Below, piece after piece: positions 1 through 64,000 of a stretch of DNA of 64,000 nt. How positions within the stretch are numbered: the first letter of the stretch is position 1; the number at the start of each line of letters is the position of its first letter. The notes beneath the pieces were generated by a model. The model did no database searches, was not told where the DNA came from, and saw only the letters and a list, made by a program, of their open reading frames with translations. A program made the position numbers and the translations under genes. Origin of the DNA: a virus (lineage: Duplodnaviria; Heunggongvirae; Uroviricota; Caudoviricetes); the IMG/VR virus record IMGVR_UViG_2711768037_000005, positions 1 to 64,000 of that record. The stretch is one strand, 5' to 3'.

Positions 1-142
1 GATCCTGGCATACAGGGTTGGTGTGTGAAAATAACTGATTAAGTGAGGAGGATGGTGTTGAAAAATAGGTAATCATATAACTATATAAATATGATGTGTG
101 ATATTAATTCACCATCCCGATTTGGCTTTTCATGGAGGAAAT

Positions 143-466
143 ATGTCGAACGAGATGGCGAGCGTGACAACAGAGCAAGTTGAGCGCATTGCCGCGATCG
201 TTGCTAGGGAAGTTGTTGGCAAATTAGGTAAAGAGCTACGAGAAGAAATTGGCCAAGAGGTCAACGACCAGCTTAAAACCTACTTTGGTGACATGACCCC
301 TGCGCAACATAGTATTCAACACTCTAATCTGGACAAACTCCTTAACCGGTTAGATTCCATCTCCAGTGGGTTCTTTGGCGGCATTGTATCTAAAATAACG
401 TCGTTCATTATTACCGCACTGCTTTTGGGGTTAGCCGCGTATGGCGTAAAAAATGGACTGCAATAA
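143..466 (+). CDS. hypothetical membrane protein with single C-terminal TM helix; possible holin or lysis regulator
   Basis: ORF track 98..466; ATG at 143 preceded by GGAGG; hydrophobic C-terminus ITSFIITALLLGLAAYGV; sits immediately upstream of the putative lysis genes. Confidence 0.3.
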   Translation: MSNEMASVTTEQVERIAAIVAREVVGKLGKELREEIGQEVNDQLKTYFGDMTPAQHSIQHSNLDKLLNRLDSISSGFFGGIVSKITSFIITALLLGLAAYGVKNGLQ

Positions 467-479
467 CAGGAGATCAAGG

Positions 480-1172
480 ATGAAGACTCCGAGAGGCATT
501 CGTAATAATAACCCCGGTAATCTGGATAAAGGATCACCGTGGCAAGGTCTGGTTGCGAATCCAGACGAACCGCGCTTTTGCACGTTTAAAGACCCTGTTT
601 GGGGGATTCGTGCGCTGGCGGTGACTCTAATTACCTACCACGACAAACGTCGCGCAAAAGACGGCTCAAGTATCGATACCATTCGTGAAGTTATTGAACG
701 TTGGGCACCGCCGAATGAAAACAACACTGACGCCTACATTAATGAGGTGTCTAAAGCCGTTGGTGTAACCGCAGACATGATCATCGATCTGCATGATTAC
801 GACATCCTTCGACCTTTGGTTGAGGCAATCATTCGCCACGAGAATGGTCGAGGTCCACTAAAAACGCTGAATACCTGGTATGCGGCAGAAGTTATTGAGG
901 AAGGTCTGCGTCGAGCTGGCGTCGTTAAGCCGGTGAAAACCGTGAAGGCTGTTCCTGTAACTAAAGAAACCGCAGGCGCAACTGTCACAGCAGGTATTGG
1001 TCTGGCGCAGCTTGCCGATGTTATGCCGCAGGTTTCCGCAGCTATGGATAAAGCACAAGGTCATATCTCTAGCGGGGATACAGTACGCATCATCTTCGGT
1101 ATTGCCACTATTGTTGTAGCAGGATTCATTGCCTGGTCGCAGGTAAGAAAACACCAGAAAGGGATGGTCTAA
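480..1172 (+). CDS. putative cell-wall hydrolase or lysis protein with conserved RNNNPGN motif and C-terminal TM anchor
   Basis: ORF 453..1172; likely ATG at 480 after CAGGAG; motif GIRNNNPGNL near N-terminus; hydrophobic segment IIFGIATIVVAGFIAW near C-terminus; position directly upstream of the spanin pair. Confidence 0.35.
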   Translation: MKTPRGIRNNNPGNLDKGSPWQGLVANPDEPRFCTFKDPVWGIRALAVTLITYHDKRRAKDGSSIDTIREVIERWAPPNENNTDAYINEVSKAVGVTADMIIDLHDYDILRPLVEAIIRHENGRGPLKTLNTWYAAEVIEEGLRRAGVVKPVKTVKAVPVTKETAGATVTAGIGLAQLADVMPQVSAAMDKAQGHISSGDTVRIIFGIATIVVAGFIAWSQVRKHQKGMV

Positions 1173-1173
1173 T

Positions 1174-1425
1174 ATGCTAGGCAGCCTGATGACAAAGCTA
1201 AAAGTTGCTTTGATTACGCTGGCTGCCGTTCTTTTCGTTCTGGTCGGCGCTTACACGATGGGCGGAAATGCGGCGCGACGAGCAATAGAAGAGAAGGCAA
1301 AACAGGAAGACAGGAAACGACTTCAAAGCACAGTGGACGTCAAAAATGAAACACTTGATGAGTTACGGAGCAAGGATGCTTCTACTGTTCATCATGAGTT
1401 GCACAATAAGTGGTTGCGTGATTAA
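1174..1425 (+). CDS. i-spanin (Rz-like)
   Basis: N-terminal TM LKVALITLAAVLFVLVGAYT followed by charged coiled-coil-like region; overlaps a lipoprotein ORF in another frame. Confidence 0.5.
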   Translation: MLGSLMTKLKVALITLAAVLFVLVGAYTMGGNAARRAIEEKAKQEDRKRLQSTVDVKNETLDELRSKDASTVHHELHNKWLRD

Positions 1426-1576
1426 GCCTCAACCCGCTGGTGTGCTTTTCTGCGATGCGGCTACACCGCTATACATCAGCCGTGATGATCTCATGACCGA
1501 AGAGACTGAAAGAGAGGTGCTTTTTCACAATATGATAGGGGAGCGATTGTGTGGATGGGGCAGAAAAGTACCATAA
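1346..1576 (+). CDS. o-spanin (Rz1-like) lipoprotein, overlapping the i-spanin gene out of frame
   Basis: Signal-like LLLFIMSCTISGC with lipobox-like cysteines, proline-rich mature part; overlapping Rz/Rz1 architecture; start may be the internal Met. Confidence 0.45.
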   Translation: MKHLMSYGARMLLLFIMSCTISGCVIKPQPAGVLFCDAATPLYISRDDLMTEETEREVLFHNMIGERLCGWGRKVP

Positions 1577-1753
1577 CAGAAGAGGAGTTTTCTAACATAA
1601 AATTTGCATATTATTAGAGCACAAGGTAGATTTGGCACATGGATGTCAAGTAAATCATCCCTTGCATTAATGCTGCGACGCATACTCGTAGCCTCTAAAC
1701 CCTGATAAGGGTCGCCGCTATGACATTAAGTTAATACCGGCTAAGGTGGACAC

Positions 1754-2137
1754 ATGCTGAACGAAAAACGTTCTATACAAACAATTCGCGATTGCACGAG
1801 TGTTATCGCAACTCATGTGCTGAATAAGCGCAAACTTGAGGTGCGTAAACTTAACAACGATGCGACTGCGCCAAAAGACACTCGCTTCATCGTAACTTTC
1901 AAAGACGATGTTGAGAATGCTGGTGCCAGTGTAAAACCGTTGGCTGAAGCGATTTTCCTGAACGATCGTGTTCGTTTCATTGTGAAGCCAGCAAAACAAT
2001 ACCCTGAATTAGCACGGTTTAGTGACCAATTCTCTGAAATTATTGAGAGTGCAATTCGCCGCTTTCTTAATACACATGGTAGCATTGTCAGCAATACAAC
2101 TGCTGATGGTACTGCTCTAAGATGGCACCTACACTAG
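1754..2137 (+). CDS. hypothetical protein
   Basis: ORF track; no recognisable motif. Confidence 0.4.
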   Translation: MLNEKRSIQTIRDCTSVIATHVLNKRKLEVRKLNNDATAPKDTRFIVTFKDDVENAGASVKPLAEAIFLNDRVRFIVKPAKQYPELARFSDQFSEIIESAIRRFLNTHGSIVSNTTADGTALRWHLH

Positions 2138-2874
2138 AACGCACATACTCTAAAAATCTTTATGAGTTTCCTCACCGTGGGGAAACTCGCGTTTCACGTT
2201 TTGGCTACCTCATCAACGAAGCATCGCTTTTCAAAATATCCGAAATAACCATTATCGAGCCTGATGATGATATCTGTCTGTATATCCTGATGGAGAAAGT
2301 TGGAGCACGAGATCAGGGTGAACTGATGGACTTCATTCTGGACAGAGGCGAAGATGGAATGTCTGATTCGGACATTATTCAAGCAATTCTGCGTTCCGAC
2401 ATGCTCGATCAGAGTAGAAACACGATAGCAGGCAGAATTGCCTTGCGTGAATACACATTCATCGAGGATGGGGTAGAGATTGACTGCTATCAGATTGCAG
2501 GTGTTGAGACAGAAAGAGCAATAAGGCAAAGGGGACTATGCAACCTCACGTATCGCTTCCTCCTTCATTGGTACGAACATCTTGTCTGTGATTACAATCA
2601 GACCATTCCTGGCGCAAAAATCTGGGCCGGTCCATTAATGCGAACAGGTGATGTAAGAATTTACAACGCAAAAACTGAGATGTTCGAGGATGTGTTAGGC
2701 GAATATGGGATGGGAAAAGAAACCGGCTTTTTGCCGTGGAACAGAGGATTGTTACTTGATCCAGAATTAAGCTCTTGGTTTCCAAATAAGGTGCAAGTTA
2801 ACGTTGAGAAATTTATCGTACTTATCATCTCCCGCAAAACAAGAACCCCAGTTGGTTTATATCTAAAAGATTAA
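2122..2874 (+). CDS. hypothetical protein
   Basis: ORF track; followed by an intrinsic terminator. Confidence 0.45.
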   Translation: MAPTLERTYSKNLYEFPHRGETRVSRFGYLINEASLFKISEITIIEPDDDICLYILMEKVGARDQGELMDFILDRGEDGMSDSDIIQAILRSDMLDQSRNTIAGRIALREYTFIEDGVEIDCYQIAGVETERAIRQRGLCNLTYRFLLHWYEHLVCDYNQTIPGAKIWAGPLMRTGDVRIYNAKTEMFEDVLGEYGMGKETGFLPWNRGLLLDPELSSWFPNKVQVNVEKFIVLIISRKTRTPVGLYLKD

Positions 2875-2879
2875 CAATT

Positions 2880-2903
2880 AGGCGACTTCGGTCGCCTTTT
2901 TTG
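2880..2903 (+). terminator. rho-independent terminator
   Basis: Hairpin AGGCGACTTCGGTCGCCT followed by TTTTTT. Confidence 0.5.
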
Positions 2904-3050
2904 TTAACAGCCATTGATTCTCGCCTAAAAATTCTAAGGCAGCACCAACCATTTAACCTTTACACAGCAGCCGTAGGCATTTAGGCTATATCACATATAA
3001 GAAAACAAGTTGTTTCAGACAATAATAATAGACGCAAAGGGAACTCTCCA

Positions 3051-3719
3051 ATGACCAAGATCTTTGTGGTTGGCGGCACAAAGGGCGGGCCTGGCAAATC
3101 CACCGTTGCCCAGCAAATTGCCGTTTGCCTGAAAGTCAAAAAGAAGAAGAAGGTTTATATTACCGATATAGATATTCAGCGCACGACAACGAGCTGGTGT
3201 GAAGACCGTCGACAGAACGAAAACCTTGAGCTGATTCCTTTTGCATATGTTCAGGATGACATCATTAAGCATCTAAAATCGCTTCAGGGTAGAGCTGAGT
3301 TTGTAGTGGTAGATGCTGGTGGCTTCGACTCCGAAATTCAGCGACAAGCGATGCTGATGGCTGACGTTATCATTATCCCGCTGCGTCCTAAGCGTCGTGA
3401 TTTGAAATCTTTACGTGACATCGATCCTATTATCGACAATGTTCGCAATGTAAACGATAAAGTGAAGGTCCGTGCGGTCATGAACCAGTGCCCGGCTTTG
3501 CCATCACAAGTGTCTCGCATTCTGGCGGCTAAAGAGATTGTCGAGACGTTTGGCATCGAGCCTGCGCCTGTCAATCTATATAACCGCAACGTCTACGATG
3601 ATGCGGAAGAGTCTGGTCGTTCTATCTTTGAAATGACCGGTAGCGAGCGCGACAAAAAGGCGGAAGCCGAGTTTGAAGAATTTGTAGATTATCTATTGAG
3701 TCTGGAGGAAGAAGAATAA
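3051..3719 (+). CDS. parA: ParA/MinD-family partition ATPase (small ParA type)
   Basis: Deviant Walker A GGTKGGPGKST at N-terminus; 222 aa; stop overlaps start of a small downstream gene. Confidence 0.75.
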   Translation: MTKIFVVGGTKGGPGKSTVAQQIAVCLKVKKKKKVYITDIDIQRTTTSWCEDRRQNENLELIPFAYVQDDIIKHLKSLQGRAEFVVVDAGGFDSEIQRQAMLMADVIIIPLRPKRRDLKSLRDIDPIIDNVRNVNDKVKVRAVMNQCPALPSQVSRILAAKEIVETFGIEPAPVNLYNRNVYDDAEESGRSIFEMTGSERDKKAEAEFEEFVDYLLSLEEEE

Positions 3720-4078
3720 TGTCCATGAAAATGGGTGACCTAGCAAAGCGCAAAGAACCAGATGCACTGGCCAAGAACACAACTCCTTTGCGCCAACCAG
3801 TCAGACCACAGGGACGCCCGACTCGTGGCAAAGAGAAAATTAAAAGCCGCACAATGTCGCTGGAGGACGAATACTTTGAACTTCTGGAAATGATGAAGTG
3901 TATCCCTCGCTTCGAGAAGTTCACCCGTTCTGATGTGATTCGCGCAGCCATTTTCCATCTGGCAGAGAAGTCACCGCAGGAAATCGAGGACATTGTGAAA
4001 CTTAACGAGGCGATCACAGCTGCCGATGTAACGATGCGTACCGATGAAATCAAGCGAGAACTCATGAAAAAAGGCTGA
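3719..4078 (+). CDS. small ribbon-helix-helix-like partner protein (ParG/ParB-like centromere binder), putative
   Basis: Translationally coupled to parA (TAATG overlap); 119 aa with basic N-terminus and RHH-like segment MSLEDEYFELLEMMK. Confidence 0.4.
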   Translation: MSMKMGDLAKRKEPDALAKNTTPLRQPVRPQGRPTRGKEKIKSRTMSLEDEYFELLEMMKCIPRFEKFTRSDVIRAAIFHLAEKSPQEIEDIVKLNEAITAADVTMRTDEIKRELMKKG

Positions 4079-4108
4079 CAACTTCCGGTCTGGCAGCTTC
4101 AATCAGAA

Positions 4109-4166
4109 CCTGTTTCTGTATATAAATAATAAGTAACTTATTATTTATACGGAAGCAGGTCTTTTA
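4109..4166. terminator. large AT-rich hairpin with T-run; likely bidirectional terminator
   Basis: CCTGTTTCTGTATATAAAT ... ATTTATACGGAAGCAGG inverted repeat then TCTTTT; near-identical element at 50821-50893. Confidence 0.45.
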
Positions 4167-4267
4167 AAAGAAACCCACCAGAACAACTCCCTTCCGTTTT
4201 CACTTCCAAAAACTGACACCAGTCGCTATCATCCGCTCATTGCAATAAGTAAGTAACAACCTACCTG

Positions 4268-5017
4268 GTGAGCCACATGAGCCAAATCTTTTTCGATACC
4301 ATCGACAACGACCAGTACGACTTCATGACAGAGTGGAATACCGCTGTTATGGACAAGTGGGTCGCTGAAAACATTGGTTTGTCGCGCTGTAAAGACGAGG
4401 CTGAACTCTTCGAGACGAAGTGGTTTGATTACCGCGACATGCATCCTCTGATGGCCACCTGTCTTTTTACGGAGGCATACAAACGTCAGTACTCAAATAT
4501 CATGCTGACGCACGGTCGTGAACACTTTGAAACAGCTCCGTTCACCACCGGGTTAAAACGCCTGCCTTATCAGGAGTTGTCGACTGCTAATAAAACGTCG
4601 CTATGGAAAGCACGCCAGTTTGCGGATCGCTATTGCTGCTCATACGACTACTTTATCTCCACCGTTCTTTCCGCAGCTGCACGACGGCTGTGGGACAAGC
4701 TGCCGCGCCCACAGCATTTATGGCAGCCAGAGCTGGTTGAGATATTCGAAGAGAAATTAGCCAGACGCGCAACAACACGTCTAGATGATTCTCTGATTAG
4801 CTTTAAGCATATGGGAGACATGCAGTTCAACCCGATTCAGGAAAGCTATTTTGAGTGGATTCTGGAGCGTTTGCGCACTATCCCTCGCAGCAAGCGCATA
4901 CGCGCAATTTTCTCCGCTATCTGGTTAATGGAAATCGTTCCAGAACGCCTTATTTCCGCCCACTTTCCAGAAGAACTGGAAGAAGCACGGCGGTTTATTG
5001 ATCCCCTATCTAATTAA
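4268..5017 (+). CDS. hypothetical protein (position suggests a helicase-associated factor)
   Basis: ORF track; immediately upstream of the helicase gene. Confidence 0.45.
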   Translation: MSHMSQIFFDTIDNDQYDFMTEWNTAVMDKWVAENIGLSRCKDEAELFETKWFDYRDMHPLMATCLFTEAYKRQYSNIMLTHGREHFETAPFTTGLKRLPYQELSTANKTSLWKARQFADRYCCSYDYFISTVLSAAARRLWDKLPRPQHLWQPELVEIFEEKLARRATTRLDDSLISFKHMGDMQFNPIQESYFEWILERLRTIPRSKRIRAIFSAIWLMEIVPERLISAHFPEELEEARRFIDPLSN

Positions 5018-5060
5018 CTAATGCTAGAAAACAATTTGTTTAAAAAACAAAGGAAAGCAC

Positions 5061-6401
5061 ATGACAGAACTTTGCCATACAGGACGCGGGCTGTCCGAAG
5101 AATTTGATGAAGATTTTCAGAACAGATTGACGGCCTATTTTTGTCGTGATCACGAGTTTCTTACTCGTGCGGGAGATCTTGTTGTGCCTAGCCAATTTGC
5201 CAATGCGGCCAATGCCATATTGGTTAATATGGTTTCGGGCTATTATCGTATGTACAAGAGCGCGCCCTCTTCATCTGCAATTCTGGATATGCTTAAGCGT
5301 GCGAAACGCGATAAGACTATCCGTGAGGAACTATTCGCCGATGTTGTTGCTGCGTTTAAGCGCATTCTTGCAGAAAAATTGTCCGATACCTCGTACATGG
5401 TTGACCAGGTATCAACCTTCGCAAAAAGCGTAGCGTTTGATGATGCTCTGATTAAGGCTGCTGAACTGAAAGAGAAAGGCGACTTTCAGGGGGCGATGGC
5501 AATCATGGCCAAGGTTCAGCAGATTGGATCGAACGAAGCGACCGGAATCTATGACTACTACACCTCCGCAAGTGAGCGATTGAAAGCGCGTGAATATGAG
5601 GCTTCAGAGGAGTATGTGCCAAACAGCATTACAACTGGACTCCCTCTGCTCGATAGGTTGCTGTACCAAAAAGGCTGGGCGAAGCGTGAAATGGTGCTCT
5701 TCATGGGGTTCGCTAAATCCGGTAAATCGACCGCAATGGGTGAGTTTTCCATAAACGCAACGCTTGCTGGCTACAATGTTCTGTATCTCTCGCTGGAGGT
5801 TCACACCAACATTTTGTCCGACCGTTTTGATGCAAGATTGTCGGAGACGGAAATGTCCAAGTTGGTGGAACGGCGCGATGAAGTTCATCGTAAGTTGGCA
5901 GAGTTGGGAGCCTCTAAGGGGATTGGTAGTTTGTGGGTTGTTGAGCGTCCGTCAGGAAGTATGTCACCGGCAGATCTGGACCGTATGCTTAACAGTATGA
6001 AAGCCAATGGCATGGTGCCTGACATGGTTGTTGTCGACTACGCAGATTTGATGCGTGCCAGTTATGACCTTCGTGATGATCGCGCCAACATTCGTAGTAT
6101 CTACACCGATTTACGTGCTCTTTATGACAAGCATAACGTTGCTGGGATCACGGCATCGCAGACAAACCGTGAAGGTGGCGCGTCAGAAGTTGCCACAATG
6201 ATGCACGCTGCTGACAACATCGAAAAAGTACGTATTGCTGACCTGGTAATAACGATCAATAAAACCGAAGAAGAAGAAGCGAAAGGAGAGGCTCGTCTCT
6301 ACTTTGCCGGTTCACGTAACCAGCAGGGAGGGATCAGCATTCGCGTTAAACAAAACCTCGAACAAATGCGCTTCATTCAGCGAATCTTAGACGTTACCTA
6401 A
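5061..6401 (+). CDS. DnaB-family replicative DNA helicase
   Basis: Walker A GFAKSGKST and RecA-like C-terminal domain; 446 aa; followed by primase. Confidence 0.6.
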   Translation: MTELCHTGRGLSEEFDEDFQNRLTAYFCRDHEFLTRAGDLVVPSQFANAANAILVNMVSGYYRMYKSAPSSSAILDMLKRAKRDKTIREELFADVVAAFKRILAEKLSDTSYMVDQVSTFAKSVAFDDALIKAAELKEKGDFQGAMAIMAKVQQIGSNEATGIYDYYTSASERLKAREYEASEEYVPNSITTGLPLLDRLLYQKGWAKREMVLFMGFAKSGKSTAMGEFSINATLAGYNVLYLSLEVHTNILSDRFDARLSETEMSKLVERRDEVHRKLAELGASKGIGSLWVVERPSGSMSPADLDRMLNSMKANGMVPDMVVVDYADLMRASYDLRDDRANIRSIYTDLRALYDKHNVAGITASQTNREGGASEVATMMHAADNIEKVRIADLVITINKTEEEEAKGEARLYFAGSRNQQGGISIRVKQNLEQMRFIQRILDVT

Positions 6402-6481
6402 AAAATAAGCGTGGAGAACACCTCCACGCTTGATTCATTGGTGAAACAACTTTTCTTTTGCCAAACCACAAAAGAAAAACA

Positions 6482-7664
6482 CATGAGCCTTTATGTTATA
6501 TCAACATTTAGGTTGGTCACAATATTGCCTGTTAAAAGTGGAATTATCGTGAGCGAGCTGAAAGAGCTAATTGCCGAATTAGATTTTGAACAATGGTTGG
6601 ATACTGAAGGTATCGTTTATCGACGTGGAGGCGTGAGTGCTCGCGGTCGTGAAGTGAATATCAAGGAGTGTCCGGTATGCGGCAGCTCCAACTGGAAGGT
6701 ATATTTCAATCTGACCAGTGGCGTCGGCAAATGCTTCGCTGGTGATCATCCCGAAGAGATTCAGTTCAATAAGCTGGTCTTCCTCAAGCACTACAGCGGT
6801 AAATCACGACGACAGTTCGAGGAATATGTGCAGAACGCTCTTCTTTCCCAGGGGTGGGCACCAAAGAAAGAAGAGATAGTGCTTGCAAGCACAGTCGAGT
6901 TAGAGGGACCACTTGCACTCCCTCGTCATTACGAACTTCCTATAGATGGCCGTCTTCCAGACTATCTGGTTGAACGAAACATATCGCCTGAAATGGCAAA
7001 GTATTTTGACCTACGATACTGCGTCGAAGGCAAGCACGCTTATGTAGATCCGTATACAGATCAGGTTAAAGGACAGATATTCGATATGCGAATACTGATA
7101 CCGGTTTACGATCTGGATGGGGTAATGAAGACATTTCAGGGACGAGACATTACCGGTACAGCAGAACGCCGCTACCTCTTTCCTATGCAGCTTCCAGCTT
7201 CAGGTAAGTTTCTCTACAACGGCCATAATGCAGTCGGCAAACAGACTGTAGTTGTCTGTGAGGGGGCGTTCGATGTTATGGGGGTTAAACGAGCTATTTT
7301 TTACGAAGAAACATTACGTGATTACGTGGAACCAATAGGAACGTTCGGGATGCATCTATCTGGTAACACCACTCAGGATGCAGAAGATCAGTTAGGCGCG
7401 TTCCTGACGCTCAAGGCGCGTGGGTTACGTAATGTGATCATGATGTGGGATAGTGAAAAGCAAGCTATACGCAACACTATGGCCGCAGCCAGGCGACTGA
7501 CCAGTATCGGTCTTAATGTCAAAGTTGCGTGTTTGGGTGAGGAAGGACTCGACCCGGGCGGTGCAACGCCAGAACAAATTATCAAAGCCTATTATCGGGC
7601 AAAACCGTATACCAAACAGTTGGAGTTGCAAAGCAAGATTTTGGGCATTAAGGCGCTATCGTAA
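6482..7664 (+). CDS. DNA primase (zinc-ribbon plus TOPRIM)
   Basis: CPVCGSSNWKVYFN zinc-binding motif; TOPRIM-like VVVCEGAFDVMGV and MMWDSEKQ; ATG at 6482 has the conserved AAAGAAAAACACATG context (ORF track start 6411). Confidence 0.6.
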
Positions 7665-7739
7665 CAAGCGCCGCCAAAATAAGTAGATGGTTACTTATCT
7701 TTCTGTAAGAATACTTTCATCTGTTAGCTAGGAGTTGGT

Positions 7740-8522
7740 ATGAAAGACGAAATTCAGAAATTAGCCTGCGACATCATTGATAAAACTGGTTTAGAAATCA
7801 GCGAGAGCAATCGGCTAGACATCATTGAAAAAGCCGTCAATACGGCAATGGATCATATCGCCACTCGTTTGGTCGAGATCCCGCTACCGGGGCTACCTTA
7901 TCTGAAGGTTAAGTTGTGCGTATGGGGCGAACCTGCACATGCACGACGTTCTGCATTAGTTGTTTTTGTACGCAAAGAAAACTTACGAACTCTAAAAGTG
8001 CAGGTTGGGGCGTGGTTTGATGGCAGAGTCATCTATACAGATACCATTATCTGTCCTCCAGGTGACGAACATATTGAAGCCGTCATTCGAGAATCAATTC
8101 GAGCTATGCGCAGTTTAGCTTTGCTGGAAGACAAGCAAAACTTTGAAGATTACTTGCTGTCGGTAAAAGCTGAACCAACATTGTCTCTGAAAGCCGATTT
8201 CGTAACTCCGACAAACCTGTTGGATGTTTTGATTAATAAAGGTGCTAGTGATGCCGTAAATGTAATCAGGGAGAGCGAATATTCGACTCTTTGCGACATG
8301 TGCAGAAGTCAGTTGGATCTTGTGCATATCGTTGTTGATGCGGGGAAGGCATGTGATGGAGTAATAGCGGAATTTGCTGGGAAGATGGTCAGGATTGCTA
8401 ACGAATTACCGATGATAGAGCAAGAGGCTAAATCATACGCCACCAATCATGTCACAGAGCTTCTTGCCCCCTATCGCTTAGAAAGCGATCAGCGCAAGAT
8501 GATTAGCTGGGGAAGTTGGTAA
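7740..8522 (+). CDS. hypothetical protein
   Basis: ORF track. Confidence 0.45.
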   Translation: MKDEIQKLACDIIDKTGLEISESNRLDIIEKAVNTAMDHIATRLVEIPLPGLPYLKVKLCVWGEPAHARRSALVVFVRKENLRTLKVQVGAWFDGRVIYTDTIICPPGDEHIEAVIRESIRAMRSLALLEDKQNFEDYLLSVKAEPTLSLKADFVTPTNLLDVLINKGASDAVNVIRESEYSTLCDMCRSQLDLVHIVVDAGKACDGVIAEFAGKMVRIANELPMIEQEAKSYATNHVTELLAPYRLESDQRKMISWGSW

Positions 8523-8589
8523 GCTCTCTGTGTGTCGTTTTTTACGCAAATAATGATAGGTAAGCACAAGATTATTTCTGGCGGTAATT

Positions 8590-9060
8590 GTGAAAGCTGA
8601 TTTGTCAAAAATCCCTTCTATTTCAGGAAATAACGGTTATTCACTTCGTTGTGAGGAAGTAAAGATAAACGGTGAGTCGGCATATTGCAGCTATTCCGTT
8701 TGCCAGCACACCATTCTTGCCTTCAAAGAAAACCGTCTTCCTCGAACTTCTTTCCAGTCGTGCGCAACCGCTATTAAAGCAGGCAAATGCAAGGCGTTAA
8801 AAATGATGGTTGAAGAGATTCGTAAAGGAGAATCTCTGTATTTCGAAGATATGACCGCACTCATTAAGGAGGTTGAAGAACGGAATAAACAAGCCAGAAC
8901 TATAAAACGAAAACGTGACAGTGTAACGATTAATGACATGGTTAAGAAGAGCGCCACATCACAAACAACGATCACTGACGTGTATGCGGCGTTGCTTGAA
9001 GAAACAACAAAAGAAACACATGAGCAAATCGATCAACATATGGAGGCAAAACAACAATGA
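8590..9060 (+). CDS. hypothetical protein
   Basis: ORF track; start uncertain. Confidence 0.35.
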   Translation: MKADLSKIPSISGNNGYSLRCEEVKINGESAYCSYSVCQHTILAFKENRLPRTSFQSCATAIKAGKCKALKMMVEEIRKGESLYFEDMTALIKEVEERNKQARTIKRKRDSVTINDMVKKSATSQTTITDVYAALLEETTKETHEQIDQHMEAKQQ

Positions 9061-10379
9061 AAAAGTTGATCGCACTTAAGCATAAGCTGGACGAAATGAA
9101 AGCTATGGGAACCAATGCAAAAAAAGAGGCATTGGCCAACATGGATGACTTTGAACAAAGCATGGTTTCATTGATGCTCAACCCTTTCATCCGTTTTGGG
9201 GTAAAGAAATACAAAGTGGCAGAGCCGCTTAGTGAGTCCGTCCCAAGTGACGAAAAAGCCATTGATATACTGAATAAGCTGGCCTCTCGCGAGCTGACGG
9301 GGAACGCAGCAATAGCAGCTGTTGAGTCTATCGTGGCGTCAATGTGCGCCGATGGGCAGGACGTGTTCCGTCGTTTCCTCTTAAAAGACCCGAAAGCAGG
9401 TGTTGGGATTAGCCTATGCAACAAGGTTTTTGAAAATCCCATTCCGAAATTCGAGGTGCAGCTGGCGTCACCGTATAAAGAAAAAGGCGACAAATACCCC
9501 TTCAAGCCAAATGCTAAAGCAAAATGGCCGATGATTGGCAGTCTTAAGCTCGATGGTTTGCGAGTAATTTGCGAGGTTATTGTTGACGAGGAAGAGGTTA
9601 ACTTCCTTTCTCGTACTGGTAATCCAATCACGTCTCTCGATCACCTAAAGCCAGCCATGCTCGAATTAGGCAAACTTTCAGGCCACAAACACATCTTCTT
9701 CGATGGTGAAGGAACTGCCGGTTCATTTAACCAGTCCGTATCTGCATTGCGCAAAAAGAACGTGCAGGCAATTGGCGCTATTTATCATGTTTTCGACTTC
9801 TTCCTACCGGAATGGCGAGCACAGGCTAAATCCAAAGAGTATGCAAAGACAGGTATGAAGCTGAAAGAGCGCCTGGCTATGCTGGTGGCGTTGTTCAAAA
9901 ACGATCGCAGTGAAGGCTACACACAAGACATTCACCTGCATCCGTTCTATATCATCCATAGCCACGAAGACTTCATCGAACGCTTCATGAAACGCCTGGA
10001 CGATAACGAAGAAGGGGAGATGGGCAAAGATCCGAACTCTGTTTACGAGTTTAAACGTACCCGCAGCTGGTGGAAGTTAAAAGACGAAGATTCAGAAGAT
10101 GGTGAAATTATCGACTTTGAGCCGGGCGATCCGGACTCTGGTTTTGCCAACACGCTTGGAAAAATTGTTATTCGTCTTGAAAACGGCGTCATCGTTCGTG
10201 CGAGCGGTATTAAGCATAAATATCTGGACGAGATCTGGAACAACAAAGAGAAGTACCGTGGTCGTATTGTTGAGGTTCATTGTCACGAGAAAACACCGGA
10301 TGGCAGCTTACGCCACCCACGACTGAAATGGCCGCGTTGCTTACGCGATACAGAAGATCGAATCGGAGATAAAGAATGA
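9057..10379 (+). CDS. ATP-dependent DNA ligase
   Basis: Adenylation motif I KLDGLR in SLKLDGLRVICEV; 440 aa. Confidence 0.7.
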   Translation: MKKLIALKHKLDEMKAMGTNAKKEALANMDDFEQSMVSLMLNPFIRFGVKKYKVAEPLSESVPSDEKAIDILNKLASRELTGNAAIAAVESIVASMCADGQDVFRRFLLKDPKAGVGISLCNKVFENPIPKFEVQLASPYKEKGDKYPFKPNAKAKWPMIGSLKLDGLRVICEVIVDEEEVNFLSRTGNPITSLDHLKPAMLELGKLSGHKHIFFDGEGTAGSFNQSVSALRKKNVQAIGAIYHVFDFFLPEWRAQAKSKEYAKTGMKLKERLAMLVALFKNDRSEGYTQDIHLHPFYIIHSHEDFIERFMKRLDDNEEGEMGKDPNSVYEFKRTRSWWKLKDEDSEDGEIIDFEPGDPDSGFANTLGKIVIRLENGVIVRASGIKHKYLDEIWNNKEKYRGRIVEVHCHEKTPDGSLRHPRLKWPRCLRDTEDRIGDKE

Positions 10380-10555
10380 TGCTCGGCTGGATGATTGCAT
10401 TTTTAGCAGTTGGTTTTTTCATAGGTATTGTGGTGATGTCCAGTTGCATCAATGACTACATTAAAAGCGGTGTTATAGAAAGACGCGGTCGTATTTATCG
10501 CATTGTAGAAATAACCAACACCCTGAAGGAGATTAAGGATGATCGTATTAAGTAA
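10376..10555 (+). CDS. small membrane protein (59 aa), hypothetical
   Basis: ATGA overlap with ligase stop; hydrophobic MMLGWMIAFLAVGFFIGIVVM; below the ORF-track length cutoff, translated by hand. Confidence 0.25.
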   Translation: MMLGWMIAFLAVGFFIGIVVMSSCINDYIKSGVIERRGRIYRIVEITNTLKEIKDDRIK

Positions 10556-10899
10556 ACGGGAGAAGGAAACGCTTCATGAAATCAGTAAGTGGCCGGAGTT
10601 CCCTGAGTACTGGAAGCCTAAAACGCGAGCTTAGTTAGAGCGTTTAGGGTTGGTTGCAAACGTTTCTGAAACGTGGTGTTCGGCCAACTACCAGTTAACT
10701 GATAAAGGGAAAGTATTGCTACAGCAATTAGTAGAATCAGGAGCGTTAAAATGATTCCATATATCTCATTAGCTTTTATGGGGCGCTTCCTTATCGGCTT
10801 CGGCATCTGTCGTGACTTAATTAAGCAGGAACTTAAAACCAAAACACTGTGCATCGGAAAGCGTGTGTATCGGGTAGTTCATGAAACAAAGGTTAGAAA

Positions 10900-11190
10900 A
10901 TGAGCAATTTAACTTCTTGGGACCGGTGGTTGGCCACCTATTTCTTAGCGGCCGGAGTCGCATTCGCCTTTTACGTAGGTCAGTTAGTCGTAAAACTGTT
11001 GCTGATTAAATTTGCTAGTCATAAACGTATCGATGATGGTCTGTGGCGTCTTGGCACCCTGGTGGAAACTCGCTACGGGCAACTTAAGGAGAACGAAACC
11101 ATTACTATCCAAGCGAAACGATTCACTGCCACCATCACAAGAACACCTAGTCGTAGAGTGGCCTTGATCAAAAAAGTTACAACCGAATAA
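10900..11190 (+). CDS. hypothetical membrane protein
   Basis: ORF track; TM-like WLATYFLAAGVAFAFYVGQLVV. Confidence 0.3.
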   Translation: MSNLTSWDRWLATYFLAAGVAFAFYVGQLVVKLLLIKFASHKRIDDGLWRLGTLVETRYGQLKENETITIQAKRFTATITRTPSRRVALIKKVTTE

Positions 11191-11957
11191 AAACATATCG
11201 ATAAGTGTTTACTTACTTATCCTTTGTGTATAAGATGACTTTGTTTTCGTTGAGACGCGACTGTTTGAACTTAAATACAAGTGCAAACGAAGAAGTCTAT
11301 CTGGCAGTAGCCTAATAAGCCAAACACCAGCGAGGTCAGTTTCCAGCCTCGTTACCGAAATGGGACACACTGAGCGAGTGTGATTGCAGAACGCAGGAGG
11401 GAACATGAGTGTTCCCTCCGATGAAGTAACAAAATGGGCGGTCGGTATATTTTCAACTCCATATGACTCCCGGATTCTTAGCCACTGACCGCCCATTCTG
11501 TTACGTCATTTTGTTCAATTATGTCGTTTATACTGGGTTAAAAAGCGGCGACGTAGCCCGGCTGGTATGGTTAGCCAGCACACAACGTTGAGGCCATTAC
11601 ATTTTTATCAATTCTAAGGTTCTATTCACAGAGATACCGGCGAGCGTTGATATGTAACATGTTGGGCAAACATTTAATCGGAGTAGTGGCCTCAACATTG
11701 TGAAGACGGGATTGTTGTGTAGGTTTAACCACTGTTGCCTGTTTTCACAACAAATGATTCCATACATCACATTGTATAAATTACAAAGTAGGTGCTGTCC
11801 TCAGAAACATCATCTACTTAAAGATTTAGCCTTCTATTGAGCGAAGTCGAAAGCGTCTGGCACTAACGAAAAGTGCAAGTAGCGGTGCGTTTCCTGGCAG
11901 AAACTAACACCGCCGCGATTAGCACTGTTGAGTAATAAATACTGTCAGTGCTGAATT

Positions 11958-12029
11958 GATGGTGTAGCTCAGCGGTAGAGCAGTTGGCTGTTAACCAACT
12001 GGTCGGTGGTTCGAATCCACCCACCATCG
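11958..12029 (+). tRNA. tRNA-Asn (anticodon GTT)
   Basis: Acceptor GATGGTG/CACCATC, D-arm TAGCTCAGCGGTAGAGCA, anticodon loop CTGTTAA, T-loop GGTGGTTCGAATCCACC, CCA encoded. Confidence 0.8.
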
Positions 12030-12037
12030 CCAATTTA

Positions 12038-12121
12038 GGGGAGTTAGTCCGTAGAGGTAGCGGTGTAGACTGTAAATCTACTGTCATGGCGACTCGGGTG
12101 GTTCGACTCCATCACTCCCCA
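12038..12121 (+). tRNA. tRNA-Tyr (anticodon GTA), long variable arm
   Basis: Acceptor GGGGAGT/ACTCCCC, anticodon stem-loop GTAGA-CTGTAAA-TCTAC, long variable arm, T-loop TTCGACT, CCA encoded. Confidence 0.75.
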
Positions 12122-12128
12122 CCAAATT

Positions 12129-12201
12129 GCCGGTTTAGCTCAGTTGGTAGAGCGGCTGCCTTGTAAGCAGGATGTCAGCGGTTCGAGTCCGTTAACCGGC
12201 A
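12129..12201 (+). tRNA. tRNA-Thr (anticodon TGT)
   Basis: Acceptor GCCGGTT/AACCGGC, D-arm TAGCTCAGTTGGTAGAGC, anticodon loop CTTGTAA, T-loop GGTTCGAGTCC, CCA encoded. Confidence 0.75.
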
Positions 12202-12695
12202 CCAACATAATATTGAGAACATTGGCGTAACGGGTTCATATCCCAATTTATGAATAAATGTTGCGTTGCCGCGTGACAACCAGTGTTCTCAACATTGTGG
12301 TGAATGCACAGGCTGATGTGCCGCAACTACAGTAGTGCGCGCTTTGCGGGGCTTGCTACAACCCTGTGTCGGAGATCAGCGCCGACCATCACAATTTGGC
12401 TCTCTTGCAACAGCATAACGCTGAAATATGTCCAATCTGGTGCGGCCTGTTCACCCGCCGTTAGCTCCACGAAACGGAGCGCACAACAGGAAAGAGCATT
12501 GAGAACCGCCGACTGCCCTGTTTGAAGCGTAAGTCCGTGCAAACGTCATACAGTGCTCTTTTCGTTGTGGTTGATGCGCAGACTGATGCGCGGAAAGAAA
12601 TGCCCCAGCGACACACGAGGCGAGTTCACACACTGCATTGCAGTCAGTAGCCGGGGTCGCTAAGCCGGAGATCAGTACCGGTAACCACAACAATT

Positions 12696-12779
12696 GGAGA
12701 GTAGGGAGCATGGTGCTCAAGCGGTCTTGAAAGCCGTCCCATTGCGCAAGCGATGATGGTTCGATTCCATTACTCTCCG
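12696..12779 (+). tRNA. tRNA-Ser (anticodon TGA), type II, putative
   Basis: Acceptor GGAGAGT/ACTCTCC, anticodon loop CTTGAAA, long variable arm, T-loop GGTTCGATTCC, CCA encoded; D-arm is atypical so the call is tentative. Confidence 0.55.
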
Positions 12780-13008
12780 CCAGACACAGCGTTGAGCGGT
12801 TTGGCCTTTTAATCAACCAGATTAAGACTCCGCTAACATAAACCAAACCGCTCAACGCTGTGTGTGAAATTCCACATATTTTATACATATCCATTTACGC
12901 AATTTTTTATTGTTCTTTCATACATTACTCTTATATTTTATTGTCGTTTTTTAACTGCTAAAATCGTATCGATTTTAGCTAAAGTTTATCGTTAAAGGAG
13001 TAACGATT

Positions 13009-14922
13009 ATGTCATTCATTGACTATGATATTTTGTCAGCATCATCAAGCAAAGAGCTTAGAGAAAAACTTGCGGAGAAAATCGCAGAGGGTTGGCAACC
13101 TTTCGAGTCACCAAACATTGTTGAACCAAGTAAGGGCGGACCAAATGCGTACAATCAAGCAATTGTGCGATCTGGTGATTTATCACAATTGCCCACACCG
13201 GTATCAAATGAAGATGAAGAGCCTGACTATTATTATGTAGTTACTATCGCAGGTCAATCTAACTCAATGTCATACGGCGAAGGACTGCCTATGCCAAAAA
13301 CTTTTGATCGGCCACATCCTCGCGTAAAACAGTTAGCTCGACGCAGCAATATTAAACCTGGTGGTTTTGCCTGTAAGTACAATGAAATAATTCCCGCTGA
13401 TCACTGTCTTCATGATGTACAAGACATGACTAAATTAAAGCATCCAAAAGCAAACGACTCTGAATATGGATGTGTTGGTCAGGGATTACACATTGGCAAA
13501 AAACTATTACCATTCATTCCAGCAAACGCAGGTATTTTGCTTGTTCCTTGCGGAAGAGGTGGTTCTGGTTTCACTGTTACAGGCTCTGAAGGCCAATATT
13601 ATGAAGAGTCAGGTGCAATCGAATCATCTTTAAAATGGGGATTAAATACTCCTTTGTATAAGGATATTGTAGCCAGAACAAAAGCGGCCTTAAGTAAAAA
13701 CAAAAAGAATGTATTTCTTGGTGTTGTCTGGATGCAAGGCGAAGCTGATTTGGCAACTGGCAAGCACTCGCAGCATAACGAACTGTTCCTCAAGATGGTC
13801 GAAGGTTTCAGAAAAGAGCTATCTCAATACGACGCACAATGTGTTTTCGGAAGTGCTGCAAATGTACCCTGGATTTGTGGCGATACGACCTACTGGTGGA
13901 AAAACAAATATCCAGAACAGTACGAAATTGTTTATGGTGGTTATAAGGGAAAAACCGCACAAGCAATTTATTTCGTTCCATTCATGAAAGATGAGAATGA
14001 TAATAACGTATTAACCAATAGCCCTACAGATGATCCAGACATCACATCTATTGGCTATTATGGTTCCGGTCATCGCAAGGATAATAAAACATGGACTTCC
14101 GAGAGTAGAGAGAGTCATTTTGGTTCATGGCAGCGACGCGGAATAATATCTGATCGTCTCGCAACTGCGCTCCTTGAACATTCAGCGAAATCATCTGCTT
14201 TTGTGAATGGCGTTACAGGTGAGATTATTAAACAAGAACAACCTACTCAACCTAAAAATGACAACATTGTCACAACTCCAACCCCGCGAACGGTTATTTC
14301 CTTAACTGGAGCAGGTGGTGATGTCGCTACTGAACAAGGATGGACTGTAACTGGTGCAAATATTCAGTCAGTTGAAAACGGAAAAGCAATTGCTTTAACT
14401 AAAGCGGTTTCTAACAAAACCTGGACGATCAGTAAAACTACTGACATAGCACAGGCTCTTCTTGAGAATGGAGGTAAATTACTTTGTAAGTTTAAATTAT
14501 CTGGAAACCCCGATCCCAAAAAAGCCAAGTTTGGCTTTGGTATATATTACAAAACCAGTAAACCTGTTGCTGACGATATATCATTCGACGGTACTGGGAG
14601 CCTGTTTCTGGCTAACTTCTTCCTTCAAACAATTGGAGGCAAGTTGAACATTATGATGCACAAGACAGGCAATAATCAAAATGTTCAGATAGACTCATAT
14701 GGTGACTACGACAACAATTGGCACACTCTTGAGTTGCAATATGAGAAAGGCACAGGAACTGTAATTCCCGTTCTCGATGGCAAGGCGGGAGGTAAATTCA
14801 AGCTGGTTAAAGACAATATTGCTCTTGGTGATGAGGCTTTTGTTTTAACAGATATAACAAACAACCAAACTCATGATCTTGCTATCGAAACACTTACCAT
14901 TAGCATCAACAACCCAACCTAA
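13009..14922 (+). CDS. SGNH/SASA-type carbohydrate esterase domain fused to a C-terminal beta-sandwich (lectin-like) domain
   Basis: GQSNSMSYGEG signature of sialate O-acetylesterase-like domains; Thr/Gly-rich beta-strand-like C-terminal half; gene visibly AT-rich; lies between the tRNA island and the recombinase. Confidence 0.5.
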   Translation: MSFIDYDILSASSSKELREKLAEKIAEGWQPFESPNIVEPSKGGPNAYNQAIVRSGDLSQLPTPVSNEDEEPDYYYVVTIAGQSNSMSYGEGLPMPKTFDRPHPRVKQLARRSNIKPGGFACKYNEIIPADHCLHDVQDMTKLKHPKANDSEYGCVGQGLHIGKKLLPFIPANAGILLVPCGRGGSGFTVTGSEGQYYEESGAIESSLKWGLNTPLYKDIVARTKAALSKNKKNVFLGVVWMQGEADLATGKHSQHNELFLKMVEGFRKELSQYDAQCVFGSAANVPWICGDTTYWWKNKYPEQYEIVYGGYKGKTAQAIYFVPFMKDENDNNVLTNSPTDDPDITSIGYYGSGHRKDNKTWTSESRESHFGSWQRRGIISDRLATALLEHSAKSSAFVNGVTGEIIKQEQPTQPKNDNIVTTPTPRTVISLTGAGGDVATEQGWTVTGANIQSVENGKAIALTKAVSNKTWTISKTTDIAQALLENGGKLLCKFKLSGNPDPKKAKFGFGIYYKTSKPVADDISFDGTGSLFLANFFLQTIGGKLNIMMHKTGNNQNVQIDSYGDYDNNWHTLELQYEKGTGTVIPVLDGKAGGKFKLVKDNIALGDEAFVLTDITNNQTHDLAIETLTISINNPT

Positions 14923-14933
14923 CACAAAGTAAC

Positions 14934-14960
14934 AGCCAGGCATGAAATTGCCTGGTTTCA
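14934..14960 (+). terminator. putative intrinsic terminator
   Basis: Hairpin CCAGGCATGAAATTGCCTGG followed by TTT. Confidence 0.35.
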
Positions 14961-15130
14961 ACATCGAATCAAATATTTAAAACTAGCTCTACAGAAAAAA
15001 ATGATTCCATACTCCTTAGGTATGGAATCATTTCCCGCATGAAAGATTTTAGCTTGATTCCAAAAGAATCAATGCCTAATATACTGGTTACTTATACAGG
15101 TAATCAGCGTAACTAGGTGAATACCAATAA

Positions 15131-16234
15131 ATGAAAAATAGCTTTGACAGAGCACGCGCAGCAGAAAACACCTCAAAAGAGGCAATTGAGTATCTCGAAA
15201 GAGCATCTCAAATGCAGGCCATTATGATCTCACAGATCAACAATAACATGATATTCTCGGACGCATTCATGTTATTCACTCGCTTATCTCTGCTGATAAC
15301 AAGACGTCGCCCAGAGATCGCTGTTCACTGTATTTTGATACATGTTTTACCGCACATTGCCGATATAAAAGTAAGTGACATTAATCGGTTCATGGTGAAC
15401 CAACTGGTAAACCCGTTAATACTGGATGGCAAAATTGTCATGGGCCGCCGCGTTTTCTCTCTGATGAAGCAGTTCCTTAGCTGGTGCGCCTTCCAGGGGA
15501 TGATAGACGTGTCACCGTTAAACGATATGTCACTAAACAAAGTTGCCGGTGGCGCAAAGCCCACACCTCGCGAGCGTAAGCTGACCGACGCAGAGGTATG
15601 GGTGTTCTGGAATATATGGGACTACTTCAATGTGTGCGCTGGTACAAAATGGGCGGCTAGGCTGTGTCTTGTATCAGCAAGACGACCTGACGAAGTACTG
15701 CGGGCTAAAAAAAGTGAGTTCAATCTTAAGCGTGGGGTTTGGAATCAAGGCAAGAGAAACAAGTCAGCACGTGAGCATTCGCTGCCTTTAAGCACATTAA
15801 TGCGCACATGCATTGAAGAGTTGTTCGAATACGGTAAAGACAGCCAGTGGCTCGTGCCTTCAAATAAAAAAATCGGGAAAGACCTTCCTATGTCTAAAGT
15901 GGCAATAGCACAGGCATTACGTCGTATTCTTGAACGGCCAGAACTGATGGAGCTTGAGCCATTTACACCCCGAGATTTGCGCCGTACTGCGCGTAGTTAC
16001 TTCCCAGCATTAGGCATAAGCCAGGAGGTATCACGCAAAATCATGAACCACAGTCTTGAGGGGATAGATCGGGTCTACGACCGGCACGATTATATGGACG
16101 AGATGCGAGACGCCTTAGAAAGTTTCTCGACGTACATCGCATCAATCGTAGAGCAACCGGATTTAGACGAAATTGACCACAAATTCAAGGGAGATCGTCT
16201 ATCAACAGAGCTTATTCGTGTAAATTTTTCATAG
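15131..16234 (+). CDS. tyrosine site-specific recombinase (integrase or dimer-resolution recombinase)
   Basis: C-terminal catalytic pattern: ARRPDEV (Arg), HSLEG (His), LRRTARS (Arg), YDRHDY (Tyr). Confidence 0.75.
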   Translation: MKNSFDRARAAENTSKEAIEYLERASQMQAIMISQINNNMIFSDAFMLFTRLSLLITRRRPEIAVHCILIHVLPHIADIKVSDINRFMVNQLVNPLILDGKIVMGRRVFSLMKQFLSWCAFQGMIDVSPLNDMSLNKVAGGAKPTPRERKLTDAEVWVFWNIWDYFNVCAGTKWAARLCLVSARRPDEVLRAKKSEFNLKRGVWNQGKRNKSAREHSLPLSTLMRTCIEELFEYGKDSQWLVPSNKKIGKDLPMSKVAIAQALRRILERPELMELEPFTPRDLRRTARSYFPALGISQEVSRKIMNHSLEGIDRVYDRHDYMDEMRDALESFSTYIASIVEQPDLDEIDHKFKGDRLSTELIRVNFS

Positions 16235-16615
16235 AGACTTTATGGCCTCAACAACCTTTTGTGATGCGCCTTTCTCTTTACCGAATCGCTCGTTATATGC
16301 AGCAAGAACCTGTTTTTCGTCCTCGTTAAGAGGAGCGGTGCCTTCTTTGTATAAAAATGCTGCGAGTTCAGGTTGGCGTTCTTCCAGCACCATCATCATA
16401 AGACGACTTGGCTCAATACCCAGCGCCAACGCCAGCGGACGAACCTTATCGATAGGCAAAGGAATTTTGCCACTTTTAATTAAAGAAAGGTTGTTGGCAT
16501 TTTTATAACCAATAAGTCTGGCTATTTGGGCCTGACTCATAGGCGAGGATTCAATCAGCCCTGCGATAAAAGCAGCATAGCGACTTTCTATAAATTCAAT
16601 GTTGTTGTCAGACAT
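16229..16615 (-). CDS. XRE-family helix-turn-helix transcriptional regulator
   Basis: HTH segment SQAQIARLIGYKNANNLSLIKSGK; only sizeable minus-strand gene besides rep; palindrome GGTAAGTGCTTACC about 30 bp upstream of its start. Confidence 0.65.
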   Translation of the reverse strand: MSDNNIEFIESRYAAFIAGLIESSPMSQAQIARLIGYKNANNLSLIKSGKIPLPIDKVRPLALALGIEPSRLMMMVLEERQPELAAFLYKEGTAPLNEDEKQVLAAYNERFGKEKGASQKVVEAIKSL

Positions 16616-16644
16616 TATTGCGACCTTTGCGCGTTAAACTCTCT

Positions 16645-16658
16645 GGTAAGTGCTTACC
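16645..16658. promoter_or_regulatory. candidate operator palindrome GGTAAGTGCTTACC in the divergent control region
   Basis: Perfect 6-2-6 inverted repeat; same core GTAAGTGCTTA recurs at 40641-40651 and, reverse-complemented, at 28410-28420. Confidence 0.4.
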
Positions 16659-16862
16659 GATATTACATCAAAGGTTAGGGTTGTAAAGATATAATCATTT
16701 TTTCTATAGGCACAAATATTAACCAATCAGCATTCATTAATGGAGAAAAACGACTAATAACATGTAACAAAACCAACTCAGATATGATATAGATAAGTTC
16801 AATTATGATATAAGATTTAATAGTACTCCCTACCATACTTTAAGTTAGAATGGATTGATTGA

Positions 16863-17075
16863 ATGAAAACAACTATTTCCAGCCTAATCACTCTTGAGAT
16901 CGGACACGTTGAAAAATTAGCTGATGAATGTGTAGCTGACATTCTCACCGAATTACCAAATGAGCAGATTCAGGTTGGTATGCATGACGCAACAGCCTTT
17001 ATATTCCTACTTAATAACAAACGCTTCACGCTTATCAATACCGGCTCTGGCTCTTTAGCCGTCAGAATCTGTTAA
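16863..17075 (+). CDS. hypothetical small protein
   Basis: ORF track; AT-rich surroundings. Confidence 0.25.
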   Translation: MKTTISSLITLEIGHVEKLADECVADILTELPNEQIQVGMHDATAFIFLLNNKRFTLINTGSGSLAVRIC

Positions 17076-17174
17076 CCCCCTCTGCTCCCTGCGCGAATGG
17101 CTTAGTCCCCTGTTCGCGCAGCGCTACATTAAACACACTAGTAAATAATTTGTTTTCACAACAAAGGATTAACC

Positions 17175-19283
17175 ATGTCTAAAAAACGATCTATCAAAGA
17201 GATTCAAGACTTCCGTGACAGTGTAAAACGAGTAGTCGCTCTTCTTTCTGGTAAAAACATCCCTGTTGCAGAACGAGGGGACGACGCTTATGTACGCTAT
17301 AACGATGATGGAGAGCCAATTCTCGTAAACATCCCATCAATCCCGGATAACGCAACACCGGCATTGATGAATGCTGTGCGCGGATTTCTCGATCATGAGG
17401 TTGCTCACATTTTGTTTACCGATATTCGTGTGTCCAACAAAATGAGAGAAAAAGGACGCGTTCCTTCCTGGTCGCTATGGAATGCCTTAGAAGACGTGTT
17501 CATCGAGCGAAAAATGGGGCAGGTCTTTAACGGAACAAGACGTAATCTGATGGCAACTCAGCGCCTTATAATCGAAAAAGTCTTTAAACCAAAGGCTTCA
17601 GAGGCTATTGCTTATTGTGGCAAAGATCAGCGCGCGCTTTTTCTAAACTTCTTTCTCTGTCCGGTTGTAAGAGCCTGGGATGGCCAAGCACCGTTCGTTG
17701 ATTTCATGGATGAATACTGGCCTGTCATTGAGAAACCAATTTCATTATTAAAAGAACATGGTATCGATGTGGCCGTGCGTAACATGTCTTGCACCGAGGA
17801 TTGTGTAAAGGTGGCTGCGACCATAGCTAAGATCCTCAAAGACACTGAAAGTGAAAGCAAAGGTAAGGAGTCAGCTCCGGGAAAAACTTCCGATCCTTCA
17901 GACGCTGACCAAACGGATGCCTCTGGAGAAAACAATGAAGACAACGGAGATCATGAGACACCCAAGGCGTTAGATAATCACAAATCTATCAAACCAGAAT
18001 CGAACAGTAACCACAAACATGATAATAACGACAGTGATGATTCAGATAATTCTGAATCATCAGAAACAATATTCGATGATACAGAAAATGATAACGAGGT
18101 ATCAGATTCTGATGCTTCTGATAACGCGGCGTCAGAATCATTAACCGCTGACCACGAAAAAAGAAAAACGACAGAAGACGGCTCTTCAGATATTCCAACT
18201 CCGTCAAAAATGAGTCTGGAAGAGGCTTTAGAGGAGCTGGATAGCATAGAAGATGAAGTCGGAGGCATGACAGAAGATGCTCTATCCGAAACGATTAAAA
18301 GCGAGTTAACAGAAAGCTCGAAAAGCGAATACAGGCCATACAATCGCTCATACGACTTCATCGGCTCGATTGATCAGGCAGAAGCCCATATCAAACGGCT
18401 TATTAAAACATTCTCCGATATTGATTTAGGAGAATATCCAATCAGCCGCTATCGCATCGTTCCTGAAGGCAACCAGCTCTTCGACAAATATATTGAAAAG
18501 CATCTTTCGTCAGGTGTTTCGTCGACGCTGGCAAAAGACCTGGAGCGAGCAATAGCAAGCAGAAACAGAGTTCAGTTTATACCGGGCCAGCGTCGGGGGC
18601 GCATTCATGGTTCTAGTATCTACAGATTAGCAATGAATGATGATCGCGTGTTTCGTAAAAAAGAAGAATCTAAAGCCGTTAACGCCTGTGTTCAACAAGT
18701 GATTGATTTATCAGGTTCAATGAGTGGTATAACGATACAGTTGGCTCTTGCAAGTGCATATACCATCGCCGATGCCCTTGATCGAATAAATGTTCCCAAC
18801 ATTATCACCGGCTTCACTACATTTGGTAGTCATATGGCGGCAGGAGAACTTAAGGCTGTCAAGTATGAGTTCTCTCGCTTTGAATCTTTAATGCTACCTG
18901 TCATCAAAAATTGGAATGAAAAGGTAAATTCTCGCGAAGTTCGCTCACGTATGGGGTGCGTAGGCTACACATTCCCACTTCTTAATAACGTGGATGGTGA
19001 AAGCATAGCCAGCCTTGCATCGTTATTTTCAGGTCGCATGGAGGACAGGAAGATCATGCTTGTTCTGAGTGATGGCGCGCCGTGGGCTGTTGGGAGAGGT
19101 TTTGACGCCCATTTGCGTTCGGTTGCTAAGCAAATTGAAACGCAGACTGACATTGATTTGATGGCAATTGGCATCATGACTGACGCACCGGAGAGATTTT
19201 ACTCAAATCATGCCCTGGTAACGAGCGTTGATAGTCTTGGTTCATCTGTAGTTACTGAACTATCTCGTATCATTTTGAAGTGA
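17175..19283 (+). CDS. vWA-domain protein with acidic low-complexity centre (CobT-like)
   Basis: MIDAS-type DLSGSMSG; long D/E/S-rich linker DNNDSDDSDNSESSE...; paired with the downstream AAA+ ATPase. Confidence 0.6.
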   Translation: MSKKRSIKEIQDFRDSVKRVVALLSGKNIPVAERGDDAYVRYNDDGEPILVNIPSIPDNATPALMNAVRGFLDHEVAHILFTDIRVSNKMREKGRVPSWSLWNALEDVFIERKMGQVFNGTRRNLMATQRLIIEKVFKPKASEAIAYCGKDQRALFLNFFLCPVVRAWDGQAPFVDFMDEYWPVIEKPISLLKEHGIDVAVRNMSCTEDCVKVAATIAKILKDTESESKGKESAPGKTSDPSDADQTDASGENNEDNGDHETPKALDNHKSIKPESNSNHKHDNNDSDDSDNSESSETIFDDTENDNEVSDSDASDNAASESLTADHEKRKTTEDGSSDIPTPSKMSLEEALEELDSIEDEVGGMTEDALSETIKSELTESSKSEYRPYNRSYDFIGSIDQAEAHIKRLIKTFSDIDLGEYPISRYRIVPEGNQLFDKYIEKHLSSGVSSTLAKDLERAIASRNRVQFIPGQRRGRIHGSSIYRLAMNDDRVFRKKEESKAVNACVQQVIDLSGSMSGITIQLALASAYTIADALDRINVPNIITGFTTFGSHMAAGELKAVKYEFSRFESLMLPVIKNWNEKVNSREVRSRMGCVGYTFPLLNNVDGESIASLASLFSGRMEDRKIMLVLSDGAPWAVGRGFDAHLRSVAKQIETQTDIDLMAIGIMTDAPERFYSNHALVTSVDSLGSSVVTELSRIILK

Positions 19284-19378
19284 ATAAAACAGCCTTAACG
19301 ATAAGTAACTACTTACGATAGCTAATGGTATATTTATATAAGAAGTTGAACGCTCATTAGAGAACAAAGGAAAAACGC

Positions 19379-20614
19379 ATGACGACTACTGCACTGCAAA
19401 ATGAAAAAAATCCTTCTGATTACCTTGTTTGCAAGTGGTGCGGCAAATCATTTCACTATTTTAAGTCCCATGTAGCCAATGGTAATTGCGAGGGCATTCC
19501 TGAGTCAGTAAAAGATGCCGATCCTGACACCGTACTGAAAATGTACACAACGCAGTTTCCAGATGAGCCAACGCTATCGAAAAAGGCACTTGATGCAATT
19601 CAAGCTAAACGTGCCGAGCAAAAAAGCGAAATGGCCAAATCTTCTGGCTTGACCAGTAGCCCTGGCTACACAGGCACAGTTGAGTACAAGACAGATCTGG
19701 TCGCAGCTCACGAACTGCTAAACGTAACAGTGGAAGAACTCGGAACAAAACGTGGGACGCCGCTCATGGTTAGCGTCAACGTCAATACGCCGTATCCAGA
19801 GTTCGTTCCAGAAGTGAAGAAGGGCTACGTATATGGCGACTTCGAACTGATCAAAGATATTTTCATGATGCTTGAACTTGGCATACCTGGCTATTTGTGG
19901 GGTCATGCAGGAACAGGCAAATCGTCATTGCCTACACAGCTATGTGCTTTGCTCAATCGTCCGTTGATCCGTGCCCAACATACAGCATCAATGGAAGAGA
20001 CACATGTTACGGGGCAAATTCTGGCGCGTGATGGCTCTACGTATTTCGAGCCTGGCTTGCTTGCGCTCGCAATGAAGCATGGCTGGGTTTACCTCGCGGA
20101 TGAATACGACTTTGCGTTTCCACAGATTCTTGGCGTGTATCAGCCAGTGCTGGAAGGTGAAGCGTTGGTCATCAAAGAGGCGACTCCAGAATGGCGTCGC
20201 ATTACTCCGCATGAACGGTTTGCTTTCATTGGCACTGGCAACACGAACGGATCTGGTGATGAAACCGGCTTGTACCAGGGTACAAACATCCAGAACGCCG
20301 CGAACTTTTCGCGTTTTGGCATCGTTTCGAATGTGAAATACATGAGCAAAGAGGCAGAGATCAACATGTTGATAAATGCCGGTATCGTGGATGAATACGC
20401 AGAAAAGATGGTTAAGTTTGCCGGTATCGTTCGCGATGGATACGAAGAACACCTTATCAGTCAGCCAATTGGCCCTCGTGAACTTTTGTTGTCGGCCAAG
20501 ATTGGAATGATGCGAGGCGACTTTGTGACAGGTATTGAACGTTCTTTCATTAACAAACTCCCTTCAGCTTCTGCACAAGCGGCTCGTGAAGTTGTTCAAA
20601 AAATATTTGGTTGA
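19379..20614 (+). CDS. AAA+ ATPase of MoxR/CobS type
   Basis: Walker A GHAGTGKSS, Walker B VYLADEYDF; N-terminal Cys/His cluster CKWCGKSFHYFKSH; conserved AAAGGAAAAACGCATG start context. Confidence 0.65.
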   Translation: MTTTALQNEKNPSDYLVCKWCGKSFHYFKSHVANGNCEGIPESVKDADPDTVLKMYTTQFPDEPTLSKKALDAIQAKRAEQKSEMAKSSGLTSSPGYTGTVEYKTDLVAAHELLNVTVEELGTKRGTPLMVSVNVNTPYPEFVPEVKKGYVYGDFELIKDIFMMLELGIPGYLWGHAGTGKSSLPTQLCALLNRPLIRAQHTASMEETHVTGQILARDGSTYFEPGLLALAMKHGWVYLADEYDFAFPQILGVYQPVLEGEALVIKEATPEWRRITPHERFAFIGTGNTNGSGDETGLYQGTNIQNAANFSRFGIVSNVKYMSKEAEINMLINAGIVDEYAEKMVKFAGIVRDGYEEHLISQPIGPRELLLSAKIGMMRGDFVTGIERSFINKLPSASAQAAREVVQKIFG

Positions 20615-20794
20615 TCGTGCGTAAAGGATGTTTCGGCTCTCTTATCGCTGCTTCTGAAACTGGTAAGGCTTGTCTGGTGTGTCCAGACAAGCCCGATTGT
20701 CACCAATCAGCAAAAGAAGTTGCGATTTCGATGCATGGGAAGTTCGTAGGCTTCCCCAATGACAAAATCAAAAAAACCAGAAAGGTAAAAACAC

Positions 20795-23700
20795 ATGAAG
20801 GCACTGATGGTTCGAACTGACTTCTCACTTGGGGAGTCGGCTTTAAAAGCAGAAAACGCGGTGAAGATTGCCAGAGAAGCTGGCTACACCGCTGTAATTT
20901 CAGCAGATAGCATGAATATTGCGAGTGTTATTCCACTACAACGTGCCGCTGGTGACGACATGGCGGTTATTTGTGGTGTGAAACTAAACATCGTTGATGA
21001 TCCCACATACGAGCACCGAGCTAAACTTGCTAAAGAATCTAAGAGGTGTATGGAATCATTAGAGCGAGGACGCAACTACTCGTTTACCGCTCTAATTAAA
21101 AATGAGCAAGGATATCGCGACATCTGCGAACTAATGACGGTGGCCAACACACGAGAACAGTTCTACTTTGTACCGCGTCTCTCGCTCGAACAGTTGGTTT
21201 CTACATATGCCAAAGGCAACATCATCCTGCTCACTTCCGACATCGGTAGCGTGTTCCAACGCAACGATTTTGCAAAAATCATAAGCACACTGATTACAGC
21301 GGGTGGAAAAGACAACTTCTATAGTGTGGTTTATCCGCACCCTACCCCATTCTACGACCAGATTAACGTCCGGGCGATGAAAGTTGCCAGCGCACTGAAA
21401 ATAGAGCCAGTAGCGTTTTATCCCGCTTATTACGAATCGATCGACGATGCTGACATTAAAGACATTGCGCACATGGTTACGAACAACATCAAAATCGACC
21501 AGCCGCATCGTCTGCGTATCCCCCACCAGCGAGATAACGCCATCAATGGTCGCCGCCATCTCCTTGAGGCGCTTAAAACCTTCTCCGTTCGCATGGATGT
21601 GCCGGTAACAGCTGCAATGGCCTCAACAACGCAGGATACCATTATCGATGCCTGCACATGGCGCTGGCATGAATTGCCGCCAGCACTGCCAAAGATGGCA
21701 GACGACGAGCCTGCAACGCTGATGAAACTGGCTGTTGCAGGGCTGCGTAAACGTCTTACCACAAAAGAGTTTGGCTACACACCACCTGCTTCTGAGAACA
21801 GGGTTTATGTTGAGCGGCTAAAGTACGAAATGGACACGCTGACTCGCCTGGGATTCTGTGGTTACTTCCTGATGGTGCGCGATCTGATGAATCATAGTCG
21901 TGAAACTGGCATTCCCGTTGGGCCTGGTCGTGGTTCCTCTGCCGGTTCTCTGGTGGCGTGGTGCATAGGCATAACCAACGTCGACCCAATCCGTCACGGT
22001 CTTCTGTTTGAGCGTTTCATCAACCCTGAGCGTCTCGACTTGCCGGATGCGGACTTGGACTTCAGCCAGGCACGTCGCCATGAGGTGATCGAGTATCTGA
22101 ATGAACGCTACGGCGAAGATTACGTTGCAGGCATTCCGAACTTCACCTACCTGGGCGCCGCCTCTGCACTACGTGACACCGCTCGTATTTATGGTGTGGA
22201 GTCCGCAGATATGGCGGTATCAAAAGAACTGAAGAACGTCGAGGATGATAGCCTTCCATTGGAAGAACTGCGCGAACAACTGGCAAGTCTCGACAAATAC
22301 GCAACAAAATATCCTGATGCATTCAATGCAGCCTGCAAGTTACAAAGCCTTATGCGTGGCTTTGGTAGACATGCGGCAGGGATGATCGTAGCAGGTGTTC
22401 CTCTGACAGAACGTACACCGGTTGAGCGCCGTGGTGACGCGCGTTGTATCGCATTTGACAAGCGTTACTGCGAGGCTATGGGCCTAATTAAACTGGACGT
22501 GCTTGGTCTGGCAACTCTCGATTTGCTCGATAGTGCAAAACGCTACATCAAAGAGAGTACCGGGGAAGACATCAATCTTGATGCCATTTCTCTTGAAGAT
22601 CGCAAGGTGCTGGATGGTTTTGCTGCTGGGTACACTCAAGGTGTTTTCCAGCTTGAATCAGGCCCAATGCGCAAGCTGCTTAAAGATTTAGGTGGTGGAA
22701 TTGAGCCAATGAGCTTTAAAACGGTCGTCGCTACAACTGCGCTCTTCCGGCCGGGGCCAATTCAATCAGGCATGTTGGATGACTATGTTTCTGTCGCCAA
22801 AGGCTTTATGACGCCGGAATCATTACACCCCGTTCTTGATGAACTTACCGCGGAAACAAATGGCGTGATTCTCTATCAGGAACAGACGATGAACGCGACT
22901 CGATTGCTTGCCGGCTTCACAATGGCTGAAGCTGACGGTGTGCGTTCCGCAATCGGTAAGAAGAACATGGAAAAAATGAAGAGCATGGGCGAGAAGTTCA
23001 TCGTTCAGGCTCAAGCTGGCTGGATAGACGTTGAGCTGGAAGATGGCACTACACAGCGCATTCACCGTGCGGAACATTTTAAATGCGAAGACGGAACTCT
23101 GAAAACTGTCGAAGAGGCACTTGAGTACGGCGCAAAACTACCTATAAACGCAGTACGCGTTACAGCGTCACATCCAGGGCTATCAGAGATGAAAGCGAAG
23201 GAGATCTGGACCGCATTCGAAAAGAATGGTGCCTACCAGTTCAACAAATCACACTCTGTTGCTTACTCCTTAATCAGTTATCAATCTATGTGGTTGAAAA
23301 CTCATTATCCCGCAGAGTTTTTCGCTGCTGCTCTCACTATTCTTGGCGAAGATAAACACCAGGGGCTGGTTAAAGATGCGCTGACCTATGGTATTCGCGT
23401 ATTACCACCAGACGTTAACATGTCATCTAACCGAATCGAGATCCGCACGCTTGAAGATGGCAGCCAGGTGCTGTATGCGCCCTTCTCTGCTGTGAAAGGT
23501 TGTTCTGAGAATGGCTGCCAGGCCATCATGAGAGCACGAGAAAAAGTTGGCGGCAAATTCGAGTCACTGGCGCAATTCGAAGAAGCTGTCGAGAAACGTG
23601 CCTGTAATAGTCGAGTGCGCGAATCGCTGCAAAAAGTAGGGGCGTTTGCATCCATCGAGCCAGGTAGTCTGCCAGCAACTGATCCAGAGCGCCTACGCGA

Positions 23701-24313
23701 CCAGGCTGAATTGATGGGAAACCTTGTCATAGACGCAGTTAAAGCCTCACGTCCGTTTGAGATGAACCCCAAACGTTCGGCTGAAATTAACGTACTCATG
23801 ACGCGGATGGCGGCTGAAATGGGCTTAGGTGATGAACTAATCCGCCCCAGCATTGGTATTAAGCCGAAAATCATGATCATTCTGGACAATGCGAACGGCA
23901 ATGATACTCGAACCGGTTACTTCATGGAAAACGGATACGACGATTTTAAGGCCAAGCTATTGACGGCTGGAGATTTACGCATGGGCGATCTCTATGTCAC
24001 AGGAGTTTGCAAGAAGGTTAAAGACAAAGAAAAAGACTACACCAAAGACGAGATCGGCCAGTTCACCGACTTTATGCGTGAAGAGATCAATCTGGTGCGT
24101 CCGACCTATGTGCTGACGTGTGGCAGCCGGGCAACTTCATTGTTTAACAACAAAAACAAGCCATCCGATTTGGTCGGCAGGAAGGAGTATCTTCCAGACC
24201 TTGACGTTACTGTCTTTTACGGGTTTAACCCCAACATTCTTTACTTCAGACCTGAAGAGGGAGAACGACTAGAAGCTATATTAGCCGACGTAGCAGAAAC
24301 TATTAAGACGTGA
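20795..24313 (+). CDS. dnaE: DNA polymerase III alpha subunit (DnaE-type, PHP domain)
   Basis: N-terminal PHP-like MVRTDFSLGESALK; palm motif GPGRGSSAGSLVAWCIGITNVDPI; 1172 aa. Confidence 0.85.
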   Translation: MKALMVRTDFSLGESALKAENAVKIAREAGYTAVISADSMNIASVIPLQRAAGDDMAVICGVKLNIVDDPTYEHRAKLAKESKRCMESLERGRNYSFTALIKNEQGYRDICELMTVANTREQFYFVPRLSLEQLVSTYAKGNIILLTSDIGSVFQRNDFAKIISTLITAGGKDNFYSVVYPHPTPFYDQINVRAMKVASALKIEPVAFYPAYYESIDDADIKDIAHMVTNNIKIDQPHRLRIPHQRDNAINGRRHLLEALKTFSVRMDVPVTAAMASTTQDTIIDACTWRWHELPPALPKMADDEPATLMKLAVAGLRKRLTTKEFGYTPPASENRVYVERLKYEMDTLTRLGFCGYFLMVRDLMNHSRETGIPVGPGRGSSAGSLVAWCIGITNVDPIRHGLLFERFINPERLDLPDADLDFSQARRHEVIEYLNERYGEDYVAGIPNFTYLGAASALRDTARIYGVESADMAVSKELKNVEDDSLPLEELREQLASLDKYATKYPDAFNAACKLQSLMRGFGRHAAGMIVAGVPLTERTPVERRGDARCIAFDKRYCEAMGLIKLDVLGLATLDLLDSAKRYIKESTGEDINLDAISLEDRKVLDGFAAGYTQGVFQLESGPMRKLLKDLGGGIEPMSFKTVVATTALFRPGPIQSGMLDDYVSVAKGFMTPESLHPVLDELTAETNGVILYQEQTMNATRLLAGFTMAEADGVRSAIGKKNMEKMKSMGEKFIVQAQAGWIDVELEDGTTQRIHRAEHFKCEDGTLKTVEEALEYGAKLPINAVRVTASHPGLSEMKAKEIWTAFEKNGAYQFNKSHSVAYSLISYQSMWLKTHYPAEFFAAALTILGEDKHQGLVKDALTYGIRVLPPDVNMSSNRIEIRTLEDGSQVLYAPFSAVKGCSENGCQAIMRAREKVGGKFESLAQFEEAVEKRACNSRVRESLQKVGAFASIEPGSLPATDPERLRDQAELMGNLVIDAVKASRPFEMNPKRSAEINVLMTRMAAEMGLGDELIRPSIGIKPKIMIILDNANGNDTRTGYFMENGYDDFKAKLLTAGDLRMGDLYVTGVCKKVKDKEKDYTKDEIGQFTDFMREEINLVRPTYVLTCGSRATSLFNNKNKPSDLVGRKEYLPDLDVTVFYGFNPNILYFRPEEGERLEAILADVAETIKT

Positions 24314-24438
24314 TCCAATAAACATGGCCTCTATGGCCATGTTTTCCCTTATCCCCTCATATCCCCTATCCTCGAACTCCTTGCCTTATCATCACAATGA
24401 TATAATCAATATAAAATGATAAGTAAAAAGGAAAGCAC

Positions 24439-24870
24439 ATGATCACCGATATTTACGAGAAAATAATGTCTGATCTCGAGTTTGACCGAGACAATCTGGA
24501 GGAAGTCTGGCGTAGACAACCCCGCCTTTTAATGGAGTATGGCTCAAAACTCGCTCATGCAGAAAGAAGTGTCGCAGAGGCAAAACTTAACCTTGAAGCT
24601 GTTGAAGCAAAGCTATACGACACAGAGCGTAAGAACTTGAGTATGAACGGCATTAAGTTCAACGAGTCTGTACTGGACGCTAAGGTTAAAACAAACCCAC
24701 AGTATCTGTCTAAACGGCAGAAGTTGGATGAAGCACGGCACATCGCAGACATATACAAACATGCTGTCGCCGCCTTTTCGCATCGCCGAGACATGATCGT
24801 TCAGGCGTCAAAGATGGCCATCGTTGAATTAGAGCGATTAGGCTCTGAACGCTTTATTACCCCCCGTTGA
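24439..24870 (+). CDS. hypothetical protein, coiled-coil
   Basis: ORF track. Confidence 0.45.
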   Translation: MITDIYEKIMSDLEFDRDNLEEVWRRQPRLLMEYGSKLAHAERSVAEAKLNLEAVEAKLYDTERKNLSMNGIKFNESVLDAKVKTNPQYLSKRQKLDEARHIADIYKHAVAAFSHRRDMIVQASKMAIVELERLGSERFITPR

Positions 24871-24987
24871 TTTTTGATAGATAATAAGTAAGTACTGATC
24901 TATCATTTAACAACTCAAAAGAGCCACGAATGAACGAAAGCCCAACGCGCATAGCGCCATCGGCCAAATCACAACAAGGAGAAACAC

Positions 24988-26016
24988 ATGTCTAAGACAT
25001 TACTTGATTTGCTTAACAAAACTCGTGAAGACATTGCCGCCAAACGTGGTAACAACGTTGATCTGACTCGTTTAAAAGATGGCGTCAACTATATCCGTAT
25101 CTTCCCGAATAAAGACGACCCAAACGGTAAGTTCTTCCAGACTTTCGGTATGCACTACGTTAAGTATCAGAACGAGGAAGGTAAAGAAGCAACCAACGCT
25201 TATATTTGTGAGCAACATACTCACGGTCGCGCTTGTCAGCTATGCGAAATGGTGATGGAAGGTCGCGCTCGTCACAAGGGTAACAAAGCAATGGAAGAAC
25301 GCATCGGTCAAATGCGTGCCACTCCTCGCTACCTGGTCAACGGCATTCTTTCTGCTCGTGAGGATTTCGCAGATGCTGAGAAATGCCAGTTAATCGAGCT
25401 GCCGTCTACTGTATTCGATGATATCTGCAAAGCAATCACCGAAGACATCGCTGATGATATCGGCAATCCACTGAGCAAAGAGGAAGGCTACGCATTCCTG
25501 ATTAAACGTACTGGCTCTGGTCGCGATACCAAATATGACGTCTCGCCTAAGCGTAAAGTCTACAAAGGCGATATCGAAGATAAATTCTGGAACACCCAGC
25601 ATGATCTGATCGCATACGCAAATCAGGCTGATGAAACTCGTCTTCTGTCGACAGTTCGCACTATGGGTCGTCTGATTGGCATCGCTGCACCAACTGCCGC
25701 AGCATCTGCACCAGCAATTTCCTCAACCGCGAAAACATCGGCCGCGGCACTGCCTGGATTTGGCTCTGTCACTGGTCATACGGAGGGTGCGACTGCTGTA
25801 GCTACCGCTCACACCCCAGCTTCTGAACCAACCAGTCTGGTTGATGAAGAAATCCTCCGTGCCGTTGAAACTGAATTTAAACCAGAAGCAAGTTCCGCTG
25901 CCGTTGCAGTATCAGTCAAAGAGTCTGAAGCAGTCGCAGCGACATCTGTAGCAGCCGCATCTGCGACGGAAGATGAAGGTCTGGATGACCTACTGAGAGA
26001 GCTGGACTCTCTGTAA
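24988..26016 (+). CDS. single-stranded DNA-binding protein, T4 gp32-like (putative)
   Basis: IRIFPNKDDPNG resembles gp32 IRFLPSKNDE; Cys/His cluster CEQHTHGRACQLC; Ala/Ser-rich linker and acidic C-terminal tail. Confidence 0.5.
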   Translation: MSKTLLDLLNKTREDIAAKRGNNVDLTRLKDGVNYIRIFPNKDDPNGKFFQTFGMHYVKYQNEEGKEATNAYICEQHTHGRACQLCEMVMEGRARHKGNKAMEERIGQMRATPRYLVNGILSAREDFADAEKCQLIELPSTVFDDICKAITEDIADDIGNPLSKEEGYAFLIKRTGSGRDTKYDVSPKRKVYKGDIEDKFWNTQHDLIAYANQADETRLLSTVRTMGRLIGIAAPTAAASAPAISSTAKTSAAALPGFGSVTGHTEGATAVATAHTPASEPTSLVDEEILRAVETEFKPEASSAAVAVSVKESEAVAATSVAAASATEDEGLDDLLRELDSL

Positions 26017-26043
26017 TCCCATTACGTGACCAGTAAGGCGTCT

Positions 26044-26073
26044 ACGGACGCCTTACTTTTTGGAAGGAATGTA
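26044..26073 (+). terminator. rho-independent terminator
   Basis: GTAAGGCGTCTACGGACGCCTTAC then TTTTTGG; member of the GGCGTC...GACGCC hairpin family. Confidence 0.4.
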
Positions 26074-26076
26074 CCG

Positions 26077-27021
26077 GTGAATTATCTCTTCGTAGATGGC
26101 AATAGCCTGGGTTATTACCACCAACAATCTGACAAATTGCACAACGGCGAAATGGAAGTACAGGCTGCTTTCGGCTTTGTTAAGAACGTCCGTCGTTATG
26201 CCTCCATCCTCCATGCCCGACCTATGATTCTTTGGGATGGATTTAGTGACAAGCGTCGCGACTTTTACCCGGACTACAAAGCAAATCGCGACGACGATCC
26301 TGATATGAAAAAGATGAAGGAAGGCTTTGCTATCCAGAAGCCATACATCCTCAAAATGATGACCGCGCTTGGAGTTACCCAACTCATTGCAAAAGATGCA
26401 GAAGCGGATGATCTGGCCGGGCTGCTGGTAGCCAGCATTGCACCGCAGCCAATCGTTGAACACATCTATCTGTTAACAGGCGATAGCGACTGGCTTCAGT
26501 TAGTTCGCGAAAACGTAAGCTGGGTAAGCCTGCGCGAAGACGCCAAAAACAAGCAGGTTAATTTTGAGCAATTTGCGGAGCTGACAGGATTCGCTACTCC
26601 TCGCGCATTTTTGGAAGCAAAAGCATTACAAGGCGATAAATCGGACAACATTAGCGGTGTTGGTGGCATTGGTGCTGGCGGTGCGAAAGAGCTGCTGCAT
26701 GAATGGGGAAGTGTCGCAACGATGGTACGCGGCATCAACGACGGCTCAATCGTGGTTAATAAAGGGCGTCATAAGACCGCCTTCAACAAACTAGCGAAGA
26801 ATGCCTTCAACGAGAAAACAGGCTGTCGAATGCTCGAAGCGTTCAAGAGAAACATCACGCTAATGAACCTGATTGAGACGAAGTTTCCGCCTACCGAAAT
26901 CGAAACAATCAAAGGCAATCGTGACGTGAAAGCATTCGAGCAACTGTGCTACGAGCTGAATTTCCGTTCGTTCCTTGAAGACCTTGAAGTGTTTGTTCTT
27001 CCATTCGAAAGGTATTGCTAA
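26077..27021 (+). CDS. 5'-3' exonuclease / flap endonuclease (FEN family)
   Basis: N-terminal VDGNSLGYY; H3TH-type LQGDKSDNISGVGGIG; ORF-track ATG at 26026 lies inside the upstream terminator hairpin, so GTG at 26077 is the likelier start. Confidence 0.7.
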   Translation: MNYLFVDGNSLGYYHQQSDKLHNGEMEVQAAFGFVKNVRRYASILHARPMILWDGFSDKRRDFYPDYKANRDDDPDMKKMKEGFAIQKPYILKMMTALGVTQLIAKDAEADDLAGLLVASIAPQPIVEHIYLLTGDSDWLQLVRENVSWVSLREDAKNKQVNFEQFAELTGFATPRAFLEAKALQGDKSDNISGVGGIGAGGAKELLHEWGSVATMVRGINDGSIVVNKGRHKTAFNKLAKNAFNEKTGCRMLEAFKRNITLMNLIETKFPPTEIETIKGNRDVKAFEQLCYELNFRSFLEDLEVFVLPFERYC

Positions 27022-27287
27022 TGCTTAAATCGATTATTAATGGCGCTACAACCACCCCTGCCCAACTGGCAAAAGAGATTGTCTTTTATCACGGTGAGTA
27101 CGCTGTCATCGCACTGCCGTCAATTCTAGGCGCTGCCGGAATGAAAGCGACAGATCGCGAGTTTGGATTAGTCAGCGAGCAGGTCGTAAAAATCCTCGCT
27201 CGTGTATCCAGACTCCTTAACCACGATGCGATTGTATTCGACGAATCCGTCGCTTTAAAACGAATCAACGAAACAAAAGGAGCCTGA
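27015..27287 (+). CDS. hypothetical protein
   Basis: ORF track. Confidence 0.3.
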   Translation: MLMLKSIINGATTTPAQLAKEIVFYHGEYAVIALPSILGAAGMKATDREFGLVSEQVVKILARVSRLLNHDAIVFDESVALKRINETKGA

Positions 27288-27289
27288 TC

Positions 27290-28363
27290 ATGGCAAAAGC
27301 AAAATCCGCACTGGCACTTGCTCTGAAAAAGAAAATCGGTAGCAACGACGAAATTCAGAAAGTAACTCATTGGATTGATACAGGCTTTCCACCGTTAAAC
27401 AAAGCTATTTCTGGTCGTTACGATGGCGGCTTCCCATGTGGTCGTATCGTCGAAGTATTCGGTCCTCCAAGTGCAGGGAAAACGTTCCTTGCAACAGCAG
27501 CGATGATCTCCGCTCAAAAACAAGATGGTCTGGCGGTATTCCTCGATCATGAAAACAGTTTTGACGTTGGCCTGGCTGTAGCCAATGGCCTGAACGCAGA
27601 TGAGGATGACGGTCAGTGGGTATACAAGCAGCCTGACACCTTCGAAGACTCTGTAGAGTTGATCGGCACAATACTTAAATTGGTACGTGATGAAGAGCTT
27701 ATCCCTGAATCAGCACCTATCTGTATCGTGGCTGACTCTCTTGCGTCTATGGTTCCGAACTCCAAAGCCGAGAAGTTCGAAAAGATGGCTGAAGGCACTG
27801 CCAAAGACAAAGATCAGCTAAACATGAACGACAATACGGCACTGGCTCGTGCGACGAGTGCGAACTTCCCTACTCTGGCTTTGTGGGCACGCAAATACAA
27901 CGCCTGCATCATATTCTTGAATCAGGTTCGCACAAAAATCGGTGTAATGTTTGGCGACCCTACTACGTCGCCAGGTGGAGATTCACCGAAGTTCTACGCT
28001 TCTGTACGTATCCGTCTTGGTGCATCGGTGATGAAGGATGGTAAAGAGAAGATCGGCCAGGACGTAGGCGCAGAGTGCATCAAAAACAAAGTTGCACCAC
28101 CTTATGGCAAATGCACCTGGAAATTCTACTTCGATCCTACTCGTGGCCTCGACGTTATCGAATCGCTCGTCGAGTACATGCTGGAAGAAGGATACCTGCC
28201 AAAGAACGCCAGCGGGCGAGTTGAAATTGGTGACAAGAAATACACCAAATCGCAGATCGTCGAGATGTATCGGGAGAAGCCACTGGCTGAAATCATTGCG
28301 GCTTTGCAGGCAATCGACGACCGAAGAGCAAAAGACAACCCCACCGAGTCAGTAGAAGAGTAA
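27290..28363 (+). CDS. RecA/UvsX-family recombinase
   Basis: GRIVEVFGPPSAGKTFLATAAM matches the RecA Walker A region (E. coli GRIVEIYGPESSGKTT). Confidence 0.8.
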   Translation: MAKAKSALALALKKKIGSNDEIQKVTHWIDTGFPPLNKAISGRYDGGFPCGRIVEVFGPPSAGKTFLATAAMISAQKQDGLAVFLDHENSFDVGLAVANGLNADEDDGQWVYKQPDTFEDSVELIGTILKLVRDEELIPESAPICIVADSLASMVPNSKAEKFEKMAEGTAKDKDQLNMNDNTALARATSANFPTLALWARKYNACIIFLNQVRTKIGVMFGDPTTSPGGDSPKFYASVRIRLGASVMKDGKEKIGQDVGAECIKNKVAPPYGKCTWKFYFDPTRGLDVIESLVEYMLEEGYLPKNASGRVEIGDKKYTKSQIVEMYREKPLAEIIAALQAIDDRRAKDNPTESVEE

Positions 28364-28368
28364 ACACA

Positions 28369-28393
28369 AGGCGTCCATAGGACGCCTTTTTTA
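28369..28393 (+). terminator. rho-independent terminator
   Basis: AGGCGTCCATAGGACGCCT followed by TTTTTT. Confidence 0.5.
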
Positions 28394-28455
28394 TCTCTTG
28401 AAAATATATAAGCACTTACTTATTATTTTCGCATAACAACCACATAGGAAAACAC

Positions 28456-28656
28456 ATGATCAAAATCTATCTATTGGCAGTAGCCACAGGCCTTTCAGTG
28501 GCTCTCATCTACGGTTTACTGGTTCCGTCGCTGATTTCTACCAAGAGTGATTTAGCCGTCATGTTTGGAGTTATCGTTGGTTTTGGTGCTCCTGTAATCG
28601 GTCTTATTGCTGGTCGTAAGTTTATCAACTCATTAATCAAAGCAAAGGGGAAATAA
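28456..28656 (+). CDS. small two-TM membrane protein (NfeD-like partner?)
   Basis: 66 aa, two hydrophobic segments; directly upstream of and nearly abutting the SPFH gene. Confidence 0.4.
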   Translation: MIKIYLLAVATGLSVALIYGLLVPSLISTKSDLAVMFGVIVGFGAPVIGLIAGRKFINSLIKAKGK

Positions 28657-28659
28657 GTA

Positions 28660-29490
28660 ATGAAGAAAGGTTTACTTGCAGTTGCTCTGGCGGCTATTTG
28701 CACAATGGGTCTTACTGGCTGCGATCGCGTGGAGCCTGGATACGTTGGCATCAAAGTAAACAAATTAGGTGAAGACAAAGGGATTGGTGAAGTAGTTGGC
28801 GTTGGTCGCCAATGGACAGGTCTTAACACCGAACTTTACGTATTCCCGACCTTCAAACAAATGAAGACCTACGACGAGCCGTTCACATTCCAGATGAGTG
28901 ACGGTACTGCTATTGGTCACAAAATTGGCGTTGCGTATCTGGTTAATCGTGACAAGGTAACGACGGTGTTCCAGACCTATCGCAAAGGCGTAGACGATAT
29001 CACCGAATCAGATCTGCGTCAGAAAATTGCCGACTCTCTAAACCGTTTGGCAAGCCGTATGACCACTGACTCATTTATCGACGGTGGTAAGGCGCAATTG
29101 CTGGACAACGCACTGAAAGATATTCAGAAAGAGATGTCTCCGGTTGGTATTGAGGTACTGAGCCTGTCATGGGTTGGAAAGCCTGATTACCCAAAAACCG
29201 TCATTGAATCTATCAACGCCAAAGTAACGGCTAACCAGCGTACTCTGCAACGTCAGCAGGAAGTTGAACAGCGTAAAGCTGAGGCGAATATGCTACGTGA
29301 ACAGGCTAATGGTGAAGCTGATGCTATCCGTGCTCGTGCGCAAGCAGAAGCCGACGCCATTCGTCTGCGCGGTGAAGCTCTGCGTCAAAACCCGAACGTT
29401 ATGGAGCTGGAAGCCATCAATAAATGGAATGGCCAGTTACCGCAGTACATGACTCAAGGGGCTAACACTCCTTTCATTACAGTGAAATAA
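28660..29490 (+). CDS. SPFH/band-7 (HflK/HflC-, stomatin-like) lipoprotein
   Basis: Signal plus lipobox LTGC; SPFH-like core; C-terminal coiled-coil EADAIRARAQAEADAIRLRGEA typical of HflC/prohibitin. Confidence 0.65.
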   Translation: MKKGLLAVALAAICTMGLTGCDRVEPGYVGIKVNKLGEDKGIGEVVGVGRQWTGLNTELYVFPTFKQMKTYDEPFTFQMSDGTAIGHKIGVAYLVNRDKVTTVFQTYRKGVDDITESDLRQKIADSLNRLASRMTTDSFIDGGKAQLLDNALKDIQKEMSPVGIEVLSLSWVGKPDYPKTVIESINAKVTANQRTLQRQQEVEQRKAEANMLREQANGEADAIRARAQAEADAIRLRGEALRQNPNVMELEAINKWNGQLPQYMTQGANTPFITVK

Positions 29491-29506
29491 CTCTCATTAA
29501 GAAGAT

Positions 29507-29534
29507 CAGGCGTCCAGTTGGACGCCGTTTTATT
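29507..29534 (+). terminator. rho-independent terminator
   Basis: CAGGCGTCCAGTTGGACGCCG then TTTTATT. Confidence 0.5.
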
Positions 29535-29585
29535 CTCGTTATTATCACACACAAGAAAACAATTTGTTAAAAGGTTAAGTTAATT

Positions 29586-30410
29586 ATGCCCAACCACATT
29601 ACAAACGAAATCCGAGTCATAGGTGGTACAAATAAACAACGCTTAGATTTCATACGTTCCATAACTAACAAAAAAGGTCTAATTGACTTTAATACCATTT
29701 GCAGACGTCCGAAAAGTATAGAAATGGAAGAAAACAATCATATCAGGCGCATGGCCTCTGCAATGGCGGGCGAAACAGTTTACGACCACATGTTCGGTGA
29801 ATTAAAGACTCCAGAACAGGTCGAATTAGCTATGCGTGAATCAGGAATGACACGCAAGGAAATTCGCAAAATCAAAGAGCAGGCTCTTATGCGGCTTGAG
29901 AATTATCGTCGCTATGGCTATTACTCATGGTTTGACTGGTCGCGAGCTAATTGGGGAACAAAATGGAATGCCTACAACATCGAAATGCCCGTAAAACGTA
30001 TCCCTACACGTATTAAGTACGGCCATAATTTCCGCCATACACACGTTCGAGCATATGCAAAACGAATCTATAAAAAACGTCTTGCAAGACATGCCGCAAC
30101 TGGTGGTGAGTTGGTGATTCGCTTTGAAACAGCCTGGTCTATGCCAAAACCAATTTATCAAGCGATGGCTAGAAAGTTCCCGCACCTTGAGTTTGTAATA
30201 CGTTATGCAGACGAAGACTTCGGCAATAACTGCGGATTCATTTTACTTCGCAACGGCAAATGGGAATATGACTACATTGCACCGGCGAATAACAAACAAT
30301 CGTCAGAAGAAAAAATCAAATGGCGCAAGTTCGCCTTTGAGTTATGTTGTCCTGGTATCACTCCACAAGAATACGGTCTAAATGAAGAATACGAATACGC
30401 CGGATATTAA
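29586..30410 (+). CDS. hypothetical protein
   Basis: ORF track; preceded by the AACAATTTGTT palindrome. Confidence 0.5.
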   Translation: MPNHITNEIRVIGGTNKQRLDFIRSITNKKGLIDFNTICRRPKSIEMEENNHIRRMASAMAGETVYDHMFGELKTPEQVELAMRESGMTRKEIRKIKEQALMRLENYRRYGYYSWFDWSRANWGTKWNAYNIEMPVKRIPTRIKYGHNFRHTHVRAYAKRIYKKRLARHAATGGELVIRFETAWSMPKPIYQAMARKFPHLEFVIRYADEDFGNNCGFILLRNGKWEYDYIAPANNKQSSEEKIKWRKFAFELCCPGITPQEYGLNEEYEYAGY

Positions 30411-30457
30411 AAAAAATTGTCATTTAGCTTTACGCATGAAGCATAGAGGTTAATAAG

Positions 30458-31198
30458 ATGAAAAGAAAAATTGAAGAACCAAAAACGACCCTTAATAAAC
30501 ATGGGGAAAAAATTCAAACACATCCAGCGTTCGGTCTTGTGAAAACAAGCCGTGTTAGCACAACTGGCATTCGCCTATTTGATTCAGAACTGGAACATAG
30601 AGACTATATTGAAATAGGCGTTTACGAGGCGGAACTGTCCTTAGACAATGAACGAACCCGCCCACAAAGAAGTTGCAATAGACGGCCTTTAGTTGAAATT
30701 AGACTTAGCCAGGCACAATGGGCTGCTATGGTTAGCAGTTTTGGAGTGGGCGAAGGTGTGCCATGCACTATTTCATATAAAACCATTGGAGACTCAATTA
30801 GAGTTCATGATATTGCCGAGCAAAAAAGTATTCGGCAAAAATTCAACGATCAAATAAAGGCCGCTACGAATAGTGAGATTGATCGACTTAATCAGCAAGT
30901 TTCAGAGCTAGGTGAACTTGTGAAAAAAGGAAGAGCTGGAAAACGTGACCTTGAAGAACTATATAGAAAACTAGCATCTGCTGTAGCTAACCTTCCTGAA
31001 AATCTGTGCTTTGCTACCGAATTAATGCAGGAACAAATGGATGAAATTGTCTCATCTGGAAAGGCGGAGATTGAGGCGTATGTTGCGGGCACGGTTATGC
31101 GTAAAGGGTTAGCAGCATTAGGCACAGAATCATGCATTAACGATGATCCTACTGTCTCTATCACCAAAATGGAAAGCGGTAAAGAATTACTGCCATAA
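30458..31198 (+). CDS. hypothetical protein
   Basis: ORF track. Confidence 0.5.
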   Translation: MKRKIEEPKTTLNKHGEKIQTHPAFGLVKTSRVSTTGIRLFDSELEHRDYIEIGVYEAELSLDNERTRPQRSCNRRPLVEIRLSQAQWAAMVSSFGVGEGVPCTISYKTIGDSIRVHDIAEQKSIRQKFNDQIKAATNSEIDRLNQQVSELGELVKKGRAGKRDLEELYRKLASAVANLPENLCFATELMQEQMDEIVSSGKAEIEAYVAGTVMRKGLAALGTESCINDDPTVSITKMESGKELLP

Positions 31199-31218
31199 AT
31201 GCATCTGAGGTACTGACA

Positions 31219-31608
31219 ATGCTTTTAATTCAACCTGGGTTCGGTTTAAAGATAAAAAAAGGACATATGTTCGGTTTCAAAGAATCGAAACGAAAAATTC
31301 TGTCCATTAGATTGCCGTTTATCACCATTCATTGGTTAAACAGAGAGTCAACCGATTATTGGTATAAATGTGCTCTGGCCGCATTTAACGACCCTGACTG
31401 GTTTATAAAAAACCACCATGCTGTTCGTCAGGCAAAGAGAAAAGCTAATACGACATACATGAAGGCGTATCGGAAGGCATGGAAAGAACACCGCGATCGA
31501 TACCAAAAAGACATGGAGAAACTTGAATTGGAAAATATGGATCTAAGAAGGAAGCTCGGTGAAGCACGGCGAGATATTGAAGCATATAAACGTCTTGTAT
31601 CGGAGTGA
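31219..31608 (+). CDS. hypothetical protein
   Basis: ORF track; start uncertain. Confidence 0.35.
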   Translation: MLLIQPGFGLKIKKGHMFGFKESKRKILSIRLPFITIHWLNRESTDYWYKCALAAFNDPDWFIKNHHAVRQAKRKANTTYMKAYRKAWKEHRDRYQKDMEKLELENMDLRRKLGEARRDIEAYKRLVSE

Positions 31609-31671
31609 ATATATCTTTGCTTTATTTTTTTCAAAGGTGATTATTTTCCTATTTATAAGGAGAAGTAAAAC

Positions 31672-32133
31672 ATGGCAGCAATTAAGAAACTCTACGATGC
31701 CGCAAACGCGGCTCTGGATGTTATTGATGATGAAGTATCAAAAGGCTTTCCTGAACCTGATTGGGCGCATCAGCTACGAAACGCTATCGCCGAAATGAAT
31801 CCACCAAATCCGACAACCGACGAGACAGACTGGCAGCGATTTATCCGTATGTACGCTCAGGAAATAGGTCCAACGCCAACGGCAGAGCAAGCAATGCTGC
31901 TGAAATACTTCAAAGAGGCGGGAAAGGATTTACCAATTGATGACTCAGCATATTGGTTCCACTGCGCATGGCGTAAGTTTGACGTGATATTCACACAAGG
32001 CATGGGGAGCAAAGATATGGTTGTGTGGCATCTACTCCATATAGACACAGCCGTTGACAGAGTTATTGAACAGTTTTCCCTAAACAAGAAGATTGATCGC
32101 CTATTCATAACTAACAAAATAAGTAAACACTAA
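31672..32133 (+). CDS. hypothetical protein
   Basis: ORF track; AGGAG-type RBS. Confidence 0.45.
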   Translation: MAAIKKLYDAANAALDVIDDEVSKGFPEPDWAHQLRNAIAEMNPPNPTTDETDWQRFIRMYAQEIGPTPTAEQAMLLKYFKEAGKDLPIDDSAYWFHCAWRKFDVIFTQGMGSKDMVVWHLLHIDTAVDRVIEQFSLNKKIDRLFITNKISKH

Positions 32134-32151
32134 CCACAAAAGGAAAAACAC

Positions 32152-32427
32152 ATGAGAGTTTTAGTTCGAATCGTTACCAGCACTGTCTATGACGCATTTC
32201 CGCTTTTTATCGTCAAAGCCGATGGCCTTAACGACGAAGAAACTGACGCGCTGATCCAGCGTATTCTCGTTGAATATACAGGTCATGACGCTGATTCAGT
32301 GATGGTTGATGATGATGGTGTTTGTTGGCATAACGGCAACTGTTGGTACGTAGAAGAGACTCAACAAATCAGTGATGAAGATGCCGCACATATTGAGCGT
32401 ATTTTAAGCATCAGCACTTTTGAGTGA
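32152..32427 (+). CDS. hypothetical protein
   Basis: ORF track; AAAGGAAAAACACATG start context. Confidence 0.4.
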   Translation: MRVLVRIVTSTVYDAFPLFIVKADGLNDEETDALIQRILVEYTGHDADSVMVDDDGVCWHNGNCWYVEETQQISDEDAAHIERILSISTFE

Positions 32428-32642
32428 GTTTACAGTAAAATTTATATAAGTTAGTATCTACCTATCATGAAGATTTTTATTGAATACTTGTTGCTCATCG
32501 TATCAATAGCTTTTGTCATCGACTGCATTTTCACTGGTGTCATTCGTAAAGTCTTTTCCCCGGTGAACGACGTAGTCATAAACGCTTTGGCTATCGTGCT
32601 CGTATTTAATTCAGCATTTGATGTAATCAAAGAGGTGGCAGC

Positions 32643-32978
32643 ATGAAGGCCATCCCATTCGCGCTGTTGTTCCTTTCTTCGATCGTTGTGGCCGACACCA
32701 CTGTTTATCAGTGTGAAATGTCTGTAGCCGACGTTAAGAATGGCGCTCTTACCGACGTCATAAAAGCACCATATGGAGCGATGGTCGTAGACAGCGGCGA
32801 CCAGTTCTATGTTGTGCGTGACGATCGAGTATTGTCATCCCCATATCTCACAAACCGTAATGGCAAATTAACCGGCGTCGGAGAAGACCACTTCGTATAC
32901 AACAAATACAAGGGCTTCTATGGCGTTCACGCTTCTCAGCAAAGCTACCTTTTCGATGACTGCAAGGAGGTTGGATAA
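32643..32978 (+). CDS. hypothetical secreted protein
   Basis: N-terminal signal-like MKAIPFALLFLSSIVVA. Confidence 0.4.
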   Translation: MKAIPFALLFLSSIVVADTTVYQCEMSVADVKNGALTDVIKAPYGAMVVDSGDQFYVVRDDRVLSSPYLTNRNGKLTGVGEDHFVYNKYKGFYGVHASQQSYLFDDCKEVG

Positions 32979-33190
32979 TGGCATTAACACTGGCAGGTCT
33001 GGAAATCGAGAAAACAAGCGGATACTGGCGTGCTAAGGGTTTCAAGCAGCCTGGCATTCTTGAGCGTCTGGAACGTGAAGATGGGTATATCGTCCACCAG
33101 CGGCGTGAATGGCGTATGTACGATCCAGAAACAGGAAAACTGACTACAAAAGCCGGAACACTTTGGGGTCTGTTGAAGAAAATACACTAA
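32978..33190 (+). CDS. hypothetical protein
   Basis: ORF track; ATGA overlap with upstream gene. Confidence 0.3.
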   Translation: MALTLAGLEIEKTSGYWRAKGFKQPGILERLEREDGYIVHQRREWRMYDPETGKLTTKAGTLWGLLKKIH

Positions 33191-33237
33191 ATGCAAACTG
33201 ACTGCGGCACGTTCCGCAGTCATATTTCATAGTCGTC

Positions 33238-33770
33238 ACCGCTGACAGCATACACAATCAACTGCCGCTGATAGCATATCGAGAGTCTATCTCACCGCTC
33301 ACAGCATACTTTACTCGATTTTTTACCGCTGACAGCATACTTAAGACATTGCATGAATAATGTGTACCGGTATGGGTATAACCAGAACAAAATTACCGCT
33401 GGCAGCATACGAAGGTCTGACATATGCCATTAATTACCGCTGATAGCATATCCAAACAAAAATTCCTCAATAAAACACCGCTGACAGCATACGTTCTATC
33501 AGGGAGCAGCAGGCAATAAATGCCTTTCACTACAAGCAATCAGCGCAATAGCAATAGAATGTTAGTGAGCGCAAACCTATATGGAATGCACTCTTCGAGG
33601 TTAGTAACCACTGGGGAGGTATGACAGAGCATTGAGTGGTGATAGATGATTTACCGCTCACAGCATACGTTCATCTCACTATACCGCTGGTAGCATATCT
33701 TTAACCGTTCACAGCATACATTTCAGAAAAATAGCCGCTGATAGCATACATTTCACCGCTGACAGCATAT
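33238..33770. repeat. iteron array downstream of rep: 12 copies of a 16-bp repeat ACCGCTGACAGCATAC (variants) in two clusters
   Basis: Copies start at 33238, 33264, 33294, 33325, 33395, 33436, 33477, 33653, 33683, 33704, 33734, 33755; irregular spacing; last copy overlaps the rep stop codon. Confidence 0.7.
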
Positions 33771-34864
33771 CAAAGCAGTTTGAGACTATTGGAAAGGATC
33801 TCAATCATCTTGATATTTTCAGGCGTCAAATTCTGCGAAAGTTCAGTTATCTTGTTGATAATGTTCTGTTTAGCATCAATTTCCCCGGCTTTCTCATCTG
33901 GTTTTTTGGGTTCGATGTCTTCAGGTTTTGGCGGTGCGACTTTAAGTTTTGGATTACGGCTGTGAATCTGGATATAGATCGACCGCCCTCGCTTAATCTC
34001 GCTGTATTCGAGATAGCCCAAATCTTGGAGAGCTTTTAAGCCGTTACGTATAGTCTGATTCTGCGAGCTTACATTCCTGCTACTCAAATTGAGTCGCGCA
34101 CGCAATCGAGCAAGCGATACCGGCGCAGGCTTGGTTGGAAGACTTTCGATGAAGGTGTACAGAGCCTGTGCTGTTTCTTTGCGTGGTAGCTTATTGATAA
34201 CCTTTAACTGCAAAAGAACCTTATGGTCAAAGCGATATAGTTCGGCCAGCTTCGGTTCTGCATAGAACACCACCGTATCTTTCTGCTCGTTGTAGTCCAC
34301 GCTATTGATGAGGTGCACCATCAGAAGCGAGATCTTGTTAGAGCCGTCGACGTTCTTTTCTTCATACGTTCTCTGGAAAGACAGAGTTGTACGCATGATC
34401 TTCAAAAGACTGTTTGTAAGCCGGTCGCGGAGTGTTTTGCGGATCTGTGACGATGGATAGCCACAAAACTTCGCAAATTTCGTGATGCTTAACTCGACAC
34501 GACCATTAGGTTCGCCGTATTCTGCCAGCGAACGCACAACGCCCACCCACGTTTTGAAATCATGATCCATGTCCAGGCGAGGACCGGTTATCTTGATATC
34601 GGAATAGCCTTCAGAACGGGCTACTTCGAGCTGGACAAGCTCCTTTGAAGCATCGATCTCATTTGGCTTGTTACGTTTACTGTATTTTGTTCCCTTAAGC
34701 GTGGGGACGAACAACCCCAGTCGCATCAACGCAATTGGTTGGACTGTATTGTTGCTATTAGGGACAAGTTCCCCTGTGTACAATTCAAGGGAACCTTCTT
34801 CAAAGTTGTCGATGTTATCTTCTACTTCTTTGTTATTTTTACCTTTTTTATTTTTTGTGGACAT
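33770..34864 (-). CDS. iteron-binding replication initiator (Rep), putative
   Basis: Only large minus-strand gene; flanked on both sides by iteron arrays; start taken at Met of MSTKNKKGK because the longer ORF-track N-terminus runs into the upstream iterons. Confidence 0.65.
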   Translation of the reverse strand: MSTKNKKGKNNKEVEDNIDNFEEGSLELYTGELVPNSNNTVQPIALMRLGLFVPTLKGTKYSKRNKPNEIDASKELVQLEVARSEGYSDIKITGPRLDMDHDFKTWVGVVRSLAEYGEPNGRVELSITKFAKFCGYPSSQIRKTLRDRLTNSLLKIMRTTLSFQRTYEEKNVDGSNKISLLMVHLINSVDYNEQKDTVVFYAEPKLAELYRFDHKVLLQLKVINKLPRKETAQALYTFIESLPTKPAPVSLARLRARLNLSSRNVSSQNQTIRNGLKALQDLGYLEYSEIKRGRSIYIQIHSRNPKLKVAPPKPEDIEPKKPDEKAGEIDAKQNIINKITELSQNLTPENIKMIEILSNSLKLL

Positions 34865-34884
34865 GTGGACACCTTTGTCATTCA

Positions 34885-34986
34885 ACCGCTGACAGCATAC
34901 TTGATTTGCCGCTGACAGAATACCAAAAACAGTTGGCAGCATACGGTGAACCGCTGACAGACTATCAATTACCGCTGACAGCATAC
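34885..34986. repeat. iteron array upstream of rep (about 5 copies, one degenerate)
   Basis: ACCGCTGACAGCATAC at 34885 and 34971; variants at 34908, 34931 and 34950. Confidence 0.65.
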
Positions 34987-35017
34987 ATGAACATGGCTTC
35001 AGACCAGTCGTGGCGCG

Positions 35018-35102
35018 GCTTACAGCGATCGGGGATCTTATTTGATCTATACAAGGATCTATCTATGGATCTCTTTATTAGGATCTATCCTGTGGATATG
35101 TG
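35018..35102. promoter_or_regulatory. candidate replication origin core: AT-rich stretch with clustered GATC sites and a DnaA-box-like sequence
   Basis: Six GATC within about 80 bp (CGATCGG, GGATCTT, TGATCTA, GGATCTA, GGATCTC, GGATCTA); TGTGGATAT resembles DnaA box TGTGGATAA; adjacent to iterons. Confidence 0.45.
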
Positions 35103-35185
35103 AATAATTAAAACAGGCATTTACTACCTTCGGCGCACCTGGTGGGTTATCGTTGCCTCGGCTAACAATCACAGAAAAATGACAT

Positions 35186-35830
35186 ATGGATCTAAAACGC
35201 ACGCGCTGGTTTCGTCGTCTTGAAGACGGCTCCTACACTATCGAATCAAATTCCAACCTGAATAAGCAGAAATTGCTTTGTGACATCTGCGGTATAGCGG
35301 CGAAGTGCCCGATCTACGAAACCAGAATTAAACTTGATAAGGCTGGTGTGAATTTTCATTTAAACAGTTGCATCAGGTACGTTCCATTACTCGCATTTCG
35401 TAAACCGATCATCGGATTGGATGCTCCCTACTTCAACACACTCCGTTCAGGTGTGACGTGGCGAGATCGTTTATCACCAGACAAGCTGATTTGCCTCGTA
35501 TCCGCAGACACAGGGAAAATCATCCGTTTTGGGAAAGTAGACAAGGTTTACTCAGGCCCAGTAGACGAAATGTTGCGGAAACACAGCCGGTTTAATCATC
35601 TCTGTATGGGTGGTGAGAAAATCGAGAAGGTAGAAGAAGTGATCCGCAAATCCTACGGACACTTTCTGACCAAAGATAGCCTGCTCACCGCAATCTACAT
35701 CAGACATGTAAAACGTGAGTTCGACCTCGAATACCACAGCGAAGAAGAGCTTAACCTTGTTGACCCACGTCCAAAAGCTGGCGTCATAAGCATAAACGCA
35801 GCGCGTAAAAAGCCCACTGACGCGCTGTAA
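35186..35830 (+). CDS. hypothetical protein
   Basis: ORF track. Confidence 0.5.
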   Translation: MDLKRTRWFRRLEDGSYTIESNSNLNKQKLLCDICGIAAKCPIYETRIKLDKAGVNFHLNSCIRYVPLLAFRKPIIGLDAPYFNTLRSGVTWRDRLSPDKLICLVSADTGKIIRFGKVDKVYSGPVDEMLRKHSRFNHLCMGGEKIEKVEEVIRKSYGHFLTKDSLLTAIYIRHVKREFDLEYHSEEELNLVDPRPKAGVISINAARKKPTDAL

Positions 35831-36084
35831 CCCTCCAGATCGTATATTGGCGTAGATAGAATCTACGCCCCCTCAAAATAGCTCTCATAGCGTTCTACAG
35901 TGATCCTGTCTTATTTTTAGTCATACAGACAAGCAAAGTTGCGCCACGATAAATAGGTATATACTTACTTATAAATTTTGTATATTAAGGCGCTCGTTTC
36001 ATTCCTAACATACCGTTATGCATAGTTGTTTACCTCCTCATTGCTCTTAGAATTTGTATCAAAATAAACACAAAGGAAAAATAC

Positions 36085-37170
36085 ATGACTTTGCCATACG
36101 GCGTCATTTCTGACTGCCACTACCACAAATGGGATGCGTTCTCCACGACGAACGCTGAGGGGCTTAACTCCAGACTTGAAATACAGTTGGAAGCAACGAA
36201 AGAAGCAGCCATCGCCATGAAGAAGGCCGGTTGTAAGTACATGTTGGTTGCCGGTGATACATTTCACGTCCGAGGAACTGTGTCCCCTTCTGTTTTGCAT
36301 TACGTAACTGAAACGTACAAGTGGATTATCAACGAGCTTGATCTGACAGTAGTAATGCTGGCCGGTAATCACGATCTTGAAACCAACGATTCAGTATATA
36401 GCGCCAACGCAGCAGCATCGCTGAGTTCTATCGGCGTGGTAATCGTATGTGGCAAGCGCCCACACTCAATAAAAATTGGTGATGTAACTGTCCACCTGAT
36501 TAGCTGGCGTAACAATCATGCAGAGCTTATCAGCGATCTGAAAGCATTACGTAAGAGCGTAGAAGGTGATAATCATGACGTTGTTATCCATACATCCATT
36601 AACAAAGCCATTCCAACAATGCCTGACGTCGGTATCGATGCGCAGGAGTTAAAGGATATCGGCTTTCGTCTCGTGCTTAGTGGGCATTACCACAACCACA
36701 AAGAGGTCATTCCTGGAGTTATCAGTGTCGGTGCACTGACCCATCAAAATTGGGGAGATGTTGGATCTCTGGCTGGTTACATGATCGTAAACCCGGACGG
36801 CAGTTTCAGTCACTACGAAACCAGTGCGCCTAAATTCATTAACCTAGAAGATTATGTTGCCGATGACCAAATTCGCGGCAACTACGTGCGTTTCCGCGCC
36901 GTAATTGAGAACGATGAAGAAGGCATTAAGTACCAGAATATCCTCAAAACAATGGGCGCAAAAGGTGTCGTGTGCAACTTCATCCGTAAGTCATCAATGA
37001 TGGAAGGTACAGCAAGCACAACGGAAACCAGCAAAATCGATAGCTTGGGAGAGTCGGTATCTGCTTATTGCAAGATTGTCCACGATACTGACGGCGGATT
37101 TGATCTGAGCAAGTTGGATATTTTGTGTCAGGAAATCCTCACCGAAGCGGAGAGTTCGGAGTCTGTGTGA
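36085..37170 (+). CDS. SbcD/Mre11-family metallophosphoesterase nuclease
   Basis: Calcineurin-like motifs VISDCHYH, VAGDTFH, LAGNHDL, GHYHNH. Confidence 0.75.
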   Translation: MTLPYGVISDCHYHKWDAFSTTNAEGLNSRLEIQLEATKEAAIAMKKAGCKYMLVAGDTFHVRGTVSPSVLHYVTETYKWIINELDLTVVMLAGNHDLETNDSVYSANAAASLSSIGVVIVCGKRPHSIKIGDVTVHLISWRNNHAELISDLKALRKSVEGDNHDVVIHTSINKAIPTMPDVGIDAQELKDIGFRLVLSGHYHNHKEVIPGVISVGALTHQNWGDVGSLAGYMIVNPDGSFSHYETSAPKFINLEDYVADDQIRGNYVRFRAVIENDEEGIKYQNILKTMGAKGVVCNFIRKSSMMEGTASTTETSKIDSLGESVSAYCKIVHDTDGGFDLSKLDILCQEILTEAESSESV

Positions 37171-37399
37171 GGCAAAGTCGTTATGGAAGCTTTCGAGACT
37201 TTGCCATCACGATGAAAAGACTTGAACGAGGCCAGACGGTGATGTTTCACAAGCCCTACCCGCCACAAGGAAATCCCGTAGCGTTTTATCTTGGAAGGTT
37301 AACCAGAAAAGGCGTATTGAGGCGCAGATCCTTCCCAGCGCATACGGAGTTCAGATTGAAAGAAGGCCAAAAACTAACACACGGTATCAGAGGTGTTAT

Positions 37400-39316
37400 A
37401 TGAAGTTTTTAAAACTCCAGGTTGAGAATTTTATGGCTATCGCCAGCGCGGAGGTCGAGTTAGATCAGCGTGGTTTAGTGCTCATTCAGGGTGTTAATAG
37501 TGATGATAGTTCCGCATCAAGTAATGGCTCTGGGAAGTCAACTCTAATGAATAGCCTGATGTGGTGTCTTTATGGCGAAACAGCTCATGGTGTGAAGGGT
37601 GACGATGTGTTGTCTACCGACCATGAAAAGAACTGTCGTGTTGCAGTAACCATCGAGGATGAAGGCAAGAGATATGCGATCATTCGTCACCGTAAACACA
37701 AAGAGTTCAAAAATCGTCTTATCGTTCGTGGTGAAGATGGCGATATGACGAAAGGCAAAGATGCGCTGACGCAGGAGTTCGTCGAGCGTCTGATCGGTGC
37801 ATCTAAAGAGGTTTTCATGGCTTCCATCTATGCGAGCCAAGAAGCTATGCCAGATCTACCTGGAATGTCCGACAAAAACCTCAAAACCATCGTAGAAGAA
37901 GCCGCTGGCGTTGACAGACTGACACGCGCCTACGCTATTGCTCGTGAGCGAGCTAATGCAGCTGCCGCACGTATGGATGTGGTTAAAACCAAATTGGAGT
38001 CGACAATCTCGACCATTGAGGCAACACAGTCAGAAATTGAGTCCGCGAAAGCCTCCTCTGAATCATGGGAACAAGAGCGTTCTAAACGTTATGACGATGC
38101 CTTGGCTGGGCTGGCAAGTGCCGAAGTTGAGTTAACGGAAGTTGAACTTGAGATCCGCACTCTTCCCGAACAGATCCGTGATACCGAGAAGGCAATCGAA
38201 AGTGAGCGCAAAAAGTTAGCCTCAAAAGAAGAACATGACGCCAAGTTGCTCAAAGTGCGTGGTGCGATAACTGATATTCGGGCAAGCATCAAAGCTACAG
38301 AAAATAGTCAGGCTGATGCAATGAACCGCGCGCGTAATTTTAAGACCAAAGCAGAAGAGGTTGGTACTAAAGTGGGATCACCATGCCCTACTTGTGGCAA
38401 AGCCTACTGCGAAGAAGATCTATCAACGGTGAAGGAGAATTTCATTGAACAAGCACGTCAGGAAATTGGTCAGGCGAAGACACTTGCAGAGGCAATGGCT
38501 AAACACAAAACGAATCTTGAGAAAGCGTTAAGCATTGAGTCTGCCCTTGTTAAAACGACACCTGATGTAACGGCTATCATTGCCCGGATTGAAGAGCTTA
38601 CGAAACAACTCTCATCTTTGCGTCATCGTGAGAAGGAGGTTGTTGCTATTGAGTCTCTTGTGACTCGTGCTCGTACTGAGGTCGATCGTATATCAAAAGA
38701 GATTAATCCGTTTATTGCTCTTATCGCCAGACACGAAGATAACTTGGTATCCAGTAAGTCTACCTTCAAGTCCTTAAAAGATGAGTTGAAGGCTATTCAG
38801 GAACAAACGTTGCTATTGGAAAAAGCTCGTCAGGTCTACTCTCCTGCCGGGGTGCGTTCTCATATTTTGACGTCTGTTACGCCTTTCCTGAATACACGCA
38901 CTGCCGAGTATCTCAATACGTTGTCTGACGGGAATATTACTGCTGAGTGGTCGACGATGGATGTCACTAAAAAAGGTGAGTATCGCGACAAATTCAACAT
39001 TAGTGTGCAGAAGAAAGGTTCAAGTAAGTCGTTCCAGACCCTCTCTGGTGGTGAGAAGCGGAAGGTTCGCATTGCGTGTTCTTTGGCATTGCAGGATCTG
39101 GTTAGTAACCGGGCGAGTAAAAACATCGATTTGTTTATCGGCGACGAAATTGACGATGCACTCGATACAGCCGGTCTTGAACGCCTCATGGGTATTCTGG
39201 AGTCCAAAGCTCGCGAGCGAGGTACTGTGCTGATTATCTCCCATAAAGAGATGAAGTCATGGTTCCGGGAAACTATTACGCTGGAAGTTAAAGAGGGGCG
39301 CAGCTATGTCGTTTAA
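37400..39316 (+). CDS. SbcC/Rad50-family ATPase
   Basis: N-terminal Walker A NGSGKSTLMNSLMWCLYGE; central coiled coil with CPTCGK zinc-hook-like motif; C-terminal signature LSGGEKRKVRIACSLA and Walker B FIGDEIDDALD. Confidence 0.75.
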   Translation: MKFLKLQVENFMAIASAEVELDQRGLVLIQGVNSDDSSASSNGSGKSTLMNSLMWCLYGETAHGVKGDDVLSTDHEKNCRVAVTIEDEGKRYAIIRHRKHKEFKNRLIVRGEDGDMTKGKDALTQEFVERLIGASKEVFMASIYASQEAMPDLPGMSDKNLKTIVEEAAGVDRLTRAYAIARERANAAAARMDVVKTKLESTISTIEATQSEIESAKASSESWEQERSKRYDDALAGLASAEVELTEVELEIRTLPEQIRDTEKAIESERKKLASKEEHDAKLLKVRGAITDIRASIKATENSQADAMNRARNFKTKAEEVGTKVGSPCPTCGKAYCEEDLSTVKENFIEQARQEIGQAKTLAEAMAKHKTNLEKALSIESALVKTTPDVTAIIARIEELTKQLSSLRHREKEVVAIESLVTRARTEVDRISKEINPFIALIARHEDNLVSSKSTFKSLKDELKAIQEQTLLLEKARQVYSPAGVRSHILTSVTPFLNTRTAEYLNTLSDGNITAEWSTMDVTKKGEYRDKFNISVQKKGSSKSFQTLSGGEKRKVRIACSLALQDLVSNRASKNIDLFIGDEIDDALDTAGLERLMGILESKARERGTVLIISHKEMKSWFRETITLEVKEGRSYVV

Positions 39317-40049
39317 ATTAAGCCGCTCGCAGTTTTTGCAGGTATTTGCAGTGATGCAGTCGATAAAACTGATCAATGGGCATACTTCCAATGGTGCGGC
39401 TCCACGTATTCTGTGGGGCAGCAACAATATTGACGGAGTACAATTCGCCGCGTTGCTTGGTCTAATATCCGAGACACCATTGATGCAAAGTTTGAAATCA
39501 CTACCACCTGGATGTATTGCGCCGATCCTGATTAATCCTTTTGTTGAGGGGGGATATCTTCCCAACGTCGGGCCTGGGTTTATTGCATCCCATGAAACTG
39601 AAGATCTTAACATTAATAGCGAAGGGTTCTTTGGGGGAATGGGTGCGCATCACTGTATGGCTTTCACGAACCTTATTCGACTTGCCAATAAGCGGGTGGA
39701 TAGTTTGGCATCGCCAGGTGATGCTTTTACTGGTTTCCTTATCCAAAGGAGGGATAAAAAGTACAGTGCGGACAAACTACAGTTTGTTGGTAAGTATGGA
39801 GAAATGGTAGAAATCGAACTTCAGCTCCCTCATGTTTTAGCAAACGATAGTGCAGACAGTCGGAGGCTGTTGGGCATCATGCGTCATTTCATAGCAAGTG
39901 GCGTTAAACATGCCGTAGATAAACGTGTCACGCAGGAAAATGAGTATTCAGACTTTGCAAACTATCCCCAACCAACGTTGCAAACGGCAATAGTAACCAA
40001 TTCGTTGGAGGCGAGATTATTGGAAAACCCTATATGGGGAACATGGTAA
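39306..40049 (+). CDS. hypothetical protein
   Basis: ORF track; overlaps SbcC stop. Confidence 0.45.
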   Translation: MSFKLSRSQFLQVFAVMQSIKLINGHTSNGAAPRILWGSNNIDGVQFAALLGLISETPLMQSLKSLPPGCIAPILINPFVEGGYLPNVGPGFIASHETEDLNINSEGFFGGMGAHHCMAFTNLIRLANKRVDSLASPGDAFTGFLIQRRDKKYSADKLQFVGKYGEMVEIELQLPHVLANDSADSRRLLGIMRHFIASGVKHAVDKRVTQENEYSDFANYPQPTLQTAIVTNSLEARLLENPIWGTW

Positions 40050-40058
40050 GGAGACTAT

Positions 40059-40628
40059 ATGAGTAAAAAAATCAGCGTAGTTGGTGTTGATCCCTCAATG
40101 AGTAACTTTGGGCTTGCTGTGGGCACTTTAGACCTTGAAACGGACGAACTTGAGATTCACGGCCTTACTCTTGTTGAGACTAAAGCGGGGAGTAACAAAA
40201 AGACAGTTCGTGTGAATAGCGACGATCTGCGCCGTGCCAGTGAAATATGGCGTGTTGCGAAGCCAATCATTGATAAGGCAAATATGGTTTTTTGTGAGCT
40301 ACCGGTTGGGAGCCAAAACTCTCGTTCGCAGACGTCTTACGGTATTTGTATCGGTGTACTTGCGTGTGTGGATAAGCCATTGATCCAGGTCACTCCAAAC
40401 GAAATCAAGCATTTTGTTGGCAATAAACTTACTACATCGAAAGAAGAGATTATCCAGTGGGCTACGAAAAAACACCCTAAAGCACCGTGGCTGCGTCGTA
40501 AGCAATCGGGACAGGATGTTCTCGTGAACAAAAACGAACATTTGGCTGATGCGGTGGCTGCCATCCATACCGGTATGCAAACGGATCAGTTCCGCCAGGT
40601 GCGCGATGTTCTTAAGTCTCTCATTTGA
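40059..40628 (+). CDS. RuvC-like Holliday junction resolvase (RNase H fold), putative
   Basis: N-terminal VVGVDPSMSNFGLAV resembles RuvC ILGIDPGSRVTGYGV; acidic CELPVGS; C-terminal EHLADAVAAIHTG resembles RuvC ADALAIAITH. Confidence 0.5.
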   Translation: MSKKISVVGVDPSMSNFGLAVGTLDLETDELEIHGLTLVETKAGSNKKTVRVNSDDLRRASEIWRVAKPIIDKANMVFCELPVGSQNSRSQTSYGICIGVLACVDKPLIQVTPNEIKHFVGNKLTTSKEEIIQWATKKHPKAPWLRRKQSGQDVLVNKNEHLADAVAAIHTGMQTDQFRQVRDVLKSLI

Positions 40629-40701
40629 TTTCATTGATAGGTAAGTGCTTATCTATTAACATGGGCCACTATATTTAGTGGCCCTCTTTATTTGGTGATA
40701 C

Positions 40702-43017
40702 ATGATAAGCATCGTAAAACGTAACGGCCAAACAGAGCCGTTATCCGAAGAAAAATACAACCGCGTCGTAATGTATGGCGTAGAAGGCATTCGTGGCGTA
40801 AGCGCATCCGCTGTAGCAATGGGAGCTGCGACCAGCATTTTTGATGGGATGACCACCAGCCAGTTGCATGAGGCTTTGGTTAAATCTGCCGCTGATTTGA
40901 TCTCACCAGAAGCACCAAATTACTCACAGGTGGCTGCCTGCCTGAACATTTTTAAAATCCGCAAAGATGCCTTCGGTCGTTACGACTATCCGAACTTCTA
41001 CCAACACATTGTCAAGAACGTTAACAAGGGCGTTTATGACAAGGATTTGCTGACACATTATTCGTTTGAAGAGATCGAAGAACTCGGCAATTACATTAAG
41101 CCGAAACGTGACGATCTTTTTGGCTATGCAGCTACGGTGCAGTTGCAAAGCAAATACCTCGTTCAAAACCGTGTTACAGGTGAGATTCATGAGGGGCCGC
41201 AACATATCTATATGCTGGTAGGCATGTGTCTGTTCCAGAATTGGGAAGACGACTGCGCTGGCAAAACACGTATGGAGATGGTCAAAGGTTTCTATGACGT
41301 TACAAGTACGTTCAAACTGTCTCTGCCTACACCAATCATGGCCGGCGTCCGTACTCCAACCCGTCAGTTCTCCAGTTGTGTGCTGATTGAGTCTGGCGAT
41401 AGTCTGAAAGGGATTAGTGCAGCTTCAGCCGCAATTATCGACTACGTTTCACGTCGTGCTGGAATTGGTATTGGTTTTGGCCGTATCCGTGCGCTGGGCA
41501 GCGAGATCCGCAATGGTGAAGCCACCCATACCGGAGTTATTCCATTCCTGAAGCATTTCCAGACGGCTGTTAAATCTTGTTCGCAAGGTGGTGTTCGTGG
41601 TGGCGCAGCAACAGCGTTTTACCCGATCTGGCATCTTGAAGTTGAAAGTCTGCTGGTGGTGAAAAATAACCGTGGTATTGATGAAAACCGCGTTCGCCAT
41701 CTTGATTACGGCGTCATGAGTAACCGTCTAATGTACCGTCGACTCGTCAGAAGCGAGAACATCACTCTGTTCAGCCCGCATGATGTGCCTGATATGTACG
41801 AAGCCTTCTTCACAGACCAGGATCTGTTTGAAAAGCTGTACCATAAATACGAAGCCGATGATTCAATTCGCAAGAAGTCAGTACCTGCCATTGAGCTGTT
41901 CTCATCTCTGATGCAGGAACGAGCGTCCACGGGCCGAATTTATATTGCGAACGTCGATCATATTAATGAGCATGGCGCTTTCATTCCTGCTCTTGCACCT
42001 GTCCGCCAGTCAAACCTGTGCATGGAGATCACTCTACCCACTCGTCCACTGGCATTTACCGACGACCCGAACGGTGAGATCGCGCTATGCACTTTATCCG
42101 CTTTTAACCTCGGAGCCATCCGTTCACTGGAGTCTCTTAAAGAGGTGGCGTTCTATGCCGTTGCTGCACTGGATTCGTTACTGGATTATCAAGACTATCC
42201 GATGGAGGCAGCCGAAGTGCCTGCCAAAGCTCGTCGTAGCTTGGGAATTGGTGTAACCAACTTTGCTTATTACCTGGCAAAGAATGGCGTTCGTTATTCT
42301 GATACCGCTGGCAATAAACTGGTGCATGAAACGTTCGAAGCTATCCAGTATTACCTTCTTGACGCCAGCTGCCGACTTGCCGAAGCAAAAGGTGAGTGTG
42401 ACTGGTTTGAGCAGACCAAGTACGCAATTGGTCAGTTGCCGATCGACCATTACCGTTCTTCATTAGACGAAAGTGGCGAAACCAACTTTGAGTTAAAGAT
42501 GCCGTGGGAAGAACTGCGTGAACGTATTGCAAAATACGGCCTTCGCAACTCCACACTGACGGCACAAATGCCATGCGAGACTTCCAGCCAGATCACTAAT
42601 TCCACCAACGGCATCGAACCGCCTCGTGGCCCGGTGTCAGTGAAATCTTCTAAGGACGGCATCGTCAAGATGGTCGTGCCTGAGTTTGAAAAACTGAAGG
42701 AACAGTATGAATACCTGTGGGATATGCCGGACAACCGCGGCTATCTGACAAAGGTGGCGATCATCCAGAAGTTCTTTGACCAGGCTATTTCAGCCAATAC
42801 CAACTATGACCCTTCTCGCTTTGAAGGCGATAAAGTCCCAATGATGACGCTACTGTCAGATTTGCTTCTCGCCTACAAGATGGGAGTTAAAACGCTTTAC
42901 TACCACAACACCAGAGATGGGGCAGGAAAGCGTGATGACGACGAACCGCAGAATCCACTGACGCAAGCTGTAGCCGTCGAGCCAGAAGATGAGTGCGACG
43001 GGGCCTGCAAAATCTGA
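40702..43017 (+). CDS. nrdA: ribonucleotide reductase class Ia alpha subunit
   Basis: Near-colinear with E. coli NrdA by eye (e.g. LVQNRVTGEI, QFSSCVLIE, GGVRGGAATAFYPIWHLEVESLL, C-terminal CxxxxACKI tail); 771 aa. Confidence 0.9.
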   Translation: MISIVKRNGQTEPLSEEKYNRVVMYGVEGIRGVSASAVAMGAATSIFDGMTTSQLHEALVKSAADLISPEAPNYSQVAACLNIFKIRKDAFGRYDYPNFYQHIVKNVNKGVYDKDLLTHYSFEEIEELGNYIKPKRDDLFGYAATVQLQSKYLVQNRVTGEIHEGPQHIYMLVGMCLFQNWEDDCAGKTRMEMVKGFYDVTSTFKLSLPTPIMAGVRTPTRQFSSCVLIESGDSLKGISAASAAIIDYVSRRAGIGIGFGRIRALGSEIRNGEATHTGVIPFLKHFQTAVKSCSQGGVRGGAATAFYPIWHLEVESLLVVKNNRGIDENRVRHLDYGVMSNRLMYRRLVRSENITLFSPHDVPDMYEAFFTDQDLFEKLYHKYEADDSIRKKSVPAIELFSSLMQERASTGRIYIANVDHINEHGAFIPALAPVRQSNLCMEITLPTRPLAFTDDPNGEIALCTLSAFNLGAIRSLESLKEVAFYAVAALDSLLDYQDYPMEAAEVPAKARRSLGIGVTNFAYYLAKNGVRYSDTAGNKLVHETFEAIQYYLLDASCRLAEAKGECDWFEQTKYAIGQLPIDHYRSSLDESGETNFELKMPWEELRERIAKYGLRNSTLTAQMPCETSSQITNSTNGIEPPRGPVSVKSSKDGIVKMVVPEFEKLKEQYEYLWDMPDNRGYLTKVAIIQKFFDQAISANTNYDPSRFEGDKVPMMTLLSDLLLAYKMGVKTLYYHNTRDGAGKRDDDEPQNPLTQAVAVEPEDECDGACKI

Positions 43018-43122
43018 CATATGGTGGGGTATAACCCCACCTTCTCTTTGATTTGTAAGCCTTGTTTAAACAAATAAGATAACAACTTGTTTAAACACAT
43101 CAAAAAGCAAAAGGAAAAACAC

Positions 43123-44265
43123 ATGTCATATTCAACGTTCCGTTTGGGTGCTAATGATGCAACCAAAGAGCCTATGTTCCTCGGACAATCTGTCAACGTG
43201 GCACGTTACGATCAGCAAAAATACCGTGATTTTGAAAAGTTGATTGAACGTCAATTGTCTTTCTTCTGGCGGCCGGAAGAAGTTGATATTTCGAGCGATC
43301 GTATCGACTTCAACACGAAGCTGCGGGACCACGAACGTCACATTTTTCTGAGCAATCTCCGTTATCAAACGTTACTCGATTCAGTTCAGGGACGTAGCCC
43401 AAATGCAACGCTGCTGCCGCTTATCTCTATTCCTGAACTGGAAACGTGGGTTGAAACATGGTCTTTCTCTGAGACTATCCATAGCCGCAGCTACACCCAC
43501 ATTATTCGTGGCATGGTGGACGATCCGAGCATTGTTTTTGACGGTATTGTTACGGATGAAGAAATCATCAACCGAGCGATCAGTATCTCTGCTGAATATG
43601 ACAGGCTTTATGGGATGACCTGCGAGCGCCAGTCGTTAGGTGAGAAAGAGTTTGAACGTCTGTACGTAAATGAATATGGCTGGGAGCCATATCCTTTGCA
43701 CCGTCAGCTTTTCCGCACGTTGGTGTCCATTAATGCGCTTGAGGCGATCCGTTTCTATGTAAGTTTTGCATGTACGTTTGCCTTTGGCGAACGGAAGTTG
43801 CTTGAGGGTAACACCAAAATTATGCGCTTTATTGCCCGTGATGAAGCTCTGCATTGCGAAGGAACTGAACGCATGATCCGCTTCATGCGTACCGGTCGCG
43901 AAGGTTTATTGTGGAAAGAGATTGCTGCTGATGAAGAAAACGTCATTTACGACACCATGAAATCAGTCGCCGAACAAGAAATGAACTGGGCAGACTATCT
44001 CTTCAAAGACGGTTCGATGATTGGTTTAAACGCGGATATTCTCAAAACCTATGTAAAATACCGCACCAATCTGGCTATGAATCGTCTTGGCCTGAAGGCT
44101 TTATTTCCAGAAGTTACCACTGATCCGCTGGTCTGGATGAACAAGTGGTTGTTAACCGACACACTGCAAATTGCACCACAAGAGGCAGAGCAAAGCACAT
44201 ATCTGGTAGGTCAGATCGATTCTACCGTGGATAAGGCTTCTCTAAGCCAGTTTGCAGACCTGTAA
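43123..44265 (+). CDS. nrdB: ribonucleotide reductase class Ia beta subunit
   Basis: Very close to E. coli NrdB ([38 protein letters not shown]); start at MSYSTF with AAAGGAAAAACACATG context, not the ORF-track 43087. Confidence 0.9.
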
Positions 44266-44342
44266 ACCGATACAAAGCATTATGTGGCCTGGCAACGCTG
44301 GGCCACAATGGATCACAAGAATTAAGAAGGAACAAAACTAGC

Positions 44343-45221
44343 ATGAACTTTACCAAACTGACTGACCACCTGAAACTTGCCACCGATCGACTCATTGGAT
44401 TTAAGCCAGAACCATATGAGTTGCATGAAGGTCATGGTGTAGCTACTGAAAGTATTTACAAGATGGTCGATCAGTTTCATGAACTCTTCCAGCATCCGAG
44501 ACGCGTTATGCCGACACCAGAGCTGCTTCGTCTCCGTGCAAGCCTGATTCATGAAGAAGCTGTAGTGGAAGGTATTCCAGCCGCAATGAATGGGGATATT
44601 GAGCAACTGCTGGATGCAATGGCCGACTTTTTATACGTTGGTATTGGTACGATGGTCGCCATCAAAGGTGGTATTTCTACCGGCATGACCTATTACACGC
44701 AGGAACAGAGCATTGATCGCTTTATGCAGACAATTTTTGTGCCTGGTAACACTGTTTTCGATGATATGGCAATGCCATTTCAGGAAGCTCGTGAGGCGTC
44801 ATGTATGCTCGAAGAGCTGGCAGATAAACTTGAGAACAAGACTGTTAAGGATTCTGAGCTGATTCAGGAACTGCGCCGTGTCATGAACAAAATCTATGTG
44901 GCGTGCATGATGACCTATCGACTGGCTGATTTCCTCGGTATCAATGTAGTTGAGCTGGTTGGCGAAATTCATCGGTCTAACATGACAAAATTATGGCCTG
45001 CTGATGTCGAGGAACGTCGCCAGGCTGTGGCCAACTGCAAATACGACTCTTCAGATCTGGGATTCCGCCATGCTGATGGCACCGATAAGATGATCGGTTT
45101 TCGAATTTCCGATGGAAAGATTCTGAAGTCTCCAACCTATAGTGATGTAGATTTATCCTCCTTTGTTGAGCAAGCTAAAGCCTCTGCAATGTATGAAATG
45201 ATAAAAAATAATTGTAGGTGA
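44343..45221 (+). CDS. hypothetical protein; possible MazG-like all-alpha NTP pyrophosphohydrolase
   Basis: Weak resemblance of IHEEAVVEGIPAAMNGDIEQLLDAMADFLYVG to MazG EExxE...D metal-binding helix pair; sits in the nucleotide-metabolism block. Confidence 0.3.
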   Translation: MNFTKLTDHLKLATDRLIGFKPEPYELHEGHGVATESIYKMVDQFHELFQHPRRVMPTPELLRLRASLIHEEAVVEGIPAAMNGDIEQLLDAMADFLYVGIGTMVAIKGGISTGMTYYTQEQSIDRFMQTIFVPGNTVFDDMAMPFQEAREASCMLEELADKLENKTVKDSELIQELRRVMNKIYVACMMTYRLADFLGINVVELVGEIHRSNMTKLWPADVEERRQAVANCKYDSSDLGFRHADGTDKMIGFRISDGKILKSPTYSDVDLSSFVEQAKASAMYEMIKNNCR

Positions 45222-45354
45222 TTATCTATTAGTGTATATTTGATTTGCGTATAAAACTCTGGAACGACTATTCTTTTTGGTGGCCTATGGCCACCATTTT
45301 TTTTATCTATCTGGCCTTGTTCCCTCAATAAATGTAAACTCACGCAATGAATAA

Positions 45355-46485
45355 GTGGTTACTTATCTTTGTGAGGTTTTTGTGTCACTCCTTTTGAATC
45401 GTGAGCATACGAACGGTCAGGTAACAAACGCATCGTATGCAAAAGTTATTGAGACGGTGCTTAAAAGCGGCGTGCAGGCTGATGATCGCACAGGCACTGG
45501 TACTTTAAGCACCTGCTACGTTCCCTCTTACTACATGCTTACTGGTGGGACTGTGCCGCTTATTTCTGGAAAGGCGGTAAATCTTAAGCCACTGCTTGTC
45601 GAACTTGAGTGGTATCTGAAAGGCACGGGCAACATCCAATTTCTCAAGGATAACGGCGTTAAGATTTGGGATGCATGGGCCGATGAGAATGGCGATTTGG
45701 GGCCGGTTTACGGTAAGCAGTGGCGTCGATGGGAAGATACCCGCATCGTGAGCCATAGTGAATATCTGAGCAAGATCGCTACTTTCCGTGAACGCGGGTA
45801 CAAAGTCGAGGGATACCTGGGTATCAGTGAAGATCGCGTAGTGCTGTCCCGTGAAATCGATCAGCTACAGCGTATTGTCGATACACTGCGCACGAACCCT
45901 ACCGATCGTCGCATCATGCTTAACGCATGGAACGTAGGCGAGCTTGAGGATATGAAACTGCCACCTTGCCACTTTGTCTTCTCTTTGTGGAGTCGTGAGC
46001 TGGATTTTGAAACCCGTTTAACGATGGCAACTGACATTGGTCTTCAACACAGTCGCCTCGGTTACGAGTCTATCTACACCAAGATGCTATACGATCTGGA
46101 GATGGACGGCAGTGTTACTGAAGCTGAACTGGATGAACTTGGAATCCCCAAACGCATCCTCAACTCCTGCCTCGTACAGCGTAGCGTAGACACTTTTGTT
46201 GGTATGCCATTCAATATTGCTGGCTATGGCATTCTCACTCATTTTCTCGCGAAGATTACGGGTCACATGGCCGGTGCATTTGTGCATTTTGGCTTTGACG
46301 TGCATTTGTACAACAACCACATGGAAGGTGTGTGTGAGCTAATGAAACGACAGGCTCCAGAGCATTCAGATCCGGTCGTTATTTTCCCTCATGAATGGTC
46401 AGAGTTGGATGATTTCAAATGGGACGAGGTTTTAATTCTTGGCTATGACCCTCTACCGTGGATCAAGGTTCCAGTGGCGGTGTGA
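45355..46485 (+). CDS. thyA: thymidylate synthase (ThyA family) carrying two internal insertions
   Basis: DRTGTGT, WDAWADENGDLGPVYGKQWRRW, RRIMLNAWNVGEL, catalytic LPPCH, C-terminal GYDPLPWIKVPVAV all align with E. coli ThyA; about 30 and 50 extra residues at two sites; start codon ambiguous (GTG 45355 or 45382). Confidence 0.85.
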   Translation: MVTYLCEVFVSLLLNREHTNGQVTNASYAKVIETVLKSGVQADDRTGTGTLSTCYVPSYYMLTGGTVPLISGKAVNLKPLLVELEWYLKGTGNIQFLKDNGVKIWDAWADENGDLGPVYGKQWRRWEDTRIVSHSEYLSKIATFRERGYKVEGYLGISEDRVVLSREIDQLQRIVDTLRTNPTDRRIMLNAWNVGELEDMKLPPCHFVFSLWSRELDFETRLTMATDIGLQHSRLGYESIYTKMLYDLEMDGSVTEAELDELGIPKRILNSCLVQRSVDTFVGMPFNIAGYGILTHFLAKITGHMAGAFVHFGFDVHLYNNHMEGVCELMKRQAPEHSDPVVIFPHEWSELDDFKWDEVLILGYDPLPWIKVPVAV

Positions 46486-46486
46486 T

Positions 46487-46900
46487 ATGGCAAGAGGTAT
46501 GTATGTCTTATGCGAAATTGAAGGTGTGCTGGCAAATGCCAGCCATCGTAAATCAGTATCTGACGCGGATGCAGGCCAGCTCATTGCCGGTGATGAACTC
46601 ATTTTCCCCACCAGCCGTATGTTGCGTGGTTTTGCTCGCTCAGGGGCTGAAGTGGTGCTTATCAGTAGCCGCTCTGAAACTCTTGAAGCGCCAACTAAAC
46701 GATGGCTGAAAGATTTTGGCGTTGATTATGACTGGCTTCATCTCGTACCGAATGGCACCAGTTATGAGAAGCATATTAAGCGCACATTAGCGGAGCATAA
46801 AGGCGATCTGCTTATCGCTGCGCTGGTGCACGATCCTCGACTCCGTGCCGCTTTAGCCGACTCTCACCATCGACCGGTCATCTATGAGGTGAGCAAATGA
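46487..46900 (+). CDS. hypothetical protein
   Basis: In-frame ATG at 46487 just after thyA stop (ORF track 46439); translationally coupled to DHFR gene. Confidence 0.3.
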   Translation: MARGMYVLCEIEGVLANASHRKSVSDADAGQLIAGDELIFPTSRMLRGFARSGAEVVLISSRSETLEAPTKRWLKDFGVDYDWLHLVPNGTSYEKHIKRTLAEHKGDLLIAALVHDPRLRAALADSHHRPVIYEVSK

Positions 46901-47373
46901 AGATGATCGCTGCTGTTGGCCGTAACTATGAGATCGGCATAGCGAATGAACTCCCCTGGCGTTGTTCTACCGATCTGAAGCTATTTAAGAGACTCACCAA
47001 AAACGCCACTGTCGTTATGGGGCGTAAAACGATGGAAAGTCTCAAACGCCCTCTTCCAGAGCGTCATAACCTCGTTTTGACGCGCTCTCATGGCTTTGTA
47101 CCAAATGGATTCTACCCTGCTGGTGTGGATGATGTGTTGCGATTACCAGAGCCTGTGTGGGTGATTGGCGGGGAACAAATTTACTCGCTATTCATGCCGC
47201 ATGTTGAAGAGATTTGGCTCTCCCACATCGGCGTTGATGTACCAAACGCCGATGCATTCTTCCCGGCAAGCATGATGCGTAACTTAGGCTTTGTGCCTGT
47301 TGAAACAGCTTATACCCAACGAGCCAGCGAGGAAGAGCCTGGCTTTTCGCAGATCGTATACAGAAGGTCGTAA
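46897..47373 (+). CDS. dihydrofolate reductase
   Basis: MIAAVGRNYEIGIANELPW and VVMGRKTMESLKRPLPER match the DHFR N-terminal fold; 158 aa; adjacent to thyA. Confidence 0.8.
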   Translation: MKMIAAVGRNYEIGIANELPWRCSTDLKLFKRLTKNATVVMGRKTMESLKRPLPERHNLVLTRSHGFVPNGFYPAGVDDVLRLPEPVWVIGGEQIYSLFMPHVEEIWLSHIGVDVPNADAFFPASMMRNLGFVPVETAYTQRASEEEPGFSQIVYRRS

Positions 47374-48017
47374 TGGATTACCGGATTGGGATCACTGGTG
47401 CTCAGGGCAGTGGGAAAACAACCCTGGCTAAATATATCGACAAACATTACGGAATCCCTTACGTGGATGCTGGTGTCGGAAGTTTGATGAGCCGCCTCGG
47501 TGTTCGAGTAGGTGATTCTATGCCTCTATATGAGCGGCTTCAGATTCAAATGGAAATAGCAAAGCATATAGAGCTACTTACGCGTGGTGTTGAAGGCTTT
47601 GTTATCGATCGCACACCTGCTGATGTTATGGCCTACACGTTGGATTTGGTCGGCCATACAAATGAAGATCGGTGTATTGAGTTAGCCCTCGATATCGAAA
47701 AGTTTTGCCACAAAACTGCTATTTCAAACTTTAACGCCATTGCTGGCCTACGTCCGGGGGTCGCTCTCTCAGAGCGAGATTACTTGCGGTCACAACGAGC
47801 ATCATTAGACCGTCTGTATGTCGCTCGTATTGATGCGTTGATGTGCGGGGAACTGACAAAAATTCACCTGCATCCGCAAAGGGGAGATCTGCAAACCTTC
47901 GTCGTTTCCAACCGGTATCGCACAGTTGAAGCAAGAGCCAGATCAGTGATGAGAATGCTAGATAACGCTGTAGAAAAGATAGAAAACCGGTTCTGTGGCC
48001 GAGTGACCGTTCATTAG
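47373..48017 (+). CDS. P-loop NTPase, probable (deoxy)nucleotide kinase
   Basis: N-terminal Walker A IGITGAQGSGKTTLAK; size and context within nucleotide-metabolism genes. Confidence 0.4.
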   Translation: MDYRIGITGAQGSGKTTLAKYIDKHYGIPYVDAGVGSLMSRLGVRVGDSMPLYERLQIQMEIAKHIELLTRGVEGFVIDRTPADVMAYTLDLVGHTNEDRCIELALDIEKFCHKTAISNFNAIAGLRPGVALSERDYLRSQRASLDRLYVARIDALMCGELTKIHLHPQRGDLQTFVVSNRYRTVEARARSVMRMLDNAVEKIENRFCGRVTVH

Positions 48018-48078
48018 AAATTGTTCGCCTCTTCGACATTGCGACAATAAAACTCTCAAAATGGGTTAAGGATAAAAA

Positions 48079-48498
48079 ATGTTTAGTGAAATGTTGCTTG
48101 AAGATGAACTGGATCGGAAAACAACAGAGGCTTTGATTCGTGTAGCGGACGAACATTCCCGGTCGCTTATGAGCGATCGAGAGGCTCGTCTGGCTATTCG
48201 TGCCATATTCGAAACTGCGCAGGGGCTTGTTGGTACACAAGTGGGTGAAGCCATTAACATCGCCATGTCTCAGTTCAGTGAAGGCAGTAAAAAGCCTCTG
48301 TTTCCTATGCATTTGATGCTGGCTGGTGGCACGGTGCTTTATATCTCTGTTTGTCTGGATAGCAACCAAATCAATATTCTCAACACTGTGTCAGGTAAGT
48401 GGAAAGATCCGATTGTCTGTGAAACCAGTGAAGAAACTTTGAAAAAAGCGGCTCAATTTGTACGTAGCGCACTACTTAAGGGCGCTAAGAAGTTGTAA
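48079..48498 (+). CDS. hypothetical protein
   Basis: ORF track. Confidence 0.4.
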   Translation: MFSEMLLEDELDRKTTEALIRVADEHSRSLMSDREARLAIRAIFETAQGLVGTQVGEAINIAMSQFSEGSKKPLFPMHLMLAGGTVLYISVCLDSNQINILNTVSGKWKDPIVCETSEETLKKAAQFVRSALLKGAKKL

Positions 48499-48507
48499 GG
48501 AGTTCTG

Positions 48508-49062
48508 ATGACAACGATTGTTGCAGGCATCGATATCGAGTCTACGGGACTGGATTTCCTTGCTGGTCATAAAATTATTGAAATCGCAATTACCCGCTAT
48601 GAACTGGAGACACAGAGACATATTGATAGTTTTGTAATGCGGTTCAACCCGCGTCGCAGTATCGATCCGAAAGCGCAAGCGGTACACGGCATCAGTCTTG
48701 AAGATTTAGCCGCCGAGCCGTTACTAGCCGATCACGCTTCATCTGTCGCTTCGTACCTCTCTTCTTCCGATATTTGGATAGCCCACAACGGCGAAGCGTT
48801 CGATATTCCGTTTATTAGGCATGAGCTGAAAAGTTACGGTTTTTCGCTTCCAGACATCCCATTGATTGACACTCTATTTTCCCTGTGGGCCACAGAAGAC
48901 GGTAAACGTCCCCGCCTTGAAGAGTTGGCCTTCTCTCTTGGCTTTATATACGATCATGCCAAAGCACATAGTGCCTTATATGACACAAACTTAATGATGC
49001 AATGCTTCTTTAAGGCACGTAATAAGTACGGATTTTTTAAATTACCCTCTGAAATTGTGTAA
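48508..49062 (+). CDS. DnaQ-like DEDDh 3'-5' exonuclease (proofreading epsilon-like)
   Basis: Exo I GIDIESTGLD, Exo II AHNGEAFDIPF, Exo III HSALYDT. Confidence 0.7.
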   Translation: MTTIVAGIDIESTGLDFLAGHKIIEIAITRYELETQRHIDSFVMRFNPRRSIDPKAQAVHGISLEDLAAEPLLADHASSVASYLSSSDIWIAHNGEAFDIPFIRHELKSYGFSLPDIPLIDTLFSLWATEDGKRPRLEELAFSLGFIYDHAKAHSALYDTNLMMQCFFKARNKYGFFKLPSEIV

Positions 49063-49067
49063 AGCAA

Positions 49068-49106
49068 AAGCCTACTTTAAAGAGAGTTTAAAGTAGGCTT
49101 TCTTTT
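49068..49106 (+). terminator. rho-independent terminator
   Basis: AAAGCCTACTTTAAA...TTTAAAGTAGGCTTT followed by CTTTT. Confidence 0.5.
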
Positions 49107-49222
49107 AAAGAACAGTCGCCTTTCAATCATTTCCTGCCTGTATTTAATACTTTTCCGCCTGACAGGTTTAGTCAAAATGTAGCCATCGAAACGCAAATGT
49201 AACCAAACAGAAGGAGACTTAC

Positions 49223-50032
49223 ATGAGTTCGGTTGAAAATGTAATGACAAATGATGATCTGGACGAGCTGACAGCCATGTTGCAATCACTTGATGAACCA
49301 GTAAAAAAAGCTGCACAGGTTGAAAATACTGATGATATTGACGATCTGCTGCTCGGCCTCGATGCTGGCGTAGCCATGAGTTCTGATGATGTTGCCGAAG
49401 AACTGTTCAATGAAGAAAAAGCAGGTGATTTCAGCTCTGCTTTAAATGAGTTGGAGTTAGCGCATGAGCCTATAAACGTAATTAACGCTGAAAGTGTTGA
49501 ATCTGCCGAAAACGAGCCAGAACAATTGGGATTGATTGAGGTTGAAGACTGTGTTGAGGTTAATGATGAATTAAAAGTTCAACAGTCAAATGATAGCAAT
49601 ACAAATAAAAAAGCTCGTACTGCAAGAGGTCCTCGTTTTACTTTAAGTGATAAAGATGATTCGTTTTTCAATAAAGCAGGCTTAGAAAAAGATATTTTCT
49701 TAGACGCTTACGATAACGCGCCTGTCAAAGCAAAGGATAAGATATTAAACCTTCTTAATTGGTTTAGCGGAGGTCCAGATATTAGTGTTTACACGGTAAT
49801 TTCCATGAGACACCTTCTCACAGAAAAGAAGGCTACAAGTAATAGTATTAAGATTGCTTTAATGAGCAATCCAGAAAAACCGTATCCGCTTAACACTGCG
49901 TCAACTCAGGCTGGGCAAATGATGGCTGTATTTCCAGCGACAGGAATTGCTGTTAGAGACGGTGGAAATCTAACATTGAACGAAGAATCACCGATCGTTA
50001 AGAAGTTTGTCGCGGAGTACACTATTGGATGA
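49223..50032 (+). CDS. hypothetical acidic protein
   Basis: ORF track; Asp/Glu-rich N-terminal half. Confidence 0.45.
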   Translation: MSSVENVMTNDDLDELTAMLQSLDEPVKKAAQVENTDDIDDLLLGLDAGVAMSSDDVAEELFNEEKAGDFSSALNELELAHEPINVINAESVESAENEPEQLGLIEVEDCVEVNDELKVQQSNDSNTNKKARTARGPRFTLSDKDDSFFNKAGLEKDIFLDAYDNAPVKAKDKILNLLNWFSGGPDISVYTVISMRHLLTEKKATSNSIKIALMSNPEKPYPLNTASTQAGQMMAVFPATGIAVRDGGNLTLNEESPIVKKFVAEYTIG

Positions 50033-50110
50033 TGTTCCCCTACTGAAAATAAAGCCCATAGAGAGCTTTATAGTGCTGGGTACGCTAACCCATACCCAGC
50101 ACCACAAAAA

Positions 50111-50154
50111 CGCGCCAGAGAGCTTCTTGTTCGCATTTCTGGCGCGTTTTATTT
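50111..50154 (+). terminator. rho-independent terminator
   Basis: CGCGCCAGA...TCTGGCGCG hairpin followed by TTTTATTT. Confidence 0.45.
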
Positions 50155-50214
50155 GATTGCCATACATAAAATCAAATGCAAAAATAGGTAATCACTTACC
50201 TATTGATAAAGAAG

Positions 50215-58635: not shown

Positions 58636-59277
58636 ATGTCTAGTATTTCCGAAGCACATATGTTCGCCGCTGGCGCTCATGGTGGCGTTGGTCAGAAAAG
58701 AAAATATACCGGCGAAGACTACATCAACCACCCGGTTGCTGTCCGAGATATTGTTGCATTGCATGACGGAACCGTGGAGATGCAGATCGCGGCGCTTCTG
58801 CATGATGTGGTCGAAGACACCAATGTAACCATAGAGATGGTTCGTGATCACTTCGGTGAGCGCGTAGCTGAAATGGTTCAGGCTCTGACCAACATTGCAA
58901 GGTCAGAAGACGGCAATCGAATACAGCGTTTCATCATCAATGTCCGGGAGCTGGAGCAAAATCTCGACATGCAGACGCGCATGATCAAGCTGGCTGACCT
59001 GCTCGACAATACCTCTTCTATTGTGAGTCGCGATCCTGAGTTTTCAGCTATCTACCTTGCAGAGAAAGAGCTGATGCTGGACGTACTTTTTAACGGGAAG
59101 GAGATTGGTGCCAACGCTGATGTTGTCGAGTACATGGAGAGGATAGGTATAGAACACCCGTTGTTATTAAGCGCAAAGGCGAAAGTCACTGAAGGTATTG
59201 CGCTTCTGAAACCGGTACACATCAAACGTTATGAAAAACACAAATCGCTGATCTGGAGCGCGTGGGAGGCTGCATGA
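58636..59277 (+). CDS. HD-domain phosphohydrolase of SpoT/Rel hydrolase type (small alarmone hydrolase), putative
   Basis: GQKRKYTGEDYINHPVAV ... AALLHDVVEDT ... IKLADLLDN aligns with the (p)ppGpp hydrolase HD domain of SpoT. Confidence 0.7.
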   Translation: MSSISEAHMFAAGAHGGVGQKRKYTGEDYINHPVAVRDIVALHDGTVEMQIAALLHDVVEDTNVTIEMVRDHFGERVAEMVQALTNIARSEDGNRIQRFIINVRELEQNLDMQTRMIKLADLLDNTSSIVSRDPEFSAIYLAEKELMLDVLFNGKEIGANADVVEYMERIGIEHPLLLSAKAKVTEGIALLKPVHIKRYEKHKSLIWSAWEAA

Positions 59278-59816
59278 AGGTAGAAAAAATAGATGTTCTT
59301 TCCTTTGTGTTGACAGAGCTGGAGCGTCTCGATCCGGTTCGAGTGATGATTGAAAACTACGAACCTGGTAAGGGAAGAATCACCATCACCTGCTACGGAA
59401 AAGCCTGGACAGCGGCTTGGTTTGCTATGGGCGGTGATGATGTGCAGACGTTCATTAAGCGAGTTAGCAACGACTATCTAATCGACAATTTCGACCCTCA
59501 ACTGCTAAGCACGGTCGACGATGACAACGATGCAAATCTGCTTTTCGTGAAGTCAGAAATCATAAAGTTACGAAGAGAGAGAGAAATCGACGCCGTACAG
59601 GCTCGCGAAATGTGGGACGAGGCGGAAAACGCTGATGACGTAAAAGAAAGCTGCTGTTGTTTCGGCGTCGGTAACAAACTGCTGAATCTCTTTGGTGATG
59701 ATCCGTGGTATGCCGACTGGCCAACTGTACCAAACCCGAAATACCAGTATCTGGAACGCATTGTGAACGCGGTACGTGAAGGGCTGAAAGAGTTAGACAA
59801 GTTAGAGGCATCGTAA
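59262..59816 (+). CDS. hypothetical protein
   Basis: ORF track. Confidence 0.4.
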   Translation: MGGCMKVEKIDVLSFVLTELERLDPVRVMIENYEPGKGRITITCYGKAWTAAWFAMGGDDVQTFIKRVSNDYLIDNFDPQLLSTVDDDNDANLLFVKSEIIKLRREREIDAVQAREMWDEAENADDVKESCCCFGVGNKLLNLFGDDPWYADWPTVPNPKYQYLERIVNAVREGLKELDKLEAS

Positions 59817-60352
59817 TGAGAGAGAAAATCAAGAACCCGGTCGTCGTATTGTATAAACGGGAAACCAGCGATTCTTATGCGGTATCCATCACTGATGGAA
59901 GCCAGAACATGCACGATGGTCTGCTAATGGCCTCCGTATCTCCTGATGATTCGGACTACCCTTTCGCCACTTTCGCTATGGTTGGTTACTACATGGCTGC
60001 CGAAATTGAGAAGTTGCGGGCGCAGAGAGACGCATTAGCGGCGGAGAATGTGGCATTGCGATCTAAGGCTGCGGAACTGGCACATGAAGCGTCAAAAATT
60101 TACTCGGCATATAACGCCACTATCACAGAGCCTGACGGGGATTTTATGGACATGCAGACATTGCATGAAATGCAGTGCATAGAAACCCCAGCCACCGATG
60201 CTTTCCTGGCTGAAATTGAACGCAAAGCAATCCGCAAGTTCATTAACAGCATTGAACACATCCTGCGTGACAAGCTGTCACCGTATGACACCGAAGAGAT
60301 GCTTGAGGCTATGCGTATTTTTCTGGAAGAACAGGGAGGTGAGCAAAAATGA
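59816..60352 (+). CDS. hypothetical protein
   Basis: ORF track. Confidence 0.4.
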   Translation: MREKIKNPVVVLYKRETSDSYAVSITDGSQNMHDGLLMASVSPDDSDYPFATFAMVGYYMAAEIEKLRAQRDALAAENVALRSKAAELAHEASKIYSAYNATITEPDGDFMDMQTLHEMQCIETPATDAFLAEIERKAIRKFINSIEHILRDKLSPYDTEEMLEAMRIFLEEQGGEQK

Positions 60353-60663
60353 CAATCACAAAACAACGGGTAGAAAAAATCATATATCGCCATGAAATGG
60401 GACTGAACAGCGATGTCACTGCCGAAGAGGTTTATGACCTAGCTGTACTGGCGCTGAATTTATCAAATATCGCAAACCTGAAGCGATACGAGCTTGATAT
60501 GGATGGTTGCGACTCGTGCGGTCAGGATTGTGGCGCTGACATGACTGAAGATCCTGATGGTGATTATGTCCTGTTTGATGACGTGGTTAAGTTGTTTGAA
60601 TTTGATACAACCACTCAAAAGTTAGAAAGCCCAGCAAAGGAGTCATCCAGTGAGCAAGATTGA
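60349..60663 (+). CDS. hypothetical protein
   Basis: ORF track. Confidence 0.35.
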   Translation: MTITKQRVEKIIYRHEMGLNSDVTAEEVYDLAVLALNLSNIANLKRYELDMDGCDSCGQDCGADMTEDPDGDYVLFDDVVKLFEFDTTTQKLESPAKESSSEQD

Positions 60664-61165
60664 CTATCAGGCACTGCGTGAGGCGGCAGAGCGTGCAATT
60701 CCGGCAATGGAACGCCTGTTAATGTTGCCAGTTGATGATGAGCTGATAAGCGAACAGGAACTTAAAGATAGCGGTGTTGATATTGATGCGCTCAACGCCT
60801 TCAAATTTCTGGCCGGACCAGAAACCGTGCTGGCGCTACTGGATGAGAGCAACGCATTAGAGGAAACGCGTATCAACGATGTTTGTCGTATTGCAGAACT
60901 AACAAAACAACTGGAGTTGGCAAAATCAAAACTCAACGAGCAGCGTGAGTATTACGAGGGCGTTATCTCGGATGGAAGTAAGCGTATTGCTGAACTGGAA
61001 GCGCGGGAAGTTCAATTACCGACTCGCTACGACCTTCGATATGGACACCCGATAAATGCAGATGAGCGACATGTCATGATACCTAAAGAAAATGGCAGTT
61101 GGCTTTACCTGATTGACCTAGAACACGCATTACGCGTCGCTGGCATTCGCATCAAAGGAGAGTGA
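60650..61165 (+). CDS. hypothetical protein
   Basis: ORF track. Confidence 0.4.
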
Positions 61166-61166
61166 G

Positions 61167-61490
61167 ATGGCCACATCGCATTATGCAATCACCCAGGAAA
61201 AAGTATTTCGCTTGCTCGAACGTCTGGAGGCGCTCGCCACGGAGGAAGATATATCCCCGGAGATGCTGGTTGAGTGCAGCCGTGTGATATTGCGTCACAA
61301 GAACGACATCGCGCGGCTGACATCTGGCGCACCATCCGTATCAGCCAGTCCAACGCTTTATTGCAGCTTCTGCAACAAATCCCAGCACACCGTTAAAAAG
61401 TTAATTGCCGGGGACAACGTTTTCATCTGCAACGAGTGCGTGAAAGATTGCAACAACATTATCCAGGAAGATCAAAGGGAATCAGCATGA
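61167..61490 (+). CDS. small protein with C-terminal ClpX-type zinc-binding domain
   Basis: [39 protein letters not shown] is nearly colinear with the E. coli ClpX N-terminal zinc-binding domain; no AAA+ module follows. Confidence 0.6.
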
Positions 61491-62041
61491 AATTTTCCAA
61501 ATTTTCTGAGTTGGTGAATCGTATTTTGTCCAACAACCACAGCCATCGTCGCGATATGGATGTAACGATCGTTGTTCATTCGCCTGGTCGCATCGGTTCA
61601 ACACCATCAGTTGAGGTTCAGTCAATTCAGGCGGGTTTTGATTGGGATGCCGGGCAAGTGATGATTTTTCCAGCACAGCCACTGACCACGCTAACACCAG
61701 AGCAGGTTGCTGATATCACTGATAGTGTGCGCAAAGGTCAGTCTTGGCACGCGTATCAGGAATACAAGAAGCATAAAGAGCAGTTGGAAAAATTGTCGAT
61801 GGAGTTGGAAGCCGCTAAACAGCGGGAAAAAGATCTGTTTATGGAAAATGTTCGACTTAAGTCAGGTATAGCCGGTCTGATACACCTCGGTATTCGATAT
61901 GCGGATGTTGAGGTCATGAAAATTGCTGGAGATGCCCAGCTTTCTACTCCATGCACTGACAGCATCATAAACAGCATTGCAGCAGGCATTTTCACCAAAG
62001 AGGGGGGTCAGCACGATGAGAACACTAGAAGTTCGCGCTGA
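61488..62041 (+). CDS. hypothetical protein
   Basis: In-frame ATG within ORF-track 61436..62041; ATGA overlap with upstream stop. Confidence 0.35.
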
Positions 62042-62201
62042 AGACGTAATCCCTGGTGATGTGCTCATAACATCTAAAGGTCAACAATGTGCGGTTAAAT
62101 CTTTTTGGATGGAAGATGACAAAGTGACTCTGTTCGGTACGGATGGTTCCGAAACTGATTATGACTACGACGAATTGCTTGTTGTTGAGAGAGCTGCCTA
62201 A
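62016..62201 (+). CDS. hypothetical small protein
   Basis: Internal ATG of ORF-track 61977..62201. Confidence 0.3.
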   Translation: MRTLEVRAEDVIPGDVLITSKGQQCAVKSFWMEDDKVTLFGTDGSETDYDYDELLVVERAA

Positions 62202-62623
62202 TGACCACCTTAACCAAAGAACAGTTAATCTCCCATGCACGCGAAAGCGTTAGTTATCTGGAAGACTTGAAAGGACGTGTTAGTAAAGAAGGTGCGGACT
62301 GCAAAGTTGTTATTGAGATGGTTGAACGAGATCTAAAACTGGCACGAATTGCACTGGCCTCGCTGGAAGCAAAACCAATAGGTGCTTTCCACATTGCAGA
62401 ACAGCAGGTCGATGGCACAAGTGACTACATCAAGGATGGAGAATGGCCTATTGATAATGGAATTATTGAGGTCTACGCCGCTCCACCCGTTCCAGTAGTA
62501 CCGGAAGAAAAACCAATGCCTAATCCTCTTAGCATGTACGCGGTTGATGCTGTTGCCGCTATTGCAGAGGTGAGAGGCTGGAACGCCTGCCGTGCCGCTA
62601 TGCTTCAGGGAAAAGGAGAGTGA
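62201..62623 (+). CDS. hypothetical protein
   Basis: ORF track. Confidence 0.4.
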   Translation: MTTLTKEQLISHARESVSYLEDLKGRVSKEGADCKVVIEMVERDLKLARIALASLEAKPIGAFHIAEQQVDGTSDYIKDGEWPIDNGIIEVYAAPPVPVVPEEKPMPNPLSMYAVDAVAAIAEVRGWNACRAAMLQGKGE

Positions 62624-62624
62624 T

Positions 62625-63200
62625 ATGACCACTATAACCGATAAGAAACAGTATCCAGGCGAGCAATATCTTAATGAGCTGATCACCAACATAGAGTTTG
62701 CTGCAAGGGCACCAGTTGAAGTCGTGAGAGCAATGGCAGCAGAGCTACAGAAGCGGCGCGAAGCTGATAGTGCCGAACCTGCAAGTAATCATGAAGAGTT
62801 GCCGCTTGATTATCTCCAAGGTCAAAAAGATGGTCTTGAATGGGCTGCGCAGCTTGCAGAAGCAAATCACCCACAAACTGGCGACTGGCTTTACGATGAC
62901 CCGCTGGAGCTGGCTAAAGCTATCAGAAAAGGTCCTGACATGCCCGAATTCGATGGACCAACTCCGGTAACTCCGGATGGCTGGATAAGCTGTAGTGAGC
63001 GAATGCCGAAAAAGAATCAGAACGTACTTATTTCGGTGAATTTCGATAGTGATCTGGTTGAGCCGCTAATATGCTCCGCACGCTATACCGGAAGCACCTT
63101 TCGGCGAGGAGAAGCAACGATTAAGCCGGGCAATGGTGTTGAGCAGGTAACACACTGGATGCCGCTACCAGAACCGCCGCAGGAGTCGAAGAGTGAATAA
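62625..63200 (+). CDS. hypothetical protein with C-terminal W-x-P-L-P-E-P-P motif
   Basis: In-frame ATG 62625 after GGAGAG; C-terminal motif HWMPLPEPP. Confidence 0.35.
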   Translation: MTTITDKKQYPGEQYLNELITNIEFAARAPVEVVRAMAAELQKRREADSAEPASNHEELPLDYLQGQKDGLEWAAQLAEANHPQTGDWLYDDPLELAKAIRKGPDMPEFDGPTPVTPDGWISCSERMPKKNQNVLISVNFDSDLVEPLICSARYTGSTFRRGEATIKPGNGVEQVTHWMPLPEPPQESKSE

Positions 63201-63414
63201 AGCAGAGTTATTTCAGAAAATATCGGCTCTCGCGACTGAATGCCACGCTATAGCATCTGAGCTTGATGTTGGCGATGAACGAACCGAGATGTTCGAAATA
63301 TACAGTGTGCTGCGCAATCTCTGTCGGCGTGGCTACGCCACTCAGGTAGGGCGAATAACTAACCCACTGCTCACCTCCTTTGGTGATGATGACTCGAATG
63401 AGGATGAAGAATGA
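63193..63414 (+). CDS. hypothetical protein
   Basis: ORF track. Confidence 0.3.
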   Translation: MNKAELFQKISALATECHAIASELDVGDERTEMFEIYSVLRNLCRRGYATQVGRITNPLLTSFGDDDSNEDEE

Positions 63415-64000
63415 TGCATAAATCATTAGCCGGTGAGCTTCAGGAGGAAGTAGATAATACTACCGTTCTATTGGACGATATTATAAGCATTCTTGCGCTT
63501 CTTGAGGCTGGCGATTGGTCAGAACATTGCACTAAAACAGAGCTAGGCGGTCGGCTTGAAAGAGAGATTACACGACTTATTGATGATGCGCAGGAAGCTA
63601 CAGTCACTAGTTATGAGTTAATCGCTGAAGCCTGGCGTTTGATGGATGGACAAGATCCTAAAACCAGCGATTGGCATAGCAAGGCTTCGAAGTATTTAAA
63701 TTCCGATAGGGTAGAAAAAGTTGATGATGTGAAACCGAAGCCAGTAGACCACGGTTTCCGCGATAACTGCGAATGCTCTAGTTGCCAGACCACGGCCCGT
63801 ATTTGTTCCGAATTGACAGATAAGTCCAGCCTAATCTACGAAGTTAATGTAGGCGGTAATACATGGGGCGAATGCACAAGAGCTGCATACGTAAGAGCAA
63901 AAGACAAGGGTGAATTAACCAGAGTTGTTACCCATCACCCAAATAATGAGCTTAAAGATCAACAGATTAGAGAACTGGTGAACGAGTTGCGGGATATTGC
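63411..64000 (+). CDS. hypothetical protein, 3'-truncated at window edge
   Basis: ATG 63411 overlapping upstream stop; reading frame open to the end of the window by manual translation. Confidence 0.3.
   Translation, partial: MMHKSLAGELQEEVDNTTVLLDDIISILALLEAGDWSEHCTKTELGGRLEREITRLIDDAQEATVTSYELIAEAWRLMDGQDPKTSDWHSKASKYLNSDRVEKVDDVKPKPVDHGFRDNCECSSCQTTARICSELTDKSSLIYEVNVGGNTWGECTRAAYVRAKDKGELTRVVTHHPNNELKDQQIRELVNELRDI

Follow-up and report, generated by a model that had tools for sequence, protein, structure and literature searches.

The divergent control region and its genes

Around position 16,600 of the window, i.e., the whole 64,000-nucleotide stretch of DNA analysed, a leftward gene for a small HTH protein faces a rightward transcript leading into the CobT and CobS genes, and on its other side converges with a recombinase gene. 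The features are:

15131..16234, plus strand: tyrosine recombinase gene (int; Pfam Phage_integrase), convergent with the HTH gene, 6-nt overlap
16229..16615, minus strand: XRE-fold HTH protein of 128 aa, candidate lysogeny repressor (ORF with ATG start, phrog_8, AF2/Foldseek)
16624..16628, minus strand: Shine-Dalgarno sequence AAAGG of the HTH gene (read from the sequence)
16645..16658, no strand: operator-like palindrome GGTAAGTGCTTACC (sequence, weight matrix, conservation in relatives)
16660..16665, minus strand: -10 hexamer TAATAT of the HTH promoter (promoter scan; invariant in all aligned relatives)
16682..16687, minus strand: -35 hexamer TTTACA of the HTH promoter, 16-nt spacer (promoter scan and conservation)
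16785..16814, plus strand: candidate rightward early promoter TGATAT-18 nt-TG-a-TATAAG (inferred; second conserved block of the divergent region)
16818..16834, no strand: putative degenerate half-motif straight after the candidate rightward -10 (inferred; under the matrix threshold)
16863..17075, plus strand: conserved 70-aa ORF, first gene of the rightward transcript (phrog_2627, E 3e-39)
17089..17121, plus strand: 9-bp inverted repeat CTGCGCGAA/TTCGCGCAG separating the 70-aa ORF from CobT, loop of 15 nt (sequence)

The window derives from an SSU5-like phage-plasmid of E. coli that is 99.9% identical to pOkiPb01698_2 and 96% to phage Cyrano/pLF82, and its backbone occurs in about 830 PLSDB records, i.e., in plasmid-state elements. 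SSU5-like elements are among the commonest phage-plasmids of E. coli, Klebsiella, Enterobacter and Salmonella. Some of them carry resistance genes and can be induced by DNA damage (PMC9600943). Cyrano is induced 39-fold by ciprofloxacin. A lysis-lysogeny regulator for the SSU5-like group is described neither in a 2024 review nor in the other literature consulted.

With respect to the HTH protein, the minus-strand gene and its XRE type, both proposed by an earlier sequence-only reading, were borne out by the ORF and by the predicted fold. Among sequence profiles, PHROG 8 ('transcriptional regulator') matches with an E-value of 8e-12, the Pfam profiles HTH_19 (18.9 bits, cut-off 30.2) and HTH_37 (16.5 bits, cut-off 27) stay below threshold, and a sequence search of the PDB gave no match; homologues are labelled 'XRE family transcriptional regulator' by NCBI annotators. 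In the AF2 model the N-terminal HTH domain (residues 12-80, pLDDT 85-89) forms a five-helix bundle (helices 12-23, 28-34, 41-47, 55-65 and 69-80) with the HTH at helices 2-3, and superposes on C.AhdI, P22 c2, 434 repressor and SinR with 1.5-1.9 A over 61-63 residues, at Foldseek E-values of 0.01-0.1. As modelled, the protein is thus of the XRE/Cro-C1-type five-helix fold. About 45 helical residues follow C-terminally; a Peptidase_S24 domain was found neither by Pfam nor in this part of the AF2 model, which is helical. Almost all of the 55 homologues lie on contigs of about 100-116 kb, and the recognition-helix region IGYKNxNNLSLIKSGKIPLP is nearly invariant. The Cyrano orthologue CYRAN_45 (97.7% identical) is annotated as 'putative repressor' and listed as reference master repressor, a role assigned by annotation only, and an operator, a promoter, a motif family or comparative evidence for it are not described (PMC9928086).

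Upstream of the gene, the palindrome GGTAAGTGCTTACC sits 29 nt 5' of the ATG; it begins 1 nt past the -10 hexamer and spans about -5 to +9 of the promoter. A 50-bp block running from CTTTACAA through TGTAATAT-C-[G/A][G/A]TAAG[C/T]ACTTACC is kept in the E. coli, Salmonella-type and Klebsiella elements, while in the same relatives the HTH protein is 59-70% identical and the DNA flanking the block diverges. As read from this conservation, the HTH gene is transcribed leftward from a conserved sigma70-like promoter, the start region of which is covered by the palindrome.

The control region had been put at 550 bp of AT-rich DNA. AT-richness was confirmed for 16616-16862 (GC 0.29-0.33), which alone is non-coding, as the remainder contains the conserved 70-aa ORF. 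The product of this ORF is 49% identical in Klebsiella, and expression of its orthologue CYRAN_46 increases in macrophages, from log2 4.3 to 10.8, with CobT staying low (PMC9928086); a role as Cro-like or anti-repressor-like partner is conceivable. At the position of the candidate rightward promoter relatives carry TGATACAAT, and at the half-motif next to it AATAGGTAGTAGTATT. The inverted repeat at 17089..17121, which is conserved in Klebsiella pJN2-26, SSU5 and pNT1F34-108k, may serve as an attenuator or as a binding site. Furthermore, a second, different palindrome family, AAACAAnTTGTTT, is found upstream of CobT, so that more than one regulator is likely to act on these promoters.

An exact search of the window for CTGT-N8-ACAG yielded no LexA box. 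A degenerate LexA-like box lies upstream of int at 15082, the sole strong box of the element is located upstream of humD, outside the window, and neither the switch nor any of the predicted operators has one.

The dispersed palindrome family

According to the sequence-only reading, the palindrome belongs to a dispersed family of four near-perfect copies. Its membership was corroborated, and the family turned out to be about four times larger. Related copies of GGTAAGTGCTTACC with at most two mismatches amount to 6 strand matches, compared to 0.26 expected, and the consensus of the family is GATAGGTAAGTACTTACCTATC, a palindrome of 14-22 bp. Using a 22-bp weight matrix with a threshold of 10 bits as definition, 17 sites were found in the window, one of them at the HTH promoter, where the 22-mer 16641-16662 scores 16.2 bits and lacks the ATA/TAT flanks on one side. 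The others, all called by the matrix and assigned to no strand, are:

68..81: site of 12.2 bits
4248..4261: site of 12.9 bits, upstream of the gene starting at 4268
7682..7695: site of 13.3 bits, followed by tgTAAGAAT
11200..11213: site of 17.6 bits, followed by tgTATAAGAT, ahead of the tRNA cluster
19304..19317: site of 10.2 bits, between CobT and CobS
24887..24900: site of 22.9 bits, upstream of the gene starting at 24988
28407..28420: site of 22.9 bits, in the 17-nt spacer of TTGAAA...TATTAT, just past an intrinsic terminator
32449..32462: site of 14.6 bits
35956..35969: site of 23.3 bits, TATATT 7 nt downstream
40640..40653: site of 30.0 bits, upstream of nrdA; followed by a terminator hairpin (40663-40684) with a conserved -10-like TATATT in its loop
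45350..45363: site of 13.8 bits
50187..50200: site of 27.8 bits, upstream of an adenine methyltransferase gene; 1 nt after the AAAAAT of TTGCCA-17-AAAAAT, downstream of a terminator
50848..50861: site of 10.3 bits (weak)
51226..51239: site of 12.6 bits
52401..52414: site of 16.9 bits
57373..57386: site of 29.0 bits, followed by tgTAAGAAT

The near-identical whole E. coli plasmid has 25 such sites in contrast to 0.2 in shuffles, and SSU5, K. pneumoniae and K. oxytoca have 30, 31 and 30, respectively; in the shuffles, run for E. coli, SSU5 and K. pneumoniae only, 0.2-1.2 sites were obtained. Between 15 and all 17 of the window sites lie outside ORFs at a coding fraction of 0.88 (binomial P 1.5e-12), and the motif sequence is identical across the E. 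coli, Salmonella and Klebsiella groups. To our knowledge, no binding site of a host transcription factor (TyrR, LacI-family, MqsA and others) fits it.

Many sites lie in co-directional operons and stop 15-20 nt short of a start codon, as might be expected if the palindromes were RNA hairpins (7-9-bp stem, 4-nt loop) just 5' of ribosome-binding sites, serving in translational control, as processing sites or in the stabilisation of the mRNA. However, the mismatches between the arms comprise 54 that are G-U-compatible on the sense strand, 48 that are so on the antisense strand and a further 71 that do not pair; since there is no strand bias, the palindrome appears to act as DNA and not as RNA, and the hairpin reading was rejected on this ground. 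In addition, the sequence itself is conserved across sites and genera beyond mere pairing, and no hairpin would be possible in the HTH mRNA because its predicted start falls within the left arm of the palindrome. RNA hairpins are therefore an exceedingly unlikely explanation.

At recognisable sigma70-like -10 hexamers, the sites overlap core promoter elements in varying positions (+2, -18 and -29 to -35), and many sites have no recognisable promoter nearby. Such variable positions within the footprint of RNA polymerase are expected of operators but not of activator sites with a fixed geometry, and a late- or middle-promoter element of the type of P1 Lpa or the T4 MotA box was not supported in view of the variable -10 spacing and of some sites abutting ribosome-binding sites. 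A related reading, in which the palindromes are lytic-cycle sites of a phage activator or sigma-appropriating factor that would also shut the HTH promoter off, may draw on a subset of sites followed, 6-13 nt on, by an extended -10-like TGnTAAGAAT or TATAAGAT lacking a -35, a geometry which puts the centre of the site near -30. It would also accommodate the sites in late operons of SSU5 and Klebsiella (e.g., at the terminase/portal junction, behind the capsid gene and ahead of the holin gene); two late-operon sites are present in the E. coli plasmid as well, at 88137 and 90098 in rotated-plasmid coordinates. However, the spacing to the -10 is not fixed, -10-like hexamers at offsets of 6-13 number 18 downstream versus 13 upstream of the sites, and several sites lie so close to a start codon (ending 15-19 nt ahead of it) that transcripts from a promoter further downstream would lack the ribosome-binding site. 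Together with the distribution of the motif among lytic relatives (see below), these observations render lytic-cycle sites improbable.

Expression, distribution and loss of the HTH gene

In the Cyrano lysogen, the HTH gene is expressed at 95.8 compared to a median of 9.8, i.e., at about 10 times background (PMC9928086, supplementary file 2), whereas CobT (7.8), CobS (6.7) and DnaE (10) are not raised in the same way (PMC9928086); the Cyrano orthologue is thus expressed in the lysogen with the neighbouring lytic genes silent, as would be the case for a master repressor. The gene is a core gene of the backbone in plasmid-state elements: by genus, PLSDB counts of HTH gene and CobS backbone are 348/346, 230/227, 92/92, 63/63, 49/49 and 25/25. 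The tyrosine recombinase gene adjoins it in every HTH-bearing lineage.

Phage SSU5, in turn, lacks the gene. A deletion of 2,966 bp, with a 10-bp direct repeat, CCGTCCG(A/C)AC, at its borders, has removed the HTH gene and int together with one gene without assigned function, the control region and the greater part of the 70-aa ORF; its flanks are 93-99% identical to plasmids carrying the module. SSU5 is called virulent in a passage of PMC5427195 that passes this label on second-hand. Yet SSU5 keeps all its motif sites, which could be taken in favour of lytic-cycle sites as outlined above and even as excluding the HTH protein as the binder. The latter argument was dropped in the light of the deletion map and the flank identities, and as the deletion looks recent the retention of the sites is uninformative.

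With respect to co-occurrence, the palindrome family was found in all four of the HTH-bearing lineages checked. In a phage-plasmid of A. baumannii, the HTH gene is in synteny and a homologous but altered dispersed palindrome, GTCAGTACTGAC, with 9-12 exact copies, takes the place of GTAAGTACTTAC, the change being symmetric in both half-sites. Pseudomonas phage nickie and Stenotrophomonas phage ANB28, two lytic relatives, have the backbone in common, at an equal CobS distance, and retain the two ParB_N proteins; neither an HTH nor an int gene was found in them, nor, in these two genomes, an over-represented palindrome by an exact-arm detector, which is insensitive to degenerate motifs and barely sees the E. 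coli family.

The claim that the HTH gene is the only regulatory-looking gene on the minus strand holds for the window, but further DNA-binding candidates are encoded on the element, namely an FljA-like regulator (PF03614), two ParB_N proteins and a 71-aa 'putative regulator', with the FljA-like gene and both ParB_N genes residing elsewhere, outside the window. It is therefore conceivable, though unlikely, that the HTH protein is only a local autoregulator of the int/70-aa ORF/CobT-CobS switch, and that a different protein binds the approximately 25 palindromes and the HTH promoter. The site at this promoter is indeed a weaker, flank-less member of the family, and the second palindrome family implies more than one regulator. 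However, the FljA-like and the small candidate regulators are absent from the motif-bearing A. baumannii element, and the FljA-like regulator, barely expressed in the Cyrano lysogen (18; PMC9928086), was discarded as binder for both reasons; the ParB_N genes are silent in the lysogen (5.0 and 9.5; PMC9928086) and present in the motif-less nickie and ANB28. The proteins common to all motif-bearing lineages are limited to the HTH protein, both ParB_N proteins, ParA and CobS. Judged by these gene contents, the HTH protein is the only DNA-binding candidate, among those compared across lineages, that tracks the presence of the motif.

The same data bear on the palindromes as dispersed centromere or KorB-like sites of the two ParB_N proteins (cf. 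N15 sopC, RK2 KorB), which would suit a phage-plasmid with scattered palindromes of 14-22 bp and the weak site heading the ParB_N operon of SSU5, Klebsiella and A. baumannii. In the Cyrano lysogen, however, ParA and its 117-aa partner are expressed while the ParB_N genes are at background (PMC9928086); moreover, the ParB_N domain alone is detected in the two proteins, the genes belong to a late operon beside the terminase genes, and both proteins are conserved in nickie and ANB28, where the palindromes are absent. A ParB/KorB-type or N15-sopC-like centromere was thus rejected on expression and phyletic pattern, and this reading is very unlikely.

Proposed role and comparison with known systems

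Taken together, the footprint of promoter and operator, the expression in the lysogen, the core-gene status, the SSU5 deletion and the co-occurrence of gene and motif provide consistent, though indirect, evidence that the 128-aa HTH protein is probably the repressor of the plasmid state (lysogeny) of the SSU5-like phage-plasmid, with the palindromes as its predicted operators. An HTH dimer would bind the palindrome at its own promoter and limit its own synthesis; on the other sites it would silence the early and middle operons, and in the close relatives it might also mark or block late operons. Because the protein has no S24 domain and there is no LexA box at the switch or the predicted operators, SOS induction presumably is indirect, via an anti-repressor or partner protein. 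If the HTH protein is the immunity determinant, the identity of the motif in the E. coli, Salmonella and Klebsiella groups implies that all of these are homoimmune, which speaks against the proposal. The same lines of evidence favour the lysogeny repressor with distributed operators that had been put forward from the sequence; in view of the conserved 70-aa ORF and the second palindrome family upstream of CobT, however, the single regulator assumed there is probably too simple.

A more comprehensive scenario, which we advance tentatively and hold to be possible as a whole, assumes for the SSU5 supergroup that dormancy is maintained by one XRE repressor and a network of about 25 sites, that specificity was switched in Acinetobacter and that loss of the module suffices for virulence. 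In this scenario, the palindromic network would be stoperator-like, genome-wide and reach into late operons, the DNA specificity would have been switched symmetrically from GTAAG to GTCAG in the Acinetobacter lineage, and a deletion of the 3-kb int-repressor module at a 10-bp microhomology would give rise to virulent phages such as SSU5.

The repressor gene, the mapped promoter and operator and the list of sites would make the lysis-lysogeny switch directly testable. If true, the proposal explains why SSU5 behaves as a lytic phage, which bears on its proposed use in biocontrol because its module-bearing relatives are temperate. It would also offer a route to the curing or induction of SSU5-like plasmids, and would cover hundreds of clinical plasmids of Enterobacteriaceae and Acinetobacter, including those of the Y. 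pestis pMT1 and the S. Typhi pHCM2 type.

An XRE repressor acting on palindromic operators is an ordinary kind of system. The novelty lies in how large the network of sites is and in the comparative evidence for it, and the regulon is apparently undescribed. Like the repressors of the lambdoid phages, 434 and P22 (c2), the protein has the HTH fold (1.6 A over 61 residues for P22 c2, 1.9 A over 61 for 434), predicted operators that are palindromes of 14-18 bp with conserved outer half-sites, and a gene divergent from the early operon. It differs from them in the lack of an S24 self-cleavage domain and of a tandem OR1-3 array, in place of which there are one strong site at its own promoter and predicted operators genome-wide. 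The best full-length Foldseek matches are N-terminal fragments of SaPI Stl (about 125 aligned columns, TM about 0.45), likewise a small HTH repressor without cleavage domain, which is relieved by a partner protein; this similarity is weak, with an rmsd of more than 8 A and 12-14% identity.

The earlier comparison with P1 C1 stands as a functional analogy: both elements are phage-plasmids with one repressor gene (as proposed here) and many operators over a genome of about 100 kb, located at promoters of genes for replication, DNA metabolism and further lytic functions as well as at that of the repressor itself. It does not extend to the protein or its sites. P1 C1 (283 aa) is not related to the XRE HTH proteins and has asymmetric operators of 17 bp, and P1 immunity is multipartite, requiring also Coi, Lxc and the c4/ant system; here, the candidate is a 128-aa protein of XRE fold with symmetric, palindromic sites, and no accessory genes of the Coi, Lxc or c4-ant type were identified.

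The 'stoperators' bound by gp71 of mycobacteriophage L5 are asymmetric 13-mers that are strictly oriented with respect to transcription. As in L5, one short site recurs more than 20 times in short intergenic gaps, with one copy at the early/repressor promoter, and the sites of close relatives include late structural operons without an evident promoter. The sites thus share with stoperators their number and their position in short gaps of early and late operons, but not their asymmetry and orientation: they are symmetric and show no orientation bias, and host phylum and protein family are different. Since the sites of close relatives also lie inside late operons, L5 gp71 is as good an analogy for the proposed repressor as P1 C1.

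The phage-plasmid and its control region

Over the 6 kb around the gene coding for the 128-aa XRE-fold protein (HTH gene), the sequence is 99.9% identical to the E. coli plasmid pOkiPb01698_2 (NZ_AP042587.1) and 96-98% identical to the Escherichia phages CMS-2020a, PhiR41_1 and Cyrano (pLF82), with Salmonella phage SSU5 matching more distantly. In E. coli, each of the 269 matches is to a plasmid; judged by these matches, the window represents 64 kb out of an SSU5-like phage-plasmid of about 108 kb, comprising its partition, replication, DNA-metabolism and early regions, with the structural genes mostly beyond it. The dihydrofolate reductase gene at 46897-47373, termed 'trimethoprim-resistant DfrA51' in the NCBI annotation of the near-identical plasmid, resides within the thymidylate synthase/dfr/nrd nucleotide-metabolism block and not in a resistance cassette.

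Features of the HTH locus
16229-16615, minus strand: HTH gene, ORF of 128 aa with Shine-Dalgarno AAAGG
16645-16658: palindrome GGTAAGTGCTTACC, beginning one base past the HTH -10
16665-16660, minus strand: sigma70-like -10, TAATAT
16687-16682, minus strand: sigma70-like -35, TTTACA, 16-nt spacer
16785-16834, plus strand: second conserved block with rightward promoter-like TGATAT, 18 nt, TG-a-TATAAG
16863-17075, plus strand: conserved 70-aa ORF (phrog_2627)
17089-17121: conserved inverted repeat (9 bp, 15-nt loop) between the 70-aa ORF and CobT

The palindrome covers about -5 to +9 of the HTH promoter. Alignment of the upstream regions of 19 relatives, with HTH proteins 59-99% identical, revealed a conserved block of about 50 bp, CTTTACAA followed by TGTAATAT-C-[G/A][G/A]TAAG[C/T]ACTTACC, on either side of which the sequences diverge. 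A phylogenetic footprint of this kind, with a site at the gene's own transcription start, is what autoregulated repressors classically show. The literature searched yielded no description of the HTH promoter, its operator or the motif network.

On the opposite side, a degenerate half-motif follows the rightward promoter-like elements in the alignment, and we infer that this block might act as a rightward promoter with half-motif leading to the 70-aa ORF, the inverted repeat and CobT. The 70-aa ORF, 49% identical in its Klebsiella version, is the first rightward gene opposite the HTH gene. There is no T-run at the inverted repeat; since in Cyrano within macrophages the 70-aa ORF is up about 90-fold and CobT only about 6-fold (PMC9928086), the repeat would fit an attenuator or roadblock.

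A dispersed family of palindromes

That the palindrome upstream of the HTH gene belongs to a dispersed family, as the sequence-only reading had it, is confirmed, and the family can be enlarged to 17 sites in the window and 25-31 per genome. Its near-perfect copies at 40640, 50187 and 57373 extend into a 20-22-bp palindrome, ATAGGTAAnnnnTTACCTAT. With a symmetric 22-mer weight matrix built on sites from three genomes, and a threshold of 10 bits or more, the window has 17 sites. Whole elements have 25 (the E. coli plasmid), 30 (SSU5) and 31 (Klebsiella pJN2-26), as compared to 0.2-1.2 in their shuffles; a K. oxytoca plasmid, which is more distant and has an HTH protein of 44% identity, has 30. 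Between 15 and 17 of the 17 window sites lie outside ORFs, which make up 88% of the window (P 1.5e-12). Changes compatible with G-U pairing are not favoured on the sense strand (54 arm mismatches on the sense and 48 on the antisense strand, with 71 non-pairing); the element is therefore taken to act as DNA rather than as an RNA hairpin.

Wherever sigma70-like promoters are recognisable at motif sites, the site overlaps the promoter, with a placement that differs between promoters. It lies one base past the -10 in the HTH promoter and in the methyltransferase promoter (TTGCCA-17-AAAAAT, site 50187), and within the 17-nt spacer of TTGAAA/TATTAT, directly after a terminator, at 28407. For sites 57373, 35956, 11200 and 7682 the centre falls at about -30, with TGnTAAGAAT or TATAAGAT following; that of site 40640 falls at about -35, and the -10-like TATATT that follows it is located in the loop of a terminator hairpin preceding nrdA. 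Variable placement inside the polymerase footprint is operator behaviour, sites for activators having a fixed geometry. The intrinsic terminator at nrdA (40663-40692; GGGCCACT-atattt-AGTGGCCC plus a T-run) lies only about 18 nt before the gene; SSU5, K. pneumoniae and K. oxytoca have also conserved its -10-like TATATT, and the arrangement with site 40640 is kept in four lineages. A promoter nested in this terminator would let upstream transcripts end and new ones begin.

A second dispersed palindrome, (TAAGA)AAACAAnTTGTTT, is distinct from the HTH motif. Copies are found at 3003-3015, 5029-5041, 29558-29568, 43081-43091, 53296-53308 and 54025-54037, and a degenerate one upstream of CobT at about 17141-17160. 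It lies 10-25 nt upstream of a conserved ribosome-binding context, AAGGAAAACACATG, at parA, the DnaB-like helicase gene, nrdB and others; the whole E. coli plasmid has 8 copies and the K. oxytoca relative 13, and it is also present upstream of CobT in SSU5. Such a distribution points to a further regulator or to a promoter/leader element that the genes have in common. A strongly stereotyped translation-initiation context, (A)GGAAAACAC-ATG, recurs at many genes of this phage-plasmid and of its relatives, and GAAAACACATG occurs 9 times in the window, e.g., near 28455, 53325, 54050 and 57425.

The candidate binder

The HTH protein matches PHROG 8, 'transcriptional regulator' (E 8e-12), and, below threshold, HTH_19 and HTH_37 in Pfam; a PDB sequence search gave no match, and it has no S24 peptidase domain. 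An AlphaFold2 model made from 16 homologues (mean pLDDT 74.7; residues 12-80 at 85-89) predicts a five-helix HTH bundle followed by three helices of lower confidence. In Foldseek, with weak E-values of 0.01-0.1, the N-terminal domain aligns with C.AhdI (1.5 A over 62 residues), P22 c2 (1.6 A over 61) and the 434 repressor (1.9 A over 61), as well as with SinR, HigA and Stl. The homologues, almost all of them on contigs of about 100-116 kb, come from Escherichia, Salmonella, Cronobacter, Citrobacter, Enterobacter, Klebsiella and Raoultella, and are best conserved in the recognition-helix region, IGYKNxNNLSLIKSGKIPLP. The Cyrano orthologue CYRAN_45 was labelled 'putative repressor' by annotation and used as the reference master repressor (PMC9928086); the gene thus bore this label before.

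Expression in the LF82/Cyrano lysogen (normalised reads, LB, overnight; median 9.8; PMC9928086)
HTH gene (CYRAN_45): 95.8
Integrase: 49.5
70-aa ORF: 20
FljA-like regulator: 18
DnaE: 10
ParB_N proteins: 5.0 and 9.5
CobT: 7.8
CobS: 6.7

With 95.8 reads against a median of 9.8, the HTH protein is the sole clearly expressed DNA-binding candidate, and the genes behind motif sites are silent in the lysogen. Outside the window, two adjacent ParB_N-only proteins, silent in the lysogen, are encoded next to the terminase operon (NZ_AP042587 60914-62262), and a Flag1_repress protein (FljA-like, PF03614, E 1e-68; 66062-66583) is conserved in enterobacterial members.

In PLSDB, the genus counts for the HTH gene and the CobS backbone nearly coincide, at 348/346 in Klebsiella, 230/227 in Escherichia, 92/92 in Enterobacter, 63/63 in Yersinia, 49/49 in Salmonella and 25/25 in Citrobacter. 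The HTH gene is a core gene of plasmid-state elements, where it always adjoins the recombinase gene.

SSU5, which a passage in PMC5427195 describes as virulent, has no HTH homologue in its genome and retains about 30 motif sites. This would seem to speak against the HTH protein as the binder, a reading that was reversed by mapping the locus against E. coli pNT1F34-108k, 93% identical on either flank. Missing from SSU5 is a stretch of exactly 2,966 bp that is flanked, in the intact relative, by two copies of a 10-bp direct repeat, CCGTCCG(A/C)AC (3227-3236 and 6203-6212; junction in SSU5 at NC_018843 ~42633-42643). With it have gone a gene of unknown function, the recombinase and HTH genes, the divergent control region and almost the whole 70-aa ORF. 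On the left flank of SSU5, identity to Enterobacter plasmids reaches 99.4%. Because the flanks are 93-99% identical to module-bearing plasmids, SSU5 appears to be a recent deletion derivative; the retained sites would thus be uninformative, and its lifestyle fits the loss of a repressor.

Phyletic pattern of HTH gene, palindrome family and ParB_N proteins
E. coli, K. pneumoniae and K. oxytoca phage-plasmids: HTH present; palindromes present; ParB_N present
A. baumannii CP137931: HTH present (46% identical over the aligned 73%); palindromes present, altered; ParB_N present
Pseudomonas phage nickie: HTH absent; palindromes absent; ParB_N present
Stenotrophomonas phage ANB28: HTH absent; palindromes absent; ParB_N present
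SSU5: HTH lost by recent deletion; palindromes present; ParB_N present

Among the candidate DNA-binding proteins encoded by the E. coli element, A. baumannii CP137931 has counterparts of just the HTH protein and the pair of ParB_N proteins, and it keeps the order HTH gene, about 600 bp, small ORF, CobT, CobS. Its palindromes are AGTCAG-TA-CTGACT (11 copies) and CAGTCA-N4-TGACTG (9-12 copies); the change from GTAAGTACTTAC to GTCAGTACTGAC is mirrored in each half-site, as would be expected of a dimeric binder shifting its specificity. Acinetobacter AB-type phage-plasmids carry the variant dispersed palindrome CAGTCAGTACTGACTG, a homologue of the enterobacterial motif from which it differs by one mirrored base change per half-site (in CP137931, e.g., at 2440, 10144, 16364, 31169, 82986 and 83439).

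Nickie and ANB28 have the backbone in common with these elements, equally distant by CobS (37-38% identity), and retain both ParB_N proteins; they have neither the HTH nor the recombinase gene, a neighbouring gene preceding CobT instead, and show no over-represented palindrome (maximum count 2, as in shuffles, with an exact-arm detector that would miss very degenerate motifs). In this small sample, the motif family therefore goes with the HTH module rather than with the ParB_N proteins or the lytic backbone. The ParB_N proteins, present in these motif-less phages and expressed at background in the lysogen, are disfavoured as binders.

Induction and comparison with known systems

Cyrano is induced 39-fold by ciprofloxacin (PMC9928086), and SSU5-like elements respond to mitomycin C (PMC9600943). 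As the HTH protein cannot undergo LexA/CI-type self-cleavage and no canonical LexA box is found in the window, we infer that induction would most likely take an indirect, anti-repressor-type route. The foremost candidate for a switch partner, whether Cro-like or anti-repressor-like, is the 70-aa ORF, given its macrophage induction while CobT stays low. The sole strong LexA box of the element precedes humD, outside the window. A degenerate LexA-box-like sequence, TACTGGTTACTTATACAGGT (15082-15101; CTG-N10-CAG, 6 mismatches to consensus), precedes the recombinase start by about 30 nt; in Cyrano within macrophages, the recombinase goes up about 26-fold together with humD, which is under LexA control (PMC9928086).

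The proposal of a lysogeny repressor acting through dispersed palindromes is thus supported in part, by the footprint, lysogen expression, the SSU5 deletion and the phyletic pattern, with binding putative, and we regard it as fairly probable that the HTH protein has this role. Its value lies in giving a group of phage-plasmids that is very common and of clinical relevance a concrete switch that can be tested.

By its HTH domain, the protein belongs with 434, P22 c2 and the C proteins; it is not of the LexA/CI-type cleavable class. Of the likeness to P1 C1 that had been proposed, a repressor with dispersed operators remains; given its different fold and the symmetry of the sites, the protein is no member of the C1 family. 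At other motif sites, above all those within late operons in SSU5 and Klebsiella, no promoter can be seen; these sites recall the 'stoperators' of mycobacteriophage L5, which they resemble in number and placement but not in their symmetry. Overall, the system would function in the manner of a phage master repressor whose operators are dispersed, and is ordinary in kind.

Follow-up and report, generated by a model that had tools for sequence, protein, structure and literature searches.

What would relatives of two cobaltochelatase subunits be doing in a phage-plasmid of Escherichia coli? The window analysed here, a stretch of 64,000 nucleotides from IMG/VR record IMGVR_UViG_2711768037_000005, is an SSU5-like phage-plasmid of E. 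coli, and plasmid pOkiPb01698_2 is 99.9% identical to the element. Two ORFs with ATG starts lie side by side on its + strand:

17175..19283, + strand: CobT-related protein gene, 702 aa, with a predicted zincin-like N-domain, acidic linker, shaft-like segment and VWA/MIDAS domain
19379..20614, + strand: CobS-related MoxR-class AAA+ ATPase gene, 411 aa, AAA_5, PHROG 249

The Pfam and PHROG matches of both proteins are far above chance level: the 702-aa product matches CobT_C (2.6e-82), CobT (1.8e-26) and PHROG 1576 (2.4e-300), and the 411-aa product AAA_5 (2e-15) and PHROG 249 (4.6e-106). A preliminary description, made from the sequence without database searches, had taken them for a vWA protein paired with a MoxR/CobS-type ATPase, and the domain searches agree, placing a CobT N-domain and a CobT_C VWA domain in the first and AAA_5 in the second, so that both fall in named families rather than unrelated ones. 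That the two proteins are CobT-related and CobS-related, with the architecture given here, is in our judgement almost certain. The pair is already catalogued: RefSeq names the larger product 'cobaltochelatase CobT-related protein', other database names for such proteins, for example 'porphyrin biosynthesis protein', follow the B12 idea, and these adjacent genes in a phage genome match both families (PHROG 249 and PHROG 1576) of the published viral cobST cluster. What is added here is the zincin motif in the CobT-like N-domain, the finger in the CobS-like protein, and the cobT-cobS-dnaE order together with the replication-gene neighbours of the pair in unrelated phages.

The 411-aa protein belongs to the MoxR class of AAA+ ATPases and has the full set of catalytic residues; the gene for its VWA partner is adjacent. 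Its main features are:

19379..19801, + strand: N-terminal extension, aa 1-141, absent from genuine CobS; holds the finger and a Y56/P61/S67 motif
19424..19477, + strand: C2H2-like beta-beta-alpha finger, aa 16-33, from conservation and the structure model
19901..19924, + strand: Walker A, G175-S182, aligned with G71-S78 of Brucella CobS and invariant in alignment A6
20099..20104, + strand: Walker B, D241-E242, aligned with D141-E142 of Brucella CobS and invariant in alignment A6

The Walker motifs named in the preliminary description are thus present as G175-x2-G-x-GKS and D241-E242, and N288, R312 and R367 align by offset with sensor 1, the arginine finger and sensor 2 as defined in Brucella CobS (10.64898/2026.07.21.739949); all of these positions are invariant in 40 homologues. 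Brucella CobS (9ujv) matches at E 1.8e-25, from residue 142 on only; relative to CobS, the phage ATPase adds the 141-aa extension and lacks the last ~13 residues. The extension has no family matches in Pfam. Its Cys/His cluster, noticed at the outset, is real (C18-x2-C21-x4-H26-x4-H31): among 40 sequences C18, H26, Y56, P61, S67 and H111 are invariant, over 90% have H31, and position 21 holds C or D. In the AF2 model (pLDDT 86.9 for the whole protein) the finger is predicted to comprise strands at 16-17 and 24-25 and a helix at 28-33, with pLDDT 81-95. It is a feature of the ATPase extension in the SSU5-like supergroup and is not seen in Vibrio phage ICP2 or cyanophage S-RIM8. The best Foldseek matches of the ATPase model are NorQ and CbbQ (TM 0.84-0.87, E ~1e-14).

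Beyond its N-domain the 702-aa protein resembles CobT in layout, and contains the following segments:

17850..18290, + strand: acidic Ser/Thr-rich low-complexity linker, aa 226-372, 147 aa
18561..18680, + strand: shaft-like segment, aa ~463-502, from alignment to 9uka_G, with a conserved consensus in alignment A1
18690..19280, + strand: VWA domain with MIDAS residues D511, S513, S515, N605 and D633; DLSGSMSG at nt 18705-18728

The VWA region aligns to residues 347-616 of Brucella CobT with E values of 7.6e-17 (single sequence) and 1e-63 (profile). The MIDAS sequence DLSGSMSG, reported earlier and located at residues 511-518, belongs to a complete site, as its residues align with D422, S424, S426, N518 and D546 in the Brucella numbering (10.64898/2026.07.21.739949); D511, S513, S515 and D633 are invariant in alignment A1. 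The comparison of the D/E/S-rich centre with CobT also stands, since an acidic linker is common to genuine CobT: residues 226-372 are 31% D+E, 24% S+T and 17% hydrophobic, 84% of 119 full-length relatives reach 30% D+E or more in some 60-aa window, and the equivalent ~90-residue linker of Brucella CobT is disordered (10.64898/2026.07.21.739949). Linker length varies in the family, with the distance from HExxH to MIDAS ranging from 293 to 524 residues. Residues ~463-502 align residue by residue with the 'shaft' of Brucella CobT (Q373-R413), which enters the pore of the CobS ring (10.64898/2026.07.21.739949), and by this alignment the phage segment may act as a shaft as well.

Genuine CobT shares the order of N-domain, disordered acidic linker, shaft and VWA/MIDAS, and it is in the N-domain that the phage protein departs from it:

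17175..17849, + strand: N-terminal domain, aa 1-225, predicted zincin-like metallopeptidase fold
17394..17408, + strand: HExxH motif, H74-E75-V-A-H78, from conservation across alignments
17481..17507, + strand: NALEDVFIE motif (N103...E106, D107...E111), candidate third zinc ligand on the following helix

The structure model predicts a zincin fold with a full HExxH...NxxEDxxxE signature, in which HExxH would lie in the helix 62-81, and E106 and E111 on the helix 98-117. In alignment A4 (23 diverse sequences) HExxH, N103, E106, D107 and E111 are all invariant. HExxH is also present in 25 of 27 MGE-type proteins, having been lost in two phages, in 136 of 141 distant cluster representatives, and in both S-RIM8 and ICP2. 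In genuine CobT the motif position reads SMALR (Brucella) or AFALR (Cereibacter), so that HExxH is absent from both, and the CobN partner of those proteins is lacking here. The glutamate is conserved in nearly all family members; because this residue of HExxH is the catalytic base and not a metal ligand, its near-universal presence points to hydrolysis rather than to metal handover. No peptidase family match was found for the 702-aa protein in Pfam. When the N-domain was compared as a single sequence with those of the PDB, the only matches, to HLA and SOD, were spurious, and a profile search aligned Brucella CobT_N at just 18 bits. A profile of the CobT-like N-domain finds 6,855 protein clusters. 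Compared with M48-type and minigluzincin peptidases (Ste24/ZMPSTE24, projannalysin, BepA, BlaR1), the phage domain differs in being soluble and in having a VWA domain attached to it by an acidic linker; its activity is putative, and its motif has been lost in a few members.

The annotation that these genes usually receive implies an auxiliary metabolic module, in which viral CobS and CobT would join host CobN or Mg-chelatase H and raise cobalamin, for example for a class II ribonucleotide reductase. Such a role has been proposed in print for viral cobST clusters, which are suggested to hijack host CobN (PMC8651126), and it has in its favour that the proteins are true CobS/CobT homologues with an intact ATPase, a shaft-like segment and an intact MIDAS. 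However, neither protein scores as a chelatase subunit: the 411-aa protein reaches 85.0 bits against the CobS equivalog model (NCBIfam TIGR01650, cut-off 558.55) and the 702-aa protein 68.8 bits against that for CobT (TIGR01651, cut-off 759.05), scores 8-10 fold under cut-offs that a genuine pair, taken from a Cereibacter plasmid as a control, passes with 597.9 bits for CobS and 808.2 bits for CobT. The two are paralogue-like relatives and not cobaltochelatase subunits, and the gene order also differs, being cobT-cobS here and cobS-cobT for the genuine cobaltochelatase. The surface of CobT_N that meets CobN in the holoenzyme (10.64898/2026.07.21.739949) is just ~16% identical in the phage N-domain. 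No CobN was found in the window, where none of the five ORFs of at least 600 aa is CobN-like, and the near-identical plasmid pOkiPb01698_2 has no cob gene that we could find; it carries class Ia nrdAB, which is independent of B12, and no class II ribonucleotide reductase. To our knowledge the E. coli chromosome also lacks CobN and the de novo corrin pathway, and the client of the pair is therefore not expected to be a chelatase subunit. Some 30 heterologous genes, including cobN, cobS and cobT, are needed for E. coli to make B12 (10.1101/394338). With the same pair present in the Vibrio cholerae phage ICP2 as well, we consider it very probable that the proteins are not a cobalt chelatase in the E. 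coli host, and a B12 module in the proposed sense extremely improbable. The preliminary description called the role of such pairs in phages unresolved, and the literature agrees: viral cobST clusters have been described, but our search found no experiment on their function, nor a functional study linking SSU5, pHCM2, pMT1 or phage-plasmids to cobT/cobS.

The surroundings of the pair include:

16229..16615, - strand: divergent XRE-type HTH regulator upstream of cobT (PHROG 8, 8e-12; weak Pfam HTH_19)
20611..20820, + strand: small Cys-rich ORF of 69 aa that starts with TTG and occupies the space between cobS and dnaE (PHROG 6337, 2e-45)
20795..24313, + strand: dnaE, DNA polymerase III alpha with a PHP domain (Pfam PHP, DNA_pol3_alpha, finger, HHH_6)

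The pair had been placed at the head of the replication gene block, and this needs correcting, as it actually lies in mid-block: helicase, primase and ligase genes are upstream of it, and dnaE, uvsY-like, gp32-like, exonuclease and recA genes downstream. Intrinsic terminator prediction on the + strand found none from cobT through cobS to dnaE, and each of the three has a good ribosome-binding site; a promoter scan yielded sites no more frequently than in shuffled sequence used as a control, with none on the + strand ahead of cobT. The 69-aa Cys-rich ORF, which has no RefSeq annotation, also follows cobS in loci of Kluyvera, Yersinia, Buttiauxella and Photobacterium; we note it as context only.

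The order cobT-cobS-dnaE is found in all 28 distant loci compared, which comprise alpha-, beta- and gamma-proteobacterial contigs and three phages, with 25-45% identity outside four close enterobacterial loci; the longer order cobT-cobS-dnaE-uvsY-like-gp32-like held in every distant phage or phage-plasmid-like contig examined. An apparent loss of cobT/cobS in Xanthomonas phage JGB6 was rejected, as the record is frameshifted and mislabelled. A search of viral contigs for related loci returned only near-identical SSU5-like ones, so the more diverse loci were drawn from collections of annotated phages and genomes; a genome scan with a narrower alignment (A5) recovered the mobile-element clade only, and not genuine CobS. 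A CobS homologue is present in 494 of 50,697 phage records (~1%). The same pair, with the same domain layout, makes up the other viral cobST clusters (T4-like cyanophage CobS plus 'peptidase', Cobavirinae, haloarchaeal tailed viruses and ICP2), and these likewise adjoin replication genes: primase, helicase and Pol A in ICP2, clamp and clamp loader in S-RIM8, and replication genes again in Cobavirinae. In a Salmonella island the pair adjoins ssb-bet-YqaJ. Unlike in these other viral clusters, the pair in the SSU5-like supergroup is fixed directly upstream of a family C polymerase, and in hosts without CobN.

Taken as a whole, the best explanation, to which we give about even credence, is a AAA+ machine of two components, a homologue of the CobS-CobT motor that does a different job. 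The CobS-CobT motor (Brucella melitensis 9ujv/9uka, and the Pseudomonas and Rhodobacter enzymes) has the same AAA+ core motifs and likewise adjacent genes. Our structure models are of single chains, and we infer the ring-adaptor complex from Brucella CobST cryo-EM; by analogy with those structures, six CobS-like subunits would form a ring gripping the shaft of the CobT-like protein, and ATP hydrolysis would act on a client protein by moving the VWA/MIDAS and peptidase-like domains against it on their flexible acidic tether. The constant placement in replication and recombination modules suggests a replication-linked client, one that may belong to, or control, phage lytic DNA replication, and with its HExxH site intact the adaptor may be able to cut it as well. 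Once the adjacent repressor is released, the pair and dnaE are probably expressed together. That the machine is a replication-linked remodeller or protease we hold more tentatively, at somewhat short of even credence.

The nature of the client is where the alternatives diverge. The pair could be a metal-insertion chaperone for a phage metalloenzyme, working without proteolysis in the style of NorQ-NorD, which inserts iron into nitric oxide reductase, or of CbbQ-CbbO, with the DnaE PHP domain, NrdB and a metallophosphoesterase as candidate clients. NorQ and CbbQ are the structurally closest relatives of the ATPase, these systems share the logic of a ring engaging a VWA/MIDAS partner, and NorD matches the VWA profile, though weakly; dnaE with its PHP domain is an invariant neighbour in the SSU5-like supergroup; and HExxH could bind or hand over a metal, its loss being tolerated in two phages. 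But the clients of NorQ-NorD and CbbQ-CbbO are respiratory or carbon-fixation enzymes, which are absent here, and we know of no zincin domain in NorD or CbbO. The conservation of the catalytic-base glutamate nearly throughout the family also speaks against handover, and the pair accompanies family A or family B polymerases in unrelated phages and is found in the Salmonella island, which has no polymerase, so that DnaE cannot be the universal client; its candidacy as the specific client is weakened accordingly. We regard a metal chaperone as unlikely, though it deserves some weight.

The neighbouring regulator, a homologue of which lies upstream of cobT in 14 of 25 genome loci, raises another alternative: a lysis-lysogeny switch protease, in which the zincin domain would treat the adjacent XRE-type repressor as ImmA, IrrE and CapP treat their HTH partners, cleaving it while the AAA+ ring unfolds it and so locking in lytic replication. 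However, no sequence match to the M78/ImmA families was found in Pfam, the structural similarity is generic to zincins, the motif is kept in cyanophages and ICP2, which we take to be strictly lytic, and the correlation bearing on this reading goes back to perhaps one loss event. Moreover the genes lie downstream of the repressed promoter, and their products could thus reinforce the switch but not start it. This reading is quite improbable, as is, to a like degree, a device for host takeover or counter-defence, whose action would be to remodel or degrade some protein of the host, for instance a defence factor or a replisome component. MoxR-VWA modules are common in conflict systems, an early-gene position fits such a role, and the variable acidic linker and the lineage-specific N-terminal extensions of the ATPase would fit differing targets; yet the N- and C-domains are conserved across alpha- to gamma-proteobacterial and cyanobacterial hosts, which fits a conserved target better than one that evolves fast. 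We reject a reading of the pair as a defence system, as there was no significant match to the PADLOC models: the ATPase had none, and the 702-aa protein only a marginal one to DrmE (E 0.001) over its low-complexity region.

Returning to the replication-linked machine, its most specific form would be an ATP-driven two-component metalloprotease/unfoldase, an AAA+ ring and a VWA adaptor with a live zincin site that process a phage replication or induction protein. The CobST motor would then be derived, having lost the protease site on recruitment to CobN; the long-standing 'peptidase' label of the cyanophage CobT would be right, and that of 'B12 auxiliary metabolic gene', given to hundreds of phage genomes, wrong. 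We put this forward as a speculative proposal that is on balance doubtful.

Virome surveys routinely count CobS/CobT homologues as vitamin-B12 'auxiliary metabolic genes'. Because CobN and the whole pathway are missing, such a reading cannot readily hold in the E. coli phage-plasmid, which therefore offers a clean and genetically tractable system for the real function of the pair. Should the zincin site be active and the client a replication or induction protein, an annotation in wide use would have to be revised, the pair would define a new kind of AAA+-coupled protease, and it would become clearer how the chelatase motor arose. Any gene in control of the lytic replication of such elements is also of practical interest.

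The pair consists of two adjacent genes, a CobT-related gene and a gene for a CobS-related MoxR-class AAA+ ATPase, 95 nt apart and each preceded by a good ribosome-binding site:

17175-19283, + strand, CobT-like open reading frame (702 aa)
19379-20614, + strand, CobS-like open reading frame (411 aa)

The 702-aa protein matches the Pfam families CobT (1.8e-26) and CobT_C, the CobT VWA domain (2.6e-82), and its MIDAS motif (DLSGSMSG, residues 511-518) aligns with that of Brucella CobT, as residues ~463-502 do with the Brucella CobT shaft. The low-complexity centre rich in Asp, Glu and Ser that had been noted in this protein spans residues 226-372, which are 31% Asp plus Glu and 24% Ser plus Thr. 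The 411-aa protein matches Pfam AAA_5 (2e-15) and, over residues 142-411, Brucella CobS (1.8e-25); the top matches of its AlphaFold model (pLDDT 86.9) are the MoxR-class ATPases NorQ and CbbQ, in agreement with its earlier placement as a MoxR/CobS-type AAA+ protein. Both of the Walker motifs described for it, A and B, are found and are invariant among 40 aligned homologues, most of them 37-46% identical, as are sensor 1 (N288), the arginine finger (R312) and sensor 2 (R367), whose roles were assigned by offset from the Brucella residues that a preprint on cobaltochelatase structures names (10.64898/2026.07.21.739949). Every feature listed in the preliminary description is real, and its interpretation is supported by the Pfam, Brucella CobT/CobS and model matches; we have very little doubt that the two proteins are relatives of CobT and CobS.

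Phage gene pairs of this kind are already known and widely annotated, and the cobST pair is the source of the name Cobavirinae. A two-gene cobST cluster has been described in tailed viruses (PMC8651126), it has PHROG families of its own, and a CobS homologue is present in 494 of 50,697 phage records, mostly from T4-like cyanophages; we found no functional experiment in the literature on any viral CobS/CobT pair. In Escherichia phage Cyrano (OV696614.1, locus 9179-12618) the two genes are labelled 'dimethylbenzimidazole phosphoribosyltransferase' and 'cobalamin synthetase'. These labels confuse the Pseudomonas-type CobT/CobS, which are chelatase subunits, with the Salmonella-type CobT/CobS, enzymes that share the names but are unrelated, and the note in the ICP2 record contains the same mix-up. 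The frameshift-ridden record of Xanthomonas phage JGB6 (OQ436456.1, locus 6855-9940) also has cobT and cobS, split into pieces annotated as 'PHP domain-containing protein' and 'DNA polymerase III subunit alpha'.

The window is part of an SSU5-like phage-plasmid because the DNA around the pair shares 99.9% identity with E. coli plasmid pOkiPb01698_2, 96.7-98.2% with the Escherichia phages CMS-2020a, PhiR41_1 (PV340561; listed host E. coli K-12 MG1655) and Cyrano, and ~75% with Salmonella phage SSU5; matching sequence occurs in 251 of 5,426 complete E. coli genomes and is plasmid-borne every time. In this host the pair is quite probably not a cobalt chelatase. Its NCBIfam equivalog scores are 68.8 bits for the CobT-like protein (cut-off 759) and 85 bits for the CobS-like protein (cut-off 558.55), and the RefSeq names, 'CobT-related protein' and 'AAA family ATPase', accord with these sub-cut-off values; as a positive control, the genuine cobS and cobT of Cereibacter azotoformans plasmid pORIO5 score 597.9 and 808.2 bits and pass. 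The chelatase requires a large CobN subunit, and there is no CobN among the five window open reading frames of at least 600 aa (DUF6645, CobT-like, DnaE, AAA ATPase and NrdA), nor did we find any cob gene on the complete pOkiPb01698_2, which encodes a B12-independent class Ia ribonucleotide reductase. E. coli cannot make the corrin ring, and for B12 production ~30 heterologous genes, with cobN, cobS and cobT among them, had to be supplied (10.1101/394338). The proposal that viral CobST hijacks host CobN (PMC8651126) therefore cannot apply in an E. coli host, and true augmentation of B12 synthesis by the pair is most improbable. Gene order also differs, as the genuine pORIO5 genes (locus 6098-9693) run cobS-cobT with two small open reading frames between them, an order shared by Cobavirinae and Roseobacter phage CRP-810, whereas it is reversed in the SSU5-like supergroup (phages and phage-plasmid-like contigs with the order cobT-cobS-dnaE), ICP2 and cyanophage S-RIM8.

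The N-terminal Cys/His cluster attributed to the ATPase is found as C18-x2-C21-x4-H26-x4-H31; among the 40 homologues C18 and H26 never vary, H31 hardly does, and position 21 is occupied by either Cys or Asp. In the AlphaFold model the cluster lies in a beta-beta-alpha unit resembling a short C2H2 finger. While genuine CobS has ~38 residues ahead of its AAA+ core, the ATPase of the window is longer by 141 residues, which include the C2H2-like unit, two helices and the conserved motif Y56/P61/S67; the extension matched no Pfam family, and it differs from those of the ICP2 and S-RIM8 CobS proteins. The finger is lineage-specific, and its recognition is new to this analysis.

A further addition made here is an intact zincin motif in the N-domain of the CobT-like protein, where H74-E-V-A-H78 is followed 25 residues on by N103-A-L-E106-D-V-F-I-E111. 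Residues D73, H74, E75, H78, N103, E106, D107 and E111 are invariant in 23 aligned diverse sequences, which, four close relatives excepted, are 19-36% identical to the window protein. The motif occurs in 25 of 27 CobT-like proteins of mobile elements (phages, phage-plasmid-like contigs and a Salmonella island), in the cyanophage S-RIM8 protein, whose gene carries the label 'peptidase', and in 136 of the 141 new sequences taken to represent 50%-identity clusters, another four having HExxGH; the ICP2 protein keeps HExxH with a variant second motif. The N-domain family amounts to 6,855 protein clusters. In the N-domain model (pLDDT 89.9) a helix and a three-stranded sheet precede further helices, with HExxH on helix 62-81 and the glutamate motif on helix 98-117, and the Brucella CobT N-domain has an M48C-peptidase-like fold docked on the CobS small subdomain (10.64898/2026.07.21.739949). 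In the two genuine CobT proteins compared the HEVAH position reads SMALR (Brucella) and AFALR (Cereibacter), with both glutamates retained. Since the motif is retained in the mobile-element proteins and replaced in these genuine CobT proteins, it is under strong constraint in the former and dispensable in the chelatase, and marks a putative metal site. Among the mobile-element proteins examined the histidines are lost only in Pseudomonas phage nickie (SEISK) and Stenotrophomonas phage BUCTxx99 (REVST). These two loci (6974-9058 and 6992-8977, respectively) also have no upstream HTH gene or integrase in the stretch examined. That the pair is an ImmA-like repressor protease seems to us distinctly unlikely.

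The order cobT-cobS-(0.1-1.8 kb)-dnaE is found in all 28 loci compared, 25 from alpha-, beta- and gamma-proteobacterial genomes together with phages nickie, RHph_X66 and BUCTxx99, at 25-45% identity outside four close enterobacterial loci, and a uvsY-like or gp32-like gene lies downstream of dnaE in 20 of them; HTH genes are frequent upstream of the pair. The pair of ICP2 is near primase, helicase and Pol A genes, that of S-RIM8 near the sliding clamp and clamp loader, and that of a Cobavirinae phage near DNA polymerase and primase/helicase. In a non-phage element, a Salmonella Typhimurium genomic island (AB571791.1, locus 804-8797), genes for a CobS-like ATPase and a CobT-like VWA protein, the latter with HExxH intact, flank the recombination genes ssb, bet and YqaJ exonuclease and a DUF3150 gene. 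In these unrelated elements, which use other polymerases, the pair likewise sits within replication or recombination modules, and the rigid linkage to replication genes is a further point that we add. The pair had been placed at the head of the replication block; helicase, primase and ligase genes lie upstream, however, separated from it by tRNA genes, a DUF6645 gene, an integrase and a divergent HTH gene, and it is therefore inside the block. A pure hitch-hiker is excluded because all catalytic residues are kept at 25-45% identity.

Many of the 25 genome loci are on contigs of 96-120 kb, and one is on a Yersinia pestis contig as large as pMT1. The cobT-cobS-dnaE-uvsY-gp32 module is seen on ~96-120 kb contigs of genera that include Roseospira, Magnetospirillum, Faunimonas, Ancylobacter, Phyllobacterium, Massilia and Sphingomonas. 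The range of SSU5-like phage-plasmids, or of phages closely related to them, may therefore extend far outside Enterobacteria. The cobS-dnaE gap of the window is filled by a 69-aa Cys-rich open reading frame with a TTG start (20611-20820, + strand) that overlaps the cobS stop and the dnaE start; it matches PHROG 6337 (2e-45), is without RefSeq annotation, and is conserved in position in Kluyvera, Yersinia, Buttiauxella and Photobacterium loci. The ligase region and the DUF6645 gene are separated by a cluster of four tRNA genes (Asn-GTT, Tyr-GTA, Thr-TGT and Ser-TGA; 11958-12782, + strand). On E. coli plasmid NZ_CP029421.1 an IS3-type insertion splits cobT (locus 3287-6034), with ~600 bp of the VWA-coding part gone and cobS and dnaE undamaged, a natural cobT knock-out on a persisting plasmid. 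Outside the window, pOkiPb01698_2 has metG (methionine-tRNA ligase) and apbC (Fe-S carrier) at locus 40709-44000, which look like captured host housekeeping genes. A phage-type dihydrofolate reductase gene on this plasmid (locus 12236-12712, expected at ~46.9-47.4 kb of the window), beside thymidylate synthase and nrdAB, bears the RefSeq name 'trimethoprim-resistant DfrA51', and is a phage-plasmid nucleotide-metabolism gene counted as a resistance gene.

In the 2026 cryo-EM structures of the Brucella CobS-CobT-CobN complex a hexameric CobS ring grips the CobT shaft, and CobN sits between the two CobT domains (10.64898/2026.07.21.739949). By analogy, the CobS-like protein would form a hexameric ring holding the shaft of its CobT-like partner, and ATP turnover would drive two domains on the flexible acidic linker, VWA/MIDAS and zincin, against a client protein. 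This client would be part of, or a regulator of, lytic DNA replication, and the putative zincin site may cut it. We propose such a replication-linked remodeller or protease tentatively, with less than even confidence, from the arrangement of domains, the ATPase, MIDAS and zincin motifs, all of them intact, the shaft-aligned segment, the lack of CobN and the synteny. A chaperone inserting metal into DnaE-PHP or NrdB seems unlikely, and a part in host takeover or counter-defence, for which the pair gives no PADLOC match, is a rather poor prospect. With a tractable host free of CobN, an intact protease motif and a fixed linkage to dnaE, the function of the pair is directly testable.

Follow-up and report, generated by a model that had tools for sequence, protein, structure and literature searches.

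The question raised by this locus is what a viral DNA polymerase of the Pol III alpha type carries at its extreme C-terminus, where alpha binds tau, and how such an enzyme could serve the element that encodes it. We analysed a window of 64,000 nucleotides of viral DNA (IMGVR_UViG_2711768037_000005:1-64000), and its features are collected in Table 1. The first-pass annotation had reported a self-encoded Pol III alpha homologue here, and the polymerase gene is indeed present; the coordinates given for it, for the small ORF and for the exonuclease are all correct.

Table 1. Features of the polymerase gene and of the surrounding replication genes in the window.
Feature	Position (nt)	Strand	Residues (aa)	Description and evidence
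DnaB-like helicase	5061-6401	+		Pfam DnaB_C, E 3.7e-13
DnaG/Toprim-like primase	6411-7664	+		weak DNAG_N and Toprim_2 matches
CobT-like vWA protein	17175-19283	+		Pfam CobT, CobT_C
CobS/MoxR-like AAA+ ATPase	19379-20614	+		directly upstream of dnaE; Pfam AAA_5
Small Cys4 ORF	20611..20820	+	69 aa	TTG start
dnaE-like gene	20795..24313	+	1172 aa	ATG ORF, C-family DNA polymerase
Degenerate PHP domain	20810..21322	+	6-176	Pfam PHP, E 6e-13
Polymerase core (palm/thumb and fingers)	21719..23014	+		Pfam
DNA_pol3_alpha (palm/thumb)			309-571	Pfam, E 1e-73 (1.3e-73)
Fingers			574-740	Pfam, E 3e-43
Family-specific fingers insertion, ~51 aa	23015..23170	+	~741-792	'GWIDVELEDGTTQRIH...TVEEAL...'
(HhH)2 / beta-binding-domain region	23390..23659	+	866-955	Pfam HHH_6, E 1.5e-16
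Candidate internal beta-clamp-binding motif	23690..23725	+		R966-L-R-D-Q970-A-E-L-M-G-N-L; conservation
C-terminal UDG-fold domain (predicted)	23747..24310	+	~985-1172	in place of OB and tau-binding domains
gp32-like ssDNA-binding protein	24988-26016	+		Pfam gp32, E 1.7e-66
FEN-type 5'-3' exonuclease	26026-27021	+		Pfam 5_3_exonuc_N, 5_3_exonuc
DnaQ-like DEDDh 3'-5' exonuclease	48508..49062	+	184 aa	catalytic domain only

The polymerase has the architecture PHP-Pol3-fingers-(HhH)2-UDG-like. The PHP, Pol3, fingers and (HhH)2 domains all exceeded the Pfam gathering thresholds (4/4). The protein passed the threshold of the C-family superfamily model TIGR00594 (NCBIfam; 629.6 bits against a cut-off of 434), and it scored 676.4 bits with the NCBIfam equivalog NF004226 for canonical DnaE1, under the cut-off of 1002. 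The match to phrog_405 ('DNA polymerase') spans residues 4-1171. By BLASTP, residues 4-956 were aligned with residues 9-893 of E. coli K-12 DnaE at 30% identity (E 3e-113), and the (HhH)2 region could be aligned with both E. coli and Taq DnaE. All three catalytic Asp residues are kept in the BLASTP alignment, where D418, D420 and D568 lie opposite E. coli D401, D403 and D555. Judged from these residues, the active site of the polymerase is intact.

Sequence comparison places the enzyme among the C-family polymerases (Pol III alpha / DnaE superfamily) of SSU5/pHCM2/pMT1-type phage-plasmids. The gene is 97-99% identical to its counterparts in E. coli phage-plasmids, and its DNA identity was 84.7% to the dnaE of a Y. 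pestis plasmid, 84.3% to the Salmonella plasmid copy and 84.6% to SSU5; the matches to the Y. pestis and Salmonella copies cover 98-100% of the gene. A dnaE-like gene of this kind is present in 749 PLSDB plasmids. Phage-plasmids of this type are very common in clinical Enterobacteriaceae and also bear resistance genes, for example dfrA51.

The C-terminus had been described as unlike the tau-binding tail of host DnaE, and domain-level alignment agreed with this description. Residues 894-1160 of E. coli DnaE, where the internal beta motif is found together with the OB fold and the tau-binding domain, were left unaligned with the polymerase by BLASTP, so that no normal alignment with the OB and tau-binding domains exists. 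No Pfam domain was found beyond residue 955 at default thresholds, and no OB domain was matched in the polymerase in either the default or the relaxed Pfam scan. The suggestion that the tail had been replaced by another module also holds, because AF2 predicted a well-folded domain at this place (pLDDT 89.6, pTM 0.78). The model was built on a 41-sequence MSA, and single-sequence AF2 gave a pLDDT of 37.7.

What the first-pass annotation could not name is the identity of this module, which by profile and structure searches is a degenerate family-4 uracil-DNA glycosylase (UDG) fold. The best 31 Foldseek matches were all family-4 UDG or UdgX, and a profile made from nine C-termini matched only family-4 UDGs in the PDB. 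The relaxed scan gave a sub-threshold match to Pfam UDG (18.6 against 24.3), NCBIfam UDG_fam4 was matched with E 1.4e-8, and TIGR00758 scored 34.6 against a cut-off of 125.3. From the profile matches and the predicted structure, we conclude that the C-terminus has a UDG alpha/beta fold derived from a family-4 UDG.

We counted the UDG residues in 108 members of the DnaE-UDG family. The uracil-specific Asn (T. thermophilus N80) is replaced by G1070 here and is found in 0/108 members, and the His of the motif B HP(S/A) (T. thermophilus H155) is replaced by N1145 and is kept in only one of the 108. Thus both the Asn that recognises uracil and the motif B His needed for catalysis have been lost, in this protein as in essentially all 108 relatives. 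An active glycosylase was rejected on account of these two losses. Motif A, GE(A/G)PG, reads L1030-D-N-A-N1034 in the present protein and x-D-[A/C/G]-P-x in the family consensus. With respect to the 4Fe-4S cluster cysteines, no CxxC is present in SSU5-type sequences, a CxxC...[C/H] motif is kept in 40/107 distant members, and the KC Cys is missing throughout the family. A framework of the UDG pocket is conserved (D1031, an acidic residue at 1037, Y1067, T1069, K1073 and P1146), with D at the E41 position in 93/108 members; some base- or ligand-binding function of the domain could thus have been retained.

Timinskas et al. (2014, PMC3919608) have described 'DnaEX' polymerases with the arrangement PHP-Pol3-(HhH)2-UDG in pMT1-type plasmids of Yersinia pestis and pHCM2-type plasmids of Salmonella enterica, and they cite Aravind and Koonin (2000). 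The variant is given one sentence in their paper, without analysis of its catalytic residues, partners or distribution. Our polymerase belongs to the same family and has the same architecture, with an archaeal-type (family-4), PF03167-type UDG domain in the position of the OB and C-terminal domains and an SSU5-like replicon as carrier, and we found no structural difference from DnaEX. The architecture has therefore been known since 2000/2014, and our finding is confirmatory and not a discovery. What we add is that Asn and His are lost across the family, that a clamp-like motif is present, that the PHP domain is dead, that the exonuclease co-occurs with the polymerase and that relatives have alleles split by a homing endonuclease. 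To our knowledge, no functional study has been made of the DnaE-UDG architecture reported in the literature.

Compared with E. coli DnaE1, the polymerase shares the PHP, palm/thumb, fingers and (HhH)2 domains at 30% identity over ~950 residues, the Asp triad and a QxxLx-type motif past the HhH region; however, it has no OB fold and no tau-binding domain, and it has an extra insertion of ~51 aa in the fingers. The motif lies 21 aa past the GAF motif, and its place and pattern are those of E. coli 920-QADMF-924 followed by G. The motif is conserved (n = 108): R966 was found in 103 sequences, Q970 in 97, E972 in 75 and L973 in 86, with M or L at 974 in 89 and P or G at 975 in 99. QAELMG was predicted by AF2 to lie within a helix (model residues 181-194), and this argues against clamp binding because clamp-binding motifs bind in an extended form. 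The conserved motif is what suggests binding to the host beta clamp, and the polymerase can probably use that clamp through a Q-x-E-L-[M/L]-[P/G] motif at the QADMF position. No clamp or clamp loader was found among the scanned ORFs of the window, and none was annotated by PGAP in 100 kb of a 109.6-kb, 99%-identical plasmid.

The PHP domain was compared at nine positions, which we take from the literature on M. tuberculosis DnaE1 to be its metal ligands. In the HMMER alignment with M. tuberculosis DnaE1 none of these canonical ligands is kept (0/9), and the single conservative change is D to E. In the 7pu7 numbering, H14, H16, D23, H48 and E73 are replaced by M5, R7, E14, S39 and K63, H107 falls opposite a gap, and C158, D226 and H228 lie opposite S148, P210 and Y212. 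Proofreading by the PHP domain is therefore impossible. In this respect the polymerase differs from the PHP-proofreading DnaE of the Mtb/Taq type, with its nine metal ligands in the PHP cleft, and the site is even more degenerate than that of E. coli DnaE1.

A separate DnaQ-like exonuclease had also been reported, and we confirmed an ORF with an RNase_T match (Pfam, E 4.5e-23) 24.2 kb downstream of the polymerase. It matched phrog_192 ('DNA polymerase exonuclease subunit') with E 4e-51, and the DEDDh residues are in place by comparison with epsilon (D9-I-E11, the D of 'AFD', and H154-x4-D159). Its scores were under the NCBIfam cut-offs for epsilon (73.7 against 196 for NF004316 and 71.9 against 222.7 for TIGR01406). 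Only residues 11-176 of E. coli epsilon could be aligned, at 29% identity. Unlike E. coli epsilon (243 aa), the exonuclease lacks the segment equivalent to epsilon 182-243, and with it both the clamp-binding QTSMAF and the tail that binds the PHP domain of alpha; the missing tail counts against a role as proofreader of this polymerase. The C-terminal 'NKYGFF' at the place of QTSMAF was considered as a clamp motif and rejected, as it does not fit the consensus. Among 50,697 phage records, orthologues of the exonuclease (E <= 1e-14) and the DnaE-UDG domain were found in exactly the same 31. A functional link between the two proteins gains support from this co-occurrence (31/31), which could also merely mirror a shared conserved genome backbone, and the exonuclease is a probable trans-acting proofreader.

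The replication module of the element consists of a helicase, a primase, an SSB, a FEN and a ligase, and its conservation extends to lytic phages, ~110 kb in size, of Pseudomonas, Rhizobium and Stenotrophomonas. Our helicase and primase calls agree with the PGAP names in the 99%-identical plasmid. The CobT-like and CobS-like genes stand in the same order before dnaE in the related loci L007 and L013-L016, and the gp32-like and FEN genes downstream are syntenic in L010 and L013-L015. The whole module, CobT-CobS-...-DnaE-UDG-...-gp32-FEN-RecA, is syntenic in relatives of only ~30-35% identity. The element also carries nucleotide genes (RNR, ThyA-like, DHFR and MazG-like) and a Rep3/RepB-type plasmid initiator.

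The best explanation, to which we give a probability of about 0.6, is that the polymerase is the replicase in a replisome of the element's own, with the dead UDG as a non-catalytic module, proofreading in trans and probable use of the host clamp. Having no means of contacting tau, the enzyme would act within this replisome, alongside the DnaB-like helicase, primase, gp32-like SSB, FEN and ligase, and would stay outside the host Pol III holoenzyme. The 184-aa DEDDh exonuclease would act in trans as the proofreader, and the polymerase could probably be held on the host beta clamp by the Q-x-E-L-[M/L]-[P/G] motif. The dead UDG fold would stand where cellular DnaE has its OB and C-terminal domains, as a structural module that excises no uracil, and it may either handle the template while this is single-stranded, before it enters the active site, or dock a partner of the phage replisome.

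Template handling is proposed here by analogy with the UDG domains of A- and B-family viral replicases. In SP15-like PolA the UDG is active and reads the template, and in N4-like PolA it is dead (bioRxiv 10.1101/2025.03.26.645540). Phage A-family polymerases with a fused UDG include both states, dead in the N4-like and T5-like enzymes and active and template-reading in the SPO1-like and SP15-like ones. In the poxvirus E9-A20-D4 complex the UDG is the processivity subunit of a B-family polymerase; however, D4 is a separate and active family-1 UNG bridged by A20, whereas the present domain is fused, derived from family 4 and dead. A processivity role of the UDG has been hypothesised for SPO1/T5 and for vaccinia D4 (PMC3201878). 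We considered a basic DNA-binding surface, but the UDG-like domain of our polymerase is acidic (pI 5.1; family median 5.8, with a pI >8 in only 19% of members). This is unlike what one would expect of a processivity module that binds DNA non-specifically, and a simple 'processivity clamp' idea is weakened.

The acidic net charge at pI 5.1 would suit a different role, in which the UDG fold serves only as an adaptor between proteins, substituting for the tau-binding domain without DNA contact and binding the DnaB-like helicase/primase, the gp32-like SSB or the upstream CobS/CobT-like AAA+/vWA pair. Its location at the extreme C-terminus, where alpha binds tau, and the synteny from CobT to RecA at ~30-35% identity would also agree with such a role. 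However, all solved assemblies of a polymerase with a UDG have the UDG on the path of the template (10.1101/2025.03.26.645540), and a simple adaptor would need no conserved residues of the pocket framework, so that we regard a pure adaptor as rather unlikely. The same framework (D at the E41 position in 93/108, Y1067, T1069, K1073 and P1146), in an intact and confidently predicted fold, could be explained if the domain were still a sensor of uracil or modified bases that reads the template in front of the fork and responds to such a base by excising it or by stalling the polymerase. This would be modelled on the SP15-like/SPO1-like A-family polymerases or on the uracil pocket of archaeal PolB. 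For phage PolA, a fused UDG that is active and reads the template is on record (10.1101/2025.03.26.645540), and the element devotes its RNR, ThyA-like, DHFR and MazG-like genes to supplying dTTP and controlling dUTP. Nevertheless, Asn80 is missing in 108/108 members and His155 in 107/108 (T. thermophilus numbering), GEAPG has become LDNAN, SSU5-type sequences have no Fe-S cysteines, and the scores are far under the curated UDG thresholds (18.6 against 24.3 for Pfam; 34.6 against 125.3 for TIGR00758). A sensor is quite improbable on these grounds.

The polymerase itself might not be the replicase of the element; it might instead serve in an accessory or DnaE2-like translesion role, or its gene might be a passenger in decay. 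Timinskas et al. classed DnaEX as an additional polymerase (PMC3919608), and the Rep3/RepB-type initiator could recruit host Pol III during plasmid maintenance. This idea is very improbable in view of strong purifying selection (protein identity of 92-94% at about 80-85% DNA identity), the intact active site, the position of the gene within a full set of replication genes (the module with helicase, primase, SSB, FEN and ligase), the conservation of that module in the lytic ~110-kb phages and the lack of ImuA/ImuB partners. A replicase in the element's own replisome is the reading that we prefer. It would be a natural experiment in rewiring the Pol III core, with no tau contact, no PHP activity, a tail-less epsilon and a dead UDG, and from it one could learn by what route a C-family polymerase gains autonomy from the host holoenzyme. 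The enzyme would likewise serve to test if A-, B- and C-family replicases have a general solution in common in recruiting the UDG fold.

The family-specific insertion in the fingers is a gap with respect to E. coli DnaE, and residues 740 and 792 both correspond to Taq DnaE residue 789. The insertion motif is kept in distant relatives. In some relatives a free-standing HNH homing endonuclease gene stands at the equivalent of nt 23143/23144 (aa 783/784); L007 is such a split locus, and the window carries an uninterrupted allele. The split halves measure 787 and 389 aa, and the endonuclease is of the NUMOD4-HNH type. That the database matches of ~390 aa could be gene-calling artefacts was rejected, because in the contigs a genuine stop codon is followed by an HNH ORF and then by a new start. 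We also rejected a split intein at this point, since the tails, of about 46 and 10 aa, are too short and have neither Cys1 nor HN-Cys. Dassa et al. (2009, PMC2677866) described fractured genes with intein halves of 88-105 aa and 33-54 aa; unlike these, the split dnaE relatives have no split-intein halves. The tail residues ('...GWVTLSLENG...DIVDFGV*' and 'MKIAKVISEQEGLS') are also kept in uninterrupted alleles. The arrangement resembles the intein-less 'genes in pieces' that free-standing homing endonucleases create, such as nrdA/mobE of Aeromonas phage Aeh1, where an HNH endonuclease gene lies between two halves of an essential replication gene.

A wider version of our reading, which we put forward only tentatively, would join these observations. 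The dead UDG fold would substitute for the OB/tau module and grip or scan the template ssDNA or dock the phage helicase or SSB, in a replisome free of the host clamp-loader. The C family would then be the third polymerase family, after A and B, with an independent recruitment of UDG to the same task, and the frequent HNH-split alleles would mean that the replicase can work as two non-covalent polypeptides held together through the beta-rich insertion, without an intein. The split alleles are a ready-made two-piece DnaE for protein engineering and for studies of evolution.

The small Cys-rich ORF noted earlier does overlap the polymerase start, and the two share 26 nt. It is translationally coupled to the upstream AAA+ gene, whose TGA is overlapped by the TTG of the ORF. 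The ORF matches phrog_6337 with E 2e-45, and its conservation does not extend to distant DnaE-UDG loci. The frame is open and the four Cys (C7, C21, C24 and C30) are kept in all examined SSU5, Klebsiella and E. coli relatives.

The first-pass annotation had described a DnaE-type polymerase with a tail unlike that of host DnaE, a separate DnaQ-like exonuclease and a small Cys-rich ORF, and all three ORFs were found exactly at the positions claimed. In the 1172-aa polymerase, the Pfam domains PHP, DNA_pol3_alpha, finger and HHH_6 reached residue 955, and the scan gave no match past that residue. BLASTP paired residues 4–956 with residues 9–893 of E. coli K-12 DnaE (30% identity), and E. coli 894–1160, which hold the internal beta motif, the OB fold and the tau-binding domain, had no BLASTP counterpart. 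A C-terminus that aligned normally with the OB and tau-binding domains of DnaE had been set beforehand as the refuting result; because these regions stayed unaligned, the observation was confirmed. The catalytic aspartates were kept (D418, D420 and D568, equivalent to E. coli D401, D403 and D555). We take the nine PHP metal ligands of M. tuberculosis DnaE1 to be H14, H16, D23, H48, E73, H107, C158, D226 and H228. All nine were replaced, in order by M5, R7, E14, S39, K63, a gap, S148, P210 and Y212, and proofreading through the PHP domain is therefore impossible.

A relaxed Pfam scan of the C-terminus yielded only a sub-threshold uracil-DNA glycosylase (UDG) match (E 0.002). The top phmmer matches in PDB were four family-4 UDGs with weak E-values, and NCBIfam UDG_fam4 matched at E 1.4e-8. 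A profile from nine SSU5-type C-termini retrieved only family-4 UDGs from PDB (E 3e-7 to 1e-6). The structure prediction called for by the annotation, an AF2 model of residues 784–1172 computed from a 41-sequence alignment, was confident (pLDDT 89.6, pTM 0.78), and its best 31 Foldseek matches in PDB were all family-4 UDG or UdgX (E ~1e-10, TM 0.66–0.78). Taken together, these results identify residues ~985–1172 as a UDG fold of family-4 ancestry, standing where the tau-binding tail was expected.

Catalytic residues were compared in an alignment of 108 polymerase-fused members and four bona fide family-4 UDGs. The GEAPG position reads L-D-N-A-N in the window protein and x-D-[A/C/G]-P-x in the family consensus. 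At the position of the Asn that recognises uracil (T. thermophilus N80), the window protein has Gly and none of the 108 has Asn; at that of the motif-B His (H155), the window protein has Asn and just one of the 108 has His. The SSU5-type sequences have no Fe-S cysteines. Because the catalytic residues are replaced, we conclude from the alignment that canonical glycosylase activity was lost across the family. The pocket framework is conserved (acidic 1031, Y1067, T1069, K1073 and P1146), and the UDG-like fold, possibly with its pocket, is still under selection. A C-x2-C-x(4-12)-[C/H] motif is kept in 40 of 107 distant DnaE-UDG proteins (P0025, P0032, P0035 and others) in the region of window aa ~1000–1020, the site of Fe-S binding in family-4 UDGs, and was lost from the SSU5-type proteins; the third canonical Cys (in 'KC') is absent throughout the family.

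The Y. pestis and Salmonella plasmid DnaE genes of Timinskas et al. (PMC3919608) are ~84–85% identical to the window gene, and the core architecture is thus already documented; the finding is real and was correctly interpreted. NCBI labels the split C-terminal fragments 'uracil-DNA glycosylase'. In an exhaustive profile search, the family numbered 661 cluster representatives at E <= 1e-3 and, under the stricter cut-off of <= 1e-10, 124. We found no mention, in the literature searched, of this family breadth, of the loss of catalytic residues throughout the family, of the exonuclease co-occurrence or of the split alleles. The interest of the finding lies in the role that the dead UDG fold may play and in the split-gene polymorphism.

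The 184-aa exonuclease carries the DEDDh motifs and aligns to epsilon residues 11–176 only, which bears out its annotation as a separate DnaQ-like protein. E. coli epsilon has a tail segment with a clamp motif and alpha-binding function, whereas the exonuclease lacks that segment; its C-terminal 'NKYGFFKLP', at the place of epsilon QTSMAF, was rejected as a clamp motif since it does not match the consensus. By tblastn, the UDG-like domain was found in 31 of 50,697 phage records (SSU5-like, Pseudomonas nickie-like, Stenotrophomonas, Rhizobium RHEph10-like and Xanthomonas JGB6), all with genomes of ~105–122 kb. Exonuclease orthologues (E <= 1e-14; 41–44% identity in distant phages) occurred in exactly the same 31 records, with six additional weak matches outside them. 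Given such perfect co-occurrence and a dead PHP domain, the exonuclease is likely the proofreader of the polymerase. In the window its gene follows that of the polymerase at a distance of ~24–27 kb, as it does in Pseudomonas phages nickie and hairong and Rhizobium phage RHEph10, and this constant spacing indicates a genome architecture conserved over large distances.

Across 108 relatives, the stretch R966-x-[K/R]-D-Q970-x-E-L-[M/L]-[P/G]-G-[L/I/V], 21 residues past the conserved GAF motif, is among the best conserved: 97 keep the Q, 86 the L, and 89 have M or L at the next position. This stretch has the same position and pattern as E. coli 920-QADMF-G, is helical in the AF2 model, and is a plausible candidate beta-clamp motif. 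No clamp or clamp-loader gene was seen in the scanned window ORFs or in the PGAP annotation over 100 kb of the 109.6-kb, 99%-identical plasmid. Kazlauskas and Venclovas have reported that viral C-family polymerases diverge past the fingers and that clamp genes are usually absent (PMC3201878).

The polymerase core is an autonomous C-family enzyme that has neither tau-binding capacity nor PHP activity; its OB and C-terminal domains are replaced by a UDG fold that is catalytically dead. Such a polymerase would act within the element's own replisome, probably still on the host beta clamp and with proofreading in trans by the DEDDh exonuclease, and its UDG fold would be a non-catalytic module. Two roles for this module remain. 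It may handle the template strand or aid processivity, by analogy with the poxvirus D4 subunit and the UDG domains found in A-family phage polymerases, which sit on the template path (10.1101/2025.03.26.645540; PMC3201878). Alternatively, it may be a protein-docking adaptor that replaces the tau-binding domain. The acidity of the domain (pI 5.1; family median 5.8) favours the adaptor or a mixed role, and the conservation of the pocket framework favours some remaining contact with nucleic acid.

The polymerase gene is 97–99% identical to those of E. coli phage-plasmids (Escherichia phage CMS-2020a, PhiR41_1 and plasmid NZ_CP027369), ~85% to those of Salmonella phage SSU5 and of Yersinia pestis and Salmonella plasmids, and ~80% to those of Klebsiella phage-plasmids, and it matches 749 PLSDB plasmids. 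These matches place the window within an SSU5/pHCM2/pMT1-type phage-plasmid, and it encodes a near-complete replication module.

Replication genes and other features of the window
Feature	Position (nt)
DnaB-like helicase and primase	5061–7664
ATP-dependent ligase	9057–10379
CobT-like vWA protein and CobS/MoxR-like AAA+ ATPase	17175–20614
Small Cys ORF	20611–20820
Polymerase	20795–24313
Mosaic patch	~22808–23240
Fingers insertion	23015–23170
Split point in relatives	~23143/23144
gp32-like SSB, FEN and RecA-like protein	24988–28363
RecA-like gene	27290–28363
MazG-like pyrophosphohydrolase	44343–45221
ThyA-like ORF	45355–46485
DHFR	46897–47373
DEDDh exonuclease	48508–49062
Rep3-type initiator, SbcCD, RNR, Dam, RNase H	

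The CobT/CobS-like pair lies directly 5' of the DnaE-UDG gene in all relatives examined (L007, L013, L014, L015 and L016), including metagenomic ones at ~30–35% identity. This constant adjacency suggests that the pair is functionally tied to the replicase, not to cobalamin synthesis. In the small ORF, a member of phrog_6337, four Cys are invariant (C-x13-C-x2-C-x5-C-H), and the frame stays open throughout the SSU5-type relatives, although PGAP leaves it unannotated on the closest plasmid. At distant DnaE-UDG loci its slot is taken by unrelated ORFs, among them one for a sigma-70 region-2 protein in L015.

Database homologues of the C-terminus are mostly ~389 aa. On a 103-kb Logan contig (L007:1918-6170), dnaE is genuinely split into a 787-aa N part and a 389-aa C part starting 'MKIAKVISEQEGLS', and a 231-aa ORF for a NUMOD4+HNH_3 endonuclease lies between them; L009 and L010 are also split-allele loci. 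The split point, aa 783/784 of the polymerase, recurs in many relatives, and the window dnaE is an uninterrupted allele. Among the best 150 cluster representatives, 45 were full-length and 47 were fragments of ~360–435 aa, most of which share one start position, with an FNKSH motif at about residue 33. The HNH gene was present in 243 of the 749 PLSDB plasmids carrying dnaE and was >=99% identical in 205 of these, across five genera, though the flanking dnaE differs by 15–20% between lineages sharing it, a pattern that bears the signature of a spreading homing endonuclease. In two distant relatives (30–40% identity) the break lies at this point too, one having a different HNH gene and the other a 45-aa NUMOD4 remnant upstream. 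A split intein was ruled out, since no intein halves were present at the break.

The break falls at the end of a beta-rich, family-specific fingers insertion of ~51 aa (aa ~741–792), which is missing from E. coli and Taq DnaE in both alignments and may be the interface joining the halves in split alleles. Its pattern 'G[WY][IV]xVELxDG...H...TVxEAL' is kept in distant relatives. Across aa ~672–815, the window and SSU5 share one type, and Cyrano and CMS-2020a (CP053388) a very different one with a 4-aa indel; elsewhere the protein is >90% identical among all four. Such a mosaic patch would fit co-conversion tracts flanking the homing site.

A ~410-aa insertion is absent from the RecA-like gene (357 aa) but present at aa ~65–76 in a near-identical E. 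coli plasmid, where the 779-aa ORF is named 'LAGLIDADG family homing endonuclease' by PGAP. Identity is only 84% in the flank 5' of the insertion site and 100% in the 3' part; RecA of the distant relative L014 contains an Intein_splicing domain. The ThyA-like ORF, which adjoins the MazG-like gene, is long (376 aa as listed, 367 aa per PGAP); its match to the thymidylate synthase Pfam model falls into two stretches, implying an internal insertion. The DHFR (158 aa) is identical at 157 of 158 positions to a protein named trimethoprim-resistant DfrA51 by PGAP on NZ_CP027369; dfrA50 and dfrA51 in phage-plasmids are the topic of PMC12217456.

Follow-up and report, generated by a model that had tools for sequence, protein, structure and literature searches.

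The question raised by this locus is what a phage gains from a two-gene unit that encodes a very small membrane protein and, directly downstream, an SPFH (Band_7) lipoprotein. The unit lies in a 64,000-nt stretch of viral DNA (IMG/VR record IMGVR_UViG_2711768037_000005, positions 1 to 64,000; hereafter the window) that belongs to an SSU5-like phage-plasmid, an E. coli phage. The element is temperate, and the window encodes an integrase, a putative repressor (16229-16615, minus strand) and ParA. An earlier note on this DNA had compared the unit with NfeD-stomatin or HflK/C operons and had suggested an influence on the lysis-lysogeny decision or on superinfection exclusion. As set out below, the two genes form a conserved module that recurs in many unrelated phages and occurs in some relatives as a natural fusion.

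Organization of the locus

The two genes were found as the earlier note had described them, i.e. the gene of a 66-aa protein with two hydrophobic stretches stands directly before that of a 276-aa lipoprotein, and the coordinates of both were exact (Table 1). They are separated by 3 nt and lie in the same frame (TAA GTA ATG). The position of the Shine-Dalgarno-like sequence of the second gene inside the first suggests that their translation is coupled. The hairpin upstream of the unit has a stem of 9 bp with six G-C pairs, followed by TTTTTT, and the stem is kept in relatives. Just past the downstream hairpin, at window positions 29569-29579, nucleotide similarity to most relatives stopped (query positions 2570-2580, hits H2-H6), which marks a mosaic junction.

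Table 1. Features of the two-gene unit and its surroundings in the window
Feature	Position	Strand	Remarks
Intrinsic-terminator-like hairpin with T-run	28368..28388	+	Closes the upstream RecA/UvsX-like recombinase gene (27290-28363)
Sigma-70-like promoter, TTGAAA-17 nt-TATTAT	28398..28426	+	Precedes the gene pair; 10 of 12 consensus matches
Palindromic motif ATAAGCACTTAC	28408..28419		Inside the promoter spacer; candidate operator or phage-specific promoter element
Gene of two-TM protein, putatively of the inner membrane	28456..28656	+	66 aa; PHROG 1130 family; conserved partner of the SPFH lipoprotein
Shine-Dalgarno-like GGGGA of the SPFH gene	28647..28651	+	Within the 3' end of the small gene; read from the sequence
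SPFH/Band-7 lipoprotein gene	28660..29490	+	276 aa; PHROG 200 family
Lipoprotein signal peptide	28660..28722	+	Lipobox LTGC; Cys21 codon at 28720-28722, then Asp
SPFH (Band_7) domain	28726..29286	+	Residues 23-209; PF01145; AlphaFold2 pLDDT >90 in this region
Long helix (179-243) and second helix (245-255)	29194..29424	+	Match wall helices of SPFH cages
Terminator-like hairpin	29509..29526	+	Closes the two-gene unit

The promoter sequence was almost unchanged in SSU5, Cyrano and two relatives from IMG/VR, whereas the flanking genes were only 62-80% identical at the nucleotide level. The palindromic motif in its spacer was present at 10 intergenic sites of the window against 1.58 expected, a number that was reached in none of 100 shuffles (all sites lay in gaps of the ORF list, which comprised ORFs from 120 aa upwards). 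The nine other sites precede genes for SSB, RNR, ThyX and the putative repressor, among others, the last of these sites lying just upstream of its gene. The motif may thus far be regarded as a candidate operator or promoter element. The terminators on both sides and the sigma-70-type promoter would equally suit a moron that is expressed in the lysogen.

The SPFH lipoprotein

The SPFH core proposed for the lipoprotein was confirmed by the Pfam model Band_7 (PF01145), which matched with an E-value of 2.6e-30 and 106.2 bits (gathering cut-off 23.6). The protein also matched phrog_200 with residues 1-275 (E 3e-108; profile positions 80-359 of 379). Its signal peptide ends in L-T-G-C, a lipobox of the form [LVI][ASTVI][GAS]C, and the lipobox Cys was at least 90% conserved in 103 diverse homologues. 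Cys21 is followed by Asp (C-D-R), the Lol-avoidance signal, and Asp at position +2 is an established inner-membrane retention signal for lipoproteins in E. coli. The same residue follows the Cys in the enterobacterial members, namely those of the window, SSU5, phiP27, P88 and KpCHEMY26, while the other members carry S, T, G, E or N. Judged by this Asp, the inner membrane is the most likely site of the protein, with the qualification that sorting rules vary between hosts. A prophage HflK/C-like protein of Pasteurella, which may or may not belong to this family, has been reported in outer-membrane vesicles (PMC9872710), and this speaks against an inner-membrane site.

An AlphaFold2 model of the protein (mean pLDDT 92.5) contained an unbroken C-terminal helix of 65 residues, in the place of the HflC-like coiled coil of the earlier note. 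The tail that follows the helices, with the conserved residues W256, G258 and P261, was disordered in the monomer model. Foldseek matched the model to prohibitin, HflK, HflC, erlin, stomatin, flotillin and QmcA, most of the top matches extending over 245-315 alignment columns. With the family profile, prohibitin-1 scored best (5e-10), followed by HflK (3e-7), HflC (5e-6) and QmcA (2e-5).

Despite these matches the protein is not an orthologue of HflK or HflC. It scored 30.2 bits against the HflC equivalog TIGR01932 (cut-off 134.4) and 18.7 bits against the HflK equivalog TIGR01933 (cut-off 159.4), in both cases more than 100 bits too low. Also, the locus holds no tandem paralogues; its only SPFH gene encodes a lipoprotein signal peptide, and the neighbouring gene a 66-aa non-SPFH hairpin. 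The description of the unit as an HflK/C-type operon and as an SPFH pair therefore had to be abandoned in favour of one SPFH protein with one non-SPFH membrane partner. Neither of the two proteins matched a defence system in PADLOC-DB 2.0 (E up to 0.01), and four downstream genes gave only a meaningless match to LmuB (E 0.007); a known defence system was thus rejected.

The two-TM partner protein

The hydrophobic stretches of the 66-aa protein comprise residues 7-23 and 35-51. They enclose a short polar loop, PSLISTKSDL, and are followed by a basic C-terminal tail, GRKFINSLIKAKGK; loop and tail fit a hairpin of N-in/C-in topology. The protein matched phrog_1130 in full length (E 2.1e-25; residues 1-65 of the 66-position profile). 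A motif P-x-L-[IV]-S-[AS]-x-[SD], located in the turn, was common to the ORFs found upstream of SPFH genes and to the N-termini of the fusions described below. By tblastn the 66-aa protein retrieved six SSU5-like records only, and the family became visible only when these upstream ORFs and fusion N-termini were made into an HMM.

The resemblance to NfeD-stomatin operons held in part. The layout, with a small membrane partner gene upstream and apparently coupled, is indeed parallel. The partner itself is not NfeD, because it matched nothing in Pfam (E up to 0.01, NfeD models included) or NCBIfam and is too short for the soluble C-terminal domain of NfeD, only 14 residues remaining past the second TM helix. 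The upstream position is thus an analogy of layout and not evidence of homology.

Conserved pairing and natural fusions

When an HMM of the two-TM family was run against 4208 stop-to-stop ORFs, matches with E-values below 1e-3 were confined to the 500 nt that precede an SPFH gene on the same strand. Such a match was present in 16 of 19 diverse phage loci. Four of these matches came from outside the training set of the HMM, namely PVP-SE1 gp115 (1.7e-17), phiM6_106 (1e-8), TL gp10 (6e-8) and phiEa104_00850 (2e-4). In the three other loci, from phiCbK, Burkholderia vB_PR1 and Bacillus Atlee, the HMM detected no family member, and in four other phages of the 19 the partners are separated by one or two small genes. 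All 85 loci whose SPFH protein is 77-100% identical showed the small ORF directly upstream. The two genes share 4 nt in phiP27, P88, KpCHEMY26 and cr106_1. SSU5 carries the pair in the same order as the window, with 94% identity of the SPFH protein and 59% identity of the two-TM protein. The SPFH gene had a dN/dS of about 0.03, and the small gene one of 0.13-0.23. This conserved synteny, the low dN/dS and the conservation of the lipobox Cys show that both ORFs are real genes and not chance ORFs, and the two-TM gene and the SPFH gene together are a conserved module that recurs in many unrelated phages.

Among the best 150 representatives at 50% identity, about 18 were natural fusions, in which the two-TM part is followed by a linker, a third hydrophobic helix with the lipobox and the SPFH domain; counts of the N-terminus classes are approximate, because the regular expression used for sorting was too strict and left 36 of the 150 without a motif. 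The fusions are exact ORFs in independent assemblies and lie in phage-like gene contexts, and the lipobox Cys was invariant in all 18. An AlphaFold2 model of one fusion showed a helix (residues 2-25), a turn, two further helices (30-61 and 68-88) and then the SPFH domain. Such an arrangement would fit an SPFH domain that lies in the periplasm and is tethered to the inner membrane.

Distribution and genomic context

Homologues of the SPFH protein were found in 413 of 50,697 phage records (about 0.8%), and the module in 373 of 5426 complete E. coli genomes (about 7%), many of them from clinical isolates. Its hosts range from Proteobacteria to Bacteroidota. The lineages concerned include N4-like, rV5-like and FelixO1-like phages, Bruynoghevirus, phiCbK, crAss-like phages and Lak phages, which are generally held to be strictly virulent; SPFH genes in virulent phages have also been remarked upon before (PMC8540360). 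In virulent phages the pair is situated in early or replication regions. The cassette is also common to the unrelated temperate SSU5-like phages, the P2-like P88 and phiP27. P88 carries it after cox, and phiP27 between the regulatory genes and xis-int, i.e. among genes of the early operon in both. A lysis gene was not adjacent to the pair in 18 of the 19 diverse loci. A peptidoglycan hydrolase gene follows two genes downstream of the pair in one crAss-like phage, with another multi-TM protein encoded in between. RNA-repair genes were repeatedly seen close to the module.

Comparison with known SPFH assemblies

By family membership the proteins of the window belong to PHROG 200 and PHROG 1130, together with SSU5 gp62/gp61, P88 gp12/gp11, phiP27 L05 and PVP-SE1 gp117/gp115, and no structural difference from these was seen. 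The respective names, 'lipoprotein' and 'membrane protein', are annotation-level names only.

Of the characterized assemblies, the prohibitin PHB1/PHB2 cage (PDB 8rrh, 9o9z) was the best match by profile (profile positions 7-243) as well as the top Foldseek match, and its SPFH domain likewise lies on the non-cytoplasmic side. Prohibitin partners with m-AAA, a membrane AAA+ protease. It is, however, eukaryotic and hetero-oligomeric, and it is anchored by an N-terminal TM helix, with neither a lipobox nor a small hairpin partner.

The E. coli HflK/HflC-FtsH complex (PDB 7vhp, 7wi3, 9cz2) shares with the phage protein the SPFH fold and the long wall helix in a near full-length match (E about 1e-13 to 1e-14). 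Its SPFH domains are on the periplasmic side, as is predicted for the phage protein, and TM helices are held within the assembly. HflKC is a known partner of FtsH, which is a membrane AAA+ protease. In contrast to the phage system, with its one SPFH gene, its predicted N-terminal lipid and an identity of 16-18%, HflK and HflC are a heterodimeric pair with a TM-helix anchor. They also carry their TM part in cis, whereas the phage encodes a separate 66-aa hairpin, which is fused in some relatives. HflK/HflC is the FtsH partner encoded by the host; for the phage-borne version, enclosure of FtsH is a guess.

The QmcA-YbbJ operon of the SPFH-NfeD type (PDB 8z5g) also has its small membrane partner gene directly upstream, and QmcA was matched by fold (8.5e-8) and by profile (1.7e-5). 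QmcA, however, is no lipoprotein and is turned towards the cytoplasm. YbbJ/NfeD has a soluble domain, while the phage partner is limited to 66 aa with a motif of its own. In the 26-mer cage of QmcA-YbbJ, the TM helices of the partner lie in the membrane patch (PMC12478178).

Function of the module

The reading that we favour, and to which we give about an even chance of being right, is that the module encodes a split, lipid-anchored, HflK/C-like periplasmic cage that is made in lytic growth, with FtsH as the leading guess for its client. The small gene and the SPFH gene would form one transcription unit, and their products would be the two subunits, probably in a 1:1 complex, of a phage SPFH membrane scaffold. 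After export and lipidation at Cys21, the 276-aa protein would be anchored facing the periplasm, most likely in the inner membrane. Like its structural relatives prohibitin, HflK/C, erlin and stomatin, it would then build a closed ring or cage and so enclose part of the membrane; the solved SPFH assemblies of HflK/C, QmcA, flotillin and prohibitin are cages of 22-44 subunits around a membrane patch (PMC12478178). The 66-aa hairpin would span the inner membrane, its two ends in the cytoplasm and the conserved motif in a periplasmic turn. As the membrane-embedded subunit of the cage it would contact the SPFH protein and provide in trans the TM 'fence' that HflK and HflC hold in cis. The unit would be turned on along with replication and nucleotide-metabolism genes, as the shared promoter motif suggests, and its role would thus lie in lytic development rather than in a lysogeny switch.

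A conserved host inner-membrane protein may be the client of such a cage. FtsH is the leading guess because the prohibitin/HflKC branch partners AAA+ proteases and because the module is very strongly conserved across phages of different phyla. A more far-reaching version, which we consider unlikely, is a host-takeover device, i.e. an early cage on the periplasmic face that corrals a host machine, with FtsH as the prime candidate, and whose fused precursors may be cut at the Cys by signal peptidase II. Cleavage at this invariant residue would yield the two subunits, an unusual, polyprotein-type maturation for a bacterial lipoprotein. If this were true, the phage would re-program membrane proteostasis or envelope synthesis by corralling a host machine.

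Of the competing explanations, superinfection exclusion fares best, although it too is improbable. Scaffold and partner, made early and maybe at a low level in lysogens, would block DNA ejection or the inner-membrane passage of other phages. Envelope proteins and lipoproteins that set a precedent for exclusion are T4 Imm/Sp, T5 Llp and TP-J34 Ltp. An envelope lipoprotein with a small inner-membrane protein, encoded in early regions and moving as a cassette among unrelated temperate phages (SSU5-like, P88, phiP27), would suit this role. The module is also accessory in Bruynoghevirus, where some close relatives carry it and others lack it (PMC8540360), and a gene annotated as encoding a superinfection exclusion protein adjoins the SPFH gene of a Vi01-like phage (PMC3220722). 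Exclusion proteins, however, are usually narrowly distributed and fast-evolving, whereas the SPFH gene is under strong purifying selection and is conserved from phages of Enterobacteria to crAss-like and Lak phages, and neither protein was matched by PADLOC. Such wide conservation argues for a conserved host feature as the target and not for a variable incoming phage.

A generic target would also be addressed if the scaffold stabilized the inner membrane or the proton-motive force under the stress of phage development, thereby averting an early collapse and sparing burst size; we regard this as rather doubtful. The stresses envisaged are holin build-up, envelope remodelling and membrane-attacking effectors of abortive infection, and a generic property of membranes would suit a module that is spread over phage families as well as host phyla. 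SPFH proteins of bacteria take part in the response to membrane stress, e.g. the PspA-linked SPFH protein of B. subtilis (PMC8581546; bioRxiv 10.64898/2026.02.06.704340). The neighbourhood of the peptidoglycan hydrolase gene in the crAss-like phage would agree with an effect on lysis timing, but in the window and at most other loci the pair is far from lysis genes. This explanation also overlaps with the sequestration of a client by the cage that we favour.

That the unit acts as an NfeD-stomatin or HflK/C operon, which through FtsH tunes the stability of a CII-like regulator and hence the lysis-lysogeny decision, is highly unlikely. The element is temperate, the SPFH protein matches the HflK and HflC profiles, HflKC partners FtsH, and annotation papers on other phages have considered an FtsH/lysogeny connection (PMC10269572, PMC8540360). 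The equivalog models, however, were missed by a wide margin and the partner is not NfeD. A lambda-style role in lysogeny is moreover made unlikely by the many virulent-regarded lineages among the 413 records with homologues and by the early-operon place of the pair in temperate phages.

Lysogenic conversion has still less to recommend it and would come as a surprise. As a moron expressed in the carrier state, the lipoprotein would alter the envelope or act on the animal host, e.g. by TLR2 stimulation or through serum resistance, capsule or biofilm. The sigma-70-like promoter, the flanking terminators and the frequency of the module in E. coli genomes would agree with this. A possible precedent is PM0222 (Pmorf0222; OAZ06802.1) of Pasteurella multocida, an HflK/C-like virulence factor from a prophage island that signals via TLR1/2, affects envelope traits and has been reported in outer-membrane vesicles (PMC9872710). 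It is a prophage-borne SPFH protein, and TLR1/2 signalling is expected of a triacylated lipoprotein; it differs in that it has been studied as a virulence factor and not for the phage life cycle. Against conversion stand the many virulent-regarded lineages with the module and the promoter motif shared with replication-gene promoters.

A lysis function, with the two-TM protein as a class II holin or antiholin of pinholin-like size and topology (an N-in/C-in hairpin with a basic tail) and the lipoprotein as a spanin-like component, has next to no probability, because endolysin, Rz and Rz1 are encoded elsewhere in the window, at about 480-1558 and 27 kb from the pair, and because the two-TM gene is linked to SPFH and not to endolysin genes in nearly all loci. 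Membership in a lysis cassette was accordingly rejected; Rz/Rz1 lie at 1174-1558, and an ORF placed like the holin gene of Cyrano stands before the endolysin cassette. The pair recalls Rz/Rz1 superficially, since both consist of an inner-membrane protein and a lipoprotein in the periplasm, but the sizes are reversed here, with a tiny membrane protein that lacks a periplasmic domain and a large lipoprotein of SPFH fold, and Asp at +2 argues against sorting of the latter to the outer membrane, where an o-spanin would have to lie. The homologue P0130 carries a 2-TM module at its C-terminus, in a u-spanin-like layout; it lacks, however, the C-terminal P-F-I motif of the family and looks like a frameshift read-through into the downstream gene.

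Relation to published work and annotation

SPFH cages such as those of prohibitin, HflK/C, stomatin, flotillin and erlin are intensely studied, and their effect on the enclosed membrane is debated. Phages apparently carry a minimal, mobile, two-part version of such a cage. The module must serve the phage usefully, since it is kept widely under strong purifying selection, and as a two-gene cassette the pair is easy to express, delete and purify. The identity of its client would reveal how phages manipulate the host inner membrane and would make the module a simple homo-oligomeric model of what SPFH cages do. In the literature searched, phage SPFH proteins were the subject of annotation-level remarks and of no functional study, and neither the two-TM partner nor the pair as a conserved module nor the fusions were described. 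The recognition of the pair as a conserved module with natural fusions is thus new. The small gene frequently lacks annotation, e.g. in phiP27 and in a PGAP-annotated chromosomal prophage of E. coli, and for the SPFH gene wrong names such as 'serine protease' and 'transposase fusion protein' are frequent; the missing annotation and the wrong names could be corrected.

The two genes of the locus

The window was collinear with three phage-plasmids of the SSU5-like group, Cyrano, PhiR41_1 and SSU5, and over the 4 kb tested it shared 98.8% identity with Escherichia phage CMS-2020a. An earlier note had described a 66-aa double-TM protein directly before an SPFH lipoprotein, and both ORFs were recovered on the plus strand where it had placed them. 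They lie in the same frame, 3 nt apart, and the ribosome-binding site of the SPFH gene, as read from the sequence, falls within the small gene. The small protein has hydrophobic segments at residues 7-23 and 35-51 with a short polar turn between them and a basic C-terminal tail; it gave a full-length match to PHROG 1130 ('membrane protein'; 2.1e-25), and no family was found for it in Pfam and NCBIfam. The large protein starts with a lipoprotein signal peptide (lipobox LTGC, Cys21 followed by Asp) and matched PHROG 200 'lipoprotein' (3e-108), and the proposed Band_7/SPFH domain was confirmed by HMM search with 106 bits versus a cut-off of 23.6.

Features of the window
Feature	Position	Strand	Remark
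ORF before endolysin	98-466		occupies position of Cyrano holin gene
Endolysin	480-1169		99.6% to Cyrano
Rz	1174-1419
Rz1	1442-1558
Putative repressor gene	16229-16615	-	motif site directly upstream
RecA/UvsX-like recombinase gene	27290-28363		1074 nt
Terminator-like hairpin	28368-28388		5' of pair
Promoter-like site	5' of pair		TTGAAA-17-TATTAT
Small gene	28456-28656	+	ORF, 66 aa
SPFH gene	28660-29490	+	ORF, 276 aa
Terminator-like hairpin	29509-29526		3' of pair
Next gene	29586-30410		product with DUF1281_C/Api92-like ferredoxin-like domain, E 1.1e-15
RTAAGYRCTTAY 12-mers	11201, 16646, 19305, 24888, 28408, 40641, 45351, 50188, 52402, 57374

Both the small gene and the SPFH gene are real. The small ORF was located directly upstream of the SPFH gene in 85/85 loci (the window, four annotated phages and 80 IMG/VR contigs), the SPFH proteins of which were 77-100% identical. 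At 0.13-0.23, the dN/dS ratio of the small gene exceeded that of the SPFH gene (~0.03). Divergence was much faster in the small protein, i.e. ~59% identity at 95% SPFH identity and ~32% at 78%, and its core Y-G-L-L-V-P-S-L-I-S-A-K-S-D-L-A was almost invariant in SSU5-like alleles.

When the window pair was aligned with Cyrano 8724-9758, the SPFH genes were 99.0% identical in nucleotides and the proteins 100%, whereas the small genes shared only 79% of nucleotides and 73% of amino acids (dS 0.63 versus 0.04 for the SPFH gene). The contrast points to a recombination breakpoint between the small gene and the SPFH gene, with partner alleles apparently swappable. For most relatives (PhiR41_1, Cyrano, SSU5 and one CMS-2020a record), nucleotide similarity to the window ended at ~29530-29580, directly after the SPFH terminator, beyond which a nucleotide match to the window persisted in CP054387 only; the stretch has the look of a mosaic junction that holds a variable cargo slot.

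Distribution and pairing among phages

SPFH homologues were found in 413 of 50,697 phage records. Temperate carriers included SSU5-like phages, P88 (Peduoviridae, P2 family), phiP27 and Stx2a-converting phages. Further carriers included N4-like Schitoviridae, rV5-like PVP-SE1, FelixO1-like phiEa104, Bruynoghevirus TL, a T7-like Desulfovibrio phage, phiCbK, a crAss-like phage, Lak megaphages and Bacillus Herelleviridae, all of lineages generally regarded as strictly virulent. The lysis-lysogeny decision role proposed in the earlier note does not fit this distribution.

Pairing was surveyed in the DNA 5' of the SPFH gene at 19 diverse loci. An HMM of the 2-TM family was trained on twelve upstream ORFs, 18 fusion N-termini and one C-terminal module, and was run against 4208 stop-to-stop ORFs from these loci and the whole 64-kb window. 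All matches at E<1e-3 lay on the same strand and at most 500 nt upstream of an SPFH gene, in 16/19 loci; phiCbK, Burkholderia vB_PR1 and Bacillus Atlee gave none. Four matches came from outside the training set (PVP-SE1 gp115, 1.7e-17; phiM6_106, 1e-8; TL gp10, 6e-8; phiEa104_00850, 2e-4), and the 66-aa ORF was the single match in the window. The family motif, ...G-[LV]-x-P-x-[LM]-[IVL]-S-[AS]-x-[SD]...V..G, runs from the end of helix 1 through the turn into the first part of helix 2.

The small gene was left without annotation in the RefSeq record of phiP27 (4759-4947, 4-nt overlap with L05) and likewise, at ~5746-5946 of the locus examined, in a PGAP-annotated P2-like prophage of the E. coli 190693 chromosome. 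A change of frame was also seen in the SPFH signal-peptide region of this prophage, which suggests an indel or a pseudogene. The cassette was present in 373 of 5426 complete E. coli genomes, at 195 sites on ~110-kb plasmids and 204 on chromosomes. In itself the window copy is ordinary, belonging to a family that already has an annotation; what is of interest is the module.

Natural fusions

HMMER, run exhaustively over 1.84 billion representatives, yielded 2816 relatives at E<=0.001, 195 of them below 1e-30. About 18 among the best 150 were single proteins of 320-390 aa comprising the 2-TM module, a basic linker, a third hydrophobic helix ending in a lipobox, and SPFH. Exact ORFs were found for two of them in independent assemblies with phage-like gene contexts. 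Several lack an internal Met before the third helix and are therefore not gene-calling run-ons; the lipobox Cys was kept in 18/18. An AlphaFold2 model of one fusion (helix 2-25, turn, helix 30-61, helix 68-88, SPFH domain) is consistent with a layout in which both hairpin ends are cytoplasmic, the third helix crosses outward and SPFH is periplasmic. Taken together, the fusions, the translational coupling and the strict synteny speak for the two proteins acting as one complex in the same membrane.

One representative homologue, P0130 (344 aa), was the only one with the 2-TM module C-terminal to the SPFH lipoprotein. A Met-Lys-Lys start precedes the module and the family's C-terminal P-F-I motif is replaced, for which reason it is probably a frameshift read-through into a downstream gene, at a locus with reversed gene order.

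Fold and family placement

The AlphaFold2 monomer model of the SPFH protein, built from a 103-sequence alignment, was confident (mean pLDDT 92.5). It comprised an alpha/beta SPFH core, one unbroken 65-residue helix (179-243) and a second helix (245-255), with the conserved C-terminal tail disordered. Near whole-length Foldseek matches were the cage-forming prohibitin, HflK, HflC, erlin, stomatin, flotillin, QmcA and major vault protein. Solved SPFH assemblies are cages of 22-44 subunits confining a membrane patch (PMC12478178). With the profile of the phage family, prohibitin-1 (5e-10) ranked ahead of HflK (3e-7), HflC (5e-6) and QmcA (1.7e-5), placing the phage family nearest the prohibitin/HflKC branch. 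In this branch the SPFH domains are on the non-cytoplasmic side, in agreement with an exported phage lipoprotein, and the partners are membrane AAA+ proteases. The likeness to NfeD-stomatin and HflK/C operons drawn previously does not amount to membership or orthology: the Pfam and NCBIfam searches excluded NfeD for the small protein, and the HflK/HflC equivalog model scores excluded an HflK or HflC orthologue.

Location and expression

Asp at +2 is an established E. coli signal for inner-membrane retention of lipoproteins. This residue is Asp in enterobacterial members and variable elsewhere, so that an inner-membrane location of the SPFH lipoprotein is only inferred; the fusion layout also points to the inner membrane.

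The promoter region was almost invariant in relatives whose flanking genes share only 62-80% of nucleotides, and its spacer (28408) contains the palindrome ATAAGCACTTAC. The degenerate pattern RTAAGYRCTTAY (at most one mismatch) occurred ten times in the window versus 1.58 expected, and 0/100 shuffles reached ten. All ten sites lie in short gaps between listed ORFs of at least 120 aa, with an extended consensus of ~ATAG-GTAAGYRCTTAC-CTAT; sites also precede the SSB, RNR, ThyX, cobS-like and SPFH-pair genes. The motif is probably an operator or phage-specific promoter element defining a regulon. P88 has the pair within the gene block that follows cox, phiP27 between regulatory genes and xis-int, and the virulent phages amid replication genes (e.g. 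DNA polymerase, exonuclease, dUTPase, ThyX). From the near-invariant promoter, shared motif and early or replication neighbourhoods we infer that the pair would be expressed together with replication genes in lytic growth.

Proposed function

The best-supported mechanism is a structural one, in which the SPFH lipoprotein would form a lipid-anchored cage facing the periplasm and the hairpin partner would contribute its transmembrane rim, so that the phage cage would be the HflK/C design divided over two proteins. That the SPFH protein is under very strong purifying selection, that the hosts span phyla and that the family is affiliated with the prohibitin/HflKC branch suggests as target a conserved host component or general membrane property. 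FtsH, part of the earlier idea, is an obvious candidate. The same three observations speak against superinfection exclusion, a live rival in which the target would be a variable incoming phage. Membrane stabilisation or lysis timing is likewise a live rival. A less probable reading is lysogenic conversion or a part in virulence of the kind reported for Pasteurella PM0222 (PMC9872710). A known defence system was ruled out for the pair by PADLOC, which gave no match. The pair is also not the lysis cassette; the endolysin, Rz and Rz1 genes of the window lie at 480-1558.

A lysogeny role has been speculated for a phage SPFH gene in an annotation paper (PMC10269572). The literature searched held annotation-level remarks only on phage SPFH genes and did not describe the 2-TM partner, its pairing with SPFH or the fusions. 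New is an SPFH scaffold variant that is phage-borne, lipid-anchored and split from, or fused with, a dedicated hairpin partner, and the function of this module is accessible to experiment.

Other features of the window and its relatives

Judged by its genes, 98-1558 is the element's canonical lysis cassette. In four phage loci the SPFH gene was recurrently near RNA-repair or tRNA genes, i.e. RtcB in phiCbK, a CCA-adding enzyme in phiEa104, a tRNA cluster in Paxi and a TROVE protein in cr106_1. Supplementary file 3 of a study of PAK_P3 infection of P. aeruginosa PAK (PMC4933390) lists a host 'SPFH/Band 7' gene (within PAK_4491-4495) rising from 15 to 6009 mean reads at 13 min and adjoining RtcB, a nucleotidyltransferase and tRNA-Arg.

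The recombinase gene measures 2340 nt in Cyrano (6291-8630), and the window protein matched the PHROG 9666 profile only in its C-terminal part (487-779 of 779 positions), pointing to an insertion, such as an intein, in some of the relatives. In Cyrano a HicA/HicB toxin-antitoxin pair also separates the DNA polymerase III alpha gene from uvsY (50263-52241; window counterpart 24313-24439), and a KacT-type toxin pair adjoins the lysis genes. Searched by tblastn, the window yielded neither HicB nor KacT, which points to variable toxin-antitoxin cargo in phage-plasmids that are otherwise collinear.
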